Notes under the pieces: model-generated
What the model saw: only the letters and a program-made list of their open reading frames with translations
Told to the model about the DNA's origin: nothing
Databases searched by the model: none
Position numbers and translations under genes: made by a program
Source of the DNA: Candidatus Parcubacteria bacterium
Lineage (GTDB): Bacteria; Patescibacteriota; Minisyncoccia; UBA6257; 2-01-FULL-56-20
Direction: 5' to 3'
DNA: 64,000 nt
NCBI GenBank assembly: GCA_027324805.1
Contig: DAHVRZ010000002.1
Location: 85,658-149,657, forward strand
In this document: piece after piece, positions 1-64,000 of the stretch
Position numbering within the stretch: the first letter of the stretch is position 1
Layout of the letters: each line of letters starts with the position of its first letter

Positions 1-74
1 CACAATCGGCGATTCTTTTATTTGCGGCGCAAAGAATCCCGCCTTCTCGACACATCCGTAATCATCACATCATC

Positions 75-641
75 ATGGAACAAATCAAAGACAATCAACA
101 CGAATCAAAACGAGAACAGAAAAGTGCCGAGCGACAACGCTCCGCAAGAAAAAGATCATTCAACAGGTCGGCGAAGCGCGCGCTGATCATCCTCTTCGTC
201 GCCGTGGGCATATGGGGGTTATGGTACTGGGGTAGCAGCAATTCCTCTCCACAGACAACCCGGGCGCTGGCATTTTCCTGCACGACCGATACGCTCACGA
301 CATTCCACATCCATCCGCATCTCGTGATCACGATCAACGGCCAGGATCAGCAGATCCCGGCGGGGATCGGCAACAGCATCACATGCCTGCACCCAATCCA
401 TACCCACGATACCAGCGGGATGATCCATGTCGAATCGCCGTCGCCCCGCGATTTCACACTCGCCGATTTCTTCGCAGTTTGGGGCAAAACATTCAATCAC
501 AATCAAATTCTCAATTCCGTAGCAGATGCGAGCCATACGATCACGATGACCGTGAACGGCGTTCCGAGCCAGGACTTCGAAGACCTTGTTTTGCGCGACA
601 AAGACCAGATCGTTATTGCCTACGGCCCGACAAAACCATAA
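75..641 (+). CDS. Membrane-anchored hypothetical protein with His-rich motifs (HIHPH, HPIHTHD)
   Basis: ORF of 188 aa with a single N-terminal TM segment and HxHxH-type motifs. It is the first gene of a + strand unit that continues into the DsbA-like gene. No family recognised. Confidence 0.5.
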   Translation: MEQIKDNQHESKREQKSAERQRSARKRSFNRSAKRALIILFVAVGIWGLWYWGSSNSSPQTTRALAFSCTTDTLTTFHIHPHLVITINGQDQQIPAGIGNSITCLHPIHTHDTSGMIHVESPSPRDFTLADFFAVWGKTFNHNQILNSVADASHTITMTVNGVPSQDFEDLVLRDKDQIVIAYGPTKP

Positions 642-664
642 AATAAATAATATTCTTCAAAACC

Positions 665-1414
665 ATGGAACATCACGACACGCACCACGATGAGGCACAA
701 GAACTTTCTCCCGCCGCTCGCCATCGGCCTATAAATGATCGTTTTCTCCCGATCTCCATTCTTGTCGCGGCAATTTTGATCGGGGGAACGATACTTTTTG
801 CAACGCTCTACCGAGGAGGCAGCGTTGCTCCTGCTGGCGCAGCCCAAGCGGCCGTCCCGCCAATAAGCGCCGCTGACGCCGTATTGGGCAACCCGAACGC
901 CCCAGTCACACTCATAGAATACGGCGATTACCAGTGCCCGTTCTGCGGGAGGTTCTTCTCGGAAGCCCAGCCGCAGATTGTGAAAGACTATGTGGATACA
1001 GGAAAGGTAAAAATGGTTTTCCGTAATTTCGCTTTTCTCGGATCGGAATCCGTTGCGGCCGCAGAAGCTGCGGATTGTGCGGGAGACCAGAATAAATTAT
1101 GGGCGTACCACGATGCGCTCTACGCCGGAAAAGTGGCCGATTTCGCGAAAGGCGGCGGCGAGGATGATGGGTTCTTTAATAGGACGTTGTTCCTGAAGAT
1201 TGCCCAGCAAATAAACCTTAACATCCCGACATTCACGAGCTGCATCGATAGCAATAAATATGCAAATCGGGTCGCACAGGAAAAAACGGACGCGGCGGCA
1301 ATCGGCGTGAATTCAACGCCAACCGTCTTTATCAACGGGCAAGAAGTGCTCGGCGCCCAGCCCTATGCGGCATTCAAAACAGTGATCGACCTTGCATTGC
1401 AAAACAGTAAATAA
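665..1414 (+). CDS. DsbA-family thiol:disulfide oxidoreductase (thioredoxin fold, CPFC active site), membrane-anchored
   Basis: The YQCPFCGRFF CxxC motif sits in a DsbA-like context after an N-terminal TM helix. The 249-aa length is typical. Confidence 0.8.
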   Translation: MEHHDTHHDEAQELSPAARHRPINDRFLPISILVAAILIGGTILFATLYRGGSVAPAGAAQAAVPPISAADAVLGNPNAPVTLIEYGDYQCPFCGRFFSEAQPQIVKDYVDTGKVKMVFRNFAFLGSESVAAAEAADCAGDQNKLWAYHDALYAGKVADFAKGGGEDDGFFNRTLFLKIAQQINLNIPTFTSCIDSNKYANRVAQEKTDAAAIGVNSTPTVFINGQEVLGAQPYAAFKTVIDLALQNSK

Positions 1415-1416
1415 CC

Positions 1417-1992
1417 ATGGATGCCGCGCAGAAAAAATCACAAATGGGCGTTTGGAAAGGATTGCGCTACGTATTTGCGAAGATCGGCTATCTCGTTATC
1501 GCATCCATCGCAGCGGCGCTTGCGTTCGCCTTCGCAGTCTGGCTGCCGAATCTTCACCTCGTTGCGAGCACGCTCACACGATCCGACGCGCCTCTTATGT
1601 TGCGGCTGCAACTCCCGGTAACCCTTCTCGGCTCCATCGTCACGAATTTTAGCCCGTTTTCGGCAACTATGATCGTTACCCTCTCCATGCTTCTTGGGAT
1701 TGATACGGCACTCGTCGCATATCACACAAAGCAAAGGCTTGCAGGGAATTTCACTGGCGGCTTTGCCGCCGGAGCGGGTGGCATAGTCGCCGGAGTTCTC
1801 GGCATCGGATGCGCCGCATGCGGCTCCATTGTCGCCATGTCGTTCCTGCCCCTCGTGGGCGGCGCGGGGATTCTTGCGGCATTGCCACTCGGAGGAGGAG
1901 AGTTTGGTGTTCTCGGGATAATCCTTCTTGGCAGTTCTATCGCTATCCTCGCAAAAAAAGCGACGCAACCGCTCATTTGCGTCGAAGCGTAG
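1417..1992 (+). CDS. Polytopic membrane protein with intramembrane CAAC (CxxC) motif; candidate redox partner of the upstream DsbA-like protein
   Basis: The 191-aa ORF has 4-5 predicted TM helices with GIGCAACGS in one helix, and starts 3 nt after the dsbA-like stop. It matches neither DsbB nor VKOR by motif pattern. Confidence 0.55.
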   Translation: MDAAQKKSQMGVWKGLRYVFAKIGYLVIASIAAALAFAFAVWLPNLHLVASTLTRSDAPLMLRLQLPVTLLGSIVTNFSPFSATMIVTLSMLLGIDTALVAYHTKQRLAGNFTGGFAAGAGGIVAGVLGIGCAACGSIVAMSFLPLVGGAGILAALPLGGGEFGVLGIILLGSSIAILAKKATQPLICVEA

Positions 1993-2011
1993 ATGCGTAG
2001 ATGCCGCTCAA

Positions 2012-2401
2012 TTATGAAATGACCGTATCAACAACCCTTTTGAGCTTGTCTTCCACCGTGCTCGCAATATCGCCGAGCGCAGGATTATCCACCATACCCA
2101 TCGCAACCGTCGGCAGGATGGCGGACACGAACACGTTTCCTTTTTCCTCATAGACGACCACATTGCACGGAAGAAGTAAACCGATATCCTTCTCCGCCTG
2201 TAACGCCTTGAACGCGAACTGCGGATTGCACGCACCGAGTATGACGTAATTGTCGTACTCGACGTCCAATTTCTTTTTGAGCGTCGCTTTGACGTCGATT
2301 TCCGTTAATACGCCGAACCCTTCCCTCGCCAATGCATCCTTGGTCTTTTGAACCGCCTCGCCGAAGGAGATGGGGTATCGTTTTTTATAGCCGTAATTCA
2401 T
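2012..2401 (-). CDS. DUF302 family protein
   Basis: Reading from the internal start MNYGYKKRYPISFGEAV gives about 130 aa, typical for DUF302. The track's longer N-terminal extension runs into promoter sequence. Confidence 0.7.
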   Translation of the reverse strand: MNYGYKKRYPISFGEAVQKTKDALAREGFGVLTEIDVKATLKKKLDVEYDNYVILGACNPQFAFKALQAEKDIGLLLPCNVVVYEEKGNVFVSAILPTVAMGMVDNPALGDIASTVEDKLKRVVDTVIS

Positions 2402-2440
2402 GATTACATTATACCCCCTGTGGGTATTTCTGCAAAGCAG
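2402..2440 (-). promoter_or_regulatory. Sigma70-like promoter (TTGCAG-N16-TATAAT) with CsoR-type palindrome ATACCC-CCTGT-GGGTAT (2411..2427) overlapping the spacer and -10; near-leaderless start of DUF302 gene
   Basis: The minus-strand sequence reads TTTGCAGAAATACCCACAGGGGGTATAATGTAATC-ATG. The palindrome has the same arms as the two csoR-region operators. The -10 lies 6 nt from the ATG. Confidence 0.55.
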
Positions 2441-2453
2441 CCCGCAGAGCATA

Positions 2454-3752
2454 TCAGCTACTTATCACCACTCTCGCTACGCTATAAATCTCTTTCAGCG
2501 AATAGTGGGATGTAAAACTGATATTGTTCCCGTTCGCTACATAGGGATCTTGCATGAGATAATTGCCTTTACTCCCGCTCGTGAGGACGACGAAGTGCGT
2601 TCCGCCGAGGGCGTTCATGCCGATAATTATCGGGTGGCCAGCGGCAAGCATCGCGTCAATGACGGTGATCTTGCGCGCGGTGGTCGCTCCCCTCACGCTC
2701 GTGGCTTTCCGCGTGACGGTGACGCCATCCACGCCGATCGTCGCGAGTAGCAAGTCGGGAGAATACGCGGCAAAATTATCCGGGTCCGCATTGATGGTTG
2801 CGGGTGTCACATCCTTATATCCGTAATGCGTGAGCACCATCGCCACAGACGCGATAAGACAACCGGCGCTTGCAAGGGTATATTTCGTTCCATCGAGTGC
2901 ATTGCTCCCCCACGCCGTATCGCGCTGATTATAGTAACAGCCCGATGCGTCGCAGCTCGTTTGGTTCGCGAGCAGCTTTGAACCACCGGCATTCTGGGTG
3001 AAGGTCGAGAAGCTGTTGAGCTCCGCCTGCGCCGCCGCGAGCAGTTTCTGATATGTTGATTCCTGTGATTTTGTTTCTACAAGCAGCTGGCTTTTTGATT
3101 GCTCCGTCACGGCGAGTGATTGTTGTTGCGATGCTAGTGTCTGTTTTTGAAATGTCAGCGTTTCCTGTTTTTGCTTTGATGCAGCCTGTGAATCGGCAAG
3201 GTCGCCTTCCTGCACGCGCAACGTCTGCATTTGATCCTGAACAGCATTCTGCATCTTCAACGTCGCGTTGACGTCATTCCACATCGCAACAAGACTGCCT
3301 GATGAAAGCATCTGCACGATAAGTGGTTTGTCATCAGCTTTCTGAAGGCTTCGCAGATATCCTCCGAGCGCTGCCTGATCCGTATCGATCGTTTGCTTCG
3401 CCATAGTTATCGCCCCGCCCAATTGCTGGATTTGCGCCTGGGTGGTATTGATCTGCAACTGGGTAAGGGCGACCTGCGCCTGCACCTTACTACGCTCAAG
3501 ATCGAGCGCATTAATGGCGGCTTGGAGCGTCTTCTTGTCCGCACCGACTTTCTGAAGCTGCGCCTGGTATGTCGCGATCTCTTGATTAAGAGCGGCAATT
3601 TGCTGATTGTCCGTGCTAATCTGTTGCGCCTGCGTGGAAGTACTGCTCGTACTCGTTGCAGAGGCGATTGCCGCCGCATGGGAAATAGAAATACCCCACA
3701 CGGCTACGGCCATGAGAAATCCAAACCAAATAAAAAGAGATGGCCCACGCAT
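2454..3752 (-). CDS. Secreted coiled-coil protein with C-terminal papain-like C39-type (Peptidase_C39_2-like) cysteine peptidase domain; PcsB-like architecture
   Basis: Signal peptide, then about 250 aa of Q/A/L-rich coiled coil. The C-terminal domain carries SAGCLIASVAMVLTHYGY (catalytic Cys context) and GGTHFVVL (His). Confidence 0.65.
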   Translation of the reverse strand: MRGPSLFIWFGFLMAVAVWGISISHAAAIASATSTSSTSTQAQQISTDNQQIAALNQEIATYQAQLQKVGADKKTLQAAINALDLERSKVQAQVALTQLQINTTQAQIQQLGGAITMAKQTIDTDQAALGGYLRSLQKADDKPLIVQMLSSGSLVAMWNDVNATLKMQNAVQDQMQTLRVQEGDLADSQAASKQKQETLTFQKQTLASQQQSLAVTEQSKSQLLVETKSQESTYQKLLAAAQAELNSFSTFTQNAGGSKLLANQTSCDASGCYYNQRDTAWGSNALDGTKYTLASAGCLIASVAMVLTHYGYKDVTPATINADPDNFAAYSPDLLLATIGVDGVTVTRKATSVRGATTARKITVIDAMLAAGHPIIIGMNALGGTHFVVLTSGSKGNYLMQDPYVANGNNISFTSHYSLKEIYSVARVVISS

Positions 3753-3764
3753 GTTTGTTAACCG

Positions 3765-3941
3765 TTAGCAGCATCCGCCACCTTTTGATTTACGAGGTTG
3801 CTCTTTCTTAGTTAACAGCAGCCGATATTGATCCTTGCATCTCTCGGAATAGAATTGCTTGCCAAATCCTTTTGGATATTCTTGTCCATCTTTGAACTCC
3901 ATCCTGCAGATGGGACACTTTTTCTTGAAAATTTTGAACAT
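3765..3941 (-). CDS. Small Lys-rich zinc-ribbon-like protein (58 aa) ending in GGGCC
   Basis: This is the internal-ATG ORF MFKIFKKKCPICRMEF...GGGCC*. It is AT-rich with atypical codon usage and is wedged between the ICMT-like and PcsB-like genes. Weak support. Confidence 0.3.
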   Translation of the reverse strand: MFKIFKKKCPICRMEFKDGQEYPKGFGKQFYSERCKDQYRLLLTKKEQPRKSKGGGCC

Positions 3942-3955
3942 GTGTTTTTGATATT

Positions 3956-4490
3956 TTATTTCACTGATTTGTCTTTTCGCCTCCACCGCGGAATGAACGC
4001 GGGCGTTTGCGCCGCATAAGCATCCCATTCTCTGCCAAATGCCGCTTGCGCTTCCCTCTCTTCGGTTCGCGCGAGATGCACGTACATCCACAAAAGCACC
4101 GGAAACATGGCAAGCGTGAGAATGGTCGGCCACTGGAACAAGAATCCGAGCATAACGAGTATGAATGCCACGTATTGTGGATGGCGAATGCGGGCATACG
4201 GCCCTGCGGTTGCAAGCGTATGTTCTTTCTGCGCTTTATAGAGGACAGTCCATGCGTCCATTAAGAGGAATATCCCTATGCCGATCAGGATGTAGCTCAG
4301 AATATGGAACGGCCCGAAGTGTGAGCGGAAAACCATACATCTCAGTGAATAACGCGACGATGAATGCGGAGAATGCGCCGAACGATCGCCAATCGCGCGG
4401 CGTCTTCGGTTTTGTGAAGCTGAACGCGAACACGATGAAGATTGCGGAATTGATGATGACGAGCGGCCAGAGGCCATAACTGTTGTCCAT
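3956..4490 (-). pseudogene. Isoprenylcysteine carboxyl methyltransferase (ICMT)/phospholipid methyltransferase family gene split by a frameshift near 4311..4320
   Basis: The N-terminal part is ORF 4236..4490 (WRSFGAFSAFIVALFTEMYGFPLT). The C-terminal part is in another frame within 3956..4501 (GPYARIRHPQYVAFILVMLGFLF, the ICMT signature). The two frames share the DNA around ggcccg at 4311..4316. This is either a real pseudogene or a one-base sequencing indel. Confidence 0.6.
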
Positions 4491-4491
4491 A

Positions 4492-4815
4492 TCAGTGACA
4501 AGAGGAATGATCGTGTTTCATATCATGATGAGTTTCGGCCTTTGAGGATTGCTCATCGTCCGTAATGTGATTATCGTGCAGTACCTCATTGTGCGGCGGT
4601 TTCCGATGCCGCATCATCATGATGACGCACGCCACGAGAAGCACGAAAGCTATGAGCGGTAGGAATAATGCTGCTCCGCCGAACGCCGCGACACCGCCGC
4701 CCAAAAATAGGATGGCGAGAATCGGCACGGCGCAACAGGCGACCATCATCCACATCATTGAGGAGCCGTGGCCACCCTCATGATTGTGGTCACTATTGTT
4801 ACTTTGGTTGTCCAT
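4492..4815 (-). CDS. His-rich small membrane protein (2 TM), possible metal-binding
   Basis: The N-terminus is SDHNHEGGHGS and the C-terminus is HHDMKHDHSSCH, with hydrophobic helices between. The gene sits 1 nt upstream of the ICMT-like gene. Confidence 0.55.
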   Translation of the reverse strand: MDNQSNNSDHNHEGGHGSSMMWMMVACCAVPILAILFLGGGVAAFGGAALFLPLIAFVLLVACVIMMMRHRKPPHNEVLHDNHITDDEQSSKAETHHDMKHDHSSCH

Positions 4816-4847
4816 AGTTTAGTTTGATTAATTTCTTTACCAGACTT

Positions 4848-5321
4848 TTACTGCATGTTCCACGTGAACGTCCTCACTGCTACCCCACCGACGTTGCTTA
4901 CCGTGAGCGTTATCGTCTTTGGCGTCGACGATGGCGCAGGGAACGTAAGCGTGCCGTTGCGATGATGCCCACCTACAGCAGGGCCATCCCATGCGATGGA
5001 TGCAAGTGAGTCGCCACGATCATCGGTCAGTACGGCAACTTTCGTCATATCCATATCGAGACTGCCCATGTGGGTATCGATCCCAAAGTTGAACGTCCAC
5101 GTGCTTGTGCCGGGCGCGAGCGGCTGTGCGATGACTTCCGCCGTACCCTCGGAATTGGTCTGTGATTCGTAAGGCGACGATGCCGTGCCGGGTGCCTGCT
5201 GCGTTTGGCTTGCCGCTCCTCCATATTCCGTAGGCGTGCCCCTCGGTACGCTCAAAGCGTAGAGAAAAAACATCCCGGCAAGGACGGCAAGCCCAATAAG
5301 AGCGATGTTGATTTTCTTCAT
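4848..5321 (-). CDS. Secreted hypothetical protein with Met/His-rich patch (THMGSLDMDM, GGHH)
   Basis: Signal peptide at MKKINIALIGLAVLAGMFF. The motifs loosely resemble CopC-like Met-rich Cu(I) sites, but this is not diagnostic. Confidence 0.5.
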   Translation of the reverse strand: MKKINIALIGLAVLAGMFFLYALSVPRGTPTEYGGAASQTQQAPGTASSPYESQTNSEGTAEVIAQPLAPGTSTWTFNFGIDTHMGSLDMDMTKVAVLTDDRGDSLASIAWDGPAVGGHHRNGTLTFPAPSSTPKTITLTVSNVGGVAVRTFTWNMQ

Positions 5322-5761
5322 ATTGTGCGATGTTTGAATTTCATGATCCGACTGATCATATATGCGATGCCCACGAGGTTGAACGCGATCCCGACCCAGA
5401 AAAGCTGTACTTGGTATGCCCCAATGAATGACGCGAACGCACTCACCCCGAGAACCGGCAAGATGTTCACGAGATAATGGGCGCAGCAGGAGATCATCGC
5501 GCCCGTGGACGTTGTTCCTGTCACGGCAAGCATTTTCCCGCTCGGATCCTTGGTGTGAATCTCGGCCTTCAGATAGCTGTACAACCCGATCTGGATGCCA
5601 AACCCAACCGCGAGACTTCCGAGATAGTACCAGTAACTTGAGAACTGGCTCGCGGCAAATCCAACGCCGGAGATGAGACCGACGACCAGGAAATATGCGC
5701 CGACCAAAGCTAGCGTTGCGGCTGCTCCCTTCGCGATCGATGTGATGACGGTGCGGTTCAT
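5318..5761 (-). CDS. 4-TM membrane protein with CCAHY motif
   Basis: ORF of 147 aa that overlaps the downstream gene by 4 nt. No family recognised. Confidence 0.5.
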   Translation of the reverse strand: MNRTVITSIAKGAAATLALVGAYFLVVGLISGVGFAASQFSSYWYYLGSLAVGFGIQIGLYSYLKAEIHTKDPSGKMLAVTGTTSTGAMISCCAHYLVNILPVLGVSAFASFIGAYQVQLFWVGIAFNLVGIAYMISRIMKFKHRTI

Positions 5762-5762
5762 G

Positions 5763-6389
5763 TTAATTCATCTGCGCGAGTTCGCCCGCGATCTTGTCGT
5801 TGTCGATACCCATGTTTGGGTCGTCGAAGACATAGCGGACGATGCCCTGCTTGTCGATAAGGACGAACGTGTGGCCCGGGTACGAACCGTAATGCATGGA
5901 TGAGTTAACGGTAAGCATGCCGTACTCGTTCGATACGCTTTTGTCTGTGTCAAAGAGTACGGTTGCCGAGGCGAGCTGTGGCATCTTCTGGATCGCGCTT
6001 TGCCAATCCGACGGCTGATCGATCACCACCGAAAGCGCGACGGTATTCGAGCTATTGAGCTGCGGGAGTGCCACCATCTGATTCCAGCACGCCGGGTAGC
6101 ACATGATACCTTCGTTGAAGAACAGCACCACATCTTCCCCCTTCAGACTGTCATTCGTGTACGTCGTGCCGTTCCGGTCTTGAAGCGAGAATTGCGGGGC
6201 TGGTTTGCCGACGAGGTCGTTAGGCGATCCCACCGAAGCGGCTGCGCTCCCCGAATGCATGGGGTCGCCGCCCGCCTGTGGACTGCCGCTTCCGCGACTC
6301 AGCATGTAGATGCCGCCGATAACGAATGCCGCGATAGCGATGATCGCCACAATGGCGGTCACATTAGATTTTTTCTGATAGTTTTTCAT
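5763..6389 (-). CDS. TlpA/ResA-like thiol-disulfide oxidoreductase (redoxin, thioredoxin fold), membrane-anchored
   Basis: The VGKPAPQFSLQDRNG...VVLFFNEGIMCYPACWNQ motif places a CxxxC-type redox site in an AhpC/TSA-redoxin context. The start was moved to the internal MKNYQKK. Confidence 0.75.
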   Translation of the reverse strand: MKNYQKKSNVTAIVAIIAIAAFVIGGIYMLSRGSGSPQAGGDPMHSGSAAASVGSPNDLVGKPAPQFSLQDRNGTTYTNDSLKGEDVVLFFNEGIMCYPACWNQMVALPQLNSSNTVALSVVIDQPSDWQSAIQKMPQLASATVLFDTDKSVSNEYGMLTVNSSMHYGSYPGHTFVLIDKQGIVRYVFDDPNMGIDNDKIAGELAQMN

Positions 6390-6396
6390 GTTGGTT

Positions 6397-7257
6397 TTAT
6401 TTTTCTTTGTTTTGTTTAATTGCCATGGCCGTAAACCAGGCGAGAAGCCCAACGATCACAATCGCCCACACGAACTGCGGCACCCAGCCGATGAAGCGGT
6501 TGAGCGATTGCAAAATTTGCGTAATGAAGATGTCGACATCCACGGCCGTTGCCGAGTATCCCATCGGATTGTTCGCTGCCCATATGAGCGTGAAGGCACC
6601 CATGATGGTGAAGGTAGCTCCCGCTAAGAGGTCAGAGATCCGCGTCTTGAATTCCTTTCCAAACAGGGTGAACGTAAACGGCTTCCGCGCTTCGAAGAGG
6701 CGGTTCGTGAGTTTTGTGCGATCAATGATGGACGCCAAAATGAAGAGTGGCGTCACCATGCCGAGGACGTAGGCCAAGGTGTAGACGATGCCCCATGCGA
6801 AAGAACCCGGAAGCACGGAGAGCGCGAGCGCTCCAGCAAGAACAGGGGCGCAACAGGTCGTCGCGATGCCGGAGAATATGCCGAGGACGTAGACCGATGC
6901 CGCTGTTTCCTTCTCTTTCACTTCAAACTTAGGCTTCCACGATGACGGCATAGGTAATCGCTTCCCGAAAAAAAGTGAGATGCCCAGAGCGAGAAGCAAC
7001 AGACCTACAACCGTAAAGATCTCGTGGTGATAATGCCCGAAGAACGTGCTCAAGGACGAGAATCCCAGCCCGAGCGGCAAGAATATGGTCAGGATGCCGA
7101 GGAAGAAGATAAACGTCATGAGAAATACCTTCCGCCGCGTCTCAAAGATTGAGCCGAAATAGGAGGGCAGAAGAACGGTCACGCAGCAGGGCGCAAAAAG
7201 GGCAGCGATTCCCGCCACGAATGCCGCTATGAGTGATGTGCTGATGAGGAGTTCCAT
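6397..7257 (-). CDS. ccdA: CcdA/DsbD-family transmembrane thiol-disulfide electron transporter
   Basis: Polytopic membrane protein with FAPCCVTVLLP and TTCCAPVLAGAL motifs, the DsbD_2/CcdA-like Cys-in-TM pattern. It is adjacent to the redoxin gene. Confidence 0.7.
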   Translation of the reverse strand: MELLISTSLIAAFVAGIAALFAPCCVTVLLPSYFGSIFETRRKVFLMTFIFFLGILTIFLPLGLGFSSLSTFFGHYHHEIFTVVGLLLLALGISLFFGKRLPMPSSWKPKFEVKEKETAASVYVLGIFSGIATTCCAPVLAGALALSVLPGSFAWGIVYTLAYVLGMVTPLFILASIIDRTKLTNRLFEARKPFTFTLFGKEFKTRISDLLAGATFTIMGAFTLIWAANNPMGYSATAVDVDIFITQILQSLNRFIGWVPQFVWAIVIVGLLAWFTAMAIKQNKEK

Positions 7258-7262
7258 GGTCG

Positions 7263-7463
7263 TTATTGCAACCCACAACCGCTAGGCTGACCGTAGGATG
7301 GGGCTTGGTTTTGCGCTTGCGACGATGGCGCGGCAATCTGATTTTCCTGGGTTACCGCGTTAGCACCGAATGGCCGGAACGCATAGGCCCACGCCGTACC
7401 GACGATGATCACGAAGAGCGCACTACTGATGAACAGCCAGAAATTGTCATTGGTTGGTTTCAT
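7263..7463 (-). CDS. Small membrane-anchored protein ending in C-terminal ...SGCGLQ
   Basis: ORF of 66 aa with an N-terminal TM and a Q/A/S-rich tail. The C-terminal motif is shared with the upstream gene. Confidence 0.45.
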   Translation of the reverse strand: MKPTNDNFWLFISSALFVIIVGTAWAYAFRPFGANAVTQENQIAAPSSQAQNQAPSYGQPSGCGLQ

Positions 7464-7478
7464 GTTTTTTATTTCCGG

Positions 7479-8474
7479 TCATTGCACCCCGCAGCCGCCC
7501 GACGATTGCGTCTGCACCGGAGTGATTTTGTTTTCTATCTGCTGATACCCTTGCGCACTCGAATACGCGGCGCCGAGGACCGCCTTCGGATCCACCGCAC
7601 TCCAGTCTATGCCCTGGCTTTGGAAGTAGGTCGCGAGGGTCATATAGGTATCCGGGAACCAGTAGGAATTCACCGCGAGCGCGGCTTTATACATGTCCGT
7701 TTCCGAGACGCCCTGCGACGCCATGAGCTCGAGGAGGGCGAGCATTGCCATGCCGTGATTGCAGTCCGGGAAGTACGTAGAGTTGCCGCAACACGGGCGA
7801 TAGATATTCTGTGCAACGCGAACGACGAGCGCCTGCTGATCGGCCGTGAGCGTTATGAATTGATGTGCGCTATAGTGCGTCATCGCATCGCCGACCGAAA
7901 GCGTCCATCCGCCAGTCGAAGCAAAGTTCTTCGCGCTGCCGTATTGCGGATTTTGCATCGGACCGCTTGTGAGGATCGGATTGTTATTCCCAAGCCCAAG
8001 CGCCCATAGAAGATTCAGGATGACGCCGGAATTCTGTGGCGTGATGACGAGATCGCTGTTGTCCGTATTATCGAGAAGCGCTTGCATGTCGGGCGACAAC
8101 CCGCCACGCCGTGCGTACAATGCCTCAAATTGCGGCTCGTCGATTACGCCGCTGGAAACCAACTGCTTCCCCAGGTCGCCCCAACGTGCGGGCAACGTCA
8201 CGCCCACCGCCGGGATCACTTTTTCCTGAAGCGCAGAAACTGACGCGGTTTGCGTGGTCGTGGCCGAGGATCCTTTCGCCGAAAAAAGATTCTGACCTCC
8301 TGTTGATCTCTGGCTGCCGACATAAACGAACGCCGAAGCGATAAACAGTGCGGCAGCGAGAATACTAAGCGGCAAAAATAGATCTTTCCGGCCATCTTTT
8401 ACCGCTCCTTCCGGGAGAATATCTTCCGCCGGTTCCGATTCGTGATGATGTGGTTCGTGTTCCATATGATTCAT
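7479..8474 (-). CDS. Membrane-anchored His/Cys-rich protein (N-term HEPHHHE; RPCCGNSTYFPDCNHG) ending in ...SGGCGVQ
   Basis: ORF of 331 aa with a single TM. No family recognised; C-terminal Cys-x-x-x motif. Confidence 0.55.
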   Translation of the reverse strand: MNHMEHEPHHHESEPAEDILPEGAVKDGRKDLFLPLSILAAALFIASAFVYVGSQRSTGGQNLFSAKGSSATTTQTASVSALQEKVIPAVGVTLPARWGDLGKQLVSSGVIDEPQFEALYARRGGLSPDMQALLDNTDNSDLVITPQNSGVILNLLWALGLGNNNPILTSGPMQNPQYGSAKNFASTGGWTLSVGDAMTHYSAHQFITLTADQQALVVRVAQNIYRPCCGNSTYFPDCNHGMAMLALLELMASQGVSETDMYKAALAVNSYWFPDTYMTLATYFQSQGIDWSAVDPKAVLGAAYSSAQGYQQIENKITPVQTQSSGGCGVQ

Positions 8475-8477
8475 GCG

Positions 8478-8969
8478 TTATTCGTCGCAGCACGCGGCGA
8501 GTTTATTGACAAGCTCTTCGAATTGCGAGCTGCCTCTTGCTTCGTCTTTTATTTTCCGACCCGTAACTAGTTTCAATTTCAGCGCCCAAAAGATTGAATA
8601 TACCTTGTAGGCACCCTCAAATGTCTGCTTCGCACGCTGCTTCTCGCCTTCCGACTGCAACTTATTGCCAACCTCGATAAGGCGCATAGTCGTCGCAAGG
8701 AGGTGTTTTGCGATACACCACGTCTCGCCTTCATTTTCCGGCATCAACTGCGCGAGAAATTGTTTGCGTAACTCCCTGATCTCCTGCGCCGTATCGAAAT
8801 ACTCGTCTTTTTTTGTTTTTACACCGGTAAAAACAAAGTGTTCTTCGAGGCTCACGAGATTCATGACGGCAATGCTCAGATCTTCCGTCGTTGAAAGATC
8901 GACGCCCGCTTTCGCCTTGACCGATTCTATTCTTTTGAGGAACTCTTCCAGTGTTGGTTTTGTATTCAT
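8478..8969 (-). CDS. Hypothetical soluble protein (163 aa) ending AACCDE
   Basis: ORF in the tight minus-strand gene string, with no TM. Function unknown. Confidence 0.5.
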   Translation of the reverse strand: MNTKPTLEEFLKRIESVKAKAGVDLSTTEDLSIAVMNLVSLEEHFVFTGVKTKKDEYFDTAQEIRELRKQFLAQLMPENEGETWCIAKHLLATTMRLIEVGNKLQSEGEKQRAKQTFEGAYKVYSIFWALKLKLVTGRKIKDEARGSSQFEELVNKLAACCDE

Positions 8970-9054
8970 GGTAGTTTAATGGAATGATTGCGCACCAAAA
9001 AACCGCATTCCTGCGGTTTATGGCGCTACGAACGACACGGCGAATCTGGTTCGC

Positions 9055-9468
9055 TTAGGCGTTCATAGCGCAAAATAACGACGGATCACGCTTTTCAAGG
9101 AGAGATATCCAGCGATGCTGTTTACGGATGCCGTTCGCCTTCCCTTCGGTAACGATACCCAACCGGCGTTGTGTTATAAATGGCAGATCTGCGACGACAG
9201 AGACTGTAAGCCACGCGAAAACTGCCAATAAAGCCAAAAATGTAAAAGCTAATGAACTTACAATGCCGAGCGATGCCCCAAGGAGCGCGTTGATATGTAT
9301 TGTCGCGAATTGGAATGGGTTCATGCCGTTCACGCATTGCTGGCTCCCGGGAATCGCCGCGAGGCAATTCGCATGATTGCCCGCTCCCATATTGGCCATC
9401 GCAAAGCCGCCCGCCACGAGGGCAAGGACGGCTGTTAGGATGACCATGGTTGCGAGCGCCGATTTCAT
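9055..9468 (-). CDS. Membrane protein with extracytoplasmic Cys pair (HANCLAAIPGSQQC)
   Basis: ORF of 137 aa with a signal/TM segment and an internal TM. It lies directly downstream of csoR. Confidence 0.5.
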   Translation of the reverse strand: MKSALATMVILTAVLALVAGGFAMANMGAGNHANCLAAIPGSQQCVNGMNPFQFATIHINALLGASLGIVSSLAFTFLALLAVFAWLTVSVVADLPFITQRRLGIVTEGKANGIRKQHRWISLLEKRDPSLFCAMNA

Positions 9469-9469
9469 G

Positions 9470-9739
9470 CTATCTTCGTTGTGATAATTTATACACTTTC
9501 AAGATCTCGTCAGCGGCCTTTTTACCATGTCCTGCTTTCATCTGCATCGCTACGTGGGTAGCAAGATGATTCTCAAGGAGCAAGCCCTCAATGCCGGAAA
9601 GCGCCTGCTTGATAGCGGACGACTGCGTAATAACGTCAATACAGTACTTTTCCTCATCGATCATCTTTTCCAGGCCCTTGATCTGGCCTTTTACGATCTG
9701 TAATCGCCGCAGGGCTTTTTTCTTAATAACCTTATTCAT
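9470..9739 (-). CDS. csoR: CsoR/RcnR/FrmR-family (DUF156) metal-sensing transcriptional repressor
   Basis: ALRRLQIVKGQIKGLEKMIDEEKYCIDVITQSSAIKQALSGIEGLLLENHLATHV is a very close match to the family helix bundle. The sensory positions read Y-C ... H-x3-H. The start was placed at the internal MNKVIKKK, giving 89 aa. Confidence 0.8.
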   Translation of the reverse strand: MNKVIKKKALRRLQIVKGQIKGLEKMIDEEKYCIDVITQSSAIKQALSGIEGLLLENHLATHVAMQMKAGHGKKAADEILKVYKLSQRR

Positions 9740-9745
9740 ATCTTC

Positions 9746-9774
9746 ATGATACCCCTCTAGGGTATAAGTGTCAA
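9746..9774 (-). promoter_or_regulatory. Promoter of csoR operon: TTGACA-N17-TATCAT with operator palindrome ATACCC-CTCTA-GGGTAT (about 9749..9765) in the spacer; csoR ATG 6 nt after -10 (leaderless)
   Basis: The minus-strand sequence reads TTGACACTTATACCCTAGAGGGGTATCATGAAGAT-ATG. Coordinates are +/-1 nt. Confidence 0.6.
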
Positions 9775-9800
9775 ATAAACCATCCATAATGATATCCATT

Positions 9801-9813
9801 CCCTATGGTAGGG
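9801..9813. promoter_or_regulatory. Short palindrome CCCTA-TGG-TAGGG between the divergent promoters
   Basis: Seen directly in the intergenic sequence. Possibly an additional half-operator. Confidence 0.3.
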
Positions 9814-9841
9814 TTGACAACATACCCCTGCGGGGTATCAT
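9814..9841 (+). promoter_or_regulatory. Promoter of gene 9905..10246: TTGACA-N16-TATCAT with operator palindrome ATACCCC-TGC-GGGGTAT (9822..9838) in the spacer
   Basis: The sequence reads gggTTGACAacATACCCCTGCGGGGTATCATgg. It is divergent from and architecturally identical to the csoR promoter. Confidence 0.6.
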
Positions 9842-9904
9842 GGAGAGGTAAACGTATTGTGGATACATCAATAATAAAGGTCGTCAACGCAAAAGCAATT
9901 CATT

Positions 9905-10246
9905 ATGGAAGAACATACGCACGAATACGGTCATCACATATTGCTTCGCTGGGTACTCGGCATTCTTATTTTGGTCGTGGTCTTTTGGATGGGCGTCCAA
10001 GTGGGCGAGTTCAGAACCGCCTTCGGATACAGCTACGGAATGTGGCCGGGCATGATGGGGAATAATTACTACGGTGCCACTCCTTATCCTTATGGCTATC
10101 CGATGATGGGAGGATATTATTATGGAGGCCAGACTGCGGGTCCGTCCCAATCTACGACAACCACCGCGCCGACTTACTATTACGGCCCTGGCGGTATGAT
10201 GCAGGGGTATTATCAGAACGCACCACAAACGACCAGCGCAAAGTAG
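9905..10246 (+). CDS. Small membrane protein with His-rich N-terminus (EEHTHEYGHH) and Gly/Tyr/Met/Pro-rich low-complexity C-terminal tail
   Basis: ORF of 113 aa with one TM. The tail reads YGMWPGMMGNNYYG...YPMMGGYYYGG...GGMMQGYY. It is transcribed divergently from csoR from an operator-bearing promoter. Confidence 0.55.
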   Translation: MEEHTHEYGHHILLRWVLGILILVVVFWMGVQVGEFRTAFGYSYGMWPGMMGNNYYGATPYPYGYPMMGGYYYGGQTAGPSQSTTTTAPTYYYGPGGMMQGYYQNAPQTTSAK

Positions 10247-10315
10247 CCAGCGATAAAAGAAACCGTACCGGACATTTTATCCGATACCCGCTATGCTTAT
10301 ATCTGGGCGGCAAGC

Positions 10316-10344
10316 AAAAATCCCGCGATGAGCGGGCATTTTTG
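10316..10344. terminator. Bidirectional Rho-independent terminator (A5-TCCCGCGATGAGCGGGCA-T5)
   Basis: A hairpin at 10322..10336 is flanked by A- and T-tracts. It lies between the convergent genes 9905..10246 (+) and 10354..10581 (-). Confidence 0.55.
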
Positions 10345-10353
10345 TTCCTAATT

Positions 10354-10569
10354 TTATTCAATTCCCATCTTATCCAAGATGTGCGCCTCGATTTGGCGTA
10401 TCCGTTCCCTCGTAACTCCGAACGCCCTGCCGGTCTCTTCAAGGGTTCTCGATCGTCCGTCCGCAATGCCGAACCGCAACTCGAAAATCTGCATCTCCCG
10501 CGGGGTTAATTTCAGGACCTTCTTCATAGCCTTATATCGTTCAATGACGGCATCACGATCCCGTTTCAT
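10354..10569 (-). CDS. Stand-alone sigma-70 region 4 (HTH) domain protein, ~71 aa
   Basis: [48 protein letters not shown] is a classic sigma region 4.2 HTH. No regions 2 or 3 are present. A TATAAT at 10580..10585 overlaps the first ATG, so the mRNA is probably leaderless and starts at the second ATG (MKRDRD). Confidence 0.6.
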
Positions 10570-10597
10570 ATTGTTTATCATTATAGATTTATTTTAA

Positions 10598-10648
10598 AAA
10601 TTGGCTACTTTCTAACTACATCCAATAGCATCCGAAAGTAGCCAATTT
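10598..10648 (-). terminator. 15-bp perfect inverted repeat AAATTGGCTACTTTC / GAAAGTAGCCAATTT (21-nt spacer) overlapping the dcm stop codon, followed by T-run; terminator or protein-binding site
   Basis: Seen directly in the sequence. The large loop is atypical for an intrinsic terminator. Confidence 0.35.
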
Positions 10649-11636
10649 ATCCGCCAACGTCCCGTATCGCTCTCATCACTTCCGCCGCCACCTGCGGCAC
10701 AATGGCATTGCCCAAGGCTTTGATTCGCTCTACTCGGTGCTGTTTTACGGTGAGCTCGCATCCGTCCAGCCGGGCGGGAAGCCCATCATCCACTCGACAA
10801 AGATCGGTTGCAGCTTCAAGCCAGTCCGACCCTGCACCACCTCGCCAAAATTTGATTTTCCCCGGTCCGTATAGGAAGCCCTGCTGTCCTGCGCTTTGGG
10901 CGTAGGCAGGATTTCGTAGAGCCGCGGCAATATTTGCCCGAGCCGCGCGCCGTGCCGATCGCCAGTCCTCTTTGACTGCCGGAAAAATTGTCCGTTCCCG
11001 TAATGAACGGTCTTCGTGTATTCCGCGCCAACAACCTCGCTTGCGACCGGCGTGGGAAGCATCGTGGGCAACGATCCAGACCCGATCCCTCCGGTGCGGG
11101 GCTTCGACGGCACAAGCTGGAATAACAAACGATTGGACTTCGTAGTTTTGATCTTCCAGGTCAGATAGCACTTGGTCGAGCGCCAGGTTGATGATGCCAG
11201 CAACGTTCTCGCCAATGATCCAATGGGGCCGCGTTTCTTTGATAACTCTGAGCATTTCAGGCCAGAGATAACGGTCATCCAGTTTGCCTCGGCGCTTTCC
11301 GGCGAAACTGAAAGGCTGGCAAGGAAAGCCACCCGTGAGGAGGTCAAGTTGATAGCCTGCGGCAAGTTTATGCTGTGCTTGCTCCCCTTTTTCATTTGAG
11401 AGCTTTTGAGATTCGGTGTGAAGCTGTCCGACGCTGTGGGCGTCGGCAACAAGTCGTTCGATTGATAACTCCCTGATGTCATTGTAGATTTTCGCATGTT
11501 TGAAATTCTTTTTTATTATTGCTTGGCAGAATTTGTTGTTATCACAGAATCCGACGTTCTCATACTTGTCGCCCCACACCCATTGCGCGGCGAGTGCAAA
11601 TCCGCCGATGCCGGAAAAAAGATCGAGGTGTTTCAT
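10647..11636 (-). CDS. dcm: DNA (cytosine-5)-methyltransferase
   Basis: C5-MTase motifs are present: DLFSGIGG (I), GGFPCQPFS (IV), ENV (VI) and LGNAIVPQV (X). The 329-aa length is typical. No restriction endonuclease or Vsr gene is nearby. Confidence 0.85.
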   Translation of the reverse strand: MKHLDLFSGIGGFALAAQWVWGDKYENVGFCDNNKFCQAIIKKNFKHAKIYNDIRELSIERLVADAHSVGQLHTESQKLSNEKGEQAQHKLAAGYQLDLLTGGFPCQPFSFAGKRRGKLDDRYLWPEMLRVIKETRPHWIIGENVAGIINLALDQVLSDLEDQNYEVQSFVIPACAVEAPHRRDRVWIVAHDASHAGRKRGCWRGIHEDRSLRERTIFPAVKEDWRSARRAARANIAAALRNPAYAQSAGQQGFLYGPGKIKFWRGGAGSDWLEAATDLCRVDDGLPARLDGCELTVKQHRVERIKALGNAIVPQVAAEVMRAIRDVGG

Positions 11637-11637
11637 G

Positions 11638-11901
11638 TCATGTGATGCCCGGGATCTTGCTGTAGACCCACCGCACGACTTTGTAGCTGAAATAGCCCGC
11701 TTCGATCACGAGCACGATCCCGAACGTGATAAACAGCTCCGGTATGGGCAGAAAGATGTCGAACAGCGCGAGGTAGTTCCCCGCCTGCGTAAGTGTACCC
11801 GCGAGATTGACGGAAAGCGTCGCCACGGGCAATAGCGTGAGCGGGGCCGTGATGAGCTGGATGAGATATATGAAAATCTGTAGAAGCCAGTAGATGATCA
11901 T
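11638..11901 (-). CDS. Small polytopic membrane protein (87 aa)
   Basis: Hydrophobic ORF that overlaps the upstream gene by 4 nt (ATGA-type coupling). Confidence 0.45.
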   Translation of the reverse strand: MIIYWLLQIFIYLIQLITAPLTLLPVATLSVNLAGTLTQAGNYLALFDIFLPIPELFITFGIVLVIEAGYFSYKVVRWVYSKIPGIT

Positions 11902-13226
11902 AGCGTGATGTGTTGCACGAAGCGCAATATCCAGAATCCAAGCATGAGGATCAGCATGAAGGATATTCCTGCCCTCAGCGGATCGAGCACCGACGAAAAG
12001 GCGGCGTAGGTGGTCGTACTCATGAGCGTGCTCGTGTTTGTACCTTCCTGAAAGTCCTGGAACGCCGTAATAATGATCTTCGCGTAGCCGAACGGTATCC
12101 GGTTGCCGAGATTGCCCCAGATTCCGTTGAAGGAATCAAAAAGGGCCGCCTGCTCCGACGTGTTCGGAATAAAGAGATTGCACCCTGCTTGTTCGAGATT
12201 GCCCACCGGATCATTAAGGAAGGTCGAGGTGGTGAATTGGCAGTTTGCGGGCGTCGAGGACGTTTCCCCGCCGCCGAAATTGAACATGCCATTAGGAAAT
12301 GGCGCAAAGGCGGGCGCGTTGTTGCTGATCGTGAAGCTGATGACCGACCCCGTGATGTCGAAATTCGTCGAGGTGTTCGCCACTTCGAGATCGGCGTACC
12401 ACACGCTCGAACTCGGCCCCTGCGGAGTGAGGAATTGGTAGGTTTGTGGAATCTTGAGCTCGGTGTCCGTGCCGGGCGGAAGATCGGTGTAGGTGGTCGA
12501 TGCGGCGAGCGTAAGGTTGCCCGGACCCGTGCCGAAGTGGACGGTTACGACCCCGCTCTGAGTGCTCGTCGAATTGTTCGAGAGATAAAAATCCCAATTC
12601 GGGAATTGCCCGATCACCGCGCCATCGAAAGGCTGGAGGAACACAGGCTGCACGAGTTCCTGGATGGAGTTCACGTAGAAGATCTGCCAGTAGGTGCTGC
12701 CGTCGGTCGGCAATGATTCTCCCACGCCACAGGTATAGCCGTTGTAATAGAAAAAAGTGAGATAGATCGGCGTCGCCTGGGTAATGCTCAAAGTCGGCAC
12801 GAATGAATTGGAATTGGCATTCCATACCGTGCTCATCGGGCCGTACGTGTTGCCGTACGGCGCCTGGCTCGCTCCCGCATAGCTGCTGCCGAAACCGCCC
12901 GCGCATCCGCCGCCCGTACCCACACCGCCATGCGTGAGGACGTGCCCGCCGGCCGACCATCCGGCATACGGGCCGTTGTAACTGAGCTCCGGATCGGTGC
13001 TTGTCCCATTGATCGAGACCATGATGCCACCGGGCAGGTCGTACCCGCCGAAGCCGAGCTGCACCTTGTGCCAGTCGATCACGAGGTTGCCGTTCTGGTC
13101 GAGGTAGATCGAATCGGGCTGGACGTAGGTCGAGGGCGCCGTGATGCTGAACGCGAGCGCGTCATGCGACGAGAATATGAAAATGCCGAGGAGCGCGGCG
13201 AGGCCGACAAAAATATATTTCTTCAT
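11898..13226 (-). CDS. Secreted Gly/Thr/Asn-rich 442-aa protein with signal peptide and C-terminal TM anchor (type I membrane protein)
   Basis: Signal peptide at MKKYIFVGLAALLGIFIFSSHDALA and a beta-rich low-complexity ectodomain with scattered Cys. The C-terminus is AGISFMLILMLGFWILRFV. No family recognised. Confidence 0.6.
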   Translation of the reverse strand: MKKYIFVGLAALLGIFIFSSHDALAFSITAPSTYVQPDSIYLDQNGNLVIDWHKVQLGFGGYDLPGGIMVSINGTSTDPELSYNGPYAGWSAGGHVLTHGGVGTGGGCAGGFGSSYAGASQAPYGNTYGPMSTVWNANSNSFVPTLSITQATPIYLTFFYYNGYTCGVGESLPTDGSTYWQIFYVNSIQELVQPVFLQPFDGAVIGQFPNWDFYLSNNSTSTQSGVVTVHFGTGPGNLTLAASTTYTDLPPGTDTELKIPQTYQFLTPQGPSSSVWYADLEVANTSTNFDITGSVISFTISNNAPAFAPFPNGMFNFGGGETSSTPANCQFTTSTFLNDPVGNLEQAGCNLFIPNTSEQAALFDSFNGIWGNLGNRIPFGYAKIIITAFQDFQEGTNTSTLMSTTTYAAFSSVLDPLRAGISFMLILMLGFWILRFVQHITL

Positions 13227-13254
13227 GGTGGTGGGCGGGGAAATTCCATGTTTG

Positions 13255-13506
13255 TTATTGCCCGCGGTGGCGGATCGCGCTGATCACGAATTCGACGACG
13301 ACGAGCGCGAGAAGGACGCCGATGATGAGCGACATGTACCCCTCAAGGCTCGTGAGAAGCGCGGTCGCTTGGGCGAGAATGTCGCCCGTGAGGTTGGACG
13401 GAAGCACGATGGTGTCGCTCGCCGTTTGCGCAAAAACGAAAGCAGGCGCAAAAAAGGCCAGCGAAACCAGCGATGAAACTGTGATAAATATTTTCTTCAT
13501 GCGCAT
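13255..13506 (-). CDS. VirB2/TrbC-like pilin-type small protein (signal peptide + C-terminal hydrophobic segment), paralog 1
   Basis: The 83-aa ORF MKKIFITVSSLVSLAFFAPAFVFAQTASD...MSLIIGVLLALVVVEFVISAI has type-IV-secretion pilin-like topology. The call rests on topology only. Confidence 0.45.
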   Translation of the reverse strand: MRMKKIFITVSSLVSLAFFAPAFVFAQTASDTIVLPSNLTGDILAQATALLTSLEGYMSLIIGVLLALVVVEFVISAIRHRGQ

Positions 13507-13572
13507 ACGTGAAGGGACGCCTCACTGCATCCCCTCGCCTATGGGCTCTAGGTAGGGCGGCAAAACCGATAC

Positions 13573-13845
13573 CTAGTGAGCGCGGGCTCGCGACTTCGGC
13601 AACAAGCCGATGACCTGCTTCGCGAAGTAGAACACGAGCGGGATCGCTGCGGCGACCACGACGAGGCCTAAAATGCCCTGATCCGTGAAGATGTTGGACA
13701 CCGAGGCCAGGAGGTCCGTAACCGTCGAGGACGGCACCGTCAACGCTCCCGCCGGGATCGACTGCGCGTGCGCGGCCGCGACGGCAACGATGCCGAGGAT
13801 GGTAGCGCCTGCGCCAGAAACCCACATGGAAATTTTCTTGACCAT
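13573..13845 (-). CDS. VirB2/TrbC-like pilin-type small protein, paralog 2
   Basis: MVKKISMWVSGAGATILGIVAVAAAHAQS...TDQGILGLVVVAAAIPLVFYFAKQVIGLL. The track's ORF begins at a TTG codon 19 codons upstream, and the ATG start at MVKK is preferred here. Confidence 0.45.
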   Translation of the reverse strand: MVKKISMWVSGAGATILGIVAVAAAHAQSIPAGALTVPSSTVTDLLASVSNIFTDQGILGLVVVAAAIPLVFYFAKQVIGLLPKSRARAH

Positions 13846-13885
13846 GGTTGTGTTAATTGGTTTATATTTGCGACCTTTATTTTTC

Positions 13886-14011
13886 TCATAGCCAGATGTC
13901 AATGAAAGTGAAGAAGAACGCGTGCAGCGTCGTCGCTGCGAACAGGAGCAAAATCCACGAGGGATTCACCACCTGCGACCACGCGAGGAATATTTGATCG
14001 AGCGGCTGCAT
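13886..14011 (-). CDS. Tiny membrane peptide (41 aa) MQPLDQIFLAWSQVVNPSWILLLFAATTLHAFFFTFIDIWL
   Basis: Hand-translated, since it falls below the track's length cutoff. Its start overlaps the upstream stop (TGATG). Confidence 0.35.
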   Translation of the reverse strand: MQPLDQIFLAWSQVVNPSWILLLFAATTLHAFFFTFIDIWL

Positions 14012-14166
14012 CAGTGATTGAACCCGTCATTTTTGACCACGACCTTGAGCCACTTGTCTCCCGTGATACCGAGGAATATCCCCACCACGCCGTCAACGAG
14101 CGCCACGATGCAGAAATCGAGGGCGAACGTGAGCAGGATAAGTGCGATGAAATACTGGAAGGTCAT
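14011..14166 (-). CDS. Tiny membrane peptide (51 aa) MTFQYFIALILLTFALDFCIVALVDGVVGIFLGITGDKWLKVVVKNDGFNH
   Basis: Hand-translated. Its start overlaps the upstream stop with an ATGA overlap at 14163..14166. Confidence 0.4.
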   Translation of the reverse strand: MTFQYFIALILLTFALDFCIVALVDGVVGIFLGITGDKWLKVVVKNDGFNH

Positions 14167-14327
14167 GCGGGTTGAATATGGTTATGGTCGTCGTCAATCG
14201 GCTCGTAGTGATAATCGTCATCTCCGTCATCGTCGGCATTTTCGTCAACCGACCAGATGAGCGCGAACATGACGAGCATGAGAGAAAGCGCGCCGGACCA
14301 GAAGCCGTTGAAAAAATCCCAATTCAT
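14163..14327 (-). CDS. Small membrane peptide (54 aa) with acidic/His tail (MNWDFFNGFWSGALSLMLVMFALIWSVDENADDDGDDDYHYEPIDDDHNHIQPA)
   Basis: Track ORF 14163..14348, trimmed to the internal ATG that forms an ATGA overlap with the upstream peptide's stop. Confidence 0.45.
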   Translation of the reverse strand: MNWDFFNGFWSGALSLMLVMFALIWSVDENADDDGDDDYHYEPIDDDHNHIQPA

Positions 14328-14467
14328 TTTCCAAGTAATTTTTGCCACCAGGACTTTTTCGGCGGGACGTAGAATCCCATCGGGCGCGGCGGGCGCTTGA
14401 GCGCCGCGAGGCGCTTTGCGAGCCAGTACAAGATGACGAAACCGATGATGGTAAGGATAGGTGTCAT
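14324..14467 (-). CDS. Tiny membrane peptide (47 aa) MTPILTIIGFVILYWLAKRLAALKRPPRPMGFYVPPKKSWWQKLLGK
   Basis: Hand-translated. It starts 9 nt after the stop of the Cys-rich peptide. Confidence 0.4.
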   Translation of the reverse strand: MTPILTIIGFVILYWLAKRLAALKRPPRPMGFYVPPKKSWWQKLLGK

Positions 14468-14476
14468 GGTGGTGAT

Positions 14477-14638
14477 CTAATCTTCTTCGTCATCAATTTC
14501 CTCATCGTCTTCGTCGTCATCATCCAGATCGTCTTCGACATCGCCCAATTCATCGCCATATCCTTCATGGCAATGGCAGTTGCAAATATCCGGGCCATCA
14601 CAGAAATCGGGGTTGGAACAAATTGAGCAGACGATCAT
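14477..14638 (-). CDS. Cys6His2-rich peptide with poly-acidic tail (53 aa): MIVCSICSNPDFCDGPDICNCHCHEGYGDELGDVEDDLDDDDEDDEEIDDEED
   Basis: Hand-translated, with no internal stop. It is the first ORF after the AT-rich leader and has a metallothionein-like or zinc-knuckle-like Cys spacing. Confidence 0.4.
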   Translation of the reverse strand: MIVCSICSNPDFCDGPDICNCHCHEGYGDELGDVEDDLDDDDEDDEEIDDEED

Positions 14639-14677
14639 GATTCCATTTTGAAGCGGTCGTTAAAAAGTTTCCGCGGG

Positions 14678-14725
14678 GCCAAAGTGTGCATAACTGCCGA
14701 AAAGGAATTTATCCACACTTTGGCA
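14678..14725. repeat. 11-bp perfect inverted repeat GCCAAAGTGTG ... CACACTTTGGC (26-nt spacer) in operon leader
   Basis: Seen directly in the sequence at 14678..14688 and 14715..14725. Confidence 0.6.
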
Positions 14726-14743
14726 TTGGAAACAAAAACCGAA

Positions 14744-14852
14744 AGGGGCAAATATAAATACAGACTACACAGAAAGGAAGACGAGGAACTACAGAAAAAC
14801 GAGGAAGGGGCAAATCTTAATTAATTAAGAAATTAATTATATATTTGCCCCT
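14744..14852. repeat. Three AGGGGCAAAT boxes: direct at 14744..14753 and 14806..14815, inverted at 14843..14852 (next to a candidate -10 TATAAT at 14836..14841 on the minus strand)
   Basis: Seen directly in the sequence. The pattern is iteron or operator-like, in an AT-rich stretch of about 270 bp. Confidence 0.55.
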
Positions 14853-14870
14853 ATACAAGATAAAGAAAAA

Positions 14871-14900
14871 TCCGCCTGATATGGACAGGCGGATTTTCTT
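14871..14900 (-). terminator. Rho-independent terminator (TCCGCCTG-loop-CAGGCGGA + T-tract) after the winged-helix regulator gene
   Basis: An 8-bp GC-rich stem with a T-tract on the minus strand. It has an A-tract on the other side and may work in both directions. Confidence 0.6.
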
Positions 14901-14911
14901 GGAGCGTACCG

Positions 14912-15223
14912 TTAAAACTTGATCCGGTAGTAGGTCGCCTTCTTGAAAAAGCCTGATCCTTTTTTTGGATCTTTGAAGGTCGTTGTCCATTGCTGCAAAA
15001 ATCCTTTTTTGACGAGGATATTTTTTGCGATTCGGGCACCTTTGTAACTCATCCCAAGTTTCAATGCTATTTTCTGGAGCTCGACAATTTTTGGCACGCG
15101 GATGTTACCGATCTCCTCGACGAACGCCTGGTATACGCGCGTTTGCCTATCCGTGAGCCGCCGCAGTAGCACGGATCGCGTGGCCGCGCTCGACACTTCG
15201 CCGAGAGGGATAAATCCTTCCAT
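14912..15223 (-). CDS. Winged-helix transcriptional regulator (TrmB/MarR-like wHTH), 103 aa
   Basis: LTDRQTRVYQAFVEE...IVELQKIALKLGMSYKGARIAKNILVKKGFL matches the wHTH pattern. The gene lies between the rplK terminator and the leader of the peptide/pilin operon. Confidence 0.5.
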   Translation of the reverse strand: MEGFIPLGEVSSAATRSVLLRRLTDRQTRVYQAFVEEIGNIRVPKIVELQKIALKLGMSYKGARIAKNILVKKGFLQQWTTTFKDPKKGSGFFKKATYYRIKF

Positions 15224-15408
15224 GATTTTTTGGCGTTATCGCCCTTGCACACGCACGACAAAGGATGGGGATCAGCTCCCCCTCTCTGCCGAAGTGATAA
15301 ATCTTGCGACACCGACGATCGCATCGCGCGCATGTTTCCCAACGGGAAAATCGTTTTCTGTCCTTTTGCATCTCATAGGGGCGATTATTTTTCCGACCTT
15401 TGGATGCA

Positions 15409-15436
15409 ACAAAAAACCAGTCAGTAATGACTGGTT
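15409..15436 (-). terminator. Rho-independent terminator of rplK: 9-bp stem AACCAGTCA/TGACTGGTT with GTAA (GNRA) tetraloop + T-tract
   Basis: Seen directly in the sequence, 65 nt downstream of the rplK stop. Confidence 0.6.
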
Positions 15437-15500
15437 TCCGCCGGAGTACCCAATGATAATTTTTGGGAAACTCCGATTTTTACAGACTTTTTAGATTACG

Positions 15501-15926
15501 TTAGCCCTCAACAGTGATTCCCATATTCTTCGCGGTACCCGCAATGATGCGCTCCGCCGCGTCGAGATTGTCCGTATTGAGGTCCGGCAGTTTGCGCTCC
15601 GCGATCTTGCGGACATCCGCTTTTGTGACCGTTCCCACTTTGCTCTTCAAGGAATCCGCAGCACCTTTCTCAATATGCGCAGCTTGTTTAAGGAGCGCTG
15701 ATGCCGGCGGGGTCTTCAGAATGAAAGAGAATGAACGATCCTCATAGATCGTTATCTCCGCAGGAACCACGTCGCCCTTCATATCCTTTGTGGCGTCGTT
15801 GAACTGTTTGCAGAACTCCTGGATGTTGATGCCCTGGGGACCGAGCGCGGTACCCACCGGAGGCGCAGGATTCGCGCCGCCCGCGGGGAGTTGGAGCTTC
15901 AAGACGGTTTTAATCTTCTTGGCCAT
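15501..15926 (-). CDS. rplK: 50S ribosomal protein L11
   Basis: [43 protein letters not shown] is a canonical L11 N-terminus. The length is 141 aa. Confidence 0.95.
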
Positions 15927-16004
15927 GGTATTTGATAACGTAAGGTATAATAACCGATATTTTCGGTTTAAGCAAGAGCATGCAACGACGTGCTTATTCT
16001 CCTC

Positions 16005-16520
16005 TTAAAACGGGATATCCTCCGGTTTTATCTCTTCGTCTTCAAGGTTGATCACGGGGATATCGTCCAGCGACGGCGTATCGGTACCCTTTGATGCATC
16101 GCTGCCCGGCTGCGCCCCGCCGGCGGGAGCACCTGCCCCTGCACCGCCGCGAAAGCCGCCTCCCTGCCCTCCCCCCCCGCCAGGGCCGCCCATCGGACGC
16201 GGACCGAGTTGGAAGCGCTCACACATAATCTCCGTCGTTTTGCGCTGCTGACCCTGCTTGTCGGTCCAACTGCGCGTCTGAAGGCGCCCTTCGACGAGCA
16301 CCGTCGATCCTTTTGTAAGATATTGCCCGGCAATCTCGGCTTGGCGACCCCAGATCACGACATTATGAAACTCGGTCTCCTCCTGTCGGGCGCCCGCCTT
16401 GTCGGTCCAGGTGCGGTTCGTGGCGACGCCTATCGTGACGACCGACTGGCCGCCCGGGGTCGTACGAAGCTGGGGATCCGCCGTCACGCGGCCTACGATA
16501 ATAGCTTTATTGAAATCCAT
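16005..16520 (-). CDS. ssb: Single-stranded DNA-binding protein
   Basis: An OB-fold N-terminus, a Gly-rich linker and the acidic C-terminal tail ...DDIPF. Confidence 0.9.
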   Translation of the reverse strand: MDFNKAIIVGRVTADPQLRTTPGGQSVVTIGVATNRTWTDKAGARQEETEFHNVVIWGRQAEIAGQYLTKGSTVLVEGRLQTRSWTDKQGQQRKTTEIMCERFQLGPRPMGGPGGGGGQGGGFRGGAGAGAPAGGAQPGSDASKGTDTPSLDDIPVINLEDEEIKPEDIPF

Positions 16521-16609
16521 GAGATAAGTGAGGGTTATTGGTTTTGTTCGACCCCTTTATGCTACCACTATACGCTAAAATTTCCCTTAGGAAAAGGTGA
16601 GTCTCCGAT

Positions 16610-16636
16610 AAAACAAAACAGCCCCTTGCGGGGCCG
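16610..16636 (-). terminator. Rho-independent terminator after rpsF (GCCCC-GCAA-GGGGC hairpin + TGTTTTGTTTT)
   Basis: Seen directly in the sequence. The same hairpin core recurs at 30741..30754. Confidence 0.55.
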
Positions 16637-16645
16637 TTTTCCTCA

Positions 16646-17116
16646 TTATCCGAGTATCTCTTCGAGCTTCTTTTCGAGTGCCTCGTTGCTGAGCGGCTTC
16701 GGCGCCGCGGGGCGCGGCTCGGCCGCAGGACGCGTCGCGGAAGGCGAATAGCGTTCCACCGGCGCGGAACCGGGAATGCCTTTGGTAGACGCAACACGGA
16801 GCGAAGGCTTCGGAAGCTTGACGACAAGGGAGCGCAGAACGTCGGCACGGAGGCCGAGATCGTGCTCGAGCGCCTTCACTTCATCGCCGTAGGCTTTGAA
16901 TGTGACGCTTGCGAAAACGCCTTCCTTGTGACCCTTGACCTCATATGCCATGGCGAGCCGCTTGGCGCGCGCCTCTGACGTGATTTCTACCTTATGTTCC
17001 GCGAGGAGCGCAATCACGCCCGGAAGATCCTCCTCCTGGCGGATCAGAATGCCGAGCTCGTATTCCTTTTTATCCTTTTCTTCGTTGGTCATATGGATGA
17101 AAGCAACGTTGGTCAT
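16646..17116 (-). CDS. rpsF: 30S ribosomal protein S6 with Pro/Ala-rich C-terminal extension
   Basis: YELGILIRQE...KRLAMAYEVKG...LEHDLGLRADVLRSLVVKL matches the S6 pattern. Linkage to ssb is conserved. Confidence 0.75.
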   Translation of the reverse strand: MTNVAFIHMTNEEKDKKEYELGILIRQEEDLPGVIALLAEHKVEITSEARAKRLAMAYEVKGHKEGVFASVTFKAYGDEVKALEHDLGLRADVLRSLVVKLPKPSLRVASTKGIPGSAPVERYSPSATRPAAEPRPAAPKPLSNEALEKKLEEILG

Positions 17117-17162
17117 TGTACCCGAAGCGGAACGGAATGTCCAGCACGGGCGTCATTCTTTT

Positions 17163-20100
17163 TTAGGCACTCGCTTCGGCCATTTCTTCCTCTTCCTGGA
17201 TCTCTCCTTCGTGGAGGATCACATCGGGCGAAAGGTCCTGCTTACCCGCAGGGATGAGCCGCCCGATAATGACATTTTCCTTGAGACCGCGAAGTTTATC
17301 GATCTTGCCCTCAATGGCGGCCTTCACGAGCACGCGCGAGGTATCCTGGAAGGATGCCGCAGAAAGGAACGACTCTGCAGAAAGCGCGATGCGCGTAATG
17401 CCAAGGAGCGTCTCATCCGCCTTCGCAGGCTTGCCGCCTTCCTTCTTGATCAGGCGGTTCACCTCAAGGAAGCGGGACTTCTCGACGATCTCGCCCATCA
17501 CAAAGTCCGGCGCGTCGCCCGCCTCGCGGATCTTCACGCGCGAGAACATCTGCCGCACGATCATTTCAATATGCTTGTTGTTGATGGAAGCGCCTTCCGA
17601 AGCGTAGATCTTCTGCACCTCGTTCACGATATACCGGCCCACCGCCGTCATTCCCCTGTGCTCGTAGAGCTCATGGATGTCGAGGTTACCTTCCGAAAGA
17701 CGGTCACCCTTCGTCACCTTGTCGCCCGCCTGCATGAAGAGCACCGTGCCGCGGGGTACGCTCACGTCCGTCGCCTTGCCTTTCTTGCCCTCGGGGATGA
17801 AGCGCACCACCTTGAGCGTGCCCTTCTCCTCGATCTTGTCCACTACCCCGTCGAAGGGAGCCAGGATGGCTCGTCCCTTCGGGGCACGGGTCTCGAAGAT
17901 CTCCTCCACGCGAGGGAGACCGTGCGTGATGTCGGCACCGGCGACGCCTCCCTGGTGGAAGGTACGCATGGTGAGCTGGGTGCCCGGTTCGCCGATGGAC
18001 TGTGCAGCGAGCACGCCCACCGCAGTACCCAGGGCCACCTTCTTGTTGCTGCTAAGGTCCAAACCATAACATTTGGCACAAATACCGTAGAAGGTCTTGC
18101 AGGTGATCGGCGAACGCACGATGACGCTCTCCACCTTTTCAGCCGCATCGATCGCCTCGGCGATCTCGTGGTCGATCGTTTCGCCCGCGCGGATGAGTAT
18201 CTTGTTCCCCGACTTCACGTCATCAAGCACCGTGCGGGAGAAAAGCCTTGACGCAAAGCTCTGATTGAACTCCTTGCCGTCGGCGCGCGAGATCTCGATG
18301 CCTTCCTTCGTGTGGCAGTCATCCTCGCGGATCGTAAGGTCCTGCGCAACATCCACGAGGCGTCGCGTAAGATAGCCGGCCTGTGCGGTCTTGAGCGCCG
18401 TGTCGGTCGTACCTTTGCGGGCGGCGTGGGTCATAATGAAGTACTCCAGAATGGAAAGGCCTTCTTTGAACGATGCCTTGATCGGGAGCTCGATCGTCTC
18501 GCCTTTCGGGTTCTGCACGAGACCCTTCATACCCATCATCTGAATCGGCTGGGACCATGAACCGCGGGACCCGGAATTGACGATCTGATAGATCGAGTTG
18601 TCCTCGGGGAAGATGTCCGCGATGAGCTTTGCGAGATCGTTCTTCGTCTTCTCCCACACGCTGATCACGCGCGAGCGGCGCTCGATCGGCGTAAGCAGAC
18701 CTTCCGCGTACTGTTCGTGAATGAGCTCAACCTCTTTGTCCGCTTTCGCCACCATTTCCTTCTTCTGCGGAGGAACGATGAGATCCGCTATTGCCCATGT
18801 GATGCCGGAAGTGGTCGCCATGTCATATCCGAGCTGTTTCACCCTGTCGATGACATCGCGCGTGGCGTCCATGCCGTGCAATTCGAACACGCGGGCGAGG
18901 ATCGCGTTGAGCTTCTTCTTCGTCACGAGATCGTTGTAGAACGGCACGGTACCGTCGAGCGCTTTGTTGAAGATAAGGCGGCCTGCGGTCGTCTCGACGT
19001 CGATCTCCCGTATCCTGAGCGGCGTATGAAGCGTAATCTGTCCGAAATGATACGCGAGCATTACCTCGTCGTAGTCGGTGAACCAGCGGATTGCAGCCCC
19101 TTCGGGAAGCTTCTCTATGCGCGTCATATAGTAGCTGCCGAGCACAACATCATTCCACGGGCCGGGAATGAGGTCACCCGTCGCCGGCTTCAGGAGATTC
19201 TTGCCTGCGGACATAATGTCGCGGGCCTCCTCTTGTGCCGCATCGGAGAGCGGGAGATGCACGGCCATCTGGTCGCCGTCGAAGTCCGCGTTGAATGCGG
19301 CGCAGACGAGCGGCGGAAGCTTGAGCGCAAGACCTTCAACGAGCTGCGGACGGAATGCCTGCACCGAAAGACGGTGGAGCGTCGGCGCGCGATTGAGGAG
19401 CACGTGCTTGTTTTTGATGATCTCTTCGAGGATGGCGAGCACTTCGGATGTGTGCTCTTCCATGAAGCGGGATGCGGAGCGCATGTTGTGCGCAAGTCCG
19501 CGCTTGATGATCTCGCTGATGACGAACGGGCGGAAAAGTTCGAGGCCCATGCGCTTCGGGATGCCCATCTCGTCGATCTTAAGCTTCGGACCGACCACGA
19601 TCACGGAGCGGCCGGAATAATCCACGCGTTTGCCGAGCAGGTTCTGACGGAAGCGGCCCTGTTTGCCCTTGAGCATGTCGGCGAGCGAACGGAGCGGACG
19701 GCGCTGTGCGGACATCTGCTGGGTGCCGAAGCGCGCCGAGTTGTCGATGAGCGCGTCCACCGCCTCCTGGAGCATGCGCTTCTCGTTGCGAACGATGACG
19801 TCCGGCGCCTTGATCTCAAGGAGTTTCTTCAGGCGGTTATTGCGGTTGATGACGCGGCGATAAAGGTCGTTGAGGTCCGAGGTCGCATAGCGGCCGCCGT
19901 CGAGCGCCACCATCGGACGAAGGTCCGGCGGGAGCACCGGGAGCATGGTCATGATCATCCATTCCGGGCGCTGGCCGTTGCGGACCATGGACTTGAACAT
20001 CTTGAGGCGGCGGAGCAGCTTCGACTGCGCCATCGGGTCGCGGGCGCCTTCGAGTTCCTTCTCGATTCCGACGATCTCCTTCTTGAGGTCCATCTTGTCG

Positions 20101-23100
20101 AGGATCTGCTGGACCGCTTCGGCGCCGCTCGAAGCCTTGAAGATATTGCCGAACTTGCGCGAAAGCGTGAAATATTCGTTCTCCGAGAGGATCTGGCCGA
20201 TGCGGAGCTTCTCGAGATACTCCTTCGTGGTGTCGGCGGCCTCCATGATCTCCCCTTTCACCTCCTTGTCCTTGTTGCCGACGGTCTTCAGCTTGCCCTT
20301 CAGCTCGCGCTCCAATTCCTCGAGCGCGGCCTTGCGGTTCTCTTCTTTTATCTCGGTAATGATATATGCGGAATAGTAGATGACGCGCTCAAGCTTCTGT
20401 GCAGACACATCGAGCGCGAGCGAAAGCCGCGACGGGATGCTCTTGAGGAACCAGATGTGCGAAACCGGCGTCGCAAGCGCGATATGGCCGATGCGTTCGC
20501 GGCGGACGGCCGCGCGCGTCACTTCGACGCCGCACTTGTCGCAGACCACGCCTTTATAGCGGATCCTGCGATATTTACCGCAGTAGCACTCATAATCCTT
20601 CGTGGGACCGAAGATGCGCTCGCTAAAGAGGCCGTCCTTCTCCGGACGCTGGGTGCGGTAGTTGATGGTCTCCGGCTTCGTGACCTCGCCGTGCGACCAG
20701 CGGAGAATATCCTCCGGCGACGCAACGCTTATCTTGAGCGCCGAGAAATTGTCCTTGCGCTCCGCTTCCGATTCATAGAGCGGCTGAATGTTGAAGCCGA
20801 GCGATTTGAGTTCGTTCACGAGCACATTGAACGACGCAGGGACATTCGGCTCCTTGATCTGTTCGCCGCGGATGATCGATTCGTACGCCGCCGCACGGCC
20901 GACCACGTCGTCGGATTTGATGGTGAGCATCTCCTGGAGCGTATGGCGCGCGCCGTAGCCTTCGAGCGCCCACACTTCCATTTCTCCGAAACGCTGGCCG
21001 CCGAACTGTGCCTTGCCGCCGAGCGGCTGTTGGGTGATCAAAGAGTAAGGACCGATCGAACGCATGTGCGCCTTGTCTTCCACGAGATGGTTCAGTTTGA
21101 GCATGTAGATCTGCCCGACCATGACGCGGTTCTGGAACGCCTCGCCCGTGCGACCGTCAAAAAGCTTCACCTTGCCGTCCTCCGGGAGGCCGGCCTTCCT
21201 GAGCTCTTCGCGGATATCCGCTTCGGTCGCCGAGTCGAGACCCGGCGTGATCGCGCGGTAGCCGAGCCTTTGCGCGGCCCAACCAAGGTGTGTTTCAAGA
21301 ATTTGCCCGAGGTTCATACGGGATACGACGCCAAGCGGGTTCAATATGATGTCCACCGGCGTGCCATCCTCAAGGTACGGCATGTCCTCCACGGAACGCA
21401 CCTGCGAGATGACGCCTTTGTTGCCGTGACGTCCGGCGAGCTTGTCGCCCGCCTGCACCTTGCGGAGCTCGGCGATCTCCACCTGGATGCGGCGGATGAT
21501 GCCCGGCTCGAGCTTATCGCCGCGCTCGCGATCGAATATCTTCACGTTCACGACGCGTCCCACCTTGCCGTGGGGAAGCGTAAGCGACGTATCTTTTACA
21601 TCGCGCGCCTTCTCGCCAAAGATGGCGCGGAGCAGGCGCTCTTCGGATGTAAGCTCGGACTCGCCCTTCGGCGATATCTTGCCGACGAGGATATCCCCCG
21701 CCTTCACCTCCGCGCCGATGCGGACGATGCCTTCCTCATCGAGGTTCTTGAGTTTGTCCTCCGAAACGTTCGGAATATCATAGGTGGTCACTTCGGGACC
21801 GAGCTTCGTGTCGCGCACATCGCAGGAATATTCGTCGATGTGGATCGAGGTAAAACGGTCCTGCTGGACGACACGCTCGGAGATGATGATGGCGTCCTCG
21901 AAGTTCGCGCCCTCCCATGAAACAAAGGATACGAGGAGGTTCTGGCCGAGCGCGAGGATGCCGTTTTCGATGGACGGACCGTCCGCGAGGATCTGGCCTT
22001 TCTTCACCGTTTCGCCGCGCACCACAAGCGGCTTCTGCGAGATGCAGGTGAACTGGTTGGAACGCTTGAACTTCTCGAGAATGTAGGTCTTGGTCGCCTT
22101 TTCGTACTTCACTTTGATATGACTGCCATCGGCCTCCATCACCTCCCCCGATCCTTCCGCGAGAATGACGTATCCCGAATCGAGCGCCACTTTCTCTTCC
22201 TGGCCGGTCGAGACGTACGGCGCGTCAGGGCGCACGGACACTACGGCCTGCCGCTGCATGTTCGAACCCATGAGAGCGCGGTTCGCGTCGTCATGCTGGA
22301 GGAACGGGATGAGCGAGGTCGCGACCGAGATGAACTCGTTCGGCGCGATATCGATGAAATCCACTTCGTTCGGCACAACCGTTCCCGGCTCGCCCTTGAT
22401 GCGGGTCTCAAGCGCCGTACCCAAGAGCTTTCCCTTTTCGTCACGCGGCGTGCCCGCGTGCGTGATCTTGTATTTTTCCTCTTCGGAAGCGTCCATCCAG
22501 ACGATCTCGTCCGTCACGACGCCGTTCTTTACGCGCGCGTACGGCGCCTCAAGGAAGCCGAAATCGTTGATGCGGGTATAGCTTGCAAGATAGTTGATAA
22601 GACCCACATTCGAACCTTCCGGCGTCTGAATCGGACAGATGCGGCCGTAATGGGAACGATGCACGTCGCGCACTTCGAACGATGCGCGTTCACGCGTAAG
22701 GCCGCCGGGGCCGAGGGCCGAGATGCGGCGCTTGTGTTCAAGCTCGGCAAGCGGGTTCACCTGGTCCATGAACTGCGAAAGCTGGGACGAGGCGAAGAAT
22801 TCCTTGATGACCGCCGCGATCGGGCGGAAATTCACGAGCTGGGCCGGCTGGAGCGAATCTTTGTCCTCTGTGGACATGCGGTCCTGGATGATGCGGCGGA
22901 GGCGCGCGAGACCGATACGGAGGCGTCCCTGGAGCAGCTCGCCCACCGCCTTCAGGCGGCGGTTGCCGAGATGGTCGATATCATCCGGCTCTGCTTCGGG
23001 TTCGTTGTTCAGTTTGATGATCTCTTTCACGATGGCAATAAGGTCCTCTTTTTCGAGGAGCTTCGTGCTCCGCTTGCGATCCAAATCAAGCCGCTGGTTC

Positions 23101-23915
23101 ATTTTGTAACGGCCGACCTCGGAGAGATCGTAGCGATCGGGGCGCTCGAACATCGCCGCAATGAGGTTGCGCGCGGTCTCGGCATTCGCCGGGTCGCCGG
23201 GACGGAGGCGGCGATAGATCTCGACATACGATTCGTCGGCATCTTTCGCGACGTCCTTCCTGATCGTCGTCTCTATATATTTGATAAGGCCTTCATCCGA
23301 ACCGGCGAACGCCTTTTTGATATCTTCGGTCGTCATGCCGAAGATGCGCAAAAGGTCCGTCACCGGAACTTTGCGGTGGCGGTCGATCTTCACGCTGATC
23401 TCACCGCTGATGTCGGTCTCGAACTCGAGCCACGCACCGCGATTCGGAATGATCTTCGCCCCGAAAAGCTGGTGACCGCGATACGGCACCGAGGTGAAGT
23501 ACACGCCCGGCGAACGGACGAGCTGGGAAACGACGACGCGCTCCACGCCGTTGATGATGAACGTGCCGCGGCCCGTCATGATCGGGAAGTCGCCGAAGTA
23601 GACCTCCTGCTTCATCTCGCGGCCCGTGCGGTTGTTCACAAGACGGAGGGTGCAGCGGAGCGGCGCTTCATAGGTCGCCTCCTTGTAGCGCGCGGTGGTC
23701 TCGTCATATTTCGGCTCATCGAAACGATAGTCCGAAAAATAAAGCTCGAACTCCTTGCCGGTATGGTCGCGGATCGGGGAAATCTCTTCGAGTAATTCAT
23801 TAAGGCCCTTCTTAAGGAACCACTCGTAGGAGTTCAGCTGCGCTTCGTTGAGATTGAACGGCGAGATGAGGGGTTTTGATTTTGCGAAACTCTTTGTGGA
23901 GGCGAATTTGGCCAT
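17163..23915 (-). CDS. rpoBC: DNA-directed RNA polymerase beta-beta' fusion (RpoB fused to RpoC), 2250 aa
   Basis: The N-terminus is RpoB (MAKFASTK...). After about 1100 aa the ORF runs through ...SLGFNIQPLYESEAERKDNFSALKISVASPEDILRWSHGEVTKPETINYRTQRPEKDGLFSERIFGP...YECYCGKYRRIRYKGVVCDKCGVEV, the RpoC N-terminus with its zinc finger, with no stop codon between. Confidence 0.9.
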   Translation of the reverse strand: MAKFASTKSFAKSKPLISPFNLNEAQLNSYEWFLKKGLNELLEEISPIRDHTGKEFELYFSDYRFDEPKYDETTARYKEATYEAPLRCTLRLVNNRTGREMKQEVYFGDFPIMTGRGTFIINGVERVVVSQLVRSPGVYFTSVPYRGHQLFGAKIIPNRGAWLEFETDISGEISVKIDRHRKVPVTDLLRIFGMTTEDIKKAFAGSDEGLIKYIETTIRKDVAKDADESYVEIYRRLRPGDPANAETARNLIAAMFERPDRYDLSEVGRYKMNQRLDLDRKRSTKLLEKEDLIAIVKEIIKLNNEPEAEPDDIDHLGNRRLKAVGELLQGRLRIGLARLRRIIQDRMSTEDKDSLQPAQLVNFRPIAAVIKEFFASSQLSQFMDQVNPLAELEHKRRISALGPGGLTRERASFEVRDVHRSHYGRICPIQTPEGSNVGLINYLASYTRINDFGFLEAPYARVKNGVVTDEIVWMDASEEEKYKITHAGTPRDEKGKLLGTALETRIKGEPGTVVPNEVDFIDIAPNEFISVATSLIPFLQHDDANRALMGSNMQRQAVVSVRPDAPYVSTGQEEKVALDSGYVILAEGSGEVMEADGSHIKVKYEKATKTYILEKFKRSNQFTCISQKPLVVRGETVKKGQILADGPSIENGILALGQNLLVSFVSWEGANFEDAIIISERVVQQDRFTSIHIDEYSCDVRDTKLGPEVTTYDIPNVSEDKLKNLDEEGIVRIGAEVKAGDILVGKISPKGESELTSEERLLRAIFGEKARDVKDTSLTLPHGKVGRVVNVKIFDRERGDKLEPGIIRRIQVEIAELRKVQAGDKLAGRHGNKGVISQVRSVEDMPYLEDGTPVDIILNPLGVVSRMNLGQILETHLGWAAQRLGYRAITPGLDSATEADIREELRKAGLPEDGKVKLFDGRTGEAFQNRVMVGQIYMLKLNHLVEDKAHMRSIGPYSLITQQPLGGKAQFGGQRFGEMEVWALEGYGARHTLQEMLTIKSDDVVGRAAAYESIIRGEQIKEPNVPASFNVLVNELKSLGFNIQPLYESEAERKDNFSALKISVASPEDILRWSHGEVTKPETINYRTQRPEKDGLFSERIFGPTKDYECYCGKYRRIRYKGVVCDKCGVEVTRAAVRRERIGHIALATPVSHIWFLKSIPSRLSLALDVSAQKLERVIYYSAYIITEIKEENRKAALEELERELKGKLKTVGNKDKEVKGEIMEAADTTKEYLEKLRIGQILSENEYFTLSRKFGNIFKASSGAEAVQQILDKMDLKKEIVGIEKELEGARDPMAQSKLLRRLKMFKSMVRNGQRPEWMIMTMLPVLPPDLRPMVALDGGRYATSDLNDLYRRVINRNNRLKKLLEIKAPDVIVRNEKRMLQEAVDALIDNSARFGTQQMSAQRRPLRSLADMLKGKQGRFRQNLLGKRVDYSGRSVIVVGPKLKIDEMGIPKRMGLELFRPFVISEIIKRGLAHNMRSASRFMEEHTSEVLAILEEIIKNKHVLLNRAPTLHRLSVQAFRPQLVEGLALKLPPLVCAAFNADFDGDQMAVHLPLSDAAQEEARDIMSAGKNLLKPATGDLIPGPWNDVVLGSYYMTRIEKLPEGAAIRWFTDYDEVMLAYHFGQITLHTPLRIREIDVETTAGRLIFNKALDGTVPFYNDLVTKKKLNAILARVFELHGMDATRDVIDRVKQLGYDMATTSGITWAIADLIVPPQKKEMVAKADKEVELIHEQYAEGLLTPIERRSRVISVWEKTKNDLAKLIADIFPEDNSIYQIVNSGSRGSWSQPIQMMGMKGLVQNPKGETIELPIKASFKEGLSILEYFIMTHAARKGTTDTALKTAQAGYLTRRLVDVAQDLTIREDDCHTKEGIEISRADGKEFNQSFASRLFSRTVLDDVKSGNKILIRAGETIDHEIAEAIDAAEKVESVIVRSPITCKTFYGICAKCYGLDLSSNKKVALGTAVGVLAAQSIGEPGTQLTMRTFHQGGVAGADITHGLPRVEEIFETRAPKGRAILAPFDGVVDKIEEKGTLKVVRFIPEGKKGKATDVSVPRGTVLFMQAGDKVTKGDRLSEGNLDIHELYEHRGMTAVGRYIVNEVQKIYASEGASINNKHIEMIVRQMFSRVKIREAGDAPDFVMGEIVEKSRFLEVNRLIKKEGGKPAKADETLLGITRIALSAESFLSAASFQDTSRVLVKAAIEGKIDKLRGLKENVIIGRLIPAGKQDLSPDVILHEGEIQEEEEMAEASA

Positions 23916-23996
23916 AGTTATTAAAAGGTTTATTTTGTCAACACCCCAACGCGCAAAAAACGGCCTATCCCTTCTTTGTTTTCTCGAGGGATTCCG

Positions 23997-25037
23997 TTAC
24001 CGATTGCTTTCTAAGTATTTAACTCTATTTGCTGTTTGTTCGTCAAGGGTCTTGGCGAATATGGTTTTTCCTGTTGCCGGGTCGCTCAGGTAATACCAAT
24101 ACGGGGAATTCTGGGGGTGGAGCGCTGCCACGATCGAGGAAGTTCCCGGATTCCCTATAGGACCGGGTGGCAGTCCCCCATATAGGTATGTATTGTAATG
24201 TGATTTTATTTTGAAGTCAAGCGCGGCAAGCGTCGGACAAGACGTGACAAACGAAGACTGGGTGCCTGTATTTTCTTCCATGAGCTTCGCATAACAAACC
24301 GTTGCATCCACGCCGAGCGGCATCCCCGCCTTCTCCCTCTTAAGCAGGATTCCCGCCACTATCTCGCGATCCTGCTGATCCGAAACCTCCTTTTCGAGTA
24401 TGGATGCGACTGTAAGTGCCCGTTCCTCCGCCGCCTGTCCCGCCGTCGTTGACGCATCGACACCCGCCGCAGCGAGCAGCGGTTCCGCTTTTGAGGCAAA
24501 ATTGTTCTCCATCTCCTTCACCACGGAGGTCGCGGTCGATCCGGTGTAGAACCGATAGGTATCCGGGAAAAGCCGCCCTTCAAGATCCCCTTGCGTACCC
24601 GATTCCTGGAGTGCCACGAGGGATCCCGGTTTTATGACAAGCGCCGCGCTCAAAATGGCGTCCACCTGATAGATATTCGATCCCTCGGGGATGGTGACAG
24701 TCGTCTCATCGGCGGCGCCGGCGGTGATGGCATCAACGATCTCTCCTGCGGACATCGCGGGATCCAGCCGGTACAGTCCCGGCTTTATCGCAAGTGCGCG
24801 GCCGCCGAGGAGCGCATAGGCATCGAATGCTGCTGCCGAGCGGATGAGGTGTGCCGCGGCGAGGCCATCCGCGACGGTCCGAAATCCTTCTCCCTGCGAA
24901 ACCTCAAACGTCGTCGATGCGGCGTTCTGTGCATCCGCCGGCGAAAGTTCGTACAGGAACATCCCCACACCGGCGGTAATGACGATAAGCACCACGGCAG
25001 CGATCCATCCCGTTTTTTTCCATCCGATTGCATCCAT
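23997..25037 (-). CDS. mltG: Endolytic murein transglycosylase MltG (YceG family)
   Basis: An N-terminal TM and the LFPDTYRF and YNTYLYGGLPPGPIGNPG signature motifs. Confidence 0.85.
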   Translation of the reverse strand: MDAIGWKKTGWIAAVVLIVITAGVGMFLYELSPADAQNAASTTFEVSQGEGFRTVADGLAAAHLIRSAAAFDAYALLGGRALAIKPGLYRLDPAMSAGEIVDAITAGAADETTVTIPEGSNIYQVDAILSAALVIKPGSLVALQESGTQGDLEGRLFPDTYRFYTGSTATSVVKEMENNFASKAEPLLAAAGVDASTTAGQAAEERALTVASILEKEVSDQQDREIVAGILLKREKAGMPLGVDATVCYAKLMEENTGTQSSFVTSCPTLAALDFKIKSHYNTYLYGGLPPGPIGNPGTSSIVAALHPQNSPYWYYLSDPATGKTIFAKTLDEQTANRVKYLESNR

Positions 25038-25051
25038 GGGAGATTGCTATT

Positions 25052-26101
25052 TTAGGCAAGCCTTTTTCTTATCGAGTTTATGACCGCGAGCATGAACCCA
25101 TCAGCAAGCATGCTCGATCCGCCGTAGCTCAAAAACGGGAACGTGACGCCGACAACGGGAGTGAGTCCTGTCGCCGAGCCGGCGTTCAAGAGGAATTGCG
25201 TGGCAAACATGATCGCCGTCCCCATGCAGACGAACTTCTCGAAGTTCTGGTCGGCAAGCATGCCGATGCGCAGGATCTGGAATACAAGAAAAAAGAACGC
25301 TGCACACACAAGGAGCGCGCCGACAAGACCCCACTCCTCCACCACCGCCGAAAACATGAAATCCTCCGTCGGCTCCGAAAGGAACCCGAGCTGGGTCTGC
25401 GTTCCCTGTCCATACCCCTTGCCGAACCATCCCGAATCGCCGATCGCGACCTTCGACTGGATCACGCTGTAGTTGATGCCAAGCGTATTCTCCTGCGGAG
25501 CAAGATATCCGGCGATGCGGGCGCGCTGATACCCTTTGAGCGCGAAGTTCCACGCCAGAACGCCGACGAGGATGAGCACGATGAGCGCGACGGCAACGCG
25601 CCGGAACGGAAGCCCGAGAAATATAAGAAATCCGAACCATACCGAGAAGAAAATGATCGCGGAACTGAGGTCGGGCAGCTTGATCGCGATCGCCGCAGGA
25701 ATAATAAAAAACACGAACGACGTAAGGATCGTCTGCCAGCGCGCGATCGCAAGATGCCGCCTGCTGAAGTAGTTTGCAAAAAGAAGAATAAGCGCGATCT
25801 TCATGAACTCCACCGGCTGAAGCGTGAACGGGCCGATCACGATCCAACTGTGGGTATTGCGGACGAGCGGCGACGCGACGAGCGCGACGAGCATTAATAA
25901 TCCCGCAGCACCGTAGATGCCCCATACCACCCACCGCGAATTGAATACGCTCCGCACATCCACTCTCATAAAGAGGACCACGAGGCATGCGGCGAGCGCC
26001 ACCCATACGATCTGGAATATGAACAAATGGAGAGAGAGCGTCGAGAGCAGGATGAGTCCCATGCCTACAAGGACGCCCGCCGGAAGGAAGAGTGCAAGCA
26101 T
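25052..26101 (-). CDS. SEDS-family peptidoglycan glycosyltransferase (FtsW/RodA)
   Basis: Ten TM helices. The C-terminal VGVTFPFLSYGGSSMLADGFMLAVI matches the SEDS signature. Confidence 0.85.
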   Translation of the reverse strand: MLALFLPAGVLVGMGLILLSTLSLHLFIFQIVWVALAACLVVLFMRVDVRSVFNSRWVVWGIYGAAGLLMLVALVASPLVRNTHSWIVIGPFTLQPVEFMKIALILLFANYFSRRHLAIARWQTILTSFVFFIIPAAIAIKLPDLSSAIIFFSVWFGFLIFLGLPFRRVAVALIVLILVGVLAWNFALKGYQRARIAGYLAPQENTLGINYSVIQSKVAIGDSGWFGKGYGQGTQTQLGFLSEPTEDFMFSAVVEEWGLVGALLVCAAFFFLVFQILRIGMLADQNFEKFVCMGTAIMFATQFLLNAGSATGLTPVVGVTFPFLSYGGSSMLADGFMLAVINSIRKRLA

Positions 26102-26127
26102 ACGCTTAAATCCCGAATATAATACCT

Positions 26128-26853
26128 TTATTTGAGCCCGTAGACAACCACCTGACTCTTCGTCGGATCGATCGAACCGGTCTGCGGATACGAAACGGAG
26201 AAGTTCACGATCTGGTCCGGTGCTACATCATTGAGCTCCGTCTGCGACGCACCGGCCGGGCTGCCGTCGGTACCGACGAATATGACATCTACAAAGACGT
26301 AATGCGTCACGGAAAGATTGGCGTTCGTGATCTCACCTCCCACCGATACGGTCGATGACGTCCCTCCCACGGTAAGGTTTTCGGTCGTGAACGCCGGGAT
26401 CGTTCCCAGCGATGACGTCGCGGTCCAATAGGCATCCTTTACCGAGAGACTCACGCTCACGGGCGGTTGGGAAACCTCCACATTCGGCACTACGAGATAT
26501 TTCGTCTGGCCGGCATATATGAATGAATTCTCGGGTATGGACTGCAGGATCGTTCCCGACGAATCCTCAAGATCGATCGAATAATCGAAATACGAAACGG
26601 CATAATCCGAATCGGTATCCTGGACCTGCGCGAGGAACGTGTAGTGTCCCGGCGATGAAAGGAACGTCACCACGGGCGACACGGAGATCGGCGCGGTGCT
26701 CGTCGGCGCGCAGGTACTCGCGGTACACGGCGCAACGGCAGGCGCGGAAGGGACAAAAAGCCTCACCGCAAACCATACGATCGCAATGAATACGGCCCAA
26801 AGAACGAGATAGAACATACCGTAAACGATCTGCTTCGCACGCCTCGTGGACAT
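26128..26853 (-). CDS. Membrane-anchored extracytoplasmic hypothetical protein
   Basis: An N-terminal TM followed by a Ser/Thr/Val-rich beta-like domain. The start was moved to MSTRRAKQ. Confidence 0.5.
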   Translation of the reverse strand: MSTRRAKQIVYGMFYLVLWAVFIAIVWFAVRLFVPSAPAVAPCTASTCAPTSTAPISVSPVVTFLSSPGHYTFLAQVQDTDSDYAVSYFDYSIDLEDSSGTILQSIPENSFIYAGQTKYLVVPNVEVSQPPVSVSLSVKDAYWTATSSLGTIPAFTTENLTVGGTSSTVSVGGEITNANLSVTHYVFVDVIFVGTDGSPAGASQTELNDVAPDQIVNFSVSYPQTGSIDPTKSQVVVYGLK

Positions 26854-26876
26854 ATGTCCATTATACGGCAAGATGA

Positions 26877-27470
26877 ATGATGATAAAATGGATGGGAAGG
26901 CGGTCCCCCAATTCCATCAAACCTTTTATTCCAATGCTTGCATTGACCATCGCCGCGTATGCCATCGGGATCGTCCTCTTGGGATGCGGAGGCGCGATTT
27001 TGATATCGATGCAGATCGCGCGGAAGAGCGCGGCGCCGTACTTCCCAAGCTCCGCGGAAACGGTGCGCCTCGCGCTTCGCACCGCAGAACTCAAACCCAA
27101 GGAAACATTCTACGACCTCGGTGCCGGCACCGGACAGGCGCTCGTGATCGCCGACAAACAATTCGGCGCGCATGCGATCGGCTCCGAGATAAGCCTGCTC
27201 CCCTACCTTATCGCAAAGCTCAGGATATTCTTTATGCGTTCGAAGGCGCACGTAACATTTGAAAATCTCTTCACGCAGGACGTGCGTGACGCCGATGTCG
27301 TTTTCTGCTTTCTCGCCGAACGCGTCCTCGGCCGCGTAGCGGACAAACTTAAACGCGAACTGAAACCCGGCGCGCGCGTAGTGAGCTATGCGTTCACCCT
27401 TCCCGGCATGACGCCGGACGCGGCCATTCCCGTGCATGGCGCGTGGAACCTTTACCTTTACCGCATCTAG
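26877..27470 (+). CDS. Class I SAM-dependent methyltransferase with N-terminal TM segment
   Basis: Motif I reads FYDLGAGTGQALVIA. The length is 197 aa. Confidence 0.65.
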   Translation: MMIKWMGRRSPNSIKPFIPMLALTIAAYAIGIVLLGCGGAILISMQIARKSAAPYFPSSAETVRLALRTAELKPKETFYDLGAGTGQALVIADKQFGAHAIGSEISLLPYLIAKLRIFFMRSKAHVTFENLFTQDVRDADVVFCFLAERVLGRVADKLKRELKPGARVVSYAFTLPGMTPDAAIPVHGAWNLYLYRI

Positions 27471-29398
27471 GATTCTTCGCCGCGGATCGCCTCCTTCACA
27501 AGCCCTTCAACCAGCGTGTCGATTTCGATCGAGGCCACGGCGACCACCTTATCGGCGCCGCCGTAATAAACAAACAATCTGCCGCGGACCACGGCCGCGC
27601 CGCACGGGAAGACCACGTTCGAAACAATGCCGTTCTTTTCATATGGCATCTTTGGTTCGAGAAGCGGATCGTGCGTCCGGTAAAGAATCTTCCTCGGGTC
27701 GCGCTTATCGAGGAGAGCCGCACGAACATTGTAATGACCTGTGCGCTTTGAGATGCCATGATAGAGCAGAAGCCAGCCGTAGCGCGTCTCGATGGGAGGG
27801 GCTGTAATGCCGATGCGCCGCGAGTCCCATGCCGTTTCGCGCGGGCGCATGAGGATTTCGCCGTAAAGTTCCTTGCCGTCCGCGAACGAAAGATCGTCAA
27901 CTTTATCTATCCATATCTCCGAACCAAGCCGATGCAGGAACACGTATTTTCCTCCTATCTTTTTTGAAAAAAGCGCCGTATCTTTATCATCCTTGCCTGC
28001 CGGTGAGATCAGCTTCGGCGCCGCCCATTTCTCCCAGCGATGCGCAAGGAAATCCTTCATGCCGATCGAGGTGAATGCGACGCGCGGCGGATCCTTTCCA
28101 TCATACGCCGCATAGCACATAAAGAGCGTGTCGCCTATTTTTGTTATACGCGGGTCTTCGCAGCCGGAATTCCCTCCCGGCACCTTCTTGGCCTCAAAAT
28201 CCGCGCGCGGTACGTATGCAGGCCTAGGCAGGCGCTCGTCGATCGTCACGCCGTCGCGCGACGATGCATAACCGATCACCGACGTATTATCCTCTCCCAT
28301 CGCACGATACAGGATGTGAACCTTCCCGCCCTCGTAGATCGCCGCAGGATTGAATGTCGCCTTCGCCTCCCATGCGTGCGACGCGATGGGCTCGATGATG
28401 GGATTCCCCTCCGCACGTTTCAATTCCCGGTCCACGGTGAACTTCAGCTGGGCTATAAGGGACTTCTTGTTGAACGTCGCCATGCAGGATGTCGTATCCG
28501 CGGCGCCATAATAAAGATGGATGTTCGGGCCTTTTGCGAGAGCCCCCGAAGGGAAGACGATGCGCGGCACGCGGCCATAGCATTCGTACTCCTCCTGCGG
28601 CACAAGGAGCGGCCGCTTCACCTCGCCCACGATCTTCCGCGGATCCTTGAGATCAAGGAGCGCCGCCTGGATACCGAATGTCGGCGGCGGGGAGAAATAA
28701 TTGAATATATAAGAATAGAAAAAGAGCCATCCGTCCTTTGTTTTTATGGGGGCCGAACCCACTTCGATATGGTCCTTATTATCGTTCCGCTCGATGCCGA
28801 TCGCGTGGTCGTCGAGATGCGCATACCAATCGTCCCAATATTCCCTCGACCATATATCCTCTATTTCATCGAAGAGCGCAATGCAGACCCGCGACGGCGG
28901 ATGATCGGTATTCACCGTCAGGATGGCCGCGATCTTTCCACCGATACGCTCAGGAAAGAGCGCCATCGCCTTCGCATTAAACGGCGTCACAAGATGCTTT
29001 TCATCCACCGATCCAAAATCTTCCGTAATGGCGACGGCGACCTTGATCCCGTCCGCAGAGAACTCGGAAACAGCCGTATAAAATATATAAAATTTCCCCT
29101 CGAATTCCGTGACGCGCGGATCCTCGCAACCGAACCGTTCCCAGGGCGCGTCGGGCGCCACCAGTTCTTCGCGCGGCCCGCGGAAATCCGCGCCGTTCGG
29201 TCCTGCCGTATGGCCTATCGTCGACACCTCGACCTCCCGTCCGTCCACGATCCTTTTCGCGCCGGCGGCGCGGAACAGCAGATGGGTCTTGCCGCCGTAT
29301 TCGACCGCACATGGATTGAAGGTCGCCTCCGATTGCCACGGCGACGACGGGTCGGGCATCACTATCGGATTTTCCGGAGATCGTTTAGCGCCGGACAT
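27467..29398 (-). CDS. Tandem double GH130-like (DUF377) glycoside hydrolase/phosphorylase, 643 aa
   Basis: Two repeats of the NP...ATFNP..Y.GGK.HLLYRA.G....IGYA.S.DG block, one at the N-terminus and one at residue ~330. Beta-propeller glycosidase family. Confidence 0.7.
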   Translation of the reverse strand: MSGAKRSPENPIVMPDPSSPWQSEATFNPCAVEYGGKTHLLFRAAGAKRIVDGREVEVSTIGHTAGPNGADFRGPREELVAPDAPWERFGCEDPRVTEFEGKFYIFYTAVSEFSADGIKVAVAITEDFGSVDEKHLVTPFNAKAMALFPERIGGKIAAILTVNTDHPPSRVCIALFDEIEDIWSREYWDDWYAHLDDHAIGIERNDNKDHIEVGSAPIKTKDGWLFFYSYIFNYFSPPPTFGIQAALLDLKDPRKIVGEVKRPLLVPQEEYECYGRVPRIVFPSGALAKGPNIHLYYGAADTTSCMATFNKKSLIAQLKFTVDRELKRAEGNPIIEPIASHAWEAKATFNPAAIYEGGKVHILYRAMGEDNTSVIGYASSRDGVTIDERLPRPAYVPRADFEAKKVPGGNSGCEDPRITKIGDTLFMCYAAYDGKDPPRVAFTSIGMKDFLAHRWEKWAAPKLISPAGKDDKDTALFSKKIGGKYVFLHRLGSEIWIDKVDDLSFADGKELYGEILMRPRETAWDSRRIGITAPPIETRYGWLLLYHGISKRTGHYNVRAALLDKRDPRKILYRTHDPLLEPKMPYEKNGIVSNVVFPCGAAVVRGRLFVYYGGADKVVAVASIEIDTLVEGLVKEAIRGEES

Positions 29399-30656
29399 TG
29401 CGTGAAGTTCGGGTCATGGTTGGTTCTGTCGCGAGCTGCGGGGCACCGTGTGCCTTGAGCTCACGGAGGAATATTTGGAGATCGGCCATTGCGACGCAGG
29501 TCACCGCATCGGCGCCTCCATAATAGACAAAGAGTTCGCCGTCCTTGATCACCGCGCCGCAGGAATATACGACGCCGGACTTATAGCCGTTGTTCTCATA
29601 CCCAAAATCCGGTTCGAGGATCGGCGATCGCGTACGGTATCGTATCTTCGTCGGATCGTCGAGGTCGAGGAGCATCGCGCCAAGCTTGTAACGGTTCGGA
29701 TCCTTGAGATCCATCGCATGATACAGGAGAAGCCATCCGTCGTCCGTCCTGAGCGGCGGCGGCCCCACGCCGCGGATCCAACCATCCCATACCCCCTCCC
29801 TCATTTTCACCTTGTCATTGGAAGGCCGGCTGCTCTTTATATATTCTTCGGGAGCAAAATCCAGCGAGTCACGGTATTCGACGAGGATCTCCGGCGTGAC
29901 GCCGTGCAGTATCGCGAACTTGCCGTGGATCTTTTCCGGAAAGATCACCCAGTTCTTGTGGATCTCCCCCGGCGGCGATATGAGCGCCGGCTTCCGCCAT
30001 TTCCATCGCTTGTTCAAGAAGTCCTCGAGTCCGATCGAAGAAAGCGCTATGCGGACGGATCCCCAGCCGTCGAACGCCGTATACGTGAGATAGACGCGTC
30101 CCTCGAGGAGCGTGAGACGCGGATCCTCGGCACCGCCATTCCATCCGCCGCCGGAAAGATATGCCGGCGCCGGGACGGCACGGTCCTTTTCGGGCACCAT
30201 CTCCTTCGTGGTATGCGGCATATACGCCGGCTCACTTGCGCGCTCGTCGAGCGTCATGCCGTCGCCGCTTGCAGCATAGCCGAGAACGGAAACATCATCA
30301 CCGCCGATCGCACGGTAGAGAAGGTGTATGCGATGGTCGGCATAGACGGCGCCGGGATTGAATGTCGCTTTCATCTCCCACCAATTACCGCTCCGCGGTT
30401 CTATAATAGGATTGCTTTCATGCCGCTCGAGCCGGTGCGGCAGCGGTCTGTCGGGATGCGCGGTCGCGGCACGGCGTTCGACTGCTTTTAAAAGCGCACG
30501 CCGCCGGCGCATAAGCGTCGACGGCGTTGCATTTTTTTTCTTTCCGGCTACCGAAGCTGGCCTCTTTCCTGCAGGGGTCTTCCGTGCGTTCTTTCTCTGG
30601 GGAGATTTCGTGGACGGCATTTCAAAGAGAGTGGATACGACTAAACCGCCGACCAA
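29385..30656 (-). CDS. GH130-like (DUF377) glycoside hydrolase/phosphorylase, single domain, basic N-terminal tail
   Basis: ESNPIIEP...EMKATFNPGAVYADHRIHLLYRAIGGDDVSVLGYAASGDG. The true start is uncertain, and the first ~60 residues are Arg/Lys/Ala-rich. Confidence 0.7.
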   Translation of the reverse strand: MVGGLVVSTLFEMPSTKSPQRKNARKTPAGKRPASVAGKKKNATPSTLMRRRRALLKAVERRAATAHPDRPLPHRLERHESNPIIEPRSGNWWEMKATFNPGAVYADHRIHLLYRAIGGDDVSVLGYAASGDGMTLDERASEPAYMPHTTKEMVPEKDRAVPAPAYLSGGGWNGGAEDPRLTLLEGRVYLTYTAFDGWGSVRIALSSIGLEDFLNKRWKWRKPALISPPGEIHKNWVIFPEKIHGKFAILHGVTPEILVEYRDSLDFAPEEYIKSSRPSNDKVKMREGVWDGWIRGVGPPPLRTDDGWLLLYHAMDLKDPNRYKLGAMLLDLDDPTKIRYRTRSPILEPDFGYENNGYKSGVVYSCGAVIKDGELFVYYGGADAVTCVAMADLQIFLRELKAHGAPQLATEPTMTRTSRNVRR

Positions 30657-30736
30657 ATGGGCCTACGTTCGTATTATATACCCGAACGAAAGCTGAGCGA
30701 CCCTTTTCCTGTGGATAAAAAGCTGCGTCACCGCAC

Positions 30737-30760
30737 AAAGGCCCCTTGCGGGGCCTTTGT
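30737..30760 (-). terminator. Hairpin AAAGGCCCC-TTGC-GGGGCCTTT + short T-run (terminator of gene 30775..31230)
   Basis: Seen directly in the sequence. The T-tract is weak. Confidence 0.45.
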
Positions 30761-30774
30761 TATACATGCGGATA

Positions 30775-31230
30775 TTACTGCCCCGAAGACGCGTTTGTGG
30801 GAGCCTGACCTCCTCCGGGAGAGCTCCTGAAGAAGCCTCCGTTGCCGATCTCGATCGACGATGCGGTCACACTTCCGTCGGAGTTTTGCGTACCCCTAAC
30901 CGTGATATTCGATCCCGTCGCAACCTTTGAGATGGAAACATTCGTAGGCTCGGTAATTGGCGTGGAGCTCGAATACAGCACCACTTCGGAATTGCCGTTC
31001 TGAAGCTGAAGCGTTATGTCGGAGCCGCTGATCGCGGACACCTGTCCCTGAAAAACGCTCCCCGAAGAACCGGCCCTGAAGCCTCCGCGCGTGGAGGAGG
31101 AGTATCCGCTGTTCGCAAACTGCCCATTCCCTCCCACAGCCATCCCCTTTCCCCAGAAAATACCCGCTACAAGCGCGGCCACCGCCACTACGGCCCAGAT
31201 ACCATGCGTTTTGTATTTCATTTTACTCAT
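30775..31230 (-). CDS. Membrane-anchored Gly/Ser-rich extracytoplasmic protein (151 aa)
   Basis: An N-terminal TM, directly downstream of the ABC permease gene. Confidence 0.5.
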   Translation of the reverse strand: MSKMKYKTHGIWAVVAVAALVAGIFWGKGMAVGGNGQFANSGYSSSTRGGFRAGSSGSVFQGQVSAISGSDITLQLQNGNSEVVLYSSSTPITEPTNVSISKVATGSNITVRGTQNSDGSVTASSIEIGNGGFFRSSPGGGQAPTNASSGQ

Positions 31231-31245
31231 GATTCATACCGACCT

Positions 31246-32493
31246 TTATTCGTACCGTAATGCCTCGATCGGATTCAGGCTTGCCGCGCGCCGCGCGGGA
31301 TAGTAGCCGAACACGATACCGATTGCGGCCGAAACGAAAAATGATAGGAGGATATACGGGACCGAAACGGTGGTCGTGATGCCGGCGAAGAGCGATATCA
31401 GGAAAGCGCCGATCCATCCGCACACGATGCCGATCACCCCTCCCGTGAACGTGAGCATCACCGATTCCGCAAGGAACTGAAGCGTGATATCGCTTTTCTT
31501 CGCGCCGATCGCCTTTCGCAGACCGATCTCGCGCGTACGCTCGGTGACGGTCGTAAGCATCATGTTCATGATGCCGATGCCGCCGACAAGGAGCGAGATC
31601 GCGGCTATGGCCGCAAGGAGCGTGGTGAATGTCCCCGTCACGGATGACGCGGCCGATACGATGCTCGCCTGGTTAAGTACGGTGAAATCCGCCTGTGTCG
31701 GATCGCTGATACCGTGACGCTCGAGAAGGAGCGACGTGATGTCATTCTGTACCTGCGTCATCGACTGCTCCGTCGAAGCCTCAACGTCAACCTCCGTAAG
31801 ATATCCGGTATTTCCGAGAAGGTAATGCTGGGCCGCTCCGAGCGGCACATAGATCACATCGTCCTGGTTGTTGAACCCGCTCCCCCCTTTCGAGACCGTC
31901 ACGCCGATTACCGTGAACTGCGTTCCCTTTATCTGTATCGTCTGACCGATCGCCATGTCGGGCGTGGCGCTCGCGTTCGTGCTCGGCGCAAAAAGATCCT
32001 GAAGCACCGTTGGCCCGATCACGGCCACGCGGTTCGAATTCGTGACATCCGTATCACTGAAGAAGCTTCCCGTGTCCACGGACACATTCCTCACCTGTTC
32101 GTACGCCGGCGTCGTGCCGATCACATTCGTATTCGTGTTGTTCGCCTTATAGATGGTCTGATAGCGGCCGCTCACCTCGGGCGCCACTGCGGCGACGTTC
32201 TGCACGTCCGCCGCGATCGCGGCGGCATCATCGGGAGTGAGCGTCTCGCTGCTGCCTGCCGCCGAGCGGACCGTTGTCCCTATCGATTTCGTCGCACCCG
32301 GTATGACCATCACGAGGTTCGCGCCAAGCGATTCGATGTTCGCCTGCACCGCGGCCTGCGATCCTTGGCCGACGGCTACGAGTGCGATCACGCTTGCGAT
32401 GCCGATAACGATACCGAGCATCGTCAAGCCCGACCGTACTTTGTTCACGGTCACCGCGCTATAGGTCTCTTCAAAAAGGTCCCGTGTCGTCAT
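31246..32493 (-). CDS. ABC transporter permease, MacB/FtsX family
   Basis: N-terminal TM, a large periplasmic domain and a C-terminal FtsX-like 3-TM bundle (…REIGLRKAIGAKKSDI…). Confidence 0.85.
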   Translation of the reverse strand: MTTRDLFEETYSAVTVNKVRSGLTMLGIVIGIASVIALVAVGQGSQAAVQANIESLGANLVMVIPGATKSIGTTVRSAAGSSETLTPDDAAAIAADVQNVAAVAPEVSGRYQTIYKANNTNTNVIGTTPAYEQVRNVSVDTGSFFSDTDVTNSNRVAVIGPTVLQDLFAPSTNASATPDMAIGQTIQIKGTQFTVIGVTVSKGGSGFNNQDDVIYVPLGAAQHYLLGNTGYLTEVDVEASTEQSMTQVQNDITSLLLERHGISDPTQADFTVLNQASIVSAASSVTGTFTTLLAAIAAISLLVGGIGIMNMMLTTVTERTREIGLRKAIGAKKSDITLQFLAESVMLTFTGGVIGIVCGWIGAFLISLFAGITTTVSVPYILLSFFVSAAIGIVFGYYPARRAASLNPIEALRYE

Positions 32494-33224
32494 ATAGGTA
32501 TCTCTTTTTCGTTGCGCGCGATCCTTTTGTGCTCATTCTTCTCGTCGCTCACAATGTTCCCATCCCGGATGTGGATGATGCGGTCGGCATGCTCGGCCAC
32601 GTACGGCTCGTGCGTGATGAGAATGATCGTCTTCCCCTGTCCCCTATTAAGCGATTGGAACGTATGGAGGACGATCTCGCCCGTCTTCGAATCAAGGTTG
32701 CCGGTCGGCTCATCGGCGAGAATGAGCGCCGGATTGTTCACGAGCGACCGCGCGATCGCCACACGCTGCATCATGCCTCCCGATAACTGGTTCGAATAGT
32801 ACGGCCAGAACGCTTCGGGGAACGCCGCGTCGGCGAGGGCCTTCTGGGCCACCGTGACGCGTATTTCCTTCGGTATGTTCGCGTAGACGAGAGGCAGTTC
32901 CACGTTGCGGAGCACGCTCGTCCGCGGCAGTAGGTTGAATGCCTGAAACACAAATCCTATCTTCTCGCGGCGGATGTCCGCAAGCTCTTCGTCGGAAAGT
33001 TTCGAAACGTCCTTTCCATCCAGAAAGTATTCGCCGCTCGTCGGTGTGTCGAGAGCGCCCAGAATATGCATGAGGGTGGATTTTCCCGATCCTGACGGAC
33101 CCATCACGGCAACGAACTCCCCCTCCTTTATGGAAAAGGTTATGCCCTTGAGAACAGTGACTGCCGTATCGCCGGTGCCATACACTTTTTTAATGTCCCT
33201 GCATGCGATGATATCTTCCTTCAT
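32490..33224 (-). CDS. ABC transporter ATP-binding protein (MacB-type ATPase)
   Basis: Walker A (GPSGSGKST), the LSGGMMQRVAIAR signature and Walker B (ILADEPTGNLD). Confidence 0.9.
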   Translation of the reverse strand: MKEDIIACRDIKKVYGTGDTAVTVLKGITFSIKEGEFVAVMGPSGSGKSTLMHILGALDTPTSGEYFLDGKDVSKLSDEELADIRREKIGFVFQAFNLLPRTSVLRNVELPLVYANIPKEIRVTVAQKALADAAFPEAFWPYYSNQLSGGMMQRVAIARSLVNNPALILADEPTGNLDSKTGEIVLHTFQSLNRGQGKTIILITHEPYVAEHADRIIHIRDGNIVSDEKNEHKRIARNEKEIPI

Positions 33225-33247
33225 TTATGATGTTTGTGATTGGGCGA

Positions 33248-35059
33248 TCAGCCACCGCCGCCGGACGGGCCGCGGCCGCGGCCAAGCAATTGGAATGCGC
33301 TGCCACTTGAAGCGGACGCAGTGGTCTTCGAGGACGACCCCTTGATCGTCTGCGTAACGACCTGATCACCCACGCTCAGACCCGACGTGATCTCGGTCAT
33401 CGTGTCATTCGAGATGCCGACCGTGACGGATACCCGTTTTGTACCCTGCGGGAGCTCGGTTCCGGAGGCCGCCGCCGCAAGATCCGCCGCGGAAAGCTGC
33501 GTCGCCGGCTCGGTCACATAGCTCGTACCGCTCACCGTTGTCACGGCCGCGTTCGGTACCGTAATGACGTTCTGCGCCGTCTGGGTCACGATATTTGCCG
33601 TAACACTCATACCCGGTTTTACCTGCATACTGCTCGTTGTATCCGCGGACTGGGAAAATCCGACCTGTACGTTATAGCTCACCACCCCCTGGCTCACCGT
33701 ACCCACCGGATCGATCTCGACGACCGTTCCCGCAAGGGAAAGTCCGTTGATCGCGTCGAAGGTGAGCGTAGCCGGGTCGCCCACCTCGACCTTCGCCGCA
33801 TCGATCTCGTTCAATGTCACCTCGGCAACCTCGCCGTCGCCGACGATCGTTATCGCATTGGATCCCGGCGTCTCACCCACCGTCGCGCCGATGGCCGATA
33901 TCACGCCGGCGATCGGAGCGCGCACTGACGTATTCGCAAGATTCTGCTGGGCCGTCGTCAGATTGTTTTGCGCGCTTTGCACGCTGATCTGCGCCGAAAG
34001 GGTCTGAGTCTGCGTCGGACCCGCAACGAGTTCCGCAAGCGTCTCGCTCGCCTGCTCGAGTGACGCCTCATTATTCGCAAGGGTGTTTTTGTCGTTCGTG
34101 ATGCCCGTGATCGTGCTCTGCACGCCCGATACGGCGGTCGTCACGGTGTTCGTATATGTATCGAAATTGTTCTGGAGCGTATTCGTGATCGCGGGCAGGG
34201 GCTTGGTACTGCTCGATACCGGATAGCTGTTTACAATATACGTAAGAAAATCCTTGCTTGCCTTCACTGCCGCGCTCACCGTATTCGCGGTGTTGTAGGT
34301 TTCGGCGAAGAGCGCGTCGAGCGACTGCGTGCTTGATGCCTGCGTGGTCGCATGGTAATCCACAAGGTTCTTCTCATATGCGGCGGCGGCGGCCTGATAG
34401 GTTGCCTGCACCTGATTCTTATACGGAAGCACCGCAGCCTGCATGTAACTCGGCATGAGGCCCACGTATGCATCGGGATCGTTCTGGGTCGCGTTGAGAT
34501 CATTGCCCTGCACAAAGTTCTGGAGCCCGGTCATCACCGTCTGAAGATTCGCGAATGTACCGCCGAGATCCTGGAATCCACTCACATAATCCTGCGCGAC
34601 CGTCGTCGAAGCGGTGACGATGTTCGTCTGCCCCTGCCGCACCGCATTCTGATCGGACAGGAGCGTCGAGGTCGTCACTTGCTGCAGTTCATCGAGCGAA
34701 AGCTGTGCATTCTGCAGCGAAAGCTGGTCTGCGCGCACCGCCTGTTCCTCGTTCGTCGAATCGAGTTGCATCAGAAGCTGGCCCTGCGACACGTGCTGCC
34801 CCACTTTGACCGGGATTGATGTCACGGTCTCGGTGACTTTCGGCGTCACGTCGATCGTCGTCCCCGCCTGGACCTGACCCGTTCCCGATACGGACGAGAT
34901 GATCGAACCCTGCGATGCCGCTTCGACGATATATTTCGTGGGCGTTACCGTTGCATATGCGGCCTGATACCAATAGTACCCCGTCGCCGCAAGCGCGATT
35001 ACGACAACGGCCGAGATTATTCTATGCGCACGCATATACAGTTTTAATTTTGTGAACAT
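33248..35059 (-). CDS. Periplasmic adaptor / membrane-fusion protein (HlyD/MacA family), unusually long (603 aa)
   Basis: An N-terminal TM, a lipoyl/beta-barrel region and a very long coiled-coil hairpin. The C-terminus is Gly-rich. Confidence 0.75.
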   Translation of the reverse strand: MFTKLKLYMRAHRIISAVVVIALAATGYYWYQAAYATVTPTKYIVEAASQGSIISSVSGTGQVQAGTTIDVTPKVTETVTSIPVKVGQHVSQGQLLMQLDSTNEEQAVRADQLSLQNAQLSLDELQQVTTSTLLSDQNAVRQGQTNIVTASTTVAQDYVSGFQDLGGTFANLQTVMTGLQNFVQGNDLNATQNDPDAYVGLMPSYMQAAVLPYKNQVQATYQAAAAAYEKNLVDYHATTQASSTQSLDALFAETYNTANTVSAAVKASKDFLTYIVNSYPVSSSTKPLPAITNTLQNNFDTYTNTVTTAVSGVQSTITGITNDKNTLANNEASLEQASETLAELVAGPTQTQTLSAQISVQSAQNNLTTAQQNLANTSVRAPIAGVISAIGATVGETPGSNAITIVGDGEVAEVTLNEIDAAKVEVGDPATLTFDAINGLSLAGTVVEIDPVGTVSQGVVSYNVQVGFSQSADTTSSMQVKPGMSVTANIVTQTAQNVITVPNAAVTTVSGTSYVTEPATQLSAADLAAAASGTELPQGTKRVSVTVGISNDTMTEITSGLSVGDQVVTQTIKGSSSKTTASASSGSAFQLLGRGRGPSGGGG

Positions 35060-35084
35060 TATGGAAAGAAGTGAATATTGATTA

Positions 35085-35624
35085 TCACTGCCCGGTCACG
35101 ACGGACGTGGACACCGATGCCGGAACCCGATCCGGAACCTGCTGTGTCGGCTCGGTCAGCTGGGGAATCGACGAACTCCCCGTAAAAACCCTTATAAAGC
35201 GTGCAAGTACCTGTCCATGGCCATTCGGATCGCCTATGACGACGATCGTATTGCCCGGGATCACATCCGTAAGCGGGATGGTTTTATTCTCTTCGCGTAT
35301 CATTGTTCCCCCGTCCACCACCACCCATCCCTCGTCGCCGCTCGGCCCTTCCACCGAGATGACGGAGCTCGAGGGATCGACGCCAAGCACGGTTCCGGCC
35401 ATGCCGTATTGGTTGAGCGGCGGCGGGCCGCCGGGCATCACATCCGCCATCATTGATACGCCTCCCCGGAAGTTCGCAAGATAGTCCCTGCCGAAGTGAG
35501 ATGCAAAAATACCCTGCCGATATCCGACGGCCATGCCCGCCCCAAACACAACGAACACTGTCGCAGTGCCACCGACGATCCAAAGTATGGCGCGGGTCTT
35601 TTTCGAATTCAGGATGGTATTCAT
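35085..35624 (-). CDS. Membrane-anchored hypothetical protein
   Basis: The start was set at MNTILNSKKTR. One TM. Confidence 0.45.
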   Translation of the reverse strand: MNTILNSKKTRAILWIVGGTATVFVVFGAGMAVGYRQGIFASHFGRDYLANFRGGVSMMADVMPGGPPPLNQYGMAGTVLGVDPSSSVISVEGPSGDEGWVVVDGGTMIREENKTIPLTDVIPGNTIVVIGDPNGHGQVLARFIRVFTGSSSIPQLTEPTQQVPDRVPASVSTSVVTGQ

Positions 35625-35643
35625 GGGTATCGGAACTATTATC

Positions 35644-36081
35644 TTAGCGGGAGGCGGAGAACCTACGCCGCTCGACCGCCGAAAACTCATCAAACATCGC
35701 TGCGACCGACCATATCGCGAACGCGACACCACCGAATATCGCCGCGGCCGAGAACAACGGGAATGTCTCTATCATCGAAAGGAGAAATTCCGGCAGATTT
35801 GCGGCTATAAGGGAAAAGTCGGAGAAAAGAAGAGAACCGAACTGGAGGAATCCGCTTTGAGCAAGGCCTGTACGGAAGTCACCGAACCCGGCCCAGATCA
35901 CGAGAAGCGATATGCCGAACACACAGACCGTCGCCACGATCTTGATAATAAGATTCCTCTGCTCCCGGCGCTCTATGCGGACGAGTATCGCCTGCGCCAA
36001 ACCCATCGGAGGTTCCGGAATTTCTCTATTGGAAAAAAATTGCTCGTAATTCTTCATGGCGCCGGCGCCGTGCCGTTTCAT
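35644..36081 (-). CDS. Putative anti-sigma factor-like membrane protein
   Basis: A small membrane protein immediately downstream of an ECF sigma gene. The start is uncertain, and MKNYEQ at 36057 is also possible. Confidence 0.4.
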   Translation of the reverse strand: MKRHGAGAMKNYEQFFSNREIPEPPMGLAQAILVRIERREQRNLIIKIVATVCVFGISLLVIWAGFGDFRTGLAQSGFLQFGSLLFSDFSLIAANLPEFLLSMIETFPLFSAAAIFGGVAFAIWSVAAMFDEFSAVERRRFSASR

Positions 36082-36166
36082 CCTATATACGATATGTCCC
36101 TTTATTTGGGTGCGAAAACAAAAACGCCCGGGGAAACCGGGCGCATATAGAATAAGGTCGCACCGC

Positions 36167-36862
36167 TCAGAACGAGAAATCCTCGCGGGTACCGCCAATC
36201 GCCTTCTGGAGCAGCGCCAGGCCACGCCGGTGTTTGCTTTTTATCGTATCGATAGGTTCCTCGAGTATTTCCGCGATCTCGCGGAATTTGAGATGTTCGC
36301 CGTAGCGAAGCGTGAGCACGGTGCGGTAGGAAGGCGCAAGTCCCTGTAGAACCCCTTCAAGATGAGCCTTCATCTGCCTTTTTTCGAGCGCTTCGTCGGG
36401 GAGATCCGCTCCTTCGGATTCCGAAAGATAAGGCGCCAGGAACGTATCAAGATCACCATCCCCTTCTTCGATCTTGGAGAACAGCACCGGCCTCTTTTTT
36501 TTCAGAAAATCGAGCGCCGTGTTTTTCGCTATGGTAAGCAACCACGTCCTGAAATTGCGATTCACGTCGAATTTCTTGATATACTTCCATGCTTTAATGA
36601 ACACTTCCTGTACGACGTCGTTCGTGTCGTCGACGTTCTGCAGATAGCGGTACGTGAACTTGTACGTCATGGAAAGGTGCCGTTCAAGGAGCGCCGCAAA
36701 ACTGCCTTCGTCTCCGCCAAGGAATGATTCGATGAGTACGCGATCGGTCTCGCCGGCATATTCGCGCGCGACCGCGCCGAGATCCCTGCCTATTTCCCCC
36801 GCACGCGAACGCCCCGCGAGCGCGGCAAAGAACGGCATATCATTTTCGAGCCGATGTTCCAT
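36167..36862 (-). CDS. ECF-type sigma-70 family RNA polymerase sigma factor
   Basis: Region 2 reads DVVQEVFIKAWKYIKKF and region 4 reads LKFREIAEILEEPIDTIKSKHRRGLALL. Confidence 0.8.
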   Translation of the reverse strand: MEHRLENDMPFFAALAGRSRAGEIGRDLGAVAREYAGETDRVLIESFLGGDEGSFAALLERHLSMTYKFTYRYLQNVDDTNDVVQEVFIKAWKYIKKFDVNRNFRTWLLTIAKNTALDFLKKKRPVLFSKIEEGDGDLDTFLAPYLSESEGADLPDEALEKRQMKAHLEGVLQGLAPSYRTVLTLRYGEHLKFREIAEILEEPIDTIKSKHRRGLALLQKAIGGTREDFSF

Positions 36863-36877
36863 AATAACGTCACCTTA

Positions 36878-37342
36878 TCACATCCCTCCCGATCCGTCAC
36901 CCTTCGAATACAGCCCCGTGAGCAGTGCCTTCCCCACCACCCTCCCTTCCATGGATTCCATCAGATCATTCACCGATGACCCTTCGGGAATATCGATTGG
37001 TCCCGCAACCGCATACAGCCTGAACTCGTAATGATGGAAGTTGCCGGGCGGCGGGCATGGCCCCATATAACCGATCCTTCCTGCGCCATTTTTCCCCTCC
37101 ATCGCACCCGGCGGCACGCTCTCCTCTTTGATGAGCACCGTTCCGGGATCGATGTTCCATACCACCCAATGAACGAACCCTCCTTCAATGGGAGCGTCGG
37201 GATCGTGGACGACAAGCGCAAGCGAACCTGCCTCGGGCGGGACGTTCTGGATCTGCAACTCCGGATTGATATCGCCCCCCTCGCAGGTGAACTTGCGCGG
37301 AATAGGATCCCCTTCGGCGAAAGACGGACTTGTAATGATCAT
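36878..37342 (-). CDS. YbhB/YbcL (PEBP/RKIP) family protein
   Basis: FTCEGGDINPELQIQ...HHYEFRLYAV matches the PEBP motif. The start was moved to MIITSPSF. Confidence 0.75.
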   Translation of the reverse strand: MIITSPSFAEGDPIPRKFTCEGGDINPELQIQNVPPEAGSLALVVHDPDAPIEGGFVHWVVWNIDPGTVLIKEESVPPGAMEGKNGAGRIGYMGPCPPPGNFHHYEFRLYAVAGPIDIPEGSSVNDLMESMEGRVVGKALLTGLYSKGDGSGGM

Positions 37343-37367
37343 CGTGTTGGTATGTATCGGATCATTA

Positions 37368-37706
37368 TTATGATTTTTTCGAATATTCGTCATATTCGCG
37401 ACGCATCGCGGCGAGCACGGCCGCGGCCCGGGGCTTTGTCACCCCCGGATAGCGCCAGGCGCTTATGACGCGCCGCTCTTTTGGCCCGTCCTGCACCATC
37501 ACCCAGATCTCCTGCGTCCAGGCATCTTTCGATTTGAGCGATGACGGCTGCATGACCGCGACCGTCCTCGGCGCGACCCCTTCCTCGGTGCGCCGCGGCG
37601 AATGGAGCACGCGCCGGACGCGCGCCGGCGACAGCCGGTACTGCCGCATCTTCACCTGTGCGTGAACGGTCCATTCGAGCTGTACCGGTCCCTTTACGAT
37701 CGGCAT
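37368..37706 (-). CDS. Hypothetical small protein (112 aa)
   Basis: Only the part downstream of the PGI stop is likely real; the track's upstream extension is Arg-rich junk. Confidence 0.35.
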   Translation of the reverse strand: MPIVKGPVQLEWTVHAQVKMRQYRLSPARVRRVLHSPRRTEEGVAPRTVAVMQPSSLKSKDAWTQEIWVMVQDGPKERRVISAWRYPGVTKPRAAAVLAAMRREYDEYSKKS

Positions 37707-37752
37707 GTGATCATTATATTCCGGAGCGATCAATAAAATCCGAAGACGGCGC

Positions 37753-38724
37753 CTAGCGCGCGATGAGCTTTTTGAACTCTTCCACCATCGGCACCTGTTC
37801 CGGTTCCGTTCCGTACATTTTTGCCGTATAATAGGCCGTCCAGTCGGCGAGATTGAGCGCATTGAATATCTTTCCGATGCGCGTCTTGCCCTGAAGAAGC
37901 ACCACGTCCGTCTTGAACCCGCGGTCGCGGTAAAGTTTCTCAAGTACGTTCATGCGCTTCGTGATTCTCCGATCATCATCGCCGTCCTTTAGGATGACAA
38001 AGTGAAAGTTGCGGGAGATCGCGGTCGCTTTCGCTTTGGCATCGAAGCCGGTCATTTCGTTGTGATTAAGCTCTGGCACCACATTGAAGAATGCCGGGAT
38101 CTTTCCCGTCTCGTTGAATTTGATCTTCCAATTGTATGCGACCGCCCCGTTTCTGTCCGACGTATAAATGACGGGCACGTTGCCGTAAAGTTTGCGTGCA
38201 AGCTCTTTCGCCCGGTGCTCCTCCTGGATCGGATGGAGTTGATTCACGAGCGTCTTCGTTTCCGCAAGCAGAGCCTTCTCCCCCATGAGCGCGAGCGTCG
38301 CCCTGAGCATGCGCGGCGTCTCCATGCGCGGCTGGATATTCATGTGCGGGATCTGCACATACGGGATTTTGTTCTTTATTGCGAGCGAAAGGAGCTTGCC
38401 GTGGGAGGCGACCACCGCCATCGAGAGCTTCTTCGCCTTTGCAGCAGCGAATGCGTCAACCACCTCCTCCGTATTGCCGGAATACGAGCTTAGAATGACG
38501 AGCCGGTCCTTAAGGTCCTTGTCGGCCAGCTTCGGCAGGCCGTAATCCGACCATACGACGAGGTCCAGTTCCGGATGCCATATCTTGATAAGGTCGGCCG
38601 CAAGGTGCGATCCGCCCATTCCGATCACCAAAAACTTGGCGTATTTCTTGAGTTTTCCGGCATTTTCGACGACGGGTTCGTACTCGAACTGCTTATTGTA
38701 GGTTTTGATGTCGTTCGGCAGCAT
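37753..38724 (-). CDS. Bifunctional phosphoglucose/phosphomannose isomerase (SIS domain, archaeal-type PGI/PMI)
   Basis: LVIGMGGSHLAADLI...ILSSYSGNTEE matches the SIS signature. About 323 aa from MLPNDIKTYNKQF. Confidence 0.7.
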   Translation of the reverse strand: MLPNDIKTYNKQFEYEPVVENAGKLKKYAKFLVIGMGGSHLAADLIKIWHPELDLVVWSDYGLPKLADKDLKDRLVILSSYSGNTEEVVDAFAAAKAKKLSMAVVASHGKLLSLAIKNKIPYVQIPHMNIQPRMETPRMLRATLALMGEKALLAETKTLVNQLHPIQEEHRAKELARKLYGNVPVIYTSDRNGAVAYNWKIKFNETGKIPAFFNVVPELNHNEMTGFDAKAKATAISRNFHFVILKDGDDDRRITKRMNVLEKLYRDRGFKTDVVLLQGKTRIGKIFNALNLADWTAYYTAKMYGTEPEQVPMVEEFKKLIAR

Positions 38725-38797
38725 TCCTCTATTATACGCCCGATCGGCCCATTTCGTGCGCAAAGCTGTGGATTGCCGCCTGGATCCGATTTTTGCC

Positions 38798-41308
<2,511 letters not shown>

Positions 41309-41342
41309 GGATTACATTATACTACGCCCGGAATCGGTACTC

Positions 41343-42035
41343 TTATGCACTGTCTCCGGAATGTATGGAATAACCGTAACCATATATCGTTTTTATCATC
41401 CTTTGCGATTCCGGCCTTCCGCGATCGATTTTGGCCCGCAAAAAGCTGATATGGACATCCACCGTGTTCGTGAAGGCATCCGCGTCCGCATTCCATATAT
41501 GCCTAAAGATCGCATCCCGTGCGACCGGAACACCGGCGTTGCGCATGAGATACTCCAAAAGATCGAATTCCCTGCGGCCCAGCGCAAGCTGTTTTCCCTC
41601 CCGCATTACTCTGCGGGAGGCCGCTTCGAGGGTAATATCCCCGACCGCAAGCACCGTTCCCACCACTTTCTTCTCCCGCCGCAAAAGCGCGCGCAAGCGA
41701 GCAAGGATCTCGACCATCGCGAACGGCCTCGCTACGCAATCGTCCGCGCCAAGGTCAAGCACAAGCGCTTTCGATACGGGCGACGTTTCCGGTGAAATCA
41801 CAAGGATCGGCAATCCTGCGCCTCGCTCCCGGAGCATGCGGATCGTCTCAAACCATCCTTCTTCCATCTGTCCGCTTCCCAGATCGATCACCGCCGCATC
41901 GCATTTCCCCTTTTTTTCGCACTCCCGAAATTCTCCGCCGGAAGCGGCGCCTTCCGCGGAAAAATTTCCACCTCGCAATCCTTTCATCAAGGAATCCCTT
42001 GCCGCTCCATCATCTCCCGCAACCAATATGCGCAT
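41343..42035 (-). CDS. OmpR/PhoB-family response regulator
   Basis: A receiver domain (ILVAGDD..., D in AAVIDL) and a C-terminal winged-helix (…TNTVDVHISFLRAKI…). No histidine kinase gene is adjacent. Confidence 0.8.
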   Translation of the reverse strand: MRILVAGDDGAARDSLMKGLRGGNFSAEGAASGGEFRECEKKGKCDAAVIDLGSGQMEEGWFETIRMLRERGAGLPILVISPETSPVSKALVLDLGADDCVARPFAMVEILARLRALLRREKKVVGTVLAVGDITLEAASRRVMREGKQLALGRREFDLLEYLMRNAGVPVARDAIFRHIWNADADAFTNTVDVHISFLRAKIDRGRPESQRMIKTIYGYGYSIHSGDSA

Positions 42036-42147
42036 GGTTTTTATCAAACTACCGCATATTACTTCAAGAAATCATAAAGATTTTATGAACGACATCAAAA
42101 AAGGCACGGCAGTACTGCCGTGCCTTTTCCGATGCCGGAGCTATCGC

Positions 42148-42693
42148 TTACTTCCCTGCAGGGTTCGACACTGAGACGAGCGTGATCGTAAAGTGGAGCG
42201 TTGAATTTGCCGGAATGGGCCCGTTGGCCTGCGACCCGTATCCGAGTGCCGGAGGGATCGTGAGCTCGCGAACGCCGCCCACGCGCATACCGAGCACGCC
42301 GAGATTCCATCCTTCAATGACGCCTCCGGGTCCCGAGTTGCCCAGAGTAAAACTGAACGACTGGCCGTGCGACGCCGAGCTGTCGAAAACGGTGCCGTTA
42401 TCGAGTTTGCCGACATACTCGACGGTCACCATATCGCCGTTCTCGGCGACCGTTCCCGTACCGACCGTAAGGTCCTTTATCTGAAGTCCATCCATGGATT
42501 GTGATGATGTTACGTTTGTTGATGTTGCCGATGATGCAGCCGAAGCCTGCGTCTGCGGATTCGACGCCTGATCCGCGACGGTTGCCGGAATATTGGAAGG
42601 GTTGTTGATATTGGTGTTCACATACCACGATGCAACACCGATGATTACCGCCCCAAGCACCACGAACGCCGCAATAAGGAGTCCCTGTTTCAT
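42148..42693 (-). CDS. FKBP-type peptidyl-prolyl cis-trans isomerase, membrane-anchored
   Basis: VTVEYVGKLDNGTVFDSS...GVIEGWNLGVLGMRVGGVRELTIPPALGYG matches the FKBP domain. Confidence 0.8.
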   Translation of the reverse strand: MKQGLLIAAFVVLGAVIIGVASWYVNTNINNPSNIPATVADQASNPQTQASAASSATSTNVTSSQSMDGLQIKDLTVGTGTVAENGDMVTVEYVGKLDNGTVFDSSASHGQSFSFTLGNSGPGGVIEGWNLGVLGMRVGGVRELTIPPALGYGSQANGPIPANSTLHFTITLVSVSNPAGK

Positions 42694-42729
42694 AAAGTTT
42701 TTGGTTATGAAATTTATTTTTATTTTGAC

Positions 42730-43053
42730 CTATGATATCTTCGCACCCGGCGGCACATCACCCCCCGGCAGAAGCAATACCGGTGCTTCATCGGCACCGT
42801 GGGCCGCAAGAAGCATCCCCCGACTCTCGTGTCCCATGAGCATGCGCGGTTCGAGGTTCGCGATGATCACGACCTTCTTACCCACCAGGCTTTCCGGCTC
42901 ATAATGCTTCGCTATCCCCGAAAGGATCTGCCGCGGTGCCTCTTCGCCGAGGTCAACATTAAGTTTGAGCAGTTTTTCGGATCCTTCCACGCGCTCCGCA
43001 GAAGTGATCTCGCCCACGCGGAGGTCGGCATTCTTGAATTCATCGATTGTCAT
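42730..43053 (-). CDS. tRNA-binding protein CsaA/Trbp111-like (EMAP/MetRS C-terminal-like OB fold)
   Basis: DLRVGEITSAERVEGSEKLLKLNVDLGEE..RQILSGIAKHYEPESLVGKKVVIIANLEPR. Confidence 0.75.
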   Translation of the reverse strand: MTIDEFKNADLRVGEITSAERVEGSEKLLKLNVDLGEEAPRQILSGIAKHYEPESLVGKKVVIIANLEPRMLMGHESRGMLLAAHGADEAPVLLLPGGDVPPGAKIS

Positions 43054-43125
43054 ACGCGAAATGATATCACAGAACCCCGGCACGCGGAAGCGGCGCGGCA
43101 AGCGTGCACAGTATGATTTCGGGTA

Positions 43126-44226
43126 CTAGAGACCAATGGACGACGTTGCTATAGGAAGGGTCACCGTGACACCGGTCCCTCCCCCGCCGTTCCTGGCATT
43201 GGCATTGCCGTTGCCATTACCGCCGTCGCCGTCCGAGCCATCAGCACCGCTTCTTCCGCCGTTATCATTTCCATATACCGATGCCGAAGGAAGCGAAGGA
43301 GCGGGATTCTCCGTGGAAGATGTCATCGTCCCGGAAGCGTACGTATCGACGAAGACGGGGGCTTCGGTCCCGATCGCCGTCGAAGTGGCGGTCGACAACA
43401 TATTCTCCGACGTATCCCCGTGCACATAATGGTCTTCTTTTATCCGAATCTGGATCTTATCGTGGAAATCCGCGGGTATGGAGACGGATGCATTTGACGG
43501 CACCGACGATGACGCGGAATCGGCGGATGCCGCTTCCGCTCCCGTTACCGCGGCGCAATCGGCGGATGCCGCCGCCGAAAGCGTTTGATTCACCCGCAAA
43601 CGCTCCCCGATGCTGATCTCGTCGCCGTATCCCCTCCCGCCATGATCCGAAGACGATTCCATCGTCGAGGAAACCGACATCGGCGCCGGTGACACGATAC
43701 TGCAGAATGACGAGAGCGCTTCGCCCTTCAAATGAACGTGTGCGGCAGCGACGATGGAACTGCTCACTTCGCTATCCATATTGCTGGTAAGGTTTGCGAC
43801 GAGCGGCGCATATGCCGCGGCATCCGGGCTCGCCGTGAGCGCATTGATCTCCTGCGCGCGGCGCGCGGCGAAAGAAAGCTCGAGCGCCGGCTTCACCGAA
43901 GCCGGCGCGACGGCGAGGCTCACGTTTTCGGCGAGGCGCTTCAGCGGATAGAGCATGTTCGTCGGAGCGACATTCCGCACATCCGCATACACCGACGTTG
44001 CCGCAACGATCCCAAATGCGGCGGCCCCTGCACCCACGACTTTCCATACCGTACCCCAGGCCTCCCGACGTTTTTCTAAAAACCCGACTCCCTCCCTTCG
44101 GAAGGACTGATGCGCATCATAGGAACTCAAAAAACGCCGCTTCGCTCCTTCGGCAAAACGCCGGTCGGGCATAAGCGATTCCGTGATTTCCCGGCGAAGC
44201 TTTTTTGTTTTTTTGAACCATTTCAT
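43126..44226 (-). CDS. Membrane-anchored Ser/Thr/Ala-rich protein, putative anti-sigma factor partner
   Basis: Directly downstream of ECF sigma 44263..44823, with a single TM near residue 60 and a low-complexity ectodomain. Confidence 0.45.
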   Translation of the reverse strand: MKWFKKTKKLRREITESLMPDRRFAEGAKRRFLSSYDAHQSFRREGVGFLEKRREAWGTVWKVVGAGAAAFGIVAATSVYADVRNVAPTNMLYPLKRLAENVSLAVAPASVKPALELSFAARRAQEINALTASPDAAAYAPLVANLTSNMDSEVSSSIVAAAHVHLKGEALSSFCSIVSPAPMSVSSTMESSSDHGGRGYGDEISIGERLRVNQTLSAAASADCAAVTGAEAASADSASSSVPSNASVSIPADFHDKIQIRIKEDHYVHGDTSENMLSTATSTAIGTEAPVFVDTYASGTMTSSTENPAPSLPSASVYGNDNGGRSGADGSDGDGGNGNGNANARNGGGGTGVTVTLPIATSSIGL

Positions 44227-44262
44227 AATGCGCGTACAATTAAAATTTTGTGCGGCAGGCCA

Positions 44263-44823
44263 TCATGCCGCGTCACCGAATTCCTTTCTTACCTTTTCCT
44301 TGACGCGCAGCGCGGCGACACGGAGCGATCCCTCCGATTTCGCAAGCACGACGGCAATATCCTTGTATGGCATTTCCACCACGTATCTCAGCTCGAAAAG
44401 TTCTCGTTCCTCATATTGGAGCGTGGCGAGAAAATCCTTCAGCTTACCGTATCTTATCCTCTCCTCCACATTGGGCATCTCGGTCACGGCCATTCCCTCA
44501 ACCACATCATCTTCGAAAGACGAAAACGGCGCCGCTTTCTTTTCCCGATAATAATCAATGAGGACGTTGCGTGCCATTTGCCAGAACCATACCGTGAATC
44601 GTCCACGGCCTTTATTGAACGTTTCCACCTTTTCCACGAGTTTCAAAAATATATCCTGTGCGAGGTCCTCGGCGACCTCTTTCTTCCCCGTTCTTGCGAA
44701 AAGGAACCCGTACACTTTCGGCAGAAGTTCGTCATAAAGCTCGCCTGCGGCCTTGCGGTCACCCCGCTTCATCCGCAACGCGAGCTTGGTAAGACGATCC
44801 GCTGTCAAAATAGTACGTTCCAT
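44263..44823 (-). CDS. ECF-type sigma-70 family sigma factor
   Basis: Region 2 (EDLAQDIFLKLVEKVETF) and region 4 (YKDIAVVLAKSEGSLRVAALRVKEKV). Confidence 0.8.
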   Translation of the reverse strand: MERTILTADRLTKLALRMKRGDRKAAGELYDELLPKVYGFLFARTGKKEVAEDLAQDIFLKLVEKVETFNKGRGRFTVWFWQMARNVLIDYYREKKAAPFSSFEDDVVEGMAVTEMPNVEERIRYGKLKDFLATLQYEERELFELRYVVEMPYKDIAVVLAKSEGSLRVAALRVKEKVRKEFGDAA

Positions 44824-44950
44824 AGGAAATACGCACGGTCACGCGATTTGTTACGGTATGTATAACGGATCGGAAATGACGTTGGTTTCGTCATTTTTTT
44901 AAAAAATAAAGGCGGTAAATACGCAGGGTCGAAGCGGGTAACATCAGCCA

Positions 44951-47026
44951 TCAAGACCCGCTTCCTATCTTTTGCAATGTGAGGTCAACGACCAGTCGGC
45001 CGGGCGTGCTCGTCGAATCATAGATGAAGCTCGCCAAGCCATTCTCGGCAAAGATATAGCCGAGCGGCGCATCCACCTCGACCTTATATTCCCCTTTCGC
45101 GCCGGAAGGACGCTCAAGCACGAACTCGTATTGCGCTCCATCGGAAGGAACGGCATACAGCGGATGCGAGTAATCGAACGTGACCTGCGTCGAACTTGCC
45201 GCATACGTACGGTCCCATACCGAAAACACCTCCTTCCCCGGGTCGACACCCTGCGCCGCACTCCCCGCAGGAGCGCTCCCGTCGCGCACCGCGACTGCGG
45301 GATAGGAGAATATCTGGGCAGTACTGGACTGCATCGCCCAAAGGAGCGGATCGGTCGAATAACCGTTCCGCGCATAATTTATCGGCTGCGCAACCTTTTT
45401 CACAAACCCTCCGTTCTCGTCCTCGAGCGTACTCCCCAGAGGAACGAACATCTGGAGATAGTCCTGATTCGTCGTGCGATACCACCAATCCGCACGGGGC
45501 GCCGCGTCGCCGTGATGGGCACGGGTGATCGCAACGTGGTCGGTCGCAGTGCCGTCCGCGCCCAACTGGACCGTCCATGCGACGGTCGACGAAACATAAA
45601 GTTCCGACTTGTCGCTGTTTACATCGGTGTTCGATACCGCAAGATAATCGCCGTTGAAATTTTGCGGGAATCGGAACTCGTCCCCTGCCGCACCCACCGT
45701 CCGCAGGAACGTTTCGATATCCGGATTCTTGAAATATATCATCGCATCCTTGTTCCCGACCCAATCGAATGCCAGGTTCAATAATTGCTGCTGGGTATCC
45801 GGCCCTGCCGAAGCGAGCTTCGCAAGCGCCGTCTGCCATAGGACGCCGATCACGCTTTTGGGCGACGAAACCGCCGCTTTCCCTTTTGCCTGACCTTCCT
45901 GCACTATCGCCTGTATCTGCTCCGTGAGGCCGTCCGCGGTGAAGATCGTCGAAGTCGGTGCATCCTTCGCAGGGACAATGCCGAGCTCCGCGTCAGGAAT
46001 GGACACGGGACCGGTGAGCGAGAGGATATCCTGCGCCGCCCGGGGCGTAAGCGCGATGGCGGCATCGAACGTCGTCGATGATGCTCCATACAGTTTCGAC
46101 TGTTCAAAGAGCGCGATCGTCTCCGATGCCGACGTCGGAAAATCGAAGAACCAGTTGCCGTCCGCGGGGCGCCATCCGGTCCCCTCAAGCATAAGCGGCA
46201 CGGGCGGCACGATCTTCCCGCCGAACGCCGCGTCCGCTTCCGCGACATCGTGCACCGAAATTCCCGTGATCGCTCCGCCGCGCACCGAAACATCCGCATA
46301 ACTTCCAATAAACCCGCCTCCGGGCCTCATCTCAGACGGATTCTCAAGGAGTACCAGCACGTGATGCGTTATTGAAGTATCCGCGAACCAGGGAATGAAC
46401 GCATCCAGAAACTTCTCGGCTCCTCCGATCTCCGTGCGGAATGCAAGATAATCCGTACCGCCCGTCTGCGGCACCGCTATCCCGAGTGCACCCAGTTCCG
46501 CGGTCGCATTCGAAAGTTTGCCCATGTCGTCATTTATCCCGGCGAGGGACGTCCTTATATTCTCGAGGTCCCCTACAAGCGAGGTCGTTGTTGCATACTG
46601 CATGGGTGCGGCGGCCGCAGAGGATGATGATTCATTCGCATTCCCGACCGGCATTGACGCAAGCACGCTCCAAAGATCATTCTCAGCACTTCCAATATTC
46701 TGTGTAAGGGAAAACATCCTTCCCGAGAGGTCGCTCCATGCGCCGGCCGCGCCGCTGCCTCCCGAAATAACCGACGCGACCATACCGATCCATCCCGACG
46801 GGCTGCCGCCCTGCGCCGAAAATTCCTTTTCCGCCGAAACGATATCAAAACTGCGGAGATCCTCGACGCCCGCTTTGAGGGATGCTTCGCGCGTCGAAAC
46901 GGCGGTTGCAAGTTCGCGGCGCGCGATCACGTACGATGCGCCGAACCCGGCAACAAAAAATACAATAAGACCCGCGGCGGCCCAAACAATTCCGCGCGGG
47001 AGAGGACGCCTGCGCCGAGGCGACAT
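44951..47026 (-). CDS. DUF4012 domain-containing membrane-anchored protein
   Basis: HVLVLLENPSEMRPGGGFIGSYADV is characteristic of DUF4012. The start was set at MSPRRRRPLP, because the track's longer start would overlap the divergent GT39 gene. Confidence 0.7.
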   Translation of the reverse strand: MSPRRRRPLPRGIVWAAAGLIVFFVAGFGASYVIARRELATAVSTREASLKAGVEDLRSFDIVSAEKEFSAQGGSPSGWIGMVASVISGGSGAAGAWSDLSGRMFSLTQNIGSAENDLWSVLASMPVGNANESSSSAAAAPMQYATTTSLVGDLENIRTSLAGINDDMGKLSNATAELGALGIAVPQTGGTDYLAFRTEIGGAEKFLDAFIPWFADTSITHHVLVLLENPSEMRPGGGFIGSYADVSVRGGAITGISVHDVAEADAAFGGKIVPPVPLMLEGTGWRPADGNWFFDFPTSASETIALFEQSKLYGASSTTFDAAIALTPRAAQDILSLTGPVSIPDAELGIVPAKDAPTSTIFTADGLTEQIQAIVQEGQAKGKAAVSSPKSVIGVLWQTALAKLASAGPDTQQQLLNLAFDWVGNKDAMIYFKNPDIETFLRTVGAAGDEFRFPQNFNGDYLAVSNTDVNSDKSELYVSSTVAWTVQLGADGTATDHVAITRAHHGDAAPRADWWYRTTNQDYLQMFVPLGSTLEDENGGFVKKVAQPINYARNGYSTDPLLWAMQSSTAQIFSYPAVAVRDGSAPAGSAAQGVDPGKEVFSVWDRTYAASSTQVTFDYSHPLYAVPSDGAQYEFVLERPSGAKGEYKVEVDAPLGYIFAENGLASFIYDSTSTPGRLVVDLTLQKIGSGS

Positions 47027-47198
47027 AAGCGACCCCTGGCGATCATTCTCCGAAGCATCCCTTCCTCCCGCGAACGTTTTTACAAGTTCGTCCGCGCGGA
47101 TCTCTTCGTCAAGATGCGGCGTTTGCAGCCGCCTTTTTGGAATTTCACGGTTTTCCGGCATGTACAGGTATAGTGTACCATTGCTATACTGTTTTTAT

Positions 47199-49208
47199 AT
47201 GCCTACCTTCAAAAAACTCACCTCCGCGTGGGCCGTCACCGCGCTTTTTCTCATCTGCGCGGCATCGTTCGGTCTCATGTTTTGGGCCTCGCAGACCGAT
47301 TCCCCCATCATTGACGAACAGGCACACATTCCCGCAGGATACGGATACGTCAGCCTTCTCGATTACCGGTTGAATCCCGAGCATCCCCCGCTCGTGAAGG
47401 CGCTCGCGATGCTCCCTGTCTATCTTTTCGTGCATCCGACATTCCCCGCCACAAGCACGGCATGGACGAACGAAGTGAACAGCGAATGGAATGTTGGTTA
47501 TGACTTCCTTTATCGTTCCGGCAACAACGCAAACGCCATTGTCCAGGTGGGCCGTATCATGCCGATCCTCCTTACGATCCTCACCGCCATTCTCGTCTGG
47601 TTTCTCGCGCGAAGGATCATGGGTGCATTATGGGCGCTCCTCCCGGCCTTTCTTTTTGCGCTCGATCCCACAGTGCTCGCTCACGGACACTATGTGACGA
47701 CCGATGTCGGCGCGGCATTCGGCGTCGTCCTTTCGCTCATATTCTTCTTACGCTTTGTCGAAAAACCTTCCACAAAGAACCTCTGGCTCTCAGGGATCGC
47801 GTTCGGCGTCGCCCAGCTTGCCAAATTCTCCTCACCGCTCCTCGCGCCGTTCTTTATCTTTCTCGGTATCGTGCTCTGGCTGCGCGACATCGTCCCGCAC
47901 TGGCGCACGACCGAACGCGCGCGGCGCGCGGCGCTCTTTTGGCGACGATTCGGATGGTGGGCCGGCAGGATCGCGCTCATTTTCATCATTGGTTATGTAG
48001 TCATCGTCTATCCGGTCTACTTCCTCTTCACCGCCGGCGAACCCATCGCCAAACAGGCGTATGATACTCAATACATCCTCGGCACCGCCGCCGGCGGGCC
48101 GACCGTCCAGGGCGCGCTGTGCCACGGCATGCGCTGCCTCGACGATCTCGACGTCTGGATGTCCCACCATTATGCGACCCGGCCCCTCGCACAATATATG
48201 CTCGGCGTCCTTATGGTGCTTCAGCGCATCACCGGCGGGAATAGGATCTATTTCCTCGGCGAGGTGCGCAACTTCGGCGGCTGGATCTATTTCCCGCTGA
48301 TATTCCTCCTTAAAGAACCGATCCCGACGCTCATCATCGTGATCCTCGGATTCCTTCTTGCCTCCTGGTGGACGCTCCGCACCATGCGCGCCCGGGCGCG
48401 GGCGGTGCGGATGAACGGCGCGGCGAACTCCGGACGCACCCCCTGGCAGGCATGGGGAGGCCAGTTCGGCGATTACATCACCCGCCACTTCGATGAATTT
48501 TCGATGGCATCGTTCGTCGTCCTTTACTGGGGCATCAGCATGCATACGGAACTCGACATCGGCATCCGCTATCTCCTGCCGACCATTCCCCTCATCTTCA
48601 TCCTTGCCGCCGGCGTGTGGCGCAAATGGATCATGAACATTGACCTCTCGACCATCGGCACGGCCGTGCGCGGGGTAGGCGCCGCCGCCGCAAAATACGT
48701 ATTCCTCATCGCGCTCCTCTCGTGGTTCCTTCTTGAAGTGCTTTTCGCCGCACCGCACTTCCTCTCCTACTTCAACGAGTTCGGCGGCGGCACCTGGGGC
48801 GGCTATCACTTTGTGACCGACTCGAACTACGACTGGGGCCAGGATCTCCTCCGCCTGCAATCATTCGTGGACGCCCATCCGGAGATCAACACGATCGCCG
48901 TGGACTACTTCGGCGGCGGCGACCCTTCTTACTCTATGCCCGGCAAAACGGTTGCATGGTCATCTTCCATGGGCAACCCCGCGGACCAAGGCATCCACTG
49001 GCTTGCGGTCTCGGTGAACACGCTCGAACTCGCCACCCAGCCGCTCGCGCCCGGCATGACGCGGAACGCTTCGGACACGTACTCGTGGCTCACCGCACTC
49101 CGTCCGCCCGCCGATGCCTCGGGCACCTGGCTCGGCGGCGGCATGGGCAATCTTCCGACGCCGGATTATCGGATCGGCACATCCCTCTTCGTATACCATC
49201 TCCGGTGA
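47199..49208 (+). CDS. GT39/PMT_2-family (GT-C) phospholipid-carrier-dependent glycosyltransferase (ArnT/Pmt-like)
   Basis: DEQAHIPAGYGY, a polytopic N-terminal domain and a C-terminal periplasmic domain. The start is at MPTFKK; the track's upstream extension overlaps the divergent gene. Confidence 0.8.
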   Translation: MPTFKKLTSAWAVTALFLICAASFGLMFWASQTDSPIIDEQAHIPAGYGYVSLLDYRLNPEHPPLVKALAMLPVYLFVHPTFPATSTAWTNEVNSEWNVGYDFLYRSGNNANAIVQVGRIMPILLTILTAILVWFLARRIMGALWALLPAFLFALDPTVLAHGHYVTTDVGAAFGVVLSLIFFLRFVEKPSTKNLWLSGIAFGVAQLAKFSSPLLAPFFIFLGIVLWLRDIVPHWRTTERARRAALFWRRFGWWAGRIALIFIIGYVVIVYPVYFLFTAGEPIAKQAYDTQYILGTAAGGPTVQGALCHGMRCLDDLDVWMSHHYATRPLAQYMLGVLMVLQRITGGNRIYFLGEVRNFGGWIYFPLIFLLKEPIPTLIIVILGFLLASWWTLRTMRARARAVRMNGAANSGRTPWQAWGGQFGDYITRHFDEFSMASFVVLYWGISMHTELDIGIRYLLPTIPLIFILAAGVWRKWIMNIDLSTIGTAVRGVGAAAAKYVFLIALLSWFLLEVLFAAPHFLSYFNEFGGGTWGGYHFVTDSNYDWGQDLLRLQSFVDAHPEINTIAVDYFGGGDPSYSMPGKTVAWSSSMGNPADQGIHWLAVSVNTLELATQPLAPGMTRNASDTYSWLTALRPPADASGTWLGGGMGNLPTPDYRIGTSLFVYHLR

Positions 49209-49275
49209 TACGTTGACTATATTTTTCAAAAACGCTTTAATCGTGACAGTTGAAGCTCTTTGACGGGAGGATGAT

Positions 49276-49506
49276 ATGCCCCGGAGGTTTTTCGGAATCG
49301 TTGTGCGGATATTCTTCTTCGGGTGCCAGCTTTTGATGGAGATCGGCGCCGGTGCGATGGCCATCATGATCCTATGGGCCGTTTTTGGAAGCAATATTCC
49401 CCCATCCACAATCCTCGACTACCTTGCCTATCTGACCGTGGCGATCGCCGTTTTCTTCGCCGCCATCTTCAGCTGGCACATGACATTCCGCAAGCGGAAG
49501 ATATGA
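49276..49506 (+). CDS. Small membrane protein (76 aa)
   Basis: Two predicted TM helices, followed by a strong terminator. Confidence 0.4.
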   Translation: MPRRFFGIVVRIFFFGCQLLMEIGAGAMAIMILWAVFGSNIPPSTILDYLAYLTVAIAVFFAAIFSWHMTFRKRKI

Positions 49507-49514
49507 CGAACGAC

Positions 49515-49544
49515 GGCATCTCTGATCCCAGAGATGCCTTTTTT
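49515..49544 (+). terminator. Rho-independent terminator GGCATCTCTG-ATCC-CAGAGATGCC-TTTTTT
   Basis: A perfect 10-bp stem plus T6, seen directly in the sequence. Confidence 0.7.
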
Positions 49545-50409
49545 ATTTATAGAAAACCCTGTCTTGGGTCCTGCAGTCCACATATTGGAGCTTATCGAAG
49601 CCGGCCTGTCCTGCGAGCTGTTCGAGTACGGGAAGGTAATCGTTTGCCGGAAATCGAAGACTGAACTCGATCACGGGGCCGGCGACCGTCTGTGCATCCA
49701 CCTCTTCAAGTGAAAGGTCGCGAAGATCTATTTCCCTCACACCGATGCCGGTCGCGCGGAGCACGTCCATTACGGAAATGAAATTTGCGTTGAACTCTTC
49801 CGGGAGCACCGTGTTTCCCAGACCCCTGTCGGCCTGGGAATAATCATTCACCACGAAGATGAGATTCCCTTGCGTGCTGAGCGACTTCTGGAAAAGCACG
49901 CCGTCGCCGTCGAACCAATAGCATTGGCCGCTTCCGCCAACCTCAGGAACGGAAGATGATGAAGAAAATGAGACCTGCGCCGCCCCCTTCGGCAGGAAGC
50001 ACCATATTCCGAACGACTGTCGCTCCGTGGCGGCGATCGTCACGGTATGCGAGAAATAATCCTTGGAGACCGTCAAACCGGACAGTTCCGGCGCAAGCGC
50101 GAGCGTTGACGAAGGCACCCGATCGGGCCACGCAAACATATTCTTCCAGCCAAGCATGGCGCCAAGCCAGCCCGTCGTCATCGTTCCGGAAGGGTCCGCC
50201 TGCACGATGGCAATCACGTCGGCGGCCGCCATATCGGGTGCACCGGTCACGGCGACGCGCGCCACGCTGAAAAACGGGGCCCGCATCATGAACCACGCCA
50301 CTCCGAAAAATATAAAGTAGAGGACGAACACCGCAAGCGCGCTGAAAACCCAGCGCCTCATTCTTTTGCGCCGCTTTCTTTTCTCGGAAACGTACGGGGC
50401 GATCTGCAC
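49543..50409 (-). CDS. FtsQ/DivIB-like cell division protein (POTRA)
   Basis: A basic N-terminus, a TM, then VARVAVTGAPDMAAADVIAIV in the POTRA position. Moderate support. Confidence 0.55.
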   Translation of the reverse strand: MQIAPYVSEKRKRRKRMRRWVFSALAVFVLYFIFFGVAWFMMRAPFFSVARVAVTGAPDMAAADVIAIVQADPSGTMTTGWLGAMLGWKNMFAWPDRVPSSTLALAPELSGLTVSKDYFSHTVTIAATERQSFGIWCFLPKGAAQVSFSSSSSVPEVGGSGQCYWFDGDGVLFQKSLSTQGNLIFVVNDYSQADRGLGNTVLPEEFNANFISVMDVLRATGIGVREIDLRDLSLEEVDAQTVAGPVIEFSLRFPANDYLPVLEQLAGQAGFDKLQYVDCRTQDRVFYK

Positions 50410-50439
50410 CTCTCTATTCTACTATGACACCATCGTCTT

Positions 50440-51297
50440 CTACCACTTTCCCGAAAGCACAAAATCGCGGAATGCTTTCATCACCGCCTTCGTGACCGGG
50501 CCCGGCATCCCATTGCCGATCGGCGCACCGTCCATGTGGACTACGGGCATCACCTCCTTATTGCTCGCCGCAAGAAACATCTCGCCTGCTCCCTTCAATT
50601 CATCGAACGAGAAGTCCCGCTCCTCCACCGGGATGCCTGCGGACGGAAGAATCTCCAAAAGCACGCCGCGCGTCACGCCTCCGAGGATGTTCGACTTCGG
50701 CGTCACGAGCTTCCCGCCGATCACCGCGAAAATATTGCACGTGGAACCTTCGTATACCTGCGCATCATCGTAATAGACCGTTTCAATGGCGCCCTGCTTG
50801 GCCGCTTCCTGGGCCTTTTTCACACCCTCTATATAATTGTTCGACTTCGCTTCGGGCGCATAGCGGCGGAACTTATCCGTCACCACCGCGACCCCCTCCG
50901 TATAGTGCGTCGCCGGGAACTCGTAATCCTTCCGCGGGTCAATAAGGATCGCTATCGTCGGCTGTTTCTCCGGCAGGAGCGTATGCGACGCGCCGCCCGA
51001 CAGGACGATCTTGATCGCCTTCTCCCCGCCATCCGCATTCGCGGCAAGCGCCTGCATGACCCACCCATGCACCTGCTCCTTGCTCCACGGCACCGCAAGG
51101 CCGATGAGCTCCGCCGACCGGAACAGCCGGTCAATATGACGGTCGAGATAGAACGGTTTTTGCCCGTTGTACGTTATCAGAAAGTCGAACACCGCAAAGC
51201 CGCGCATGAAGCCGAGGTCGCGGACGGAAACGACAAGTTCGCCCTCTTTCACCAGCCTCCCATCCAGGAAATGCGTCGCTGTTCCCGCGTCGTTCAT
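50440..51297 (-). CDS. Class IV PLP-dependent aminotransferase (branched-chain / D-amino-acid aminotransferase)
   Basis: ...GVTRGVLLEI... and a catalytic-Lys context (EAKSNNYIEGV). The length is 285 aa. Confidence 0.8.
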   Translation of the reverse strand: MNDAGTATHFLDGRLVKEGELVVSVRDLGFMRGFAVFDFLITYNGQKPFYLDRHIDRLFRSAELIGLAVPWSKEQVHGWVMQALAANADGGEKAIKIVLSGGASHTLLPEKQPTIAILIDPRKDYEFPATHYTEGVAVVTDKFRRYAPEAKSNNYIEGVKKAQEAAKQGAIETVYYDDAQVYEGSTCNIFAVIGGKLVTPKSNILGGVTRGVLLEILPSAGIPVEERDFSFDELKGAGEMFLAASNKEVMPVVHMDGAPIGNGMPGPVTKAVMKAFRDFVLSGKW

Positions 51298-51308
51298 GAT
51301 GATGGTTT

Positions 51309-52589
51309 TTATGCTCCGATTATTTGTTTTCCGACGTATTTCTGCAGTACCTCCGGAATCTCGACGGCGCCTTCGGGCGTCTGATAATTCTCAAGGATGG
51401 CGATAAAGATGCGCGGCGACGGGAGCGCGGTGTTGTTGAGCATGTAGACGAACTTGCGCTCGCCCGTCTTCGGATCGGCATATTTGACGTTCAGGCGGCG
51501 CGACTGCCAATCGGTGAAGTTACTCGCCGATCCGGTCTCCGCCCAGCGGTTCATGCCCGGAAGCCACGCCTCGATATCAAACGCGCGATATTTTCCCGCG
51601 CTCATGTCGCCGGAACAGATCGCAAGCCGGCGGTACGGCAGGCCGAGCTCTTCATGCATCTCGCCGGAAATGCCGGTCATCTCGTCCTGCAGTTTATTCG
51701 CAAGCTCGATATCCGCGGGTGCGAGCACCACTTGTTCCACCTTCATGAATTCGTGTACGCGATAAAGTCCCTTCACGTCTCTGCTATAGCTCCCGATCTC
51801 GCTTCGGTAGCACTGGCTGTAACCGCACAGCTTGAGCGGAAGCTTTTCCGCCGGCACCGTTTCGTCGGCATAGTATGCGAGGAGGGACGGCTCGGCCGTT
51901 CCCACGAGGAACTTCTGATCCTTGCTCTTCTCCCCTGTTACCTCCTTGTCGGAGGTCGCCACCTGGTAGATCTCATCCACCTCGGGATCGTACTCGGTCC
52001 CTTTGAAATATCCCGATCCGAAAAGCGGGAATCCTTTGACGAGCGTCGGCGGGATCATGGGCGCAAATCCCTTCTCTATCAGTTTATTGAGGGCATACAT
52101 CATGATACCCATCTGAAGAAGAACGCCGTCATTCTTCACATAATAGCCGCGGAAGCCGCCCACCTTCGTACCGCGGTCGAAGTCGAGGATATCGAGCGAA
52201 GTGCCGAGCTCGACATGCGTCTTCGGTGTGAAGTCGAATTTCCTTGGCTCGCCCCAATGATAAATATCCTTATTGTCCTCATCGCTCTTCCCCACCGGCG
52301 TATCGGGCGAGATCACGTTCGGCACGCGCGCCATGAGTTCGGCAAATCTCTGTTCGATCGGCTTCAGTTTTTCCTCCTGTTCTTTGAATTTTTCCTTGAG
52401 GGCCGCACCGGTCTCGCGATCTTTCGCCTTCTTCTGTTCCGCGCGGACCGCTTCCGCCGCCGCCATGAGTTCGCGGCGTTCGGCATCAACCTTCAGAAGC
52501 TCGTCAATGATCGCGGGGTCTATATTCTTTTTCGCGGCGGCGTCCCTCACCGCATCCGCATTCTCGCGGATGAATTTGATGTCCAGCAT
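51309..52589 (-). CDS. serS: Seryl-tRNA synthetase
   Basis: An N-terminal coiled-coil arm and class II motifs. The start is at MLDIKFIREN. Confidence 0.9.
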   Translation of the reverse strand: MLDIKFIRENADAVRDAAAKKNIDPAIIDELLKVDAERRELMAAAEAVRAEQKKAKDRETGAALKEKFKEQEEKLKPIEQRFAELMARVPNVISPDTPVGKSDEDNKDIYHWGEPRKFDFTPKTHVELGTSLDILDFDRGTKVGGFRGYYVKNDGVLLQMGIMMYALNKLIEKGFAPMIPPTLVKGFPLFGSGYFKGTEYDPEVDEIYQVATSDKEVTGEKSKDQKFLVGTAEPSLLAYYADETVPAEKLPLKLCGYSQCYRSEIGSYSRDVKGLYRVHEFMKVEQVVLAPADIELANKLQDEMTGISGEMHEELGLPYRRLAICSGDMSAGKYRAFDIEAWLPGMNRWAETGSASNFTDWQSRRLNVKYADPKTGERKFVYMLNNTALPSPRIFIAILENYQTPEGAVEIPEVLQKYVGKQIIGA

Positions 52590-52638
52590 AGGAGTATCAT
52601 AGCGCAGGAATGCCCGTTTTTTCAACTTTATAGAATAT

Positions 52639-53022
52639 TTGCCTTTTTGCGATACAATGAAGGCAATGCCGGGAAAAGCGAAAAAGCCCAGTCTCAAGGA
52701 AACCTATCTGAAGGAACTCGCACGGCGCGGGAAGGAGTCGCACGTGTACCGCAAATACCAGCTCATGGGCCTTGAGATATCACAGACCCTCCGCGACGAA
52801 CGGCACAAAGCGCTCTATATAAAACTTGCCAAAGAAAGCGACGGCGACCGCCTGCTTGCGCTCGCAAAGGACGTCGCCTCGCGCGACGACGTGAAGAACA
52901 AAGGCGCCTACTTTATGGCGATCCTCAAAAAAGAATCTTCAGCGCGGATCGAGGCTACCGAAAAAGCAGAGAAGGAGAGGAAAGGAAAAACCGCCGGGAA
53001 TGGACAAAAGAACAGCAAATAA
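52639..53022 (+). CDS. Hypothetical Lys/Glu-rich protein
   Basis: ORF divergent from serS. No family recognised. Confidence 0.4.
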   Translation: MPFCDTMKAMPGKAKKPSLKETYLKELARRGKESHVYRKYQLMGLEISQTLRDERHKALYIKLAKESDGDRLLALAKDVASRDDVKNKGAYFMAILKKESSARIEATEKAEKERKGKTAGNGQKNSK

Positions 53023-53036
53023 GTTTTAATAATCCC

Positions 53037-53546
53037 ATGCCGACCCCTCACGTGCCCCCGGAGATGATGCTCATCGCCGATAAAAAAGGCGAAAAGATCC
53101 TGCGTAAAAAGACGGCGGCGTTCGATTTCTCCCGGTTCACGCCGAAGGACATCCGCGACCTCGTCGCGCGGATGCGCCGGATCATGCGCGAAGCGAACGG
53201 CATCGGACTTTCCGCGAATCAGATCGGTCTCGACCTCAAAATGTTCGTGGCCGAGGTGCCCGATGCGCAGGGCGGCCTCAAGTTCTATGCCATCTTCAAT
53301 CCCGAACTTGAAAAGGCGAGCAAGGAGACCGTGATCGCCGAGGAAGGCTGTCTCAGCATCCCCGGAAAATTCGGCGATGTCGGGCGCGCGCAGCAGGTCA
53401 CATTGAAGGGACAGGATAGGAACGGCCGTCCAGTGAAGATCAAAGCATGGGGACTCCTCGCGCGCGTATTCCAGCATGAGTGCGATCATCTGAACGGCAC
53501 GGTGTTCACCGACCACGCAAAGAAGGTCCACGATGAAACGGTCTGA
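53037..53546 (+). CDS. def: Peptide deformylase
   Basis: The GIGLSANQIG, EGCLSIPG and HECDHLNG motifs. Confidence 0.9.
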   Translation: MPTPHVPPEMMLIADKKGEKILRKKTAAFDFSRFTPKDIRDLVARMRRIMREANGIGLSANQIGLDLKMFVAEVPDAQGGLKFYAIFNPELEKASKETVIAEEGCLSIPGKFGDVGRAQQVTLKGQDRNGRPVKIKAWGLLARVFQHECDHLNGTVFTDHAKKVHDETV

Positions 53547-53556
53547 CGATGGCACA

Positions 53557-54417
53557 ATGAACTACGTTTTCTTTGGAACTCCGCGGTTCGCAGCGATCGT
53601 GCTCCAGAAACTGATCGGCGCCGGAATGCCGCCCGTAGCCGTCGTCTGCAATCCCGACCGTCCCGTCGGACGGAAGAAGGTCATCACCCCCCCGCCCGTC
53701 AAAGTGCTTGCGATCGCGCACGGCATCGCGGTGCTCCAGCCGGAGCGGCTCGACGCCGGATTCATAAAGACGCTCCGCGATCTTGCACCGGACGTATTCA
53801 CCGTCGCCGCGTACGCCAAAATAATTCCTCAAGCTGTGCTTGACATTTCCCGCCTCGGCACGCTCGGTACGCATCCCTCGCTCCTTCCCCGATACCGCGG
53901 GGCATCGCCGATCCAGTCGGCGATCCTCCACGGCGACCGCGAGACCGGCGCCACCATTTATCTGATGGATGCAAAGGTGGACCACGGACCCATCCTTGCG
54001 CAGGAAGCGCTCGCGTTCGATGCAGACAAGGAAAATTATCTTTCGCTCGAAGAACGGCTTGCGGAACTTTCGGGCACACTGCTCGCCGGCGTCCTTCCGC
54101 AATTCCATGCCGGAACGGCCGAAACACGCGTGCAGGACGATGCCGCGGCAACCTTCACGAAAAAATTCACAACCGAGGACGGCTTCATTTCCGACGAGGA
54201 TTTCCGCACCGCCGAAAGCAATGACGGGAACGGCACGGACCCGGGAGCCGCCCGCACCCTGCTCCACAAGATCAATGCGCTCAATCCCGAACCGGGCTGT
54301 TGGACCATGCGCGGCGGCAAGCGCATAAAACTCCTCGAGGCGAAACTCGACGGGCACGGCGCACTCGCGGTCACCGTCATCCAGGAAGAAGGCCAACGGC
54401 CGAAGCGCATTGCATAG
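53557..54417 (+). CDS. fmt: Methionyl-tRNA formyltransferase
   Basis: VFFGTP..., the HPSLLPRYRGASPIQ SLLP motif, and conserved def-fmt linkage. Confidence 0.9.
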   Translation: MNYVFFGTPRFAAIVLQKLIGAGMPPVAVVCNPDRPVGRKKVITPPPVKVLAIAHGIAVLQPERLDAGFIKTLRDLAPDVFTVAAYAKIIPQAVLDISRLGTLGTHPSLLPRYRGASPIQSAILHGDRETGATIYLMDAKVDHGPILAQEALAFDADKENYLSLEERLAELSGTLLAGVLPQFHAGTAETRVQDDAAATFTKKFTTEDGFISDEDFRTAESNDGNGTDPGAARTLLHKINALNPEPGCWTMRGGKRIKLLEAKLDGHGALAVTVIQEEGQRPKRIA

Positions 54418-54501
54418 CGGAAACGGGCCGCTTTTTGACTAATCATTTCCGTCACGCTATGGTGACGACAGTCCGCTTGGCGTTTTTACGGAGGTACCAT
54501 C

Positions 54502-55005
54502 ATGATCGTCGGCAGTATCGAGTTTTGGAACGCGTACGATGCGTTCTTCAATGAAGCCCATCTTAAAGAATTCACGGAGGGATCGCGGTCCCCGCTGGTA
54601 AGCGACCTGTGCACAGCACTCGCCACCGCGCACTATACGGGAGAGCTCCACAAGCTCATCCGCCCCGATCGCGGATGGCATATCATCAATGCCTGGGTCG
54701 CGCTCCGGGGGGAATATCTGCGCGATGAGGTCGGTCATCCCGTCATCACGGTACGGCAGGGCGACGTGATCGTCGTGCAGCACCAATGGGACCGCGACGT
54801 CTTCATCACTCATTGTCCCGCCACGGAATGCATATGCGGAGCGATCTTCGGGGGCATGCGCCGGTGGCCGGAGTCGTTCGGCACGTTCATGCCGCTTTTT
54901 TCCCAGGCGTCCATACTGGCATGCATCCAGCTCAGGCTCACCAAGAATCATAACGAAGGCATGGATGCCGCCTTCAAGGAAGCGACTGCGTGGAATTGGC
55001 CGTAA
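54502..55005 (+). CDS. Hypothetical protein (167 aa)
   Basis: ORF only; contains a CPATECIC Cys cluster. Confidence 0.4.
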   Translation: MIVGSIEFWNAYDAFFNEAHLKEFTEGSRSPLVSDLCTALATAHYTGELHKLIRPDRGWHIINAWVALRGEYLRDEVGHPVITVRQGDVIVVQHQWDRDVFITHCPATECICGAIFGGMRRWPESFGTFMPLFSQASILACIQLRLTKNHNEGMDAAFKEATAWNWP

Positions 55006-55093
55006 CGAGGCCTTTTTCAAAACCCATCACCACAAGAGATCGGCTTTCACCGATCTCTTTTTTGTTCCTTTCCGTTCCACCCGGTTGCGGCGC

Positions 55094-55729
55094 TTATTTC
55101 GCCTCTTTGTATTTTTCCTCCACCTTGCTCCAATCAACCACGTTCCACCAATCGCCGATGTAACCCTTGCGATCGGCATTGTGCTTGAGATAGTAGGCGT
55201 GCTCCCACACATCGAGGCAAAGCACGGGTTTTTGTTTCTTTGAAAGCGGACTGTCCTGATTTGCAGTGGAGGCTACCGCAAGCTTGCCGTCGGTGCCGAT
55301 GACGAGCCACGCCCATCCGGAACCGAACACGCCCGTCGCGGCCTTTTCGAATGCCGCTTTAAACTCCGCAAACGCACCAAACGTATCCGTGATCGCCTTG
55401 CCGACCTCCCCCGCCGGTTCCGCATTCGGATTCGCTTTCGACGCCGCCACGGCCTCGGGGCTCATGATCGTCCAGAAGAACGAATGGTTCACGTGGCCGC
55501 CACCGTGATTGCGCACCGCGGTGCGGATATCCTCCGGCACGCCGTCAATGTCCGCGAGGAGTTCCTCGAGCGGCTTATCCGCGATTTCGGGATGCTTCTC
55601 GAGTGCGGCGTTCAGGTTGTTCACGTATGCCTGATGATGTTTTGTATGATGGATCTCCATCGTCCTCGCATCAATGAACGGCTCGAGCGCATCGTACGCA
55701 TACGGCAATTTTGGAAGTTCGTATTTCAT
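55094..55729 (-). CDS. sodA: Fe/Mn superoxide dismutase
   Basis: [33 protein letters not shown] and DVWEHAYYL. Confidence 0.9.
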
Positions 55730-55751
55730 ATTTTTATTCAATGTTCAATGA

Positions 55752-56237
55752 TTAATGGTGACCGTGTCCTCCTCCCCCTCCTCCCTTCGATCCGCCGCCG
55801 GACGGCTTGGATGGCGCCTTTGCGGGCGCCGCGCCATGGGAATCGCCGCCGCCCTTTTTGCCGTCCTTCCCGATTTTTATTTTCTTGACCCCATACGAGA
55901 ATCCAAGGAGTCCCGCGAACAGTCCGACCTTGAGGACCTTTTTGAAGAAATTCCATCCGGCCTTGAAGACTTTTCCGATTTTTCCCCAGCCCGCACCGCC
56001 ACCACCGGTCTGCGCATTTACCTCCGCATTCGCATCCGCGACACTCAGCTCATTGTGCGGACCCTCCGCTCCCAATATCTCCTGCCTCAAGGCGGTCATC
56101 TTTTCCGCCGGGGATCCCGTCTCGACGCCAGAAGCATGAGTCTCCGCCCTTTCTCCATGCGAATCCTCCACGCGTTTCATATTCGCCATCGCTTCGGGAT
56201 CCGGGGGAAGAATTTCCGGCTTTTCTAGTTTTTCCAT
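55752..56237 (-). CDS. Hypothetical protein with amphipathic/TM segment and Gly/Lys-rich C-terminus ending GGGGGGHGHH
   Basis: ORF upstream of and co-oriented with sodA. Confidence 0.45.
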   Translation of the reverse strand: MEKLEKPEILPPDPEAMANMKRVEDSHGERAETHASGVETGSPAEKMTALRQEILGAEGPHNELSVADANAEVNAQTGGGGAGWGKIGKVFKAGWNFFKKVLKVGLFAGLLGFSYGVKKIKIGKDGKKGGGDSHGAAPAKAPSKPSGGGSKGGGGGGHGHH

Positions 56238-56341
56238 GTCATTCGTATCGGTTTCGATCCGGGACCTTTGCCCGGTATCCTTGTCACGTATTCCTTTATA
56301 TAATACATTACACGGAGCGCTTTCTCCATCGCGCTCTTTCT

Positions 56342-56412
56342 TGGGGGATCGTCTAATGGTAGGACAGCGGCCTTTGAAGCCGTGAATCCAGGTTCGAATC
56401 CTGGTCCCCCAG
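56342..56412 (+). tRNA. tRNA-Gln (anticodon UUG)
   Basis: Hand-folded. The acceptor pairs TGGGGGA with TCCCCCA. There is a D-arm, an anticodon stem GCGGC/GCCGT with loop CUUUGAA, and a T-arm CCAGG-TTCGAAT-CCTGG. The discriminator is G and no CCA is encoded. A U1-A72 pair is typical of bacterial tRNA-Gln. Confidence 0.8.
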
Positions 56413-56431
56413 CATCTGATATACTATCTTC

Positions 56432-57262
56432 ATGCCTCCCCGCCTCATACTTTTCGAGGAATATGCGAAGATCGCGGTGATCTCCCTTGCGGGACTCGTC
56501 ATGCTCATCGGCGGCGGGATCGCCCTTTCCTGGTACAACGGCCAGCAACCCGCGCCGTGCAATGTTGCGGACATCACCCTTTACGGCACGCTTGTCTACT
56601 ATCCGAGCGAGAACAGCGGTGCGGCCTCGAGCGCCGCAGGCGACGGGACGCTCGACCAGACGGCGGCCGAAGACGTGCGGCAGCAGATCGAACAGGCCAA
56701 TGCCGATCCGAACATCAAAGCGATCCTTCTCCAGATAGACTCCCCCGGCGGCGATCCTGTCGCCGGCGAAGACATCGCGGACGCCCTGAAGCAGTCCGGC
56801 AAGCCGACGGTGGCGTTCGTCGCCGACGAGGGAACCTCGGCAGCGTACTGGGCGGCGACGGGCGCCAACGCGATCTTCGCGTCGGCGGATTCCGCGCTCG
56901 GCGACATCGGCGTGACGAACTCATATCTCCAACAGACGCAGCAGGACACCGCGAACGGCCTTCAATTCATCTCGATCACCGCCGGACCGTACAAGGATAT
57001 GGGCAACCCCGACTCTCCGCTCACGCCCGCCGAAAAGGACCTTCTTCAGCGCGACGTCAACATCACCTACCGGAACTTCGTCCAGCAGGTCGCCGCAAAT
57101 CGGAACCTTTCCGTGGCAAGCGTGACGGCGATCGCCGACGGCTCATCCATGCTCGGCCAGATGGCGCTCCAGAACGGACTCATTGACCACATCGGGAGCA
57201 TTTATGATACCGAGGATTATCTCGCCAAGAAGATCGGCGGCCCCGTTACGCTCTGCCAATAA
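56432..57262 (+). CDS. sppA: Signal peptide peptidase SppA (S49 family, 36K type)
   Basis: An N-terminal TM, LLQIDSPGG and the catalytic Ser/Lys regions. Confidence 0.8.
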   Translation: MPPRLILFEEYAKIAVISLAGLVMLIGGGIALSWYNGQQPAPCNVADITLYGTLVYYPSENSGAASSAAGDGTLDQTAAEDVRQQIEQANADPNIKAILLQIDSPGGDPVAGEDIADALKQSGKPTVAFVADEGTSAAYWAATGANAIFASADSALGDIGVTNSYLQQTQQDTANGLQFISITAGPYKDMGNPDSPLTPAEKDLLQRDVNITYRNFVQQVAANRNLSVASVTAIADGSSMLGQMALQNGLIDHIGSIYDTEDYLAKKIGGPVTLCQ

Positions 57263-57992
57263 GCAATTGTTTTTGCAGGAATTCCCCTATCGCCTCGTTC
57301 ACGGCCGCAATCGCCTCCGGATAATACCGATAGTCGTGCGCGGCATCTATTATCCTGAACATTTTCGGTTCGGGAACCGAATCGTAGATCTCCCGGACTT
57401 TCTGCGATGAAATGAACTCGTCCTGCGTCGCGGAGATCATGAGCTTCGGCTTGGTGCATTGCCGAAGCACCGCGAGCGGATCGAATTGTTTTGCATCCTC
57501 CCAGTAACTGAGCGGCAGCCTGAACTCCTTCTGTTCCTCGGTTTCGCGGCCGCCCGGCGGCATGTCGCGGCGCGATATCTGGAAACCGATTTTGAGCTCA
57601 TCTTCCGCGGGCAATGAAGGCATGCTGTAGTTCGAAAGGATGAGCACGATGCCCGTCACGGCGGGATTTGCATTGGCAAGTATCGCCGCAGTGCCTCCGC
57701 GGCTGTGCCCCAGAAGCAGTGTCGGCTTGTTCCCGAAATACGAAATCAACTCTTCGATTGATCTGATATAGTTCGCGGTCGTATACATCCCCATATCGCC
57801 CGGACTTTCCCATGTACCCGGCGGATCGAAGGCGATGGCATAGTATCCCCGCGCCGCAAGATATTCGGCATGGCTCACGAAATTTGCATAGTCCTTCGTA
57901 TCGAGCCTTCCGGGAATAAGGATGGCGAGCTTGCCGGCGCTCTCCTCCCCTCTTGCGAGAACCGCGAGCTCAAATGATGCCGTACGGATCAT
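57246..57992 (-). CDS. Alpha/beta hydrolase
   Basis: The LLLGHSRGG nucleophile elbow. The start was trimmed to MIRTASF to avoid overlapping bcp. Confidence 0.7.
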   Translation of the reverse strand: MIRTASFELAVLARGEESAGKLAILIPGRLDTKDYANFVSHAEYLAARGYYAIAFDPPGTWESPGDMGMYTTANYIRSIEELISYFGNKPTLLLGHSRGGTAAILANANPAVTGIVLILSNYSMPSLPAEDELKIGFQISRRDMPPGGRETEEQKEFRLPLSYWEDAKQFDPLAVLRQCTKPKLMISATQDEFISSQKVREIYDSVPEPKMFRIIDAAHDYRYYPEAIAAVNEAIGEFLQKQLLIGRA

Positions 57993-57999
57993 GAAAATG

Positions 58000-58485
58000 T
58001 TATATATCCTTCCGCCCCGAAAATTCGCCGAGGTCCGCGAGCACCTGGGCCGCATGGACCTCCGGTTTTACGTCCTCATATACCTTCCTCACGACGCCAT
58101 CCGGACCTATGAGAAACGATGTGCGCAGCGTTCCTTCGTACTCGTGTCCCATCATTTTTTTCTTCCCCCATACGCCGTACGCGCGGACGACCTCCTTTTC
58201 CGTATCGGCAAGAAGCGTAAACGGCAGGCCGTACTTTTCCGCGAATTTCCCGTGGCTCGCCACGGAATCGACGCTCACGCCGAAGACGACGGCATCGAGC
58301 CTGCCAAAATCAGGGAATGCATCGCGGATCATGCATGCTTCCTTCGTGCACCCCGGTGTGTCGTCTTTGGGATAAAAATACAGGAGGACCCACCGGCCTC
58401 TTTCGCCGGACAGCGTATGCGGCCTACCATCCTGGTCGGGAAGAGTAAAATCCGGCGCCCGTGAACCCTGTTTGAGGATGGCCAT
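58000..58485 (-). CDS. bcp: Thioredoxin-dependent thiol peroxidase (Bcp/PrxQ peroxiredoxin)
   Basis: GSRAPDFTLPDQDG...LYFYPKDDTPGCTKEAC. Confidence 0.85.
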   Translation of the reverse strand: MAILKQGSRAPDFTLPDQDGRPHTLSGERGRWVLLYFYPKDDTPGCTKEACMIRDAFPDFGRLDAVVFGVSVDSVASHGKFAEKYGLPFTLLADTEKEVVRAYGVWGKKKMMGHEYEGTLRTSFLIGPDGVVRKVYEDVKPEVHAAQVLADLGEFSGRKDI

Positions 58486-58513
58486 GTTTCTTATTACCTT
58501 TTTTCCCTGCGTT

Positions 58514-60286
58514 TTATTCCCCCGCATTCATCGCGGCCCGCGTGCCGGGGCCTACGTAACCCGCCGCTTTAATGCCATGCGCCGCCTGATATGCCTTGAC
58601 CGCCTGCTCGGTCGCCGTACCGAAATAGCCCGTGGCCGTGCCGGTGAAGAATCCTTTCGCCGCAAGATAGTTCTGGAGGTCCTCCACCTGCGTACCCGTC
58701 GAACCAACATCAAGGAATTCGGTGAAGTCATACGAGGAAGATCGGGAAGAGGCCGACGTACTCCCCGTATTGGACGCCGTCCCCGACGATGCAGTGAGCG
58801 CATTCGCCGCCTGCGTGAGCGTCGTCGCCATGGACTGGAGCTGGGTCACCATCTGCGCGAGCTGGGACTGCACGGACTGTATCGCGGCGAGGAGCGTCGC
58901 GTTGGACGCGGATCCCCCCGAACTTGCAGTGCCGGAATTGGCTGCCGTCACCGTCGCGTAGATCGTACTGCAGTTCCCGCCGGATGCGCATACGGTGATT
59001 GATGCCGAACCCGCGCTCTCGCCGGTGAGTGTAAGCGTGCTCCCGTTCACGCTCCCCTGCAGGATGTTCGCATTCGCCGTGGCGGAAACGTAATAGGATG
59101 ACGCGCCGGAAAGCGAAACGCTGTAGGTCTGACCCGCCACAACGGTCGGGTTTGTCACGCCGAATGTCACATATCCGCCAGATGAGGATCCGTTCACCGT
59201 CACAGTGAAAGTGCCACAGCCGTTCGATGCCGAACATACGGTGATCGTCGCCGAGCCGCTCGCTTGGCCCGTAAGCGTGATCGTATTACCGCTTACGGAT
59301 TGCGAGACCGCGCTCGGATTCGTGTTGCCCGTCACATAATATCCGGAACCGCCGGATACCGTGAGCGTGGTTGCCTGCCCCACCGTGAGCGTCGGATTCG
59401 TATTGCTGAAATAGAGCGAACCGCTCGACGACGTGGTGCCGGTCGTCACATACAGCGTACCGCATCGCCCGTTCGAGTCGCACACGGTGATGTTCGCCGA
59501 ACCGAGCGCGGAACCGTAGAGCGTGATCGTACTGCCGGAGAGCACCGCGGAAACGTCGGATGGATTCGAATTGTTCGTGACGGAATAGCTGCCGCTGCCG
59601 CCCGAGACCGTCACGGTCGTGTTCTGCCCCTGCGCGATCGTGATATTGTTCTGACTGAACGACAGCACGCTCCCCGACTGCACCGTAACGGCAAGCCCGA
59701 TGCAATTCGATGCCGTTCCCGTATAGCAGATGTTCGCCACGGTGCCGCCGGTTTGGCTGCCGGTGACGGTGATCTGCGTCCCGCTCACGCTCACGGTTGC
59801 GATCGAAGGATTGGCATTCGACGCCATGTAGAGCGGCGCCGAACCGTTTGTCTCGTAGAGCGTCGCCTGCTGGCCGAGTCCGACCGTGACCGAGGTCTGG
59901 CTCAGGGTCGGCGTGCCCGAAGGCGTGGGCCACGGCTGCATCACCGACTGCGCACCATCCACCACGACATACACATTGTTGCCGGAGATAATTCCGTAGG
60001 ACGACGCGTTCACGGTCGTCGTGAAGTAGCCGGCCGAGTTCGTTGAACCGAGCGTCGTCACTTGCATCCCCGACGCGCTTGCGACGTTATAATAGAACAT
60101 CACGCTCTGATTCGCGTCGCCGTTCACGCTCACCTGCACCGAACCGCCGGACAGACTCGAGAGGGAGAGCGTCGGCGTGACGGCGGCAAATGCGGATTGG
60201 ACGGCCGCGAATGCTCCAAAAAGCATAAGGATTGTCGGCACCGCGAGGGCTTTGATTGTTTTTTTAGTGAAGAACGAAGAGATCAT
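58514..60286 (-). CDS. Cell-surface tandem-repeat protein with C-terminal peptidoglycan-binding (PG_binding_1-like) domain
   Basis: A signal peptide, about 5 tandem ~70-aa Ser/Thr/Gly-rich repeats each with a conserved Cys pair (ITVCxSNGxCGT), a Q/A/T-rich linker, then a PGBD-like tail (DLQNYLAAKGFFTGTATGYFGTATEQAVKAYQAAHGI). Confidence 0.7.
   Translation of the reverse strand: MISSFFTKKTIKALAVPTILMLFGAFAAVQSAFAAVTPTLSLSSLSGGSVQVSVNGDANQSVMFYYNVASASGMQVTTLGSTNSAGYFTTTVNASSYGIISGNNVYVVVDGAQSVMQPWPTPSGTPTLSQTSVTVGLGQQATLYETNGSAPLYMASNANPSIATVSVSGTQITVTGSQTGGTVANICYTGTASNCIGLAVTVQSGSVLSFSQNNITIAQGQNTTVTVSGGSGSYSVTNNSNPSDVSAVLSGSTITLYGSALGSANITVCDSNGRCGTLYVTTGTTSSSGSLYFSNTNPTLTVGQATTLTVSGGSGYYVTGNTNPSAVSQSVSGNTITLTGQASGSATITVCSASNGCGTFTVTVNGSSSGGYVTFGVTNPTVVAGQTYSVSLSGASSYYVSATANANILQGSVNGSTLTLTGESAGSASITVCASGGNCSTIYATVTAANSGTASSGGSASNATLLAAIQSVQSQLAQMVTQLQSMATTLTQAANALTASSGTASNTGSTSASSRSSSYDFTEFLDVGSTGTQVEDLQNYLAAKGFFTGTATGYFGTATEQAVKAYQAAHGIKAAGYVGPGTRAAMNAGE
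58880..59720. repeat. Intragenic tandem coding repeats (~210-nt units, about 4-5 copies)
   Basis: Repeated protein blocks map to this DNA span. The DNA repeats are imperfect. Confidence 0.5.
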
Positions 60287-60389
60287 ATATGTAGCGTTTA
60301 TTTAAAGGGCCTTTGGGGGGATCTTTCTACCTCTACTATAGTATACGCCTTTTTGACCGCGGAACGTTCCACCGGGAATCTCGTTCGAT

Positions 60390-60424
60390 AAACAAAACAC
60401 CGCTCCGGATCGCCGGGAGCGGCG
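60390..60424 (-). terminator. Terminator after DEAD-box helicase gene (imperfect GC hairpin + TGTTTTGTTT)
   Basis: Seen directly in the sequence. It has the same T-tract style as the rpsF terminator. Confidence 0.45.
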
Positions 60425-60455
60425 TTATTTGGGCCATACTATGGAAACTCCTGCC

Positions 60456-61730
60456 TTAACGGTACCGTCCGCCGGGGCGGCGCGGGCTGTTGCGGCTGCG
60501 CGGCGCCGGTCCACTGCTCCGGCTTTCGCGGCCGCGTCCCGAAGGCCTCGATCCGCCGCGGGGCGAATATGGCGTGAACCGTGCGGGGGCCCGAGGCTCG
60601 AGCCGTGCGGGCGGAAGCTGAGGAAGCTTCGATTGCGGAAGCGCGACGCGCATCACGCGCTCGATATCCTGCACGTCGCGCCGCTCGTCGGGCATGGCAA
60701 AGGAGATGGCGTGCCCCGCGGCGCCCGCGCGCGCGGTGCGGCCGATGCGATGGACGTAATCCTCCGGCGTTGACGGAAGGTCGTAATTGATGACGAGCTC
60801 GATCCCCTTTACGTCTATGCCGCGCGCCGCGATGTCGGTCGCCACGAGCACGCGATACCTGCCGTTCTTGAATCCTTCGAGCGCTTCGCGCCGCTGGTTG
60901 AGCGACCGGTTCGAATGGATCTCCGCGGCGGTGTGCCCGATGTGCCGCGCAAGCGCGGCGATGCGCTTCGCCCCGAACTTGGTGCGCGTGAAGACAAGCA
61001 CCGAGCCGCGGTATTCGCCGAGCACGCTCTCGAGGAGGCGCGGCTTATCGTTTTTCGATATGAAGAAAAGCTCCTGCGTCGCCCTGGCGGCCGCGGTGCC
61101 GGGCGGTGCGATCTCGATGCGGATCGGAAGCTTCATGTACGAGTTCGCGAGCTTCACGATGCCATCGGGCATCGTCGCCGAAAAGAGCATCGTCTGCCGC
61201 TTGTCCGCCGGCGGCACTTCCGCAAGGATGCGCTTGAGCTGGGGAGCGAAGCCCATGTCGAGCATGCGGTCCGCCTCGTCGAGGACGAGGATCGAAACGC
61301 GCTTCAGCGAGATCGTCTTCTGTTCGAGATGATCAATGATGCGTCCCGGCGTACCGATCACGACCGACGGCCCTCGACGCAGCTGATCGAGCTGGCGCCC
61401 CATCGGCGCACCGCCGATCAGAAGCGCGGTACGGATGCCGAGCGGCCCGCCCACTTTAATGAAGGTCTCCTCCACCTGGAGCGCGAGCTCGCGCGTCGGA
61501 AGGATGACGAGTCCCTGCGTACCCTGTACGCACGCCTGGATCATGGGAATGCCGAACGCAAGCGTCTTCCCGGTCCCCGTCTGCGCGAGACCCATAACGT
61601 CCTTGCCCTCGAGGCCCGCCGGGATCGCCTTCACCTGGATCGGCGTCGGTACCTTAAACCCTATCTTATCGAGGATAGCGAGAATATTCGGCGCGATGCC
61701 GAGACCGTAAAAATCGGGATTATGTTCCAT
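60456..61730 (-). CDS. DEAD-box ATP-dependent RNA helicase with Arg/Ser/Pro-rich C-terminal tail
   Basis: Q-motif/PTPIQ, AQTGTGKT, VLDEADRMLDMGF and SAT. Confidence 0.9.
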   Translation of the reverse strand: MEHNPDFYGLGIAPNILAILDKIGFKVPTPIQVKAIPAGLEGKDVMGLAQTGTGKTLAFGIPMIQACVQGTQGLVILPTRELALQVEETFIKVGGPLGIRTALLIGGAPMGRQLDQLRRGPSVVIGTPGRIIDHLEQKTISLKRVSILVLDEADRMLDMGFAPQLKRILAEVPPADKRQTMLFSATMPDGIVKLANSYMKLPIRIEIAPPGTAAARATQELFFISKNDKPRLLESVLGEYRGSVLVFTRTKFGAKRIAALARHIGHTAAEIHSNRSLNQRREALEGFKNGRYRVLVATDIAARGIDVKGIELVINYDLPSTPEDYVHRIGRTARAGAAGHAISFAMPDERRDVQDIERVMRVALPQSKLPQLPPARLEPRAPARFTPYSPRGGSRPSGRGRESRSSGPAPRSRNSPRRPGGRYR

Positions 61731-61752
61731 ACCTGTTTACCCTATCACGGAA

Positions 61753-63597
61753 TCACGCCTGATGGAAACCGCCGGCCTGGATGCTCCAGAGTTTGTGGTA
61801 CAGGCCGTTGTCCGCGAGCAGTTCCTTGTGCGTTCCCTGCGCGACGATGTCGCCGTGCTCGATGACGACGATATGGTCCATTTTCATGATCGTGGAAAGC
61901 CGGTGCGCGATAACGATCACCGTTTTCCCCTCCATAAGGGTTCGAAGCGCGTCCTGGATGAGCGCCTCCGATTCGGAATCGAGCGACGACGTCGCCTCGT
62001 CGAGGACGAGGATCGGCGCGTCTTTGAGTATCGCCCGCGCGATCGCGACGCGCTGACGCTCGCCGCCCGAAAGCTTCACTCCGCGCTCCCCCACGAACGT
62101 ATCGTACTTCTCCGGAAGCCCTTCGATGAACTCCTGGCAGTGCGCTTTCTTCGCCGCCTCCATCACCTCCTCATCCGTTGCACTGCGGCGTCCATAGCGG
62201 ATGTTCTCCATAAGCGTGCGGTGGAAAAGGATCGGCTCCTGCGGAACGAACGCAATCGCTTCGCGCAGGCTGTCCTGCGTGACCCCCGCGATATCCTGGC
62301 CATCAATCTCGATCCTTCCGCCAACGACGTCATAGAGGCGCAGGAGGAGCTTCGTCACCGTCGTTTTCCCGGCGCCCGAAGGGCCGACGAGTGCAAGCTT
62401 CTCGCCGCCGCGGACCGTAAGGTTGAAATTGCGGAGGATCGGTTTGTCCTCATAGAAATGGAACTGCACATCGCGGAACGCTATCTCGCGATTCGTCACG
62501 CGGAGCGCCTCCGCGCCCGGACGATCGGTCACGCCGTGCGGCGCTTCGAGGATCTCCATCATTTCGACCGCGTCCGCGAACGCGTCATGGAAACGCCGTA
62601 TCTGCATGCTTATTCCCGTCAGCTGGCTGAAAAGGCCGATGAGATAGCTCTGGATGAGCACAAAGTCACCGACCGTGATGAGCCCTTTCTGCCAATACAC
62701 GACCGCGCCATACAGAAGGCCGATGTTGATGCCCACGATGAGGATGCCTTGGACGGACCATATCAGCTCGTCGGCGTTCCACGAACGCATCGTCGCTTTC
62801 CGCCAAAGCTCGACGACGCCCCTGAAGAGTCCGCCCTCATAGGCGCTCCCCGAAAAGAGGGCGATCGTGTTCTGGTTCGAGATCGCATCAGCGAGCGTTC
62901 CCGTCATTTTACTGTCAGCCTCCGATCGCGCGACGCGGAGCGGACGGCGGAGATGCGCGACGTATATCTGAAATGCTATGAAGCATGCGATCCATACCGC
63001 GAGCGCGACCCCGAGCACATGGTTGCGGAGGAAAAGCACCGTCACCGCGCCGACAGCGAACACGGCCGTCGGGAAGAACGCGAGCATCACGTTGTCCATG
63101 ATCGTCTCGAACGCCCCGGCGAACTTGCTCACCCGCCGCGTGAGCGTACCGCCGAAATGCGATACGAAAAACTGGTAGGAATGCCCGATGAGATAATCAA
63201 ATGCGGACGCCGAAAGGTCGGCCATCCCCCGCGATTCGAGGTGGATGATGCTGTATGTCTGCACGCGCTGGGCGATCCAGCCGACGATCGAAAGCGCCGC
63301 GATGATAATGACAAGAGTGATAAGCTTTTGAAATACCGCAGGCGTCCCCGGCCCGGCGGCAACGGCATTGAAAAGCTCCTTCATATAGAGCGGCGAGATG
63401 ATGCCGGCGATCTGCGCGCCGAGCGCTCCCATAAAAACGAGCGTGAACAGCACCCAGTGCTTGCGTACCTCACCCGCATACATGCGGAAAATATCCCTCG
63501 TGCGTATAAGGGGTTTTGCGGGCGCCGCTGCGGCACTTTTTGGTGCCGGGTCTTTCGGCGCGCTTTCCGCCGGAGATGGGGTTATTTTCTTTGTCAT
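61753..63597 (-). CDS. ABC exporter, fused permease-ATPase (MsbA-like)
   Basis: A 6-TM domain plus an NBD with LSGGERQRVAIARAILKDAPILVLDEATSSLD. The start was set at MTKKITPSP. Confidence 0.85.
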   Translation of the reverse strand: MTKKITPSPAESAPKDPAPKSAAAAPAKPLIRTRDIFRMYAGEVRKHWVLFTLVFMGALGAQIAGIISPLYMKELFNAVAAGPGTPAVFQKLITLVIIIAALSIVGWIAQRVQTYSIIHLESRGMADLSASAFDYLIGHSYQFFVSHFGGTLTRRVSKFAGAFETIMDNVMLAFFPTAVFAVGAVTVLFLRNHVLGVALAVWIACFIAFQIYVAHLRRPLRVARSEADSKMTGTLADAISNQNTIALFSGSAYEGGLFRGVVELWRKATMRSWNADELIWSVQGILIVGINIGLLYGAVVYWQKGLITVGDFVLIQSYLIGLFSQLTGISMQIRRFHDAFADAVEMMEILEAPHGVTDRPGAEALRVTNREIAFRDVQFHFYEDKPILRNFNLTVRGGEKLALVGPSGAGKTTVTKLLLRLYDVVGGRIEIDGQDIAGVTQDSLREAIAFVPQEPILFHRTLMENIRYGRRSATDEEVMEAAKKAHCQEFIEGLPEKYDTFVGERGVKLSGGERQRVAIARAILKDAPILVLDEATSSLDSESEALIQDALRTLMEGKTVIVIAHRLSTIMKMDHIVVIEHGDIVAQGTHKELLADNGLYHKLWSIQAGGFHQA

Positions 63598-63640
63598 GGT
63601 TACTGCATCATTACGAATATACGTAGTATAATGGATATTA

Positions 63641-64000
63641 ATGAAACTTATCAAAAGGATATTCCCTTTCGCCATCATTTTTTCGATCATCTTCGTCTTC
63701 ATACGGCACAGCACGTTCTATGACACGCGCGTCCTTGTGGAAAGCCTCACCGGCGTCCAGACGCTCTTCGGCGCGATCGGCATCATCTTCAGCATCATCG
63801 CGGCGTTCGTGATCCAAAAGGAATGGGAGCAGTGGAACGCCCTTGTGGATGCCGTGAAGGGCGAGGTGGACGGCCTCGAGAAGCTCTATCTCTGGTCCAA
63901 TAATTTTTCTCCCGACATCCGGGAAAAAGTGCACGGGAACATCGCCGATTATCTCCGCCTCATCATAAAGGAAGGCTGGCAGCTCAGCGAACGCGGCGAG
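63641..64000 (+). CDS. Partial ORF (5' end only) encoding a membrane protein; runs off window end
   Basis: Hand-translated as MKLIKRIFPFAIIFSIIFVFIRHSTFYDT...GAIGIIFSIIAAFVIQKEWEQW..., with no stop before 64000. Confidence 0.4.
   Translation, partial: MKLIKRIFPFAIIFSIIFVFIRHSTFYDTRVLVESLTGVQTLFGAIGIIFSIIAAFVIQKEWEQWNALVDAVKGEVDGLEKLYLWSNNFSPDIREKVHGNIADYLRLIIKEGWQLSERGE

Follow-up and report, generated by a model that had tools for sequence, protein, structure and literature searches.

In a bacterium of the Paceibacterota (CPR), the run of tiny membrane-protein genes at 14638-11638 of the window (the whole 64,000-nt stretch of DNA analysed here) belongs to a mobile element, of which it forms the conserved core. 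The cluster is probably the virion module (coat and tip) of a temperate inovirus-like element of these bacteria. On the best reading, the inovirus-like lineage to which it belongs has not been described before, and most members, the element in the window included, are without the pI and Rep hallmarks.

All nine ORFs of the run are present on the minus strand, and the operon order is cys53-tm47-tm54-tm51-tm41-coatA-coatB-big442-tm87, followed by dcm and a sigma-70 region-4 gene. The start/stop overlaps that the initial annotation had reported among these co-oriented ORFs are all where it placed them (in ORF coordinates, ATGA at 14324-14327, 14163-14166 and 11898-11901 and TGATG at 14009-14013). 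The other gaps in the run, said to be 40 nt or less, are 9, 40, 66 and 28 nt, so that the claim holds for three of them and fails for the gap between coatA and coatB (66 nt). The gene order is kept in more than 40 loci, and all nine ORFs, the tiny and Cys-rich ones included, have homologues in the same order where the identity of big442 is only 31-41%. The mean pairwise dN/dS over nine elements, at a dS of about 1.4, is 0.11-0.24 for the micro-ORFs and 0.13-0.36 for the larger ORFs, and the cluster is thus under purifying selection. Conservation of the micro-ORFs in related genomes had been proposed as a test, and same-order homologues under selection were found. That these are real genes, coupled in translation, is borne out. 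The statement that four of the short ORFs could be found only by hand does not stand: public gene callers annotated the 47-, 54-, 51- and 41-aa ORFs on sister contigs and, on the near-identical ones, missed only the Cys-rich ORF. Neither Pfam nor PHROGs gave a match to any module protein of the window element or of the pI-less circles described below, no relative of tm87 was found in IMG/VR or PLSDB, and IMG/VR yielded no relatives at all.

The first gene of the operon, cys53 (14477-14638, minus strand, 53 aa), encodes an acidic, cytoplasmic Cys/His-rich peptide with a polyacidic tail. Its conserved pattern, CSICSx5CDGxDxCxCxCH (dN/dS 0.15), is conserved in the manner of a zinc-binding mini-domain, and the earlier description of the peptide as metallothionein-like is not supported. 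Three of the free circles (L016, L017 and L065) encode small CxxC proteins that are analogues of cys53, set apart here from its homologues. The next two products are restricted to the integrated lineage: tm47 (14324-14467, minus strand, 47 aa; dN/dS 0.24), with a transmembrane (TM) helix at the N-terminus and a tail that is basic and rich in Pro, and tm54 (14163-14327, minus strand, 54 aa; dN/dS 0.17), whose TM helix is accompanied by an acidic tail, DDDYHYEPIDDDHNH. The ATG of tm54, at 14327, from which its length is counted, overlaps the stop of tm47 as ATGA. Two hydrophobic peptides follow in the position of pVII and pIX of filamentous phages, both of them core genes with homologues in free circles L016, L017, L030 and L065. 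These are tm51 (14011-14166, minus strand, 51 aa; dN/dS 0.18), which has an ATGA overlap with tm54, and tm41 (13886-14011, minus strand, 41 aa; dN/dS 0.11), which meets tm51 at the TGATG junction.

The product of coatA (13573-13845, minus strand, 90 aa counted from the ATG at 13845) is a precursor with a signal peptide, an inferred cleavage after AHA and a mature part of 63 aa, in which a neutral to acidic N-part leads to a single hydrophobic helix and a basic tail, KSRARAH. The family comprises at least 182 clusters at 90% identity, and in 118 members the net charge is +3 to +5 over the last 14 aa and 0 to -3 over the N-part. Versions without the signal peptide are 53-61 aa long, and in some relatives coatA is fused to an extra N-terminal domain (201-226 aa). 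HMM cross-matches identify coatB (13255-13506, minus strand, 83 aa; dN/dS 0.15), found in every free circle examined, as a distant paralogue of coatA; its signal peptide is predicted to be cleaved after VFA, leaving 57 aa that comprise a single hydrophobic helix and a tail, RHRGQ. In the position of pIII, the phage attachment protein, stands big442 (11898-13226, minus strand, 442 aa), a secreted protein that has a signal peptide and is anchored in the membrane by a TM helix at its C-terminus. It consists of two beta-sandwich domains (approximately residues 30-305), adhesin-like (Ig/FN3) and generic in fold, then a Ser/Thr/Gly-rich linker and a helical C-domain with the conserved motif C...C..LF.P...PFGY. 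ATGA-coupled to big442, in the position of pVI, is tm87 (11638-11901, minus strand, 87 aa), a three-helix membrane protein modelled as such by AlphaFold2 (pLDDT 84). No other marker of the family is as well conserved; at E ≤ 1e-3 it has 1113 clusters (50% identity), almost all of 83-89 aa.

Next after tm87 comes dcm (10647..11636, minus strand), a C5 cytosine DNA methyltransferase gene (PF00145, 1.7e-38; phrog_363, 6.5e-66) that is accessory to the module, neither L023 nor any free circle examined having it. Within it lies a 250-codon ORF in the +1 frame (10745..11497, minus strand; phrog_1008, 7.7e-36), open in all nine of nine relatives, and over Dcm residues 196-296 purifying selection shifts to this nested frame. 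The last gene, present only in some relatives, encodes the 75-aa sigma-70 region-4 HTH protein (10354..10581, minus strand; PF04545, 1.7e-15), and a bidirectional terminator-like hairpin at 10322..10336 probably ends the operon.

The element is inserted at the 3' end of rplK (L11; 15501-15926), an end rebuilt by the element's own 25-nt att core, TATGGGAATCACTGTTGAGGGCTAA (15501..15525, minus strand), which constitutes the last 25 nt of the gene and the right-hand boundary of the element. The 25-mer occurs once within the window; in L010 it is an exact direct repeat around the element, at 7220 and 19316. Similarity to two contigs with attP-type junctions (L001 and L004), whose order is integrase, att core, wh103, begins at 15529, about 4 nt past the core. 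The module sits at one edge of the element and a tyrosine integrase at the far end, approximately 7.6 kb beyond the start of the window, as L001 makes visible: window positions 100..1 are followed there by 7.6 kb (Cu-ATPase, Fic, Phage_integrase) and then by window positions 15529..10680. The far-end integrase is found also in L007, L010, L011, L014, L022, L024, L026 and L037. The element is about 23 kb long here and 10-12 kb in relatives. Its cargo in the window (1..10321) consists of metal and redox genes (CsoR-like, DsbD-like, redoxin, DUF302 and others), and that of integrated elements in general is variable (restriction-modification, toxin-antitoxin, metal resistance). Tandem elements are seen in L007, and an 829-kb genome has a second copy at a different site.

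Just inside the rplK end lies a small control or replication region, and then the single translationally coupled operon. The region holds zn74 (15147..15371, minus strand), a 74-aa zinc-ribbon protein (CxxC...CxxC) that has no match in Pfam or PHROG and is kept in L007, L010, L014 and L022-L026 (dN/dS 0.35). Its 3' end overlaps by 77 nt, in a different frame, wh103 (14912..15223, minus strand), a 103-aa winged-helix-like DNA-binding protein present in all integrated relatives (dN/dS 0.13). The latter is a candidate regulator or iteron-binding initiator. Its homologue in the free 6.9-kb circle L075, a protein of 116 aa (HMM 5.9e-11; phmmer 3e-7), has a weak match to the wHTH of replication-initiator PHROGs (E 2e-4). 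An intrinsic terminator after wh103 (14866..14898, minus strand; 13-bp stem, then a T run) has an equivalent hairpin in relatives. Three exact GGGGCAAAT[AC]T repeats (14745..14851; at 14745, 14807 and 14841) follow, two of them in inverted orientation on either side of the AT-rich palindrome TTAATTAATTTCTTAATTAATTAA, and the block is nearly base-for-base identical in L007, L010, L022, L023, L024 and L025. Finally, a 15-bp inverted repeat, CCAAAGTGTGGATAA ... TTATGCACACTTTGG (14678..14724), carries a DnaA-box-like TTATNCACA in each arm, accounting for two of the three such sites in the 64 kb; it is kept in eight relatives, with compensatory changes on both sides at 3 of its 15 pairs. The initial annotation had suspected a self-contained, horizontally acquired module with a repeat-bearing upstream control region, and this is upheld. 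The integrase-borne element inserted in the 3' end of rplK, the whole 2.9-5.5 kb circles and the architecture of a filamentous-phage structural block had escaped it.

At least 12 distinct circular contigs of 2.9-5.5 kb, for example L017 with its 4,233 bp, consist almost entirely of six of the gene families (tm51, tm41, coatA, coatB, big442 and tm87), arranged as they are here. A circle of 5,460 bp was recovered from three samples, 100% identical and permuted, and permuted contigs of 4,374 nt likewise from three samples. Nine more contigs (2,911-4,488 bp) have terminal repeats of 123/127 nt, and since tandem units exist (L016 and a P0105 contig), these could in principle derive from tandem chromosomal arrays. 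All distant matches to tm87 and coatA are on contigs below 7 kb or on tandem-unit contigs. No enzyme of replication or assembly can be recognised in the 2.9-5.5 kb circles: a pI/Zot-like ATPase, a Rep and a Walker A motif are absent from the module ORFs of the window element, its integrated relatives and these circles alike.

Two other circles bridge this gap. Like the window element, MG945510.1 and L075 have tm87, to which the gene of a big442-like protein is ATGA-coupled from upstream, and some short coat-like ORFs; unlike it and the 2.9-5.5 kb circles, both possess a pI/Zot-like P-loop ATPase, and MG945510.1 alone a G2P-type Rep as well. MG945510.1, a 5,022-nt circle from flamingo faeces titled 'UNVERIFIED: Microviridae sp.', encodes the rolling-circle Rep (PF23343, 7.6e-14), a 49-aa coat-like ORF and, in succession, a pIII-like protein of 422 aa, a tm87 homologue (51 bits; E of about 4e-9 when extrapolated from scores to a library of 1.8 billion proteins) and a Zot-like protein of 241 aa. 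L075, a metagenomic circle of 6,884 bp, has coats (with a weak match to coatB), homologues of big442, tm87 (2.5e-32) and wh103, and a P-loop ATPase that matches AAA and 'protein I of M13'. The Zot-like assignments in both are weak (E 1e-4 to 1e-2).

That pI and Rep are missing from the window element and the small circles and present in two relatives sharing tm87 and big442 would fit a satellite, a helper-dependent filamentous element with a real structural module, whose particles form only if a co-resident inovirus-like helper, resembling MG945510.1 or L075, provides the pI ATPase and a replication initiator in trans. I consider this possible but unlikely. In known inovirus satellites (RS1/CTXphi) it is the structural genes that are dropped and the replication genes that are retained, whereas here it is the other way round; moreover, the plan without pI is that of the majority, deeply diverged and under purifying selection, and no helper was seen on any contig, the 829-kb genome being sampled at two loci. 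Rather improbable is an enveloped or pleomorphic budding element (akin to plasmaviruses or pleolipoviruses, or to plasmid vesicles), in which the small proteins and a 442-aa spike would sit in a membrane vesicle enclosing the circular DNA, so that no assembly ATPase would be needed. The purely membrane-protein gene set, the signal peptide and C-terminal anchor of the 'spike', the lack of an ATPase, the tiny circular genome, the temperate integrase-bearing forms and the monoderm nature of CPR cells all suit it. I am more doubtful of the reading of the initial annotation, a non-viral surface structure on a mobile element: a pilus-like, adhesin or secretion module that alters the CPR envelope (e.g., in host attachment or exclusion) and is spread by the integrase. 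Every product is indeed an envelope protein, big442 has its adhesin-like domains and integrated elements carry adaptive cargo, but the many independent circles of the same six families alone would be left unexplained, as would the relatives that pair module genes with Rep and pI-like ATPases, and there are no pilus or T4SS ATPases, prepilin motifs or TrbC/T4SS_pilin Pfam matches. A decayed prophage remnant or chance ORFs, suggested by the absence of hallmark genes and by very short ORFs mostly devoid of database matches, is refuted by dN/dS of 0.11-0.36 at saturated dS, by the strict synteny and by the sheer number of tm87 clusters.

If the cluster is indeed an inovirus-like virion module, then by analogy with Ff phages coatA and coatB would be inserted in the cytoplasmic membrane by way of their Sec signal peptides, N-terminus out and basic C-terminus in the cytoplasm, and the DNA of the element would be extruded through the membrane and coated by those C-termini. 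The leading tip would be capped by tm51 and tm41, like pVII and pIX, and the trailing tip by big442 and tm87, which like pIII and pVI would serve in adsorption; cys53 might bind DNA or zinc in the cytoplasm. Since the lineage has neither a pI/Zot ATPase nor a Rep, the host or a helper must provide the energy for assembly and the means of replication. A possible route through the host is DnaA, which would act together with wh103 at the region of repeats, AT-rich sequence and DnaA boxes.

Amongst known systems, the pilins of type VirB2/TrbC, to which the initial annotation had likened the two coats, are also small secreted hydrophobic proteins on mobile DNA in CPR genomes, and Patescibacteria have a monoderm-type T4SS (PMC12102498). 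The coats, however, have no Pfam match at E ≤ 1 and one hydrophobic helix in the mature protein, not two, and neither VirB4, VirB6 nor VirD4 occurs in any of the more than 40 loci; the view that this is no canonical T4SS, T4P or bacteriocin locus is upheld. Pleolipoviridae and Plasmaviridae have membrane-vesicle virions, small circular genomes, a small membrane protein and temperate, integrase-bearing members. The module shares with them a spike with signal peptide and C-terminal anchor and a small membrane protein, but it has no match to their spike fold and no VP8-like NTPase, and its coats show the charge asymmetry of inoviruses. Integrative filamentous prophages are temperate, site-specifically integrated and prone to tandem arrays, as here; those of the Pf4/Pf5 type use their own integrase and those of the CTXphi type XerCD. 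They differ from the present element, which targets the 3' end of rplK, carries a large variable cargo and a conserved Dcm and has no Rep or pI.

The remaining comparison is with the structural block of the Ff filamentous phages (M13; Inoviridae, Tubulavirales). No similarity in sequence or fold was detected between module proteins and known inovirus proteins. Unlike Ff, the module is without pI (the sole universal inovirus marker; PMC6813254), pIV, pII and pV, adds cys53, tm47 and tm54, has two conserved coat paralogues and coat fusions with an extra domain, and belongs to genomes down to 2.9 kb in a CPR host. It fits all the same the 'short 30-90 aa single-TMD structural proteins' given as a feature of inoviruses by Roux et al. 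2019 (PMC6813254). The M13 block, gVII(33)-gIX(32)-gVIII(73)-gIII(424)-gVI(112), agrees with the module in order, topology, co-orientation, ATGA coupling and, roughly, sizes. In both, two tiny hydrophobic peptides come first and the coat protein or proteins next, having a signal peptide and, in a mature part of some 50-60 residues, a single TM helix and a C-terminus that is basic; then a protein of roughly 430 aa, which carries a signal peptide and a C-terminal anchor, and lastly a small multi-helix membrane protein, its gene joined to the preceding one by an ATGA overlap in all relatives examined. Both have small circular genomes, and in both temperate forms exist.

The nine ORFs claimed by the initial annotation are all present on the minus strand, running from 14638 down to 11638 and encoding proteins of 53, 47, 54, 51, 41, 90, 83, 442, and 87 aa. 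I will refer to them in that order as cys53, tm47, tm54, tm51, tm41, coatA, coatB, big442 (an anchored protein), and tm87 (a membrane protein). Start and stop codons overlap as described (ATGA at 14324-14327, 14163-14166, and 11898-11901; TGATG at 14009-14013), and of the gaps said not to exceed 40 nt, those of 9, 40, and 28 nt conform while one of 66 nt does not. The smallest ORFs had been thought to escape gene calling, a claim that fails: those of 47, 54, 51, and 41 aa are already in public calls of sister contigs. The annotation would have been undermined if the small ORFs were not conserved, but each of the nine has a homologue, in the same order, in related loci, even where the 442-aa protein is only 31–41% identical. 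The mean pairwise dN/dS amongst nine elements is 0.11–0.24 for the five smallest ORFs and 0.13–0.36 for the remainder, in a comparison where dS is close to saturation. The nine are real genes, despite the absence of any family in Pfam or PHROGs for their products or for the 103-aa protein encoded upstream. The same searches gave nothing significant for any module protein of the window, of an integrated relative (L011), or of two small units (L016 and L017), and the module proteins of the window element and of the small circles described below belong to no Pfam or PHROG family.

The proteins coatA and coatB each carry a Sec-type signal peptide with a putative cleavage site (after AHA in coatA, after VFA in coatB), giving mature proteins of 63 and 57 residues, respectively, in both of which a single hydrophobic helix is accompanied by a basic end. 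Across the coatA family (118 clusters), the last 14 residues have a net charge of +3 to +5 and the N-terminal part one of 0 to −3, and versions without a signal peptide are 53–61 aa in length. From its N-terminus, big442 has a signal peptide followed by a pair of beta-sandwich domains, then a linker of Ser/Thr/Gly, a C-domain that is helical and bears an invariant C...C..F.P...PFGY pattern, and finally a TM helix at the C-terminus. Its downstream partner, tm87, is predicted by AlphaFold2 to be a three-helix protein and is coupled through ATGA to the big gene in all relatives examined. Profile and structural comparisons produced no match to a solved structure, either in PDB profile searches with tm87, coatA, and big442 or in a Foldseek search of PDB with the tm87 model; fold searches with big442 returned only generic Ig/FN3 matches.

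The operon belongs to a mobile element. Similarity between the window and two junction contigs (L001 and L004) stops about 4 nt past the att core, within the last ~29 nt of rplK (encoding L11), and on both contigs a Phage_integrase gene precedes the point where similarity starts. L001 runs from window positions 100 to 1, through 7.6 kb encoding a Cu-ATPase, Fic, and the integrase, to window positions 15529 to 10680. This joining pattern places window 1 to 15525 within a single element of about 23 kb, seen on L001 as an attP-type or tandem junction. The att core, the final 25 nt of rplK in the window (15501-15525), is identical to the 25-mer TATGGGAATCACTGTTGAGGGCTAA, which is found as an exact direct repeat on both sides of the element in an integrated relative, L010. 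The features are those of a tyrosine-recombinase integrative element: an integrase gene (present in relatives and on L001), att direct repeats flanking the element (seen in L010, the window's own far end falling outside the 64 kb), and a regenerated 3' end of the target gene.

Related contigs come from Candidatus Paceibacterota or Parcubacteria MAGs, and those with the whole element share one gene order: rplK, zn74 and wh103 (encoding a zinc ribbon and a winged-helix-like protein), small ORFs, coatA, coatB, a gene for a 44x-aa protein, tm87, dcm, variable cargo (restriction-modification, toxin-antitoxin, Fic), and a 314-aa tyrosine integrase, beyond which lie the host genes for cytidylate kinase and gatB. 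In some of these, coatA is joined by a coat fusion, and in some a gene of 79–101 aa lies between tm87 and dcm. One relative (L007) has two different elements in tandem, and a second copy lies elsewhere in one genome of 829 kb, where it lacks dcm and is accompanied by a different integrase.

The cargo of the present element (window 1-10300 and L001 100-7600) is a metal/redox set, where relatives have restriction-modification, toxin-antitoxin, or other genes instead. Within the window it includes a CsoR-like repressor (9470-9799), a DsbD-like protein (6397-7278), a redoxin (5763-6452), DUF302 (2012-2452), and a thioredoxin-like protein; the L001 part adds an HMBD copper P-type ATPase and Fic. 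Another contig (L006; GCA_021844605.1, JAKBTD010000062.1) is 100% identical to window 9578-13993, and at window 13993 its sequence joins straight to the 3' end of a CsoR-like gene (L006 1-111). It is either a chimeric assembly or a rearranged variant lacking the small ORFs upstream. Outside the element, rpoB and rpoC are fused in one 2250-aa ORF (17163-23915, minus strand), as they are in L010 (2245 aa). This fusion, and the titles of the MAGs to which the related contigs belong, mark the host as a CPR bacterium.

The stretch that separates wh103 from the operon has a strong terminator (14898-14866) and an AT-rich palindrome with three exact GGGGCAAAT[AC]T repeats about it (14745-14851), as well as a 15-bp inverted repeat (14678-14724) with TGTGGATAA and TTATGCACA in its arms. 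The block is kept almost base for base across relatives, and pairing in the inverted repeat is retained through compensatory changes at three of the 15 pairs. Only three DnaA-box-like sites occur in the 64 kb, two of them in the inverted repeat. A homologue of wh103, a 116-aa protein on a free 6.9-kb circle, bears a weak resemblance to the wHTH found in replication initiators of phages. Given these features and this resemblance, an origin with iterons, an AT-rich region, and DnaA boxes, served by wh103, is plausible though unproven; the block could just as well function as an operator or a hairpin. The free small circles have no DnaA-box-like sites, and a similar site, TTATNCACA, lies beside the integrase, so the inverted repeat may instead bind a protein encoded by the element, and I keep the DnaA-box reading only as a lead. 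The integrase-side site stands about 30 nt past the integrase stop codon, adjoining the att site, in every relative listed (L007 at 7638 and 19281, L010 at 19194, L011 at 17600, L014 at 12510, L022 at 17389, L024 at 13657, and L026 at 18634), and its role may be that of an arm-type site for the recombinase or of a binding site for DnaA or wh103. In L026 about 3 kb of additional sequence (3510-6647) separates wh103 from the Cys-rich ORF, which shows that the control region can accept insertions. Rfam found nothing in the control regions or the free circles.

The genes zn74 (15147-15371) and wh103 (14912-15223), both on the minus strand, overlap by 77 nt in different frames, and the overlap and both frames are kept in distant relatives. 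A programmed frameshift fusing the two was considered and rejected: at the A-rich site wh103 is read in the +1 and not the −1 frame with respect to zn74, and they are therefore treated as overlapping genes.

A second overlap lies within dcm (10647-11636, minus strand), which follows tm87. A 250-codon ORF in its +1 frame (10745-11497, minus strand) is open in all nine relatives, and over Dcm residues 196–296 it is the nested frame, not that of Dcm, which is under purifying selection, with a return to the Dcm frame for motif X. The dN/dS values in the Dcm and +1 frames are 0.11 and about 2 for residues 1–46, 0.25 and 0.91 for residues 96–195, 1.55 and 0.21 for residues 196–296, and 0.24 and 1.14 for residues 298–328. 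The nested ORF matches phrog_1008 (7.7e-36), and the Dcm frame matches phrog_363 and PF00145. The same nesting is found in Lacticaseibacillus phage R9.1 and in Paenibacillus phage Bloom, the annotation of which gives two CDS (BLOOM_56 and BLOOM_57); a P. larvae phage genomics paper does not discuss the nested gene. It looks like a deeply conserved overprinted gene, whose product is possibly a separate target-recognition subunit.

The family extends well beyond integrated elements. The tm87 profile finds 95 clusters at 90% identity and 1113 at 50% identity (E ≤ 1e-3), nearly all of 83–89 aa, and the coatA profile at least 182. The distant members are all on very short contigs, many of them demonstrably circular: L017 (4,233 bp) has a 55-nt terminal repeat; 4,374-nt contigs of equal length (about 4.3 kb) occur with permuted starts in three samples; a 5,460-bp circle was recovered from three unrelated samples as contigs L029, L030, and L031, which are 100% identical and permuted, with terminal repeats of 141, 55, and 30 nt; and nine further JGI contigs of 2,911–4,488 bp (GC 36–54%) have terminal repeats of 123/127 nt. 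Since tandem units also exist (L016 consists of a 4,495-nt unit 1.94 times over, and another contig has two diverged 3.7-kb units), some apparent circles could be tandem arrays. HMMs made from the window families find the same core in the circles, in the same order: tm51, tm41, coatA (frequently present two or three times or in a domain fusion), coatB, big442, and tm87. The 5,460-bp circle additionally carries a DPPY-type DNA methyltransferase. The smallest member seen, L065 (JGI Ga0184615_10029497), is a circle of 2,911 bp, of which about 300 nt are non-coding; no enzyme is encoded by its eight ORFs. They encode a 77-aa protein that has a TM helix at its C-terminus, tm51-like and tm41-like peptides, coatA (57 aa), coatB (53 aa), a 426-aa homologue of big442, tm87, and a CxxC zinc ribbon of 51 aa; all but the 426-aa anchor protein are small proteins of the membrane or zinc-ribbon type. 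Scans of IMG/VR with big442, tm87, and the tm87 homologue of MG945510.1 (below) gave no match, nor was a relative of tm87 found amongst the plasmids of PLSDB.

The tm87 family has an evolutionary link to two genomes that carry inovirus hallmarks. A tblastn search of GenBank phages with tm87 led to MG945510.1, a circular record of 5,022 nt, in which an 88-aa ORF matches the tm87 profile from end to end (51 bits, 7.5e-17 locally, or about 4e-9 at the scale of 1.8 billion proteins, an estimate extrapolated from tm87-profile scores). The ORF is coupled through ATGA to a gene for a 422-aa protein with a signal peptide and anchor, the C-domain of which aligns with big442 (hhalign E 6.6e-4, probability 27%). 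There follows a 241-aa protein with weak matches to Zot and to "head morphogenesis", and the genome also encodes a 49-aa coat-like ORF and a G2P-type rolling-circle Rep (PF23343, 7.6e-14), the latter absent from the window element and from the 2.9–5.5 kb circles. The record is labeled "UNVERIFIED: Microviridae sp.", with VP1/VP2/VP4-like features. It is probably misclassified, to judge from its genes, which are inovirus-like (Rep, coat-like, pIII-like, tm87 in the pVI position, and a Zot-like ATPase). The second genome, L075, a metagenomic circle of 6,884 bp, has coat-like genes, big, tm87, a wh103 homologue, and a 192-aa P-loop ATPase with matches to AAA (above threshold), to "protein I of M13" (3.5e-4), and to Zot (0.022). 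Amongst all loci examined, a pI/Zot-like ATPase is confined to these two: phmmer with both ATPases found nothing in any other locus, the module ORFs of the window element, L011, L016, and L017 have neither a Pfam or PHROG match to such an ATPase nor a Walker A motif, and a six-frame scan for Walker A gave only chance matches in non-coding frames.

With some reserve I favor, as the simplest reading, that the cluster is the virion module of a temperate element akin to inoviruses, from a lineage without its own pI and Rep. Particles would then be formed, the individual proteins would have the roles suggested by their position, and replication and assembly would depend on the host. The window element and the 2.9–5.5 kb circles contain neither a rolling-circle pII/G2P or equivalent initiator nor an ssDNA-binding protein, and no ORF of the small circles has a Rep, polymerase, or NTPase signature. 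It is possible, if doubtful, that the members are autonomous minimal viruses, with circular DNA of 2.9–5.5 kb and integrated derivatives in Paceibacterota, about 8–15 small proteins of the membrane or zinc-binding kind, a particle (filamentous or derived from membrane) made without an ATPase of their own, and replication by host factors alone, without their own polymerase or Rep. Helper dependence, where pI and a replication initiator are supplied in trans, seems unlikely; a Zot-like ATPase and a Rep are both encoded in one relative, MG945510.1. Particles that bud or form as vesicles, for which small membrane proteins might also serve, I consider quite improbable, and a non-viral envelope structure, which the membrane proteins alone could suggest but which would have to be reconciled with the free circles, more improbable still. 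A decayed remnant or chance ORFs are ruled out by the selection data.

CPR/Patescibacteria make up a large share of bacterial diversity, and their viruses and mobile elements have as yet been little characterized. No description of the element was found in the full-text literature on Patescibacteria inoviruses, plasmids, integrative elements, and Tubulavirales. The widespread tm87 lineage, lacking pI, Rep, Pfam/PHROG matches, and IMG/VR entries, escapes marker-based virus discovery, and tm87 and coatA may serve as markers for mining such elements. The integrated forms carry restriction-modification, toxin-antitoxin, and metal-resistance genes and move them between CPR genomes, with the 3' end of rplK as a single defined hotspot. 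Genomes as small as 2.9 kb that encode almost wholly coat-like membrane proteins raise the question of the minimal needs for replication and for assembly of a filamentous or other non-lytic particle. If shown to be autonomous, the elements would deserve a family of their own, or a higher rank, related to Tubulavirales, and theirs would be the smallest DNA virus genomes known for prokaryotes.

Amongst known systems, the module resembles neither a Tad pilus nor a conjugative T4SS, a match to either of which would have told against the initial annotation. The annotation's assignment of the two coat proteins to the VirB2/TrbC pilin type does not hold, as neither a TrbC/T4SS_pilin domain, nor two hydrophobic helices, nor linked VirB4/VirD4 ATPases were found. 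Type IV and Tad pili require a class III prepilin leader (G/FxxxE or Flp motif), an N-terminal hydrophobic helix, and a platform protein, whereas in the coats of the module the signal peptide is of the Sec type and the hydrophobic helix is C-terminal; no PilB/TadA-type ATPase was found with the module. It also differs from Pleolipoviridae, having neither a VP4-like spike fold nor a VP8-like NTPase.

The comparison with filamentous phage is closer. The structural proteins have no similarity to known inovirus proteins in PHROGs, Pfam, or PDB profiles, and hhalign against pVI, pVIII, and pIII of M13 gave probabilities of about 1% or less, a weak test since inovirus coat proteins are rarely alignable between clades. 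The pI-like (Zot, FtsK-HerA) morphogenesis ATPase is the only universal inovirus marker (Roux et al. 2019, PMC6813254). The same study gives several short (30–90 aa) single-TM structural proteins, co-oriented genes, and a small genome as inovirus traits, and these the elements have; they may be classed as inovirus-like, yet without the defining ATPase and Rep and with genomes down to 2.9 kb. The annotated M13 record gives the order gVII (33 aa), gIX (32), gVIII (73), gIII (424), gVI (112), and then gI, with VII/IX and IX/VIII joined by 4-nt start/stop overlaps. The window module differs from it in the absence of pI and of any sequence-level similarity to M13 proteins, but tm51-tm41-coatA/B-big442-tm87 repeats the M13 block in order, sizes, topologies, and coupling.

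Follow-up and report, generated by a model that had tools for sequence, protein, structure and literature searches.

Within the 64,000-nucleotide stretch of DNA analysed here (the window), an AT-rich region separates the gene of a small winged-helix protein from an operon of mostly tiny genes. We read this region, with a probability of about one half, as a DNA-level hub of operator boxes and a promoter that would receive an input from the host initiator DnaA and would probably give rise to a leaderless transcript. The region lies between the regulator gene and the operon and is conserved together with the operon, as would be expected of the operator/promoter region of a mobile element. It is a genuine regulatory hub, of a kind already familiar and not a system of a new type; it changes no general principle, and its value lies in being a well-defined entry point rather than a surprise. 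Because CPR bacteria (Patescibacteria) are uncultivated, their mobile elements and their gene regulation are almost unknown.

Since the winged-helix gene, the boxes and the operon are all on the minus strand, the order of the parts is regulator gene, terminator, boxes and operon. In that direction, the features are:

14912..15223, minus strand: gene of the 103-aa winged-helix protein, the first conserved gene of the mobile island described below and the candidate binder of the boxes
14866..14898: predicted intrinsic terminator hairpin for the winged-helix gene, its minus-strand T-run extending to ~14856
14843..14852, minus strand: box 1, AGGGGCAAAT on the gene strand, with TATAAT (14841..14836, minus strand) directly 3' of it
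14817..14842: invariant AT-rich palindrome, ATATAATTAATTTCTTAATTAATTAAG on the gene strand
14806..14815, plus strand: box 2, oriented opposite to box 1, with AGGGGCAAAT on the plus strand and ATTTGCCCCT on the gene strand
14757..14805, minus strand: variable spacer, rich in pyrimidines on the gene strand, that separates boxes 2 and 3
14744..14756, plus strand: box 3, AGGGGCAAATATA on the plus strand and TATATTTGCCCCT on the gene strand
14678..14724: palindrome with two inverted DnaA-box 9-mers, TTATCCACA at 14709-14717 (plus strand) and TTATGCACA at 14685-14693 (minus strand)
14667..14673, minus strand: candidate -35-like element, (A/C)GGAAAC, with CGGAAA at 14673..14668
14645..14650, minus strand: candidate -10 element, CAAAAT (family pattern nAnAAT), exactly 6 nt from the ATG
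14477..14638, minus strand: first gene of the operon, encoding a 53-aa Cys-rich protein with an acidic tail

We gathered related loci with an alignment of the winged-helix protein as an unbiased probe, together with exact look-ups, and compared the 23 sequence-distinct versions represented among ~45 loci that carry the winged-helix gene or the control region. A single layout is repeated across these 23 versions, which is more than chance would give. It runs from the terminator through box 1, the AT palindrome and the inverted box 2 to the spacer and box 3; 35-36 nt further on comes the DnaA-box palindrome, followed by (A/C)GGAAA, 17 nt, nAnAAT, 6 nt and the ATG. Mean pairwise identity was 92.5% in the block formed by box 1, the AT palindrome and box 2, 88.5% in box 3, 73% in the coding sequence of the regulator, 71% in the spacer between boxes 2 and 3, 69% in the 53-aa gene and 62% in the terminator region. 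The original prediction had placed a sharp drop in GC here against a background of ~60%; the trough is real (0.35-0.42), but the baseline is 0.564 across the whole window.

That the region is bracketed by a terminator and the start of an operon, as had been proposed, agrees with the comparison on both sides. Upstream, the hairpin at 14866-14898 has a 13-bp stem with 6 G-C pairs and a 7-nt loop, followed by the T-run, and an A-run upstream of it gives it a bidirectional appearance. A hairpin and T-run of differing stem sequence were found in all 20 versions in which a gene directly precedes the region, and the hairpin was absent from the 3 versions with a cassette upstream. Its structure is thus kept while its sequence varies, and we assign it as a predicted intrinsic terminator. 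With a terminator upstream, the operon needs a promoter of its own. Downstream, the 53-aa protein follows the pattern M-x2-C-x-I-C ... C ... C-x-C-x-C-H and then a D/E tail, and the open reading frame was intact (41-53 aa), with its Cys/His pattern and acidic tail kept, in 22/22 versions examined. Because this frame is intact and conserved, the operon start is taken as real. The rest of the operon encodes tiny membrane proteins and a 442-aa secreted protein. Gene callers mostly overlook the 53-aa gene.

Three boxes had been described, two of them direct copies 62 bp apart and one an inverted copy next to a minus-strand TATAAT, and all are present: exact AGGGGCAAAT occurs at 14744-14753 (plus), 14806-14815 (plus) and 14843-14852 (minus), with no further copy in the 64 kb. 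The hexamer directly after box 1 is conserved as TATAAT or TATATT. Box 3 is at once a direct repeat of box 2 and, over 13 nt, a perfect inverted repeat of box 1 (AGGGGCAAATATA), so that boxes 1 and 3 flank 83 bp. Boxes were found at the same positions in homologous loci, including those whose winged-helix protein is only 70% identical, so that they withstand the refuting condition set originally (a lack of conservation in such loci), and TATATTTGC of box 3 was invariant in 22/23 versions. Between boxes 1 and 2 lies the AT palindrome (26 bp, ~92% A+T), which occurs exactly once in each locus spanning the region and always directly before the small-gene operon. It stays with the operon even in three loci (L014, L017 and L030) in which DGR or other cassettes separate the regulator gene from it. 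The invariance of this palindrome exceeds what a simple operator would need.

The spacings between these elements fall into discrete classes. Box 3 lies either 62-66 or 73-75 nt from box 2, the two classes differing by roughly one turn of the helix, and the two DnaA boxes are either 22-25 or 14-15 nt apart, again a difference of ~10 bp. From box 3 to the left DnaA box there are 35-36 nt in 23/23 versions, across variable sequence. That each of two variable spacers comes in steps of ~10 bp argues for proteins bound on faces of duplex DNA. Of the multiples of about 10.3 bp that had been proposed to separate the boxes, only the distance from box 2 to box 3 (62 bp in the window) comes near one; the offset of box 1 to box 2 is 32-37 bp. 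The two stepped spacers lend helical phasing some comparative support.

Could the region instead be a site for some other DNA transaction, such as the transfer origin of a helper-mobilised element, a signal for packaging, or a promoter switch that inverts between boxes 1 and 3 as its 13-nt inverted repeats? AT-rich intergenic inverted repeats beside the gene of a small DNA-binding protein are typical of transfer origins, the 13-nt inverted repeat of boxes 1 and 3 is perfect and encloses 83 bp, and the island encodes a tyrosine recombinase. However, we detected no relaxase, coupling protein, type IV secretion, terminase or capsid genes in the island, and in one group of loci (the NYN type, below) the match of box 1 to box 3 as inverted repeats is no longer good. 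An inverton was rejected because the stretch from box 1 to box 3 had the same orientation in all 23 versions. We regard a DNA-transaction site as highly improbable. Arm-type integrase sites were also considered and rejected, as a whole gene separates the boxes from the attachment core, which is 560-750 bp away.

The boxes are best explained, on present comparisons, as putative binding sites of the adjacent winged-helix protein. The original prediction had called this protein a winged-helix regulator, and modelling agrees: its AlphaFold2 model (pLDDT 78.7) has the H-H-H-H-beta-beta topology of a wing, and Foldseek returned only generic winged-helix regulators (ArsR, MarR, CodY, TFE; best E 2e-3). 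The 103-aa protein had no match in Pfam or PHROGs and no solved-structure match to Rep proteins, and by its model it is a generic single winged helix. Its homologues formed 42 clusters at 68-97% identity.

Two types of predicted recognition helix were found among these proteins, SYK(G/A)xRxAKN and NYN(K/Y)ARK(C/Y)KN. SYK-type loci, whose proteins are 70-100% identical to that of the window, always carried GGGGCAAAT and ATTTGCCC at boxes 1 and 3, with box 1 invariant in all of them, and equally divergent SYK loci (70% identity) retained these canonical boxes. In all 7 distinct NYN-type loci, boxes 1 and 3 read (G/T)TACAAAT and ATTTGC(A/G)(T/A): box 1 was replaced by GTTACAAAT or GGGGTACAAAT, and the CCC(C/T) part of box 3 was changed to ATT or GAA. 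Three of these NYN-type loci had been fetched as a test of this prediction, and the boxes were altered in 3/3. The match of helix type to box type is perfect, yet it reflects one split between clades and may therefore stem from shared ancestry; that helix type tracks the sequence of boxes 1 and 3 is suggestive of a link between regulator and site. The claim that the boxes are regulator binding sites gains from their conservation and from the differing outer halves of boxes 1 and 3, but box 2, which reads GAT(T/A)TG(C/T)(C/T)CC in both protein types, is unchanged, as is the AT palindrome. If the link holds, the SYK and NYN helices with their GGGGCAAAT and GTTACAAAT boxes would be a natural specificity variant of a regulator-site pair. 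Upstream of the regulator gene, the start of a conserved zinc-ribbon open reading frame is overlapped by another site, a degenerate one that resembles the boxes; this site, upstream of the regulator operon, did not differ between SYK and NYN types.

Downstream of the boxes, the 11-bp perfect inverted repeat noted originally is present, with arms at 14678-14688 and 14714-14724, and belongs to a longer, 21-nt imperfect palindrome (14678-14698 / 14704-14724). Its arms read TGTGGATAA and TTATNCACA. The window contains three matches to TTATNCACA where 0.61 would be expected, two of which are the palindrome arms; across the family, the right arm matched TTATNCACA in 22/23 versions and the left arm in 17/23, the remainder having one mismatch. 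The repeat is better read as two putative DnaA boxes in inverted orientation. The island has a third perfect TTATCCACA in the stretch from the integrase gene to the attachment fragment. Beside the right DnaA box, inspection by eye found no 3-nt periodicity of the DnaA-trio or basal-unwinding kind, and this flank is not conserved.

We examined how the two arms of the palindrome vary together over 18 versions, in which 86% of cells were paired. The outer stem showed compensatory double changes at 4-5 pairs and no one-sided changes. Within the boxes, the pair involving the N position was unpaired in 10/18 versions, N being C, G or A without compensation on the other arm, and of the other 8 box positions 7 paired in at least 17/18 versions and one in 14/18. 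Because only N varies uncompensated, the pattern follows the degeneracy of the DnaA-box consensus and not that of an RNA helix. The co-varying flanks suggest that a hairpin or cruciform may matter here as well. DnaA binding alone does not account for the compensatory changes in the outer stem.

The same region had alternatively been proposed as an RNA regulatory element, in which a promoter at the TATAAT of box 1 would produce a leader of ~200 nt whose two hairpins (a stem of box 1, palindrome and box 2, and the stem at 14678-14724) would control stability, processing or translation, or, in a variant, a short antisense RNA. RNA of the gene strand does fold into two long hairpins (z-score -5.1 against shuffles), and the conserved TATAAT or TATATT directly after box 1 and the compensatory double changes at 4-5 pairs of the second hairpin are what such an element would show. 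However, searches of Rfam at gathering score and at E<=10 returned noise only, with a best score of 28 bits against a cutoff of 60 bits. Most stem positions keep their sequence and do not co-vary, and the stem is interrupted exactly at the N of the DnaA box in 10/18 versions. No G-U pairs, and hence no G-U intermediates, were found in the stem over 18 versions, so that strand-specific RNA pairing is not indicated; the comparison of G-U with A-C is uninformative on the folding strand. Pairing of box 1 with box 2 is lost where the boxes change (in L012, L014, L043, L052 and L054), the -35 position of the box 1 promoter is not conserved, and spacer steps of ~10 bp matter for faces of DNA but not for RNA loops. 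We consider action at the RNA level improbable.

Under our preferred reading, an operator/promoter hub acting as DNA, the transcript would probably be leaderless. A sigma-70 scan of the gene strand found no promoter at the tool threshold, and a relaxed, alignment-based scan left just two candidates. The first is the TATAAT/TATATT abutting box 1, which lacks a conserved -35 and would leave the leader of ~200 nt. The second consists of conserved hexamers around a variable spacer: (A/C)GGAAA, 17 nt, nAnAAT, 6 nt and ATG are constant in 23/23 versions while the sequence of the 17-nt spacer varies. GGAAA is invariant and the next C nearly so, and GGAAAC stands exactly 34 nt from the ATG in 23/23 versions. 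A sigma-70-type promoter of a leaderless mRNA should have a -35 and a -10 hexamer separated by 16-18 bp, the latter 6-7 nt ahead of the start codon; the spacings of the second candidate agree with this and would put +1 on the A of the start codon. Its (A/C)GGAAA agrees with TTGACA at 3/6 positions only. The genome is almost free of Shine-Dalgarno motifs, and its other genes have TATAAT or TATACT 6-7 nt before the ATG; leaderless starts are plausible because of this near absence and because of the -10-like hexamers near ATGs. The original 5'-UTR of ~190 nt was an assumption, and one made doubtful by a -35/-10-like pair conserved at a fixed 34/35 nt from the ATG. The candidate promoter would offer a conserved geometry in which transcription begins at the start codon, in a genome nearly devoid of Shine-Dalgarno motifs.

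Taken as a hub of this kind, the region would work as follows. Transcription of the winged-helix gene would end at the hairpin terminator. The island's winged-helix protein may bind the GCAAAT-containing boxes, of which boxes 1 and 3 would serve as an inverted pair ~97 bp apart, and this binding could turn the operon on or off. Host DnaA may bind the two inverted boxes, which lie directly upstream of the candidate core promoter, and could thereby couple expression of the operon to the replication state of the host. RNA polymerase would start at or next to the ATG and produce a leaderless mRNA, and the element would act as DNA rather than as a structured RNA leader. With a start at the ATG, the boxes would be upstream operator or activator sites, not non-functional ones.

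Promoters regulated by DnaA include those of dnaA and nrdAB in E. coli and of sda and the dnaA operon in Bacillus subtilis. As in those promoters, the putative DnaA boxes here lie within ~20-70 bp upstream of the candidate core promoter. The present case differs in that the boxes form an extended palindrome with co-varying flanks, and in that the host initiator would serve a mobile element as its sensor. If the element does read host DnaA, it would be a mobile element that senses the replication status of its host in a reduced-genome symbiont.

The window itself is cellular: it contains a fused rpoB-rpoC and genes for S6, SSB, L11, FtsW, YceG and DUF4012, and its relatives are labelled Candidatus Paceibacterota or Parcubacteria. 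We conclude that it is a Paceibacterota-like (CPR) genome. By sequence comparison, the AT-rich region lies within a mobile genomic island of ~23 kb that encodes a tyrosine integrase and has the 3' end of rplK as its insertion site. Compared with rplK-linked contigs, the window differs by ~25% in rplK and ~24% in rpoBC, whereas below ~15500 identity is ~100%; identity to other hosts rises from ~73-75% inside rplK to ~100% from ~15500 downward. The boundary is:

15410..15529, minus strand: left end of the island, with an attachment region that overlaps rplK over its final ~25 nt, together with the hairpin downstream of that gene

When the 103-aa protein was looked up by exact sequence, the same gene block turned up in two settings, after rplK as in the window or after a tyrosine integrase. 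In four loci (L001, L003, L004 and L056), a fragment of the rplK 3' end (its last ~25 nt with the downstream hairpin) lies 3' of the integrase gene. The window covers only the left ~15.5 kb of the island, with the integrase beyond its start; neither an integrase nor an attR was found within it (tblastn with the L001 integrase; self-search with the attachment region). The complete element is visible in L056, ~23 kb long, in this order:

rplK 3' end, winged-helix gene, control region, and open reading frames of 53, 47, 54, 51, 41, 90, 83, 442 and 87 aa
C5 methylase, sigma70_r4-like gene, CsoR
DsbD, redoxin, ICMT, C39, DUF302, DSBA
copper ATPase, Fic, integrase

Beyond the integrase, L056 continues with a DnaA box, an rplK 3' fragment and then a second family member in tandem, 84% identical. 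Some family members are inserted after gap rather than rplK, and in three loci (L021, L023 and L030) we found no bounding direct repeats of at least 20 nt. As its copies are identical although the core genes of the hosts are ~25% apart, the island would be a recently active integrative element with a precisely defined target at the 3' end of rplK or gap. A known phage, plasmid or virus was rejected as its source: INPHARED held no match to positions 13000-17000 (blastn) or to the 442-aa protein (tblastn), PLSDB none to the winged-helix protein (tblastn), and IMG/VR no relative. In PHROGs, 9 small proteins had no match and a tenth protein matched methyltransferases only.

An island of this kind might excise, and the region could then be the replication origin (oriV) of its circular form, in which boxes serving the winged-helix protein as iteron-like initiator sites, an AT palindrome that unwinds and DnaA boxes that recruit the initiator and helicase of the host would act together. 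Such a reading would explain why repeated boxes, a 26-bp stretch of 92% A+T and two DnaA boxes lie within 180 bp beside the gene of a DNA-binding protein, with extreme conservation of sequence, fixed spacings quantised by helical turns and a third DnaA box at the junction of integrase and attachment site. Iteron-type plasmid origins (pSC101, P1, RK2, R6K) likewise combine DnaA boxes, an AT-rich segment and short repeats beside a winged-helix gene, and the spacings here respect the helical repeat. We took such origins to have at least 3 tandem direct repeats of ~17-22 bp at a spacing of ~22 bp, a cognate Rep gene (for a protein with two winged-helix domains or of the Rep_3, RepA or TrfA type), and one or more DnaA boxes with an AT-rich segment, and found the DnaA boxes and the AT-rich segment but neither tandem repeats nor a Rep initiator. 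In place of 3-7 tandem iterons of 17-22 bp, the region has just three boxes, unevenly spaced and 10-13 bp long, of which two are direct and one is inverted. The suggestion that the boxes are iterons in the plasmid sense consequently does not fit, the ~23-kb element also showing no Rep-type initiator.

Other observations point the same way. No Rep, helicase, primase or rolling-circle nuclease was found among the island proteins scanned or carrying precomputed Pfam labels, and the 103-aa single winged helix, which has no Rep-family match, is unlike the two-domain initiators of iterons. In every case the region accompanies the operon start, keeping a constant 34 nt to the ATG, and an array locked to a gene start with single-nucleotide precision is promoter-like and unlike iteron-type origins. 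Junctions of integrase and regulator are explained by tandem arrays, as in L056, and no circular contig of the island was found. An element that serves to melt would not need an invariant sequence. We therefore consider an oriV unlikely, though deserving of more weight than the RNA-level and DNA-transaction readings. As observations in their own right, the lack of a detected replication gene and the single-nucleotide coupling to a gene start are the main points against a DnaA-dependent origin.

A variant of the oriV reading takes the DnaA-box hairpin as a single-strand priming signal. A passage of PMC6127211 (citing Masai 1990, 1995; Carr & Kaguni 2002) describes the 'A site' of the ABC primosome as a stem-loop with a DnaA box in its stem, a documented DnaA-dependent priming signal. 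The palindrome here resembles the 'A site' of that passage in having a DnaA box in a palindrome stem whose flanking positions are kept complementary by compensatory change, as would be expected of an obligatory DNA hairpin. It differs from the 'A site' as described there in having two complete boxes, inverted and in duplex DNA, directly upstream of an element that resembles a promoter. No rolling-circle Rep was found, which leaves a single-stranded DNA stage of the island unsupported.

More speculatively, the array could be the host-DnaA-dependent replication or priming origin of small, undescribed virus-like or vesicle-forming mobile elements of CPR bacteria, which we rate as rather improbable. 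If so, the tiny membrane proteins, two coat-like proteins with signal and transmembrane segments and the 442-aa anchored surface protein would form a particle module, and the island would replicate with host proteins and only a minimal 103-aa winged-helix initiator.

As an operator/promoter hub, the region has its closest counterparts in the repressor-operator/promoter switch regions of temperate phages and integrative islands (lambda-type immunity regions, for example, or the stretch from regulator to operon in phage-inducible chromosomal islands). It shares with them a gene for a small DNA-binding protein beside the attachment site, repeated and inverted operator boxes before the main operon of the element, and tandem relatives with the same boxes, which would allow cross-regulation. 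In contrast to those regions, with which it has no kinship of sequence or family, its regulator is a generic winged helix and not a helix-turn-helix of the Cro/CI type, and regulator gene and operon are co-directional with a terminator between them rather than divergent. Its boxes also lie 100-210 bp upstream of the likely start site, and its array includes the invariant 26-bp AT palindrome and the pair of DnaA boxes.

An integrative island of ~23 kb sits at the 3' end of rplK, and its sequence was ~100% identical among hosts whose own rplK and rpoBC were just ~75% identical. Loci from related genomes carrying the same island family are given L numbers, and plain coordinates refer to the window.

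1..~15500, extending past the window start: the island
L056:1132-20576: full island copy

The cargo includes copper and redox genes (CsoR, copper P-type ATPase, HMBD, DsbD, redoxin, DSBA and DUF302), along with Fic, a C5 methylase and a tyrosine integrase, and a second family member was found in tandem with the island. A third perfect DnaA box, TTATCCACA, was present at L001:~5575-5585 and also in L003, L004, L046 and L056 (reverse complement, position ~40); it is flanked by the integrase stop codon on one side and by the rplK 3' attachment fragment on the other.

Downstream of the control region, the conserved module of small-protein genes encodes membrane and secreted products.

11638-13902 (-): module protein genes
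L021:10820-12148: homologue in a related locus

The 90-aa and 83-aa proteins each combine a signal peptide with a transmembrane segment and are coat-like, the 442-aa protein is secreted with a membrane anchor at its C-terminus, and the 87-aa protein is a membrane protein. The L021 homologue matched the STIV turret domain (PF21876) weakly, below threshold. These products could serve as particle components or surface adhesins.

Each winged-helix gene is preceded by a small zinc-ribbon ORF, missed by gene callers, that overlaps the start of the winged-helix gene in a different frame.

15147-15371 (-): conserved zinc-ribbon ORF, W-x2-C-x2-C ... C-x2-C
15378-15387 (+): degenerate box-like site AGGGGCGATT, containing the ATG of this ORF
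L014:6363-6488, also in L018, L029 and L030: extra 41-aa ORF (MEKNKKAGLSDKEIAEL...), located after the winged-helix gene and before the terminator

The box-like site could be an autoregulatory operator. The extra 41-aa ORF is present in some family members only.

The insertion point of diversity-generating retroelement cassettes, made up of a reverse transcriptase, bAvd and two 115-nt repeats sharing 89% identity, varies among family members, and the L014 cassette separates the winged-helix regulator gene from the control region.

L014:6680-9230: cassette
L003:2530-3919: cassette
L017:14572-14686 / 15170-15284: cassette repeat pair

The host genome itself showed fused genes and an unusual gene order, in which L11 occupies the place after ssb, the usual spot of rpsR (S18).

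15501-17116 (-): rpoBC, rpsF (S6), ssb, rplK (L11)
17163-23915 (-): fused rpoB-rpoC, 2250 aa
38798-41308 (-): fused glucose-6-phosphate dehydrogenase / 6-phosphogluconate dehydrogenase, 836 aa

Across the whole window, Shine-Dalgarno motifs are missing from nearly all genes, and in some genes, such as the fused dehydrogenase gene and 56432-57262 (+), TATAAT or TATACT lies 6-7 nt ahead of the ATG. Together, these two features suggest that leaderless or SD-independent initiation is widespread in this genome.
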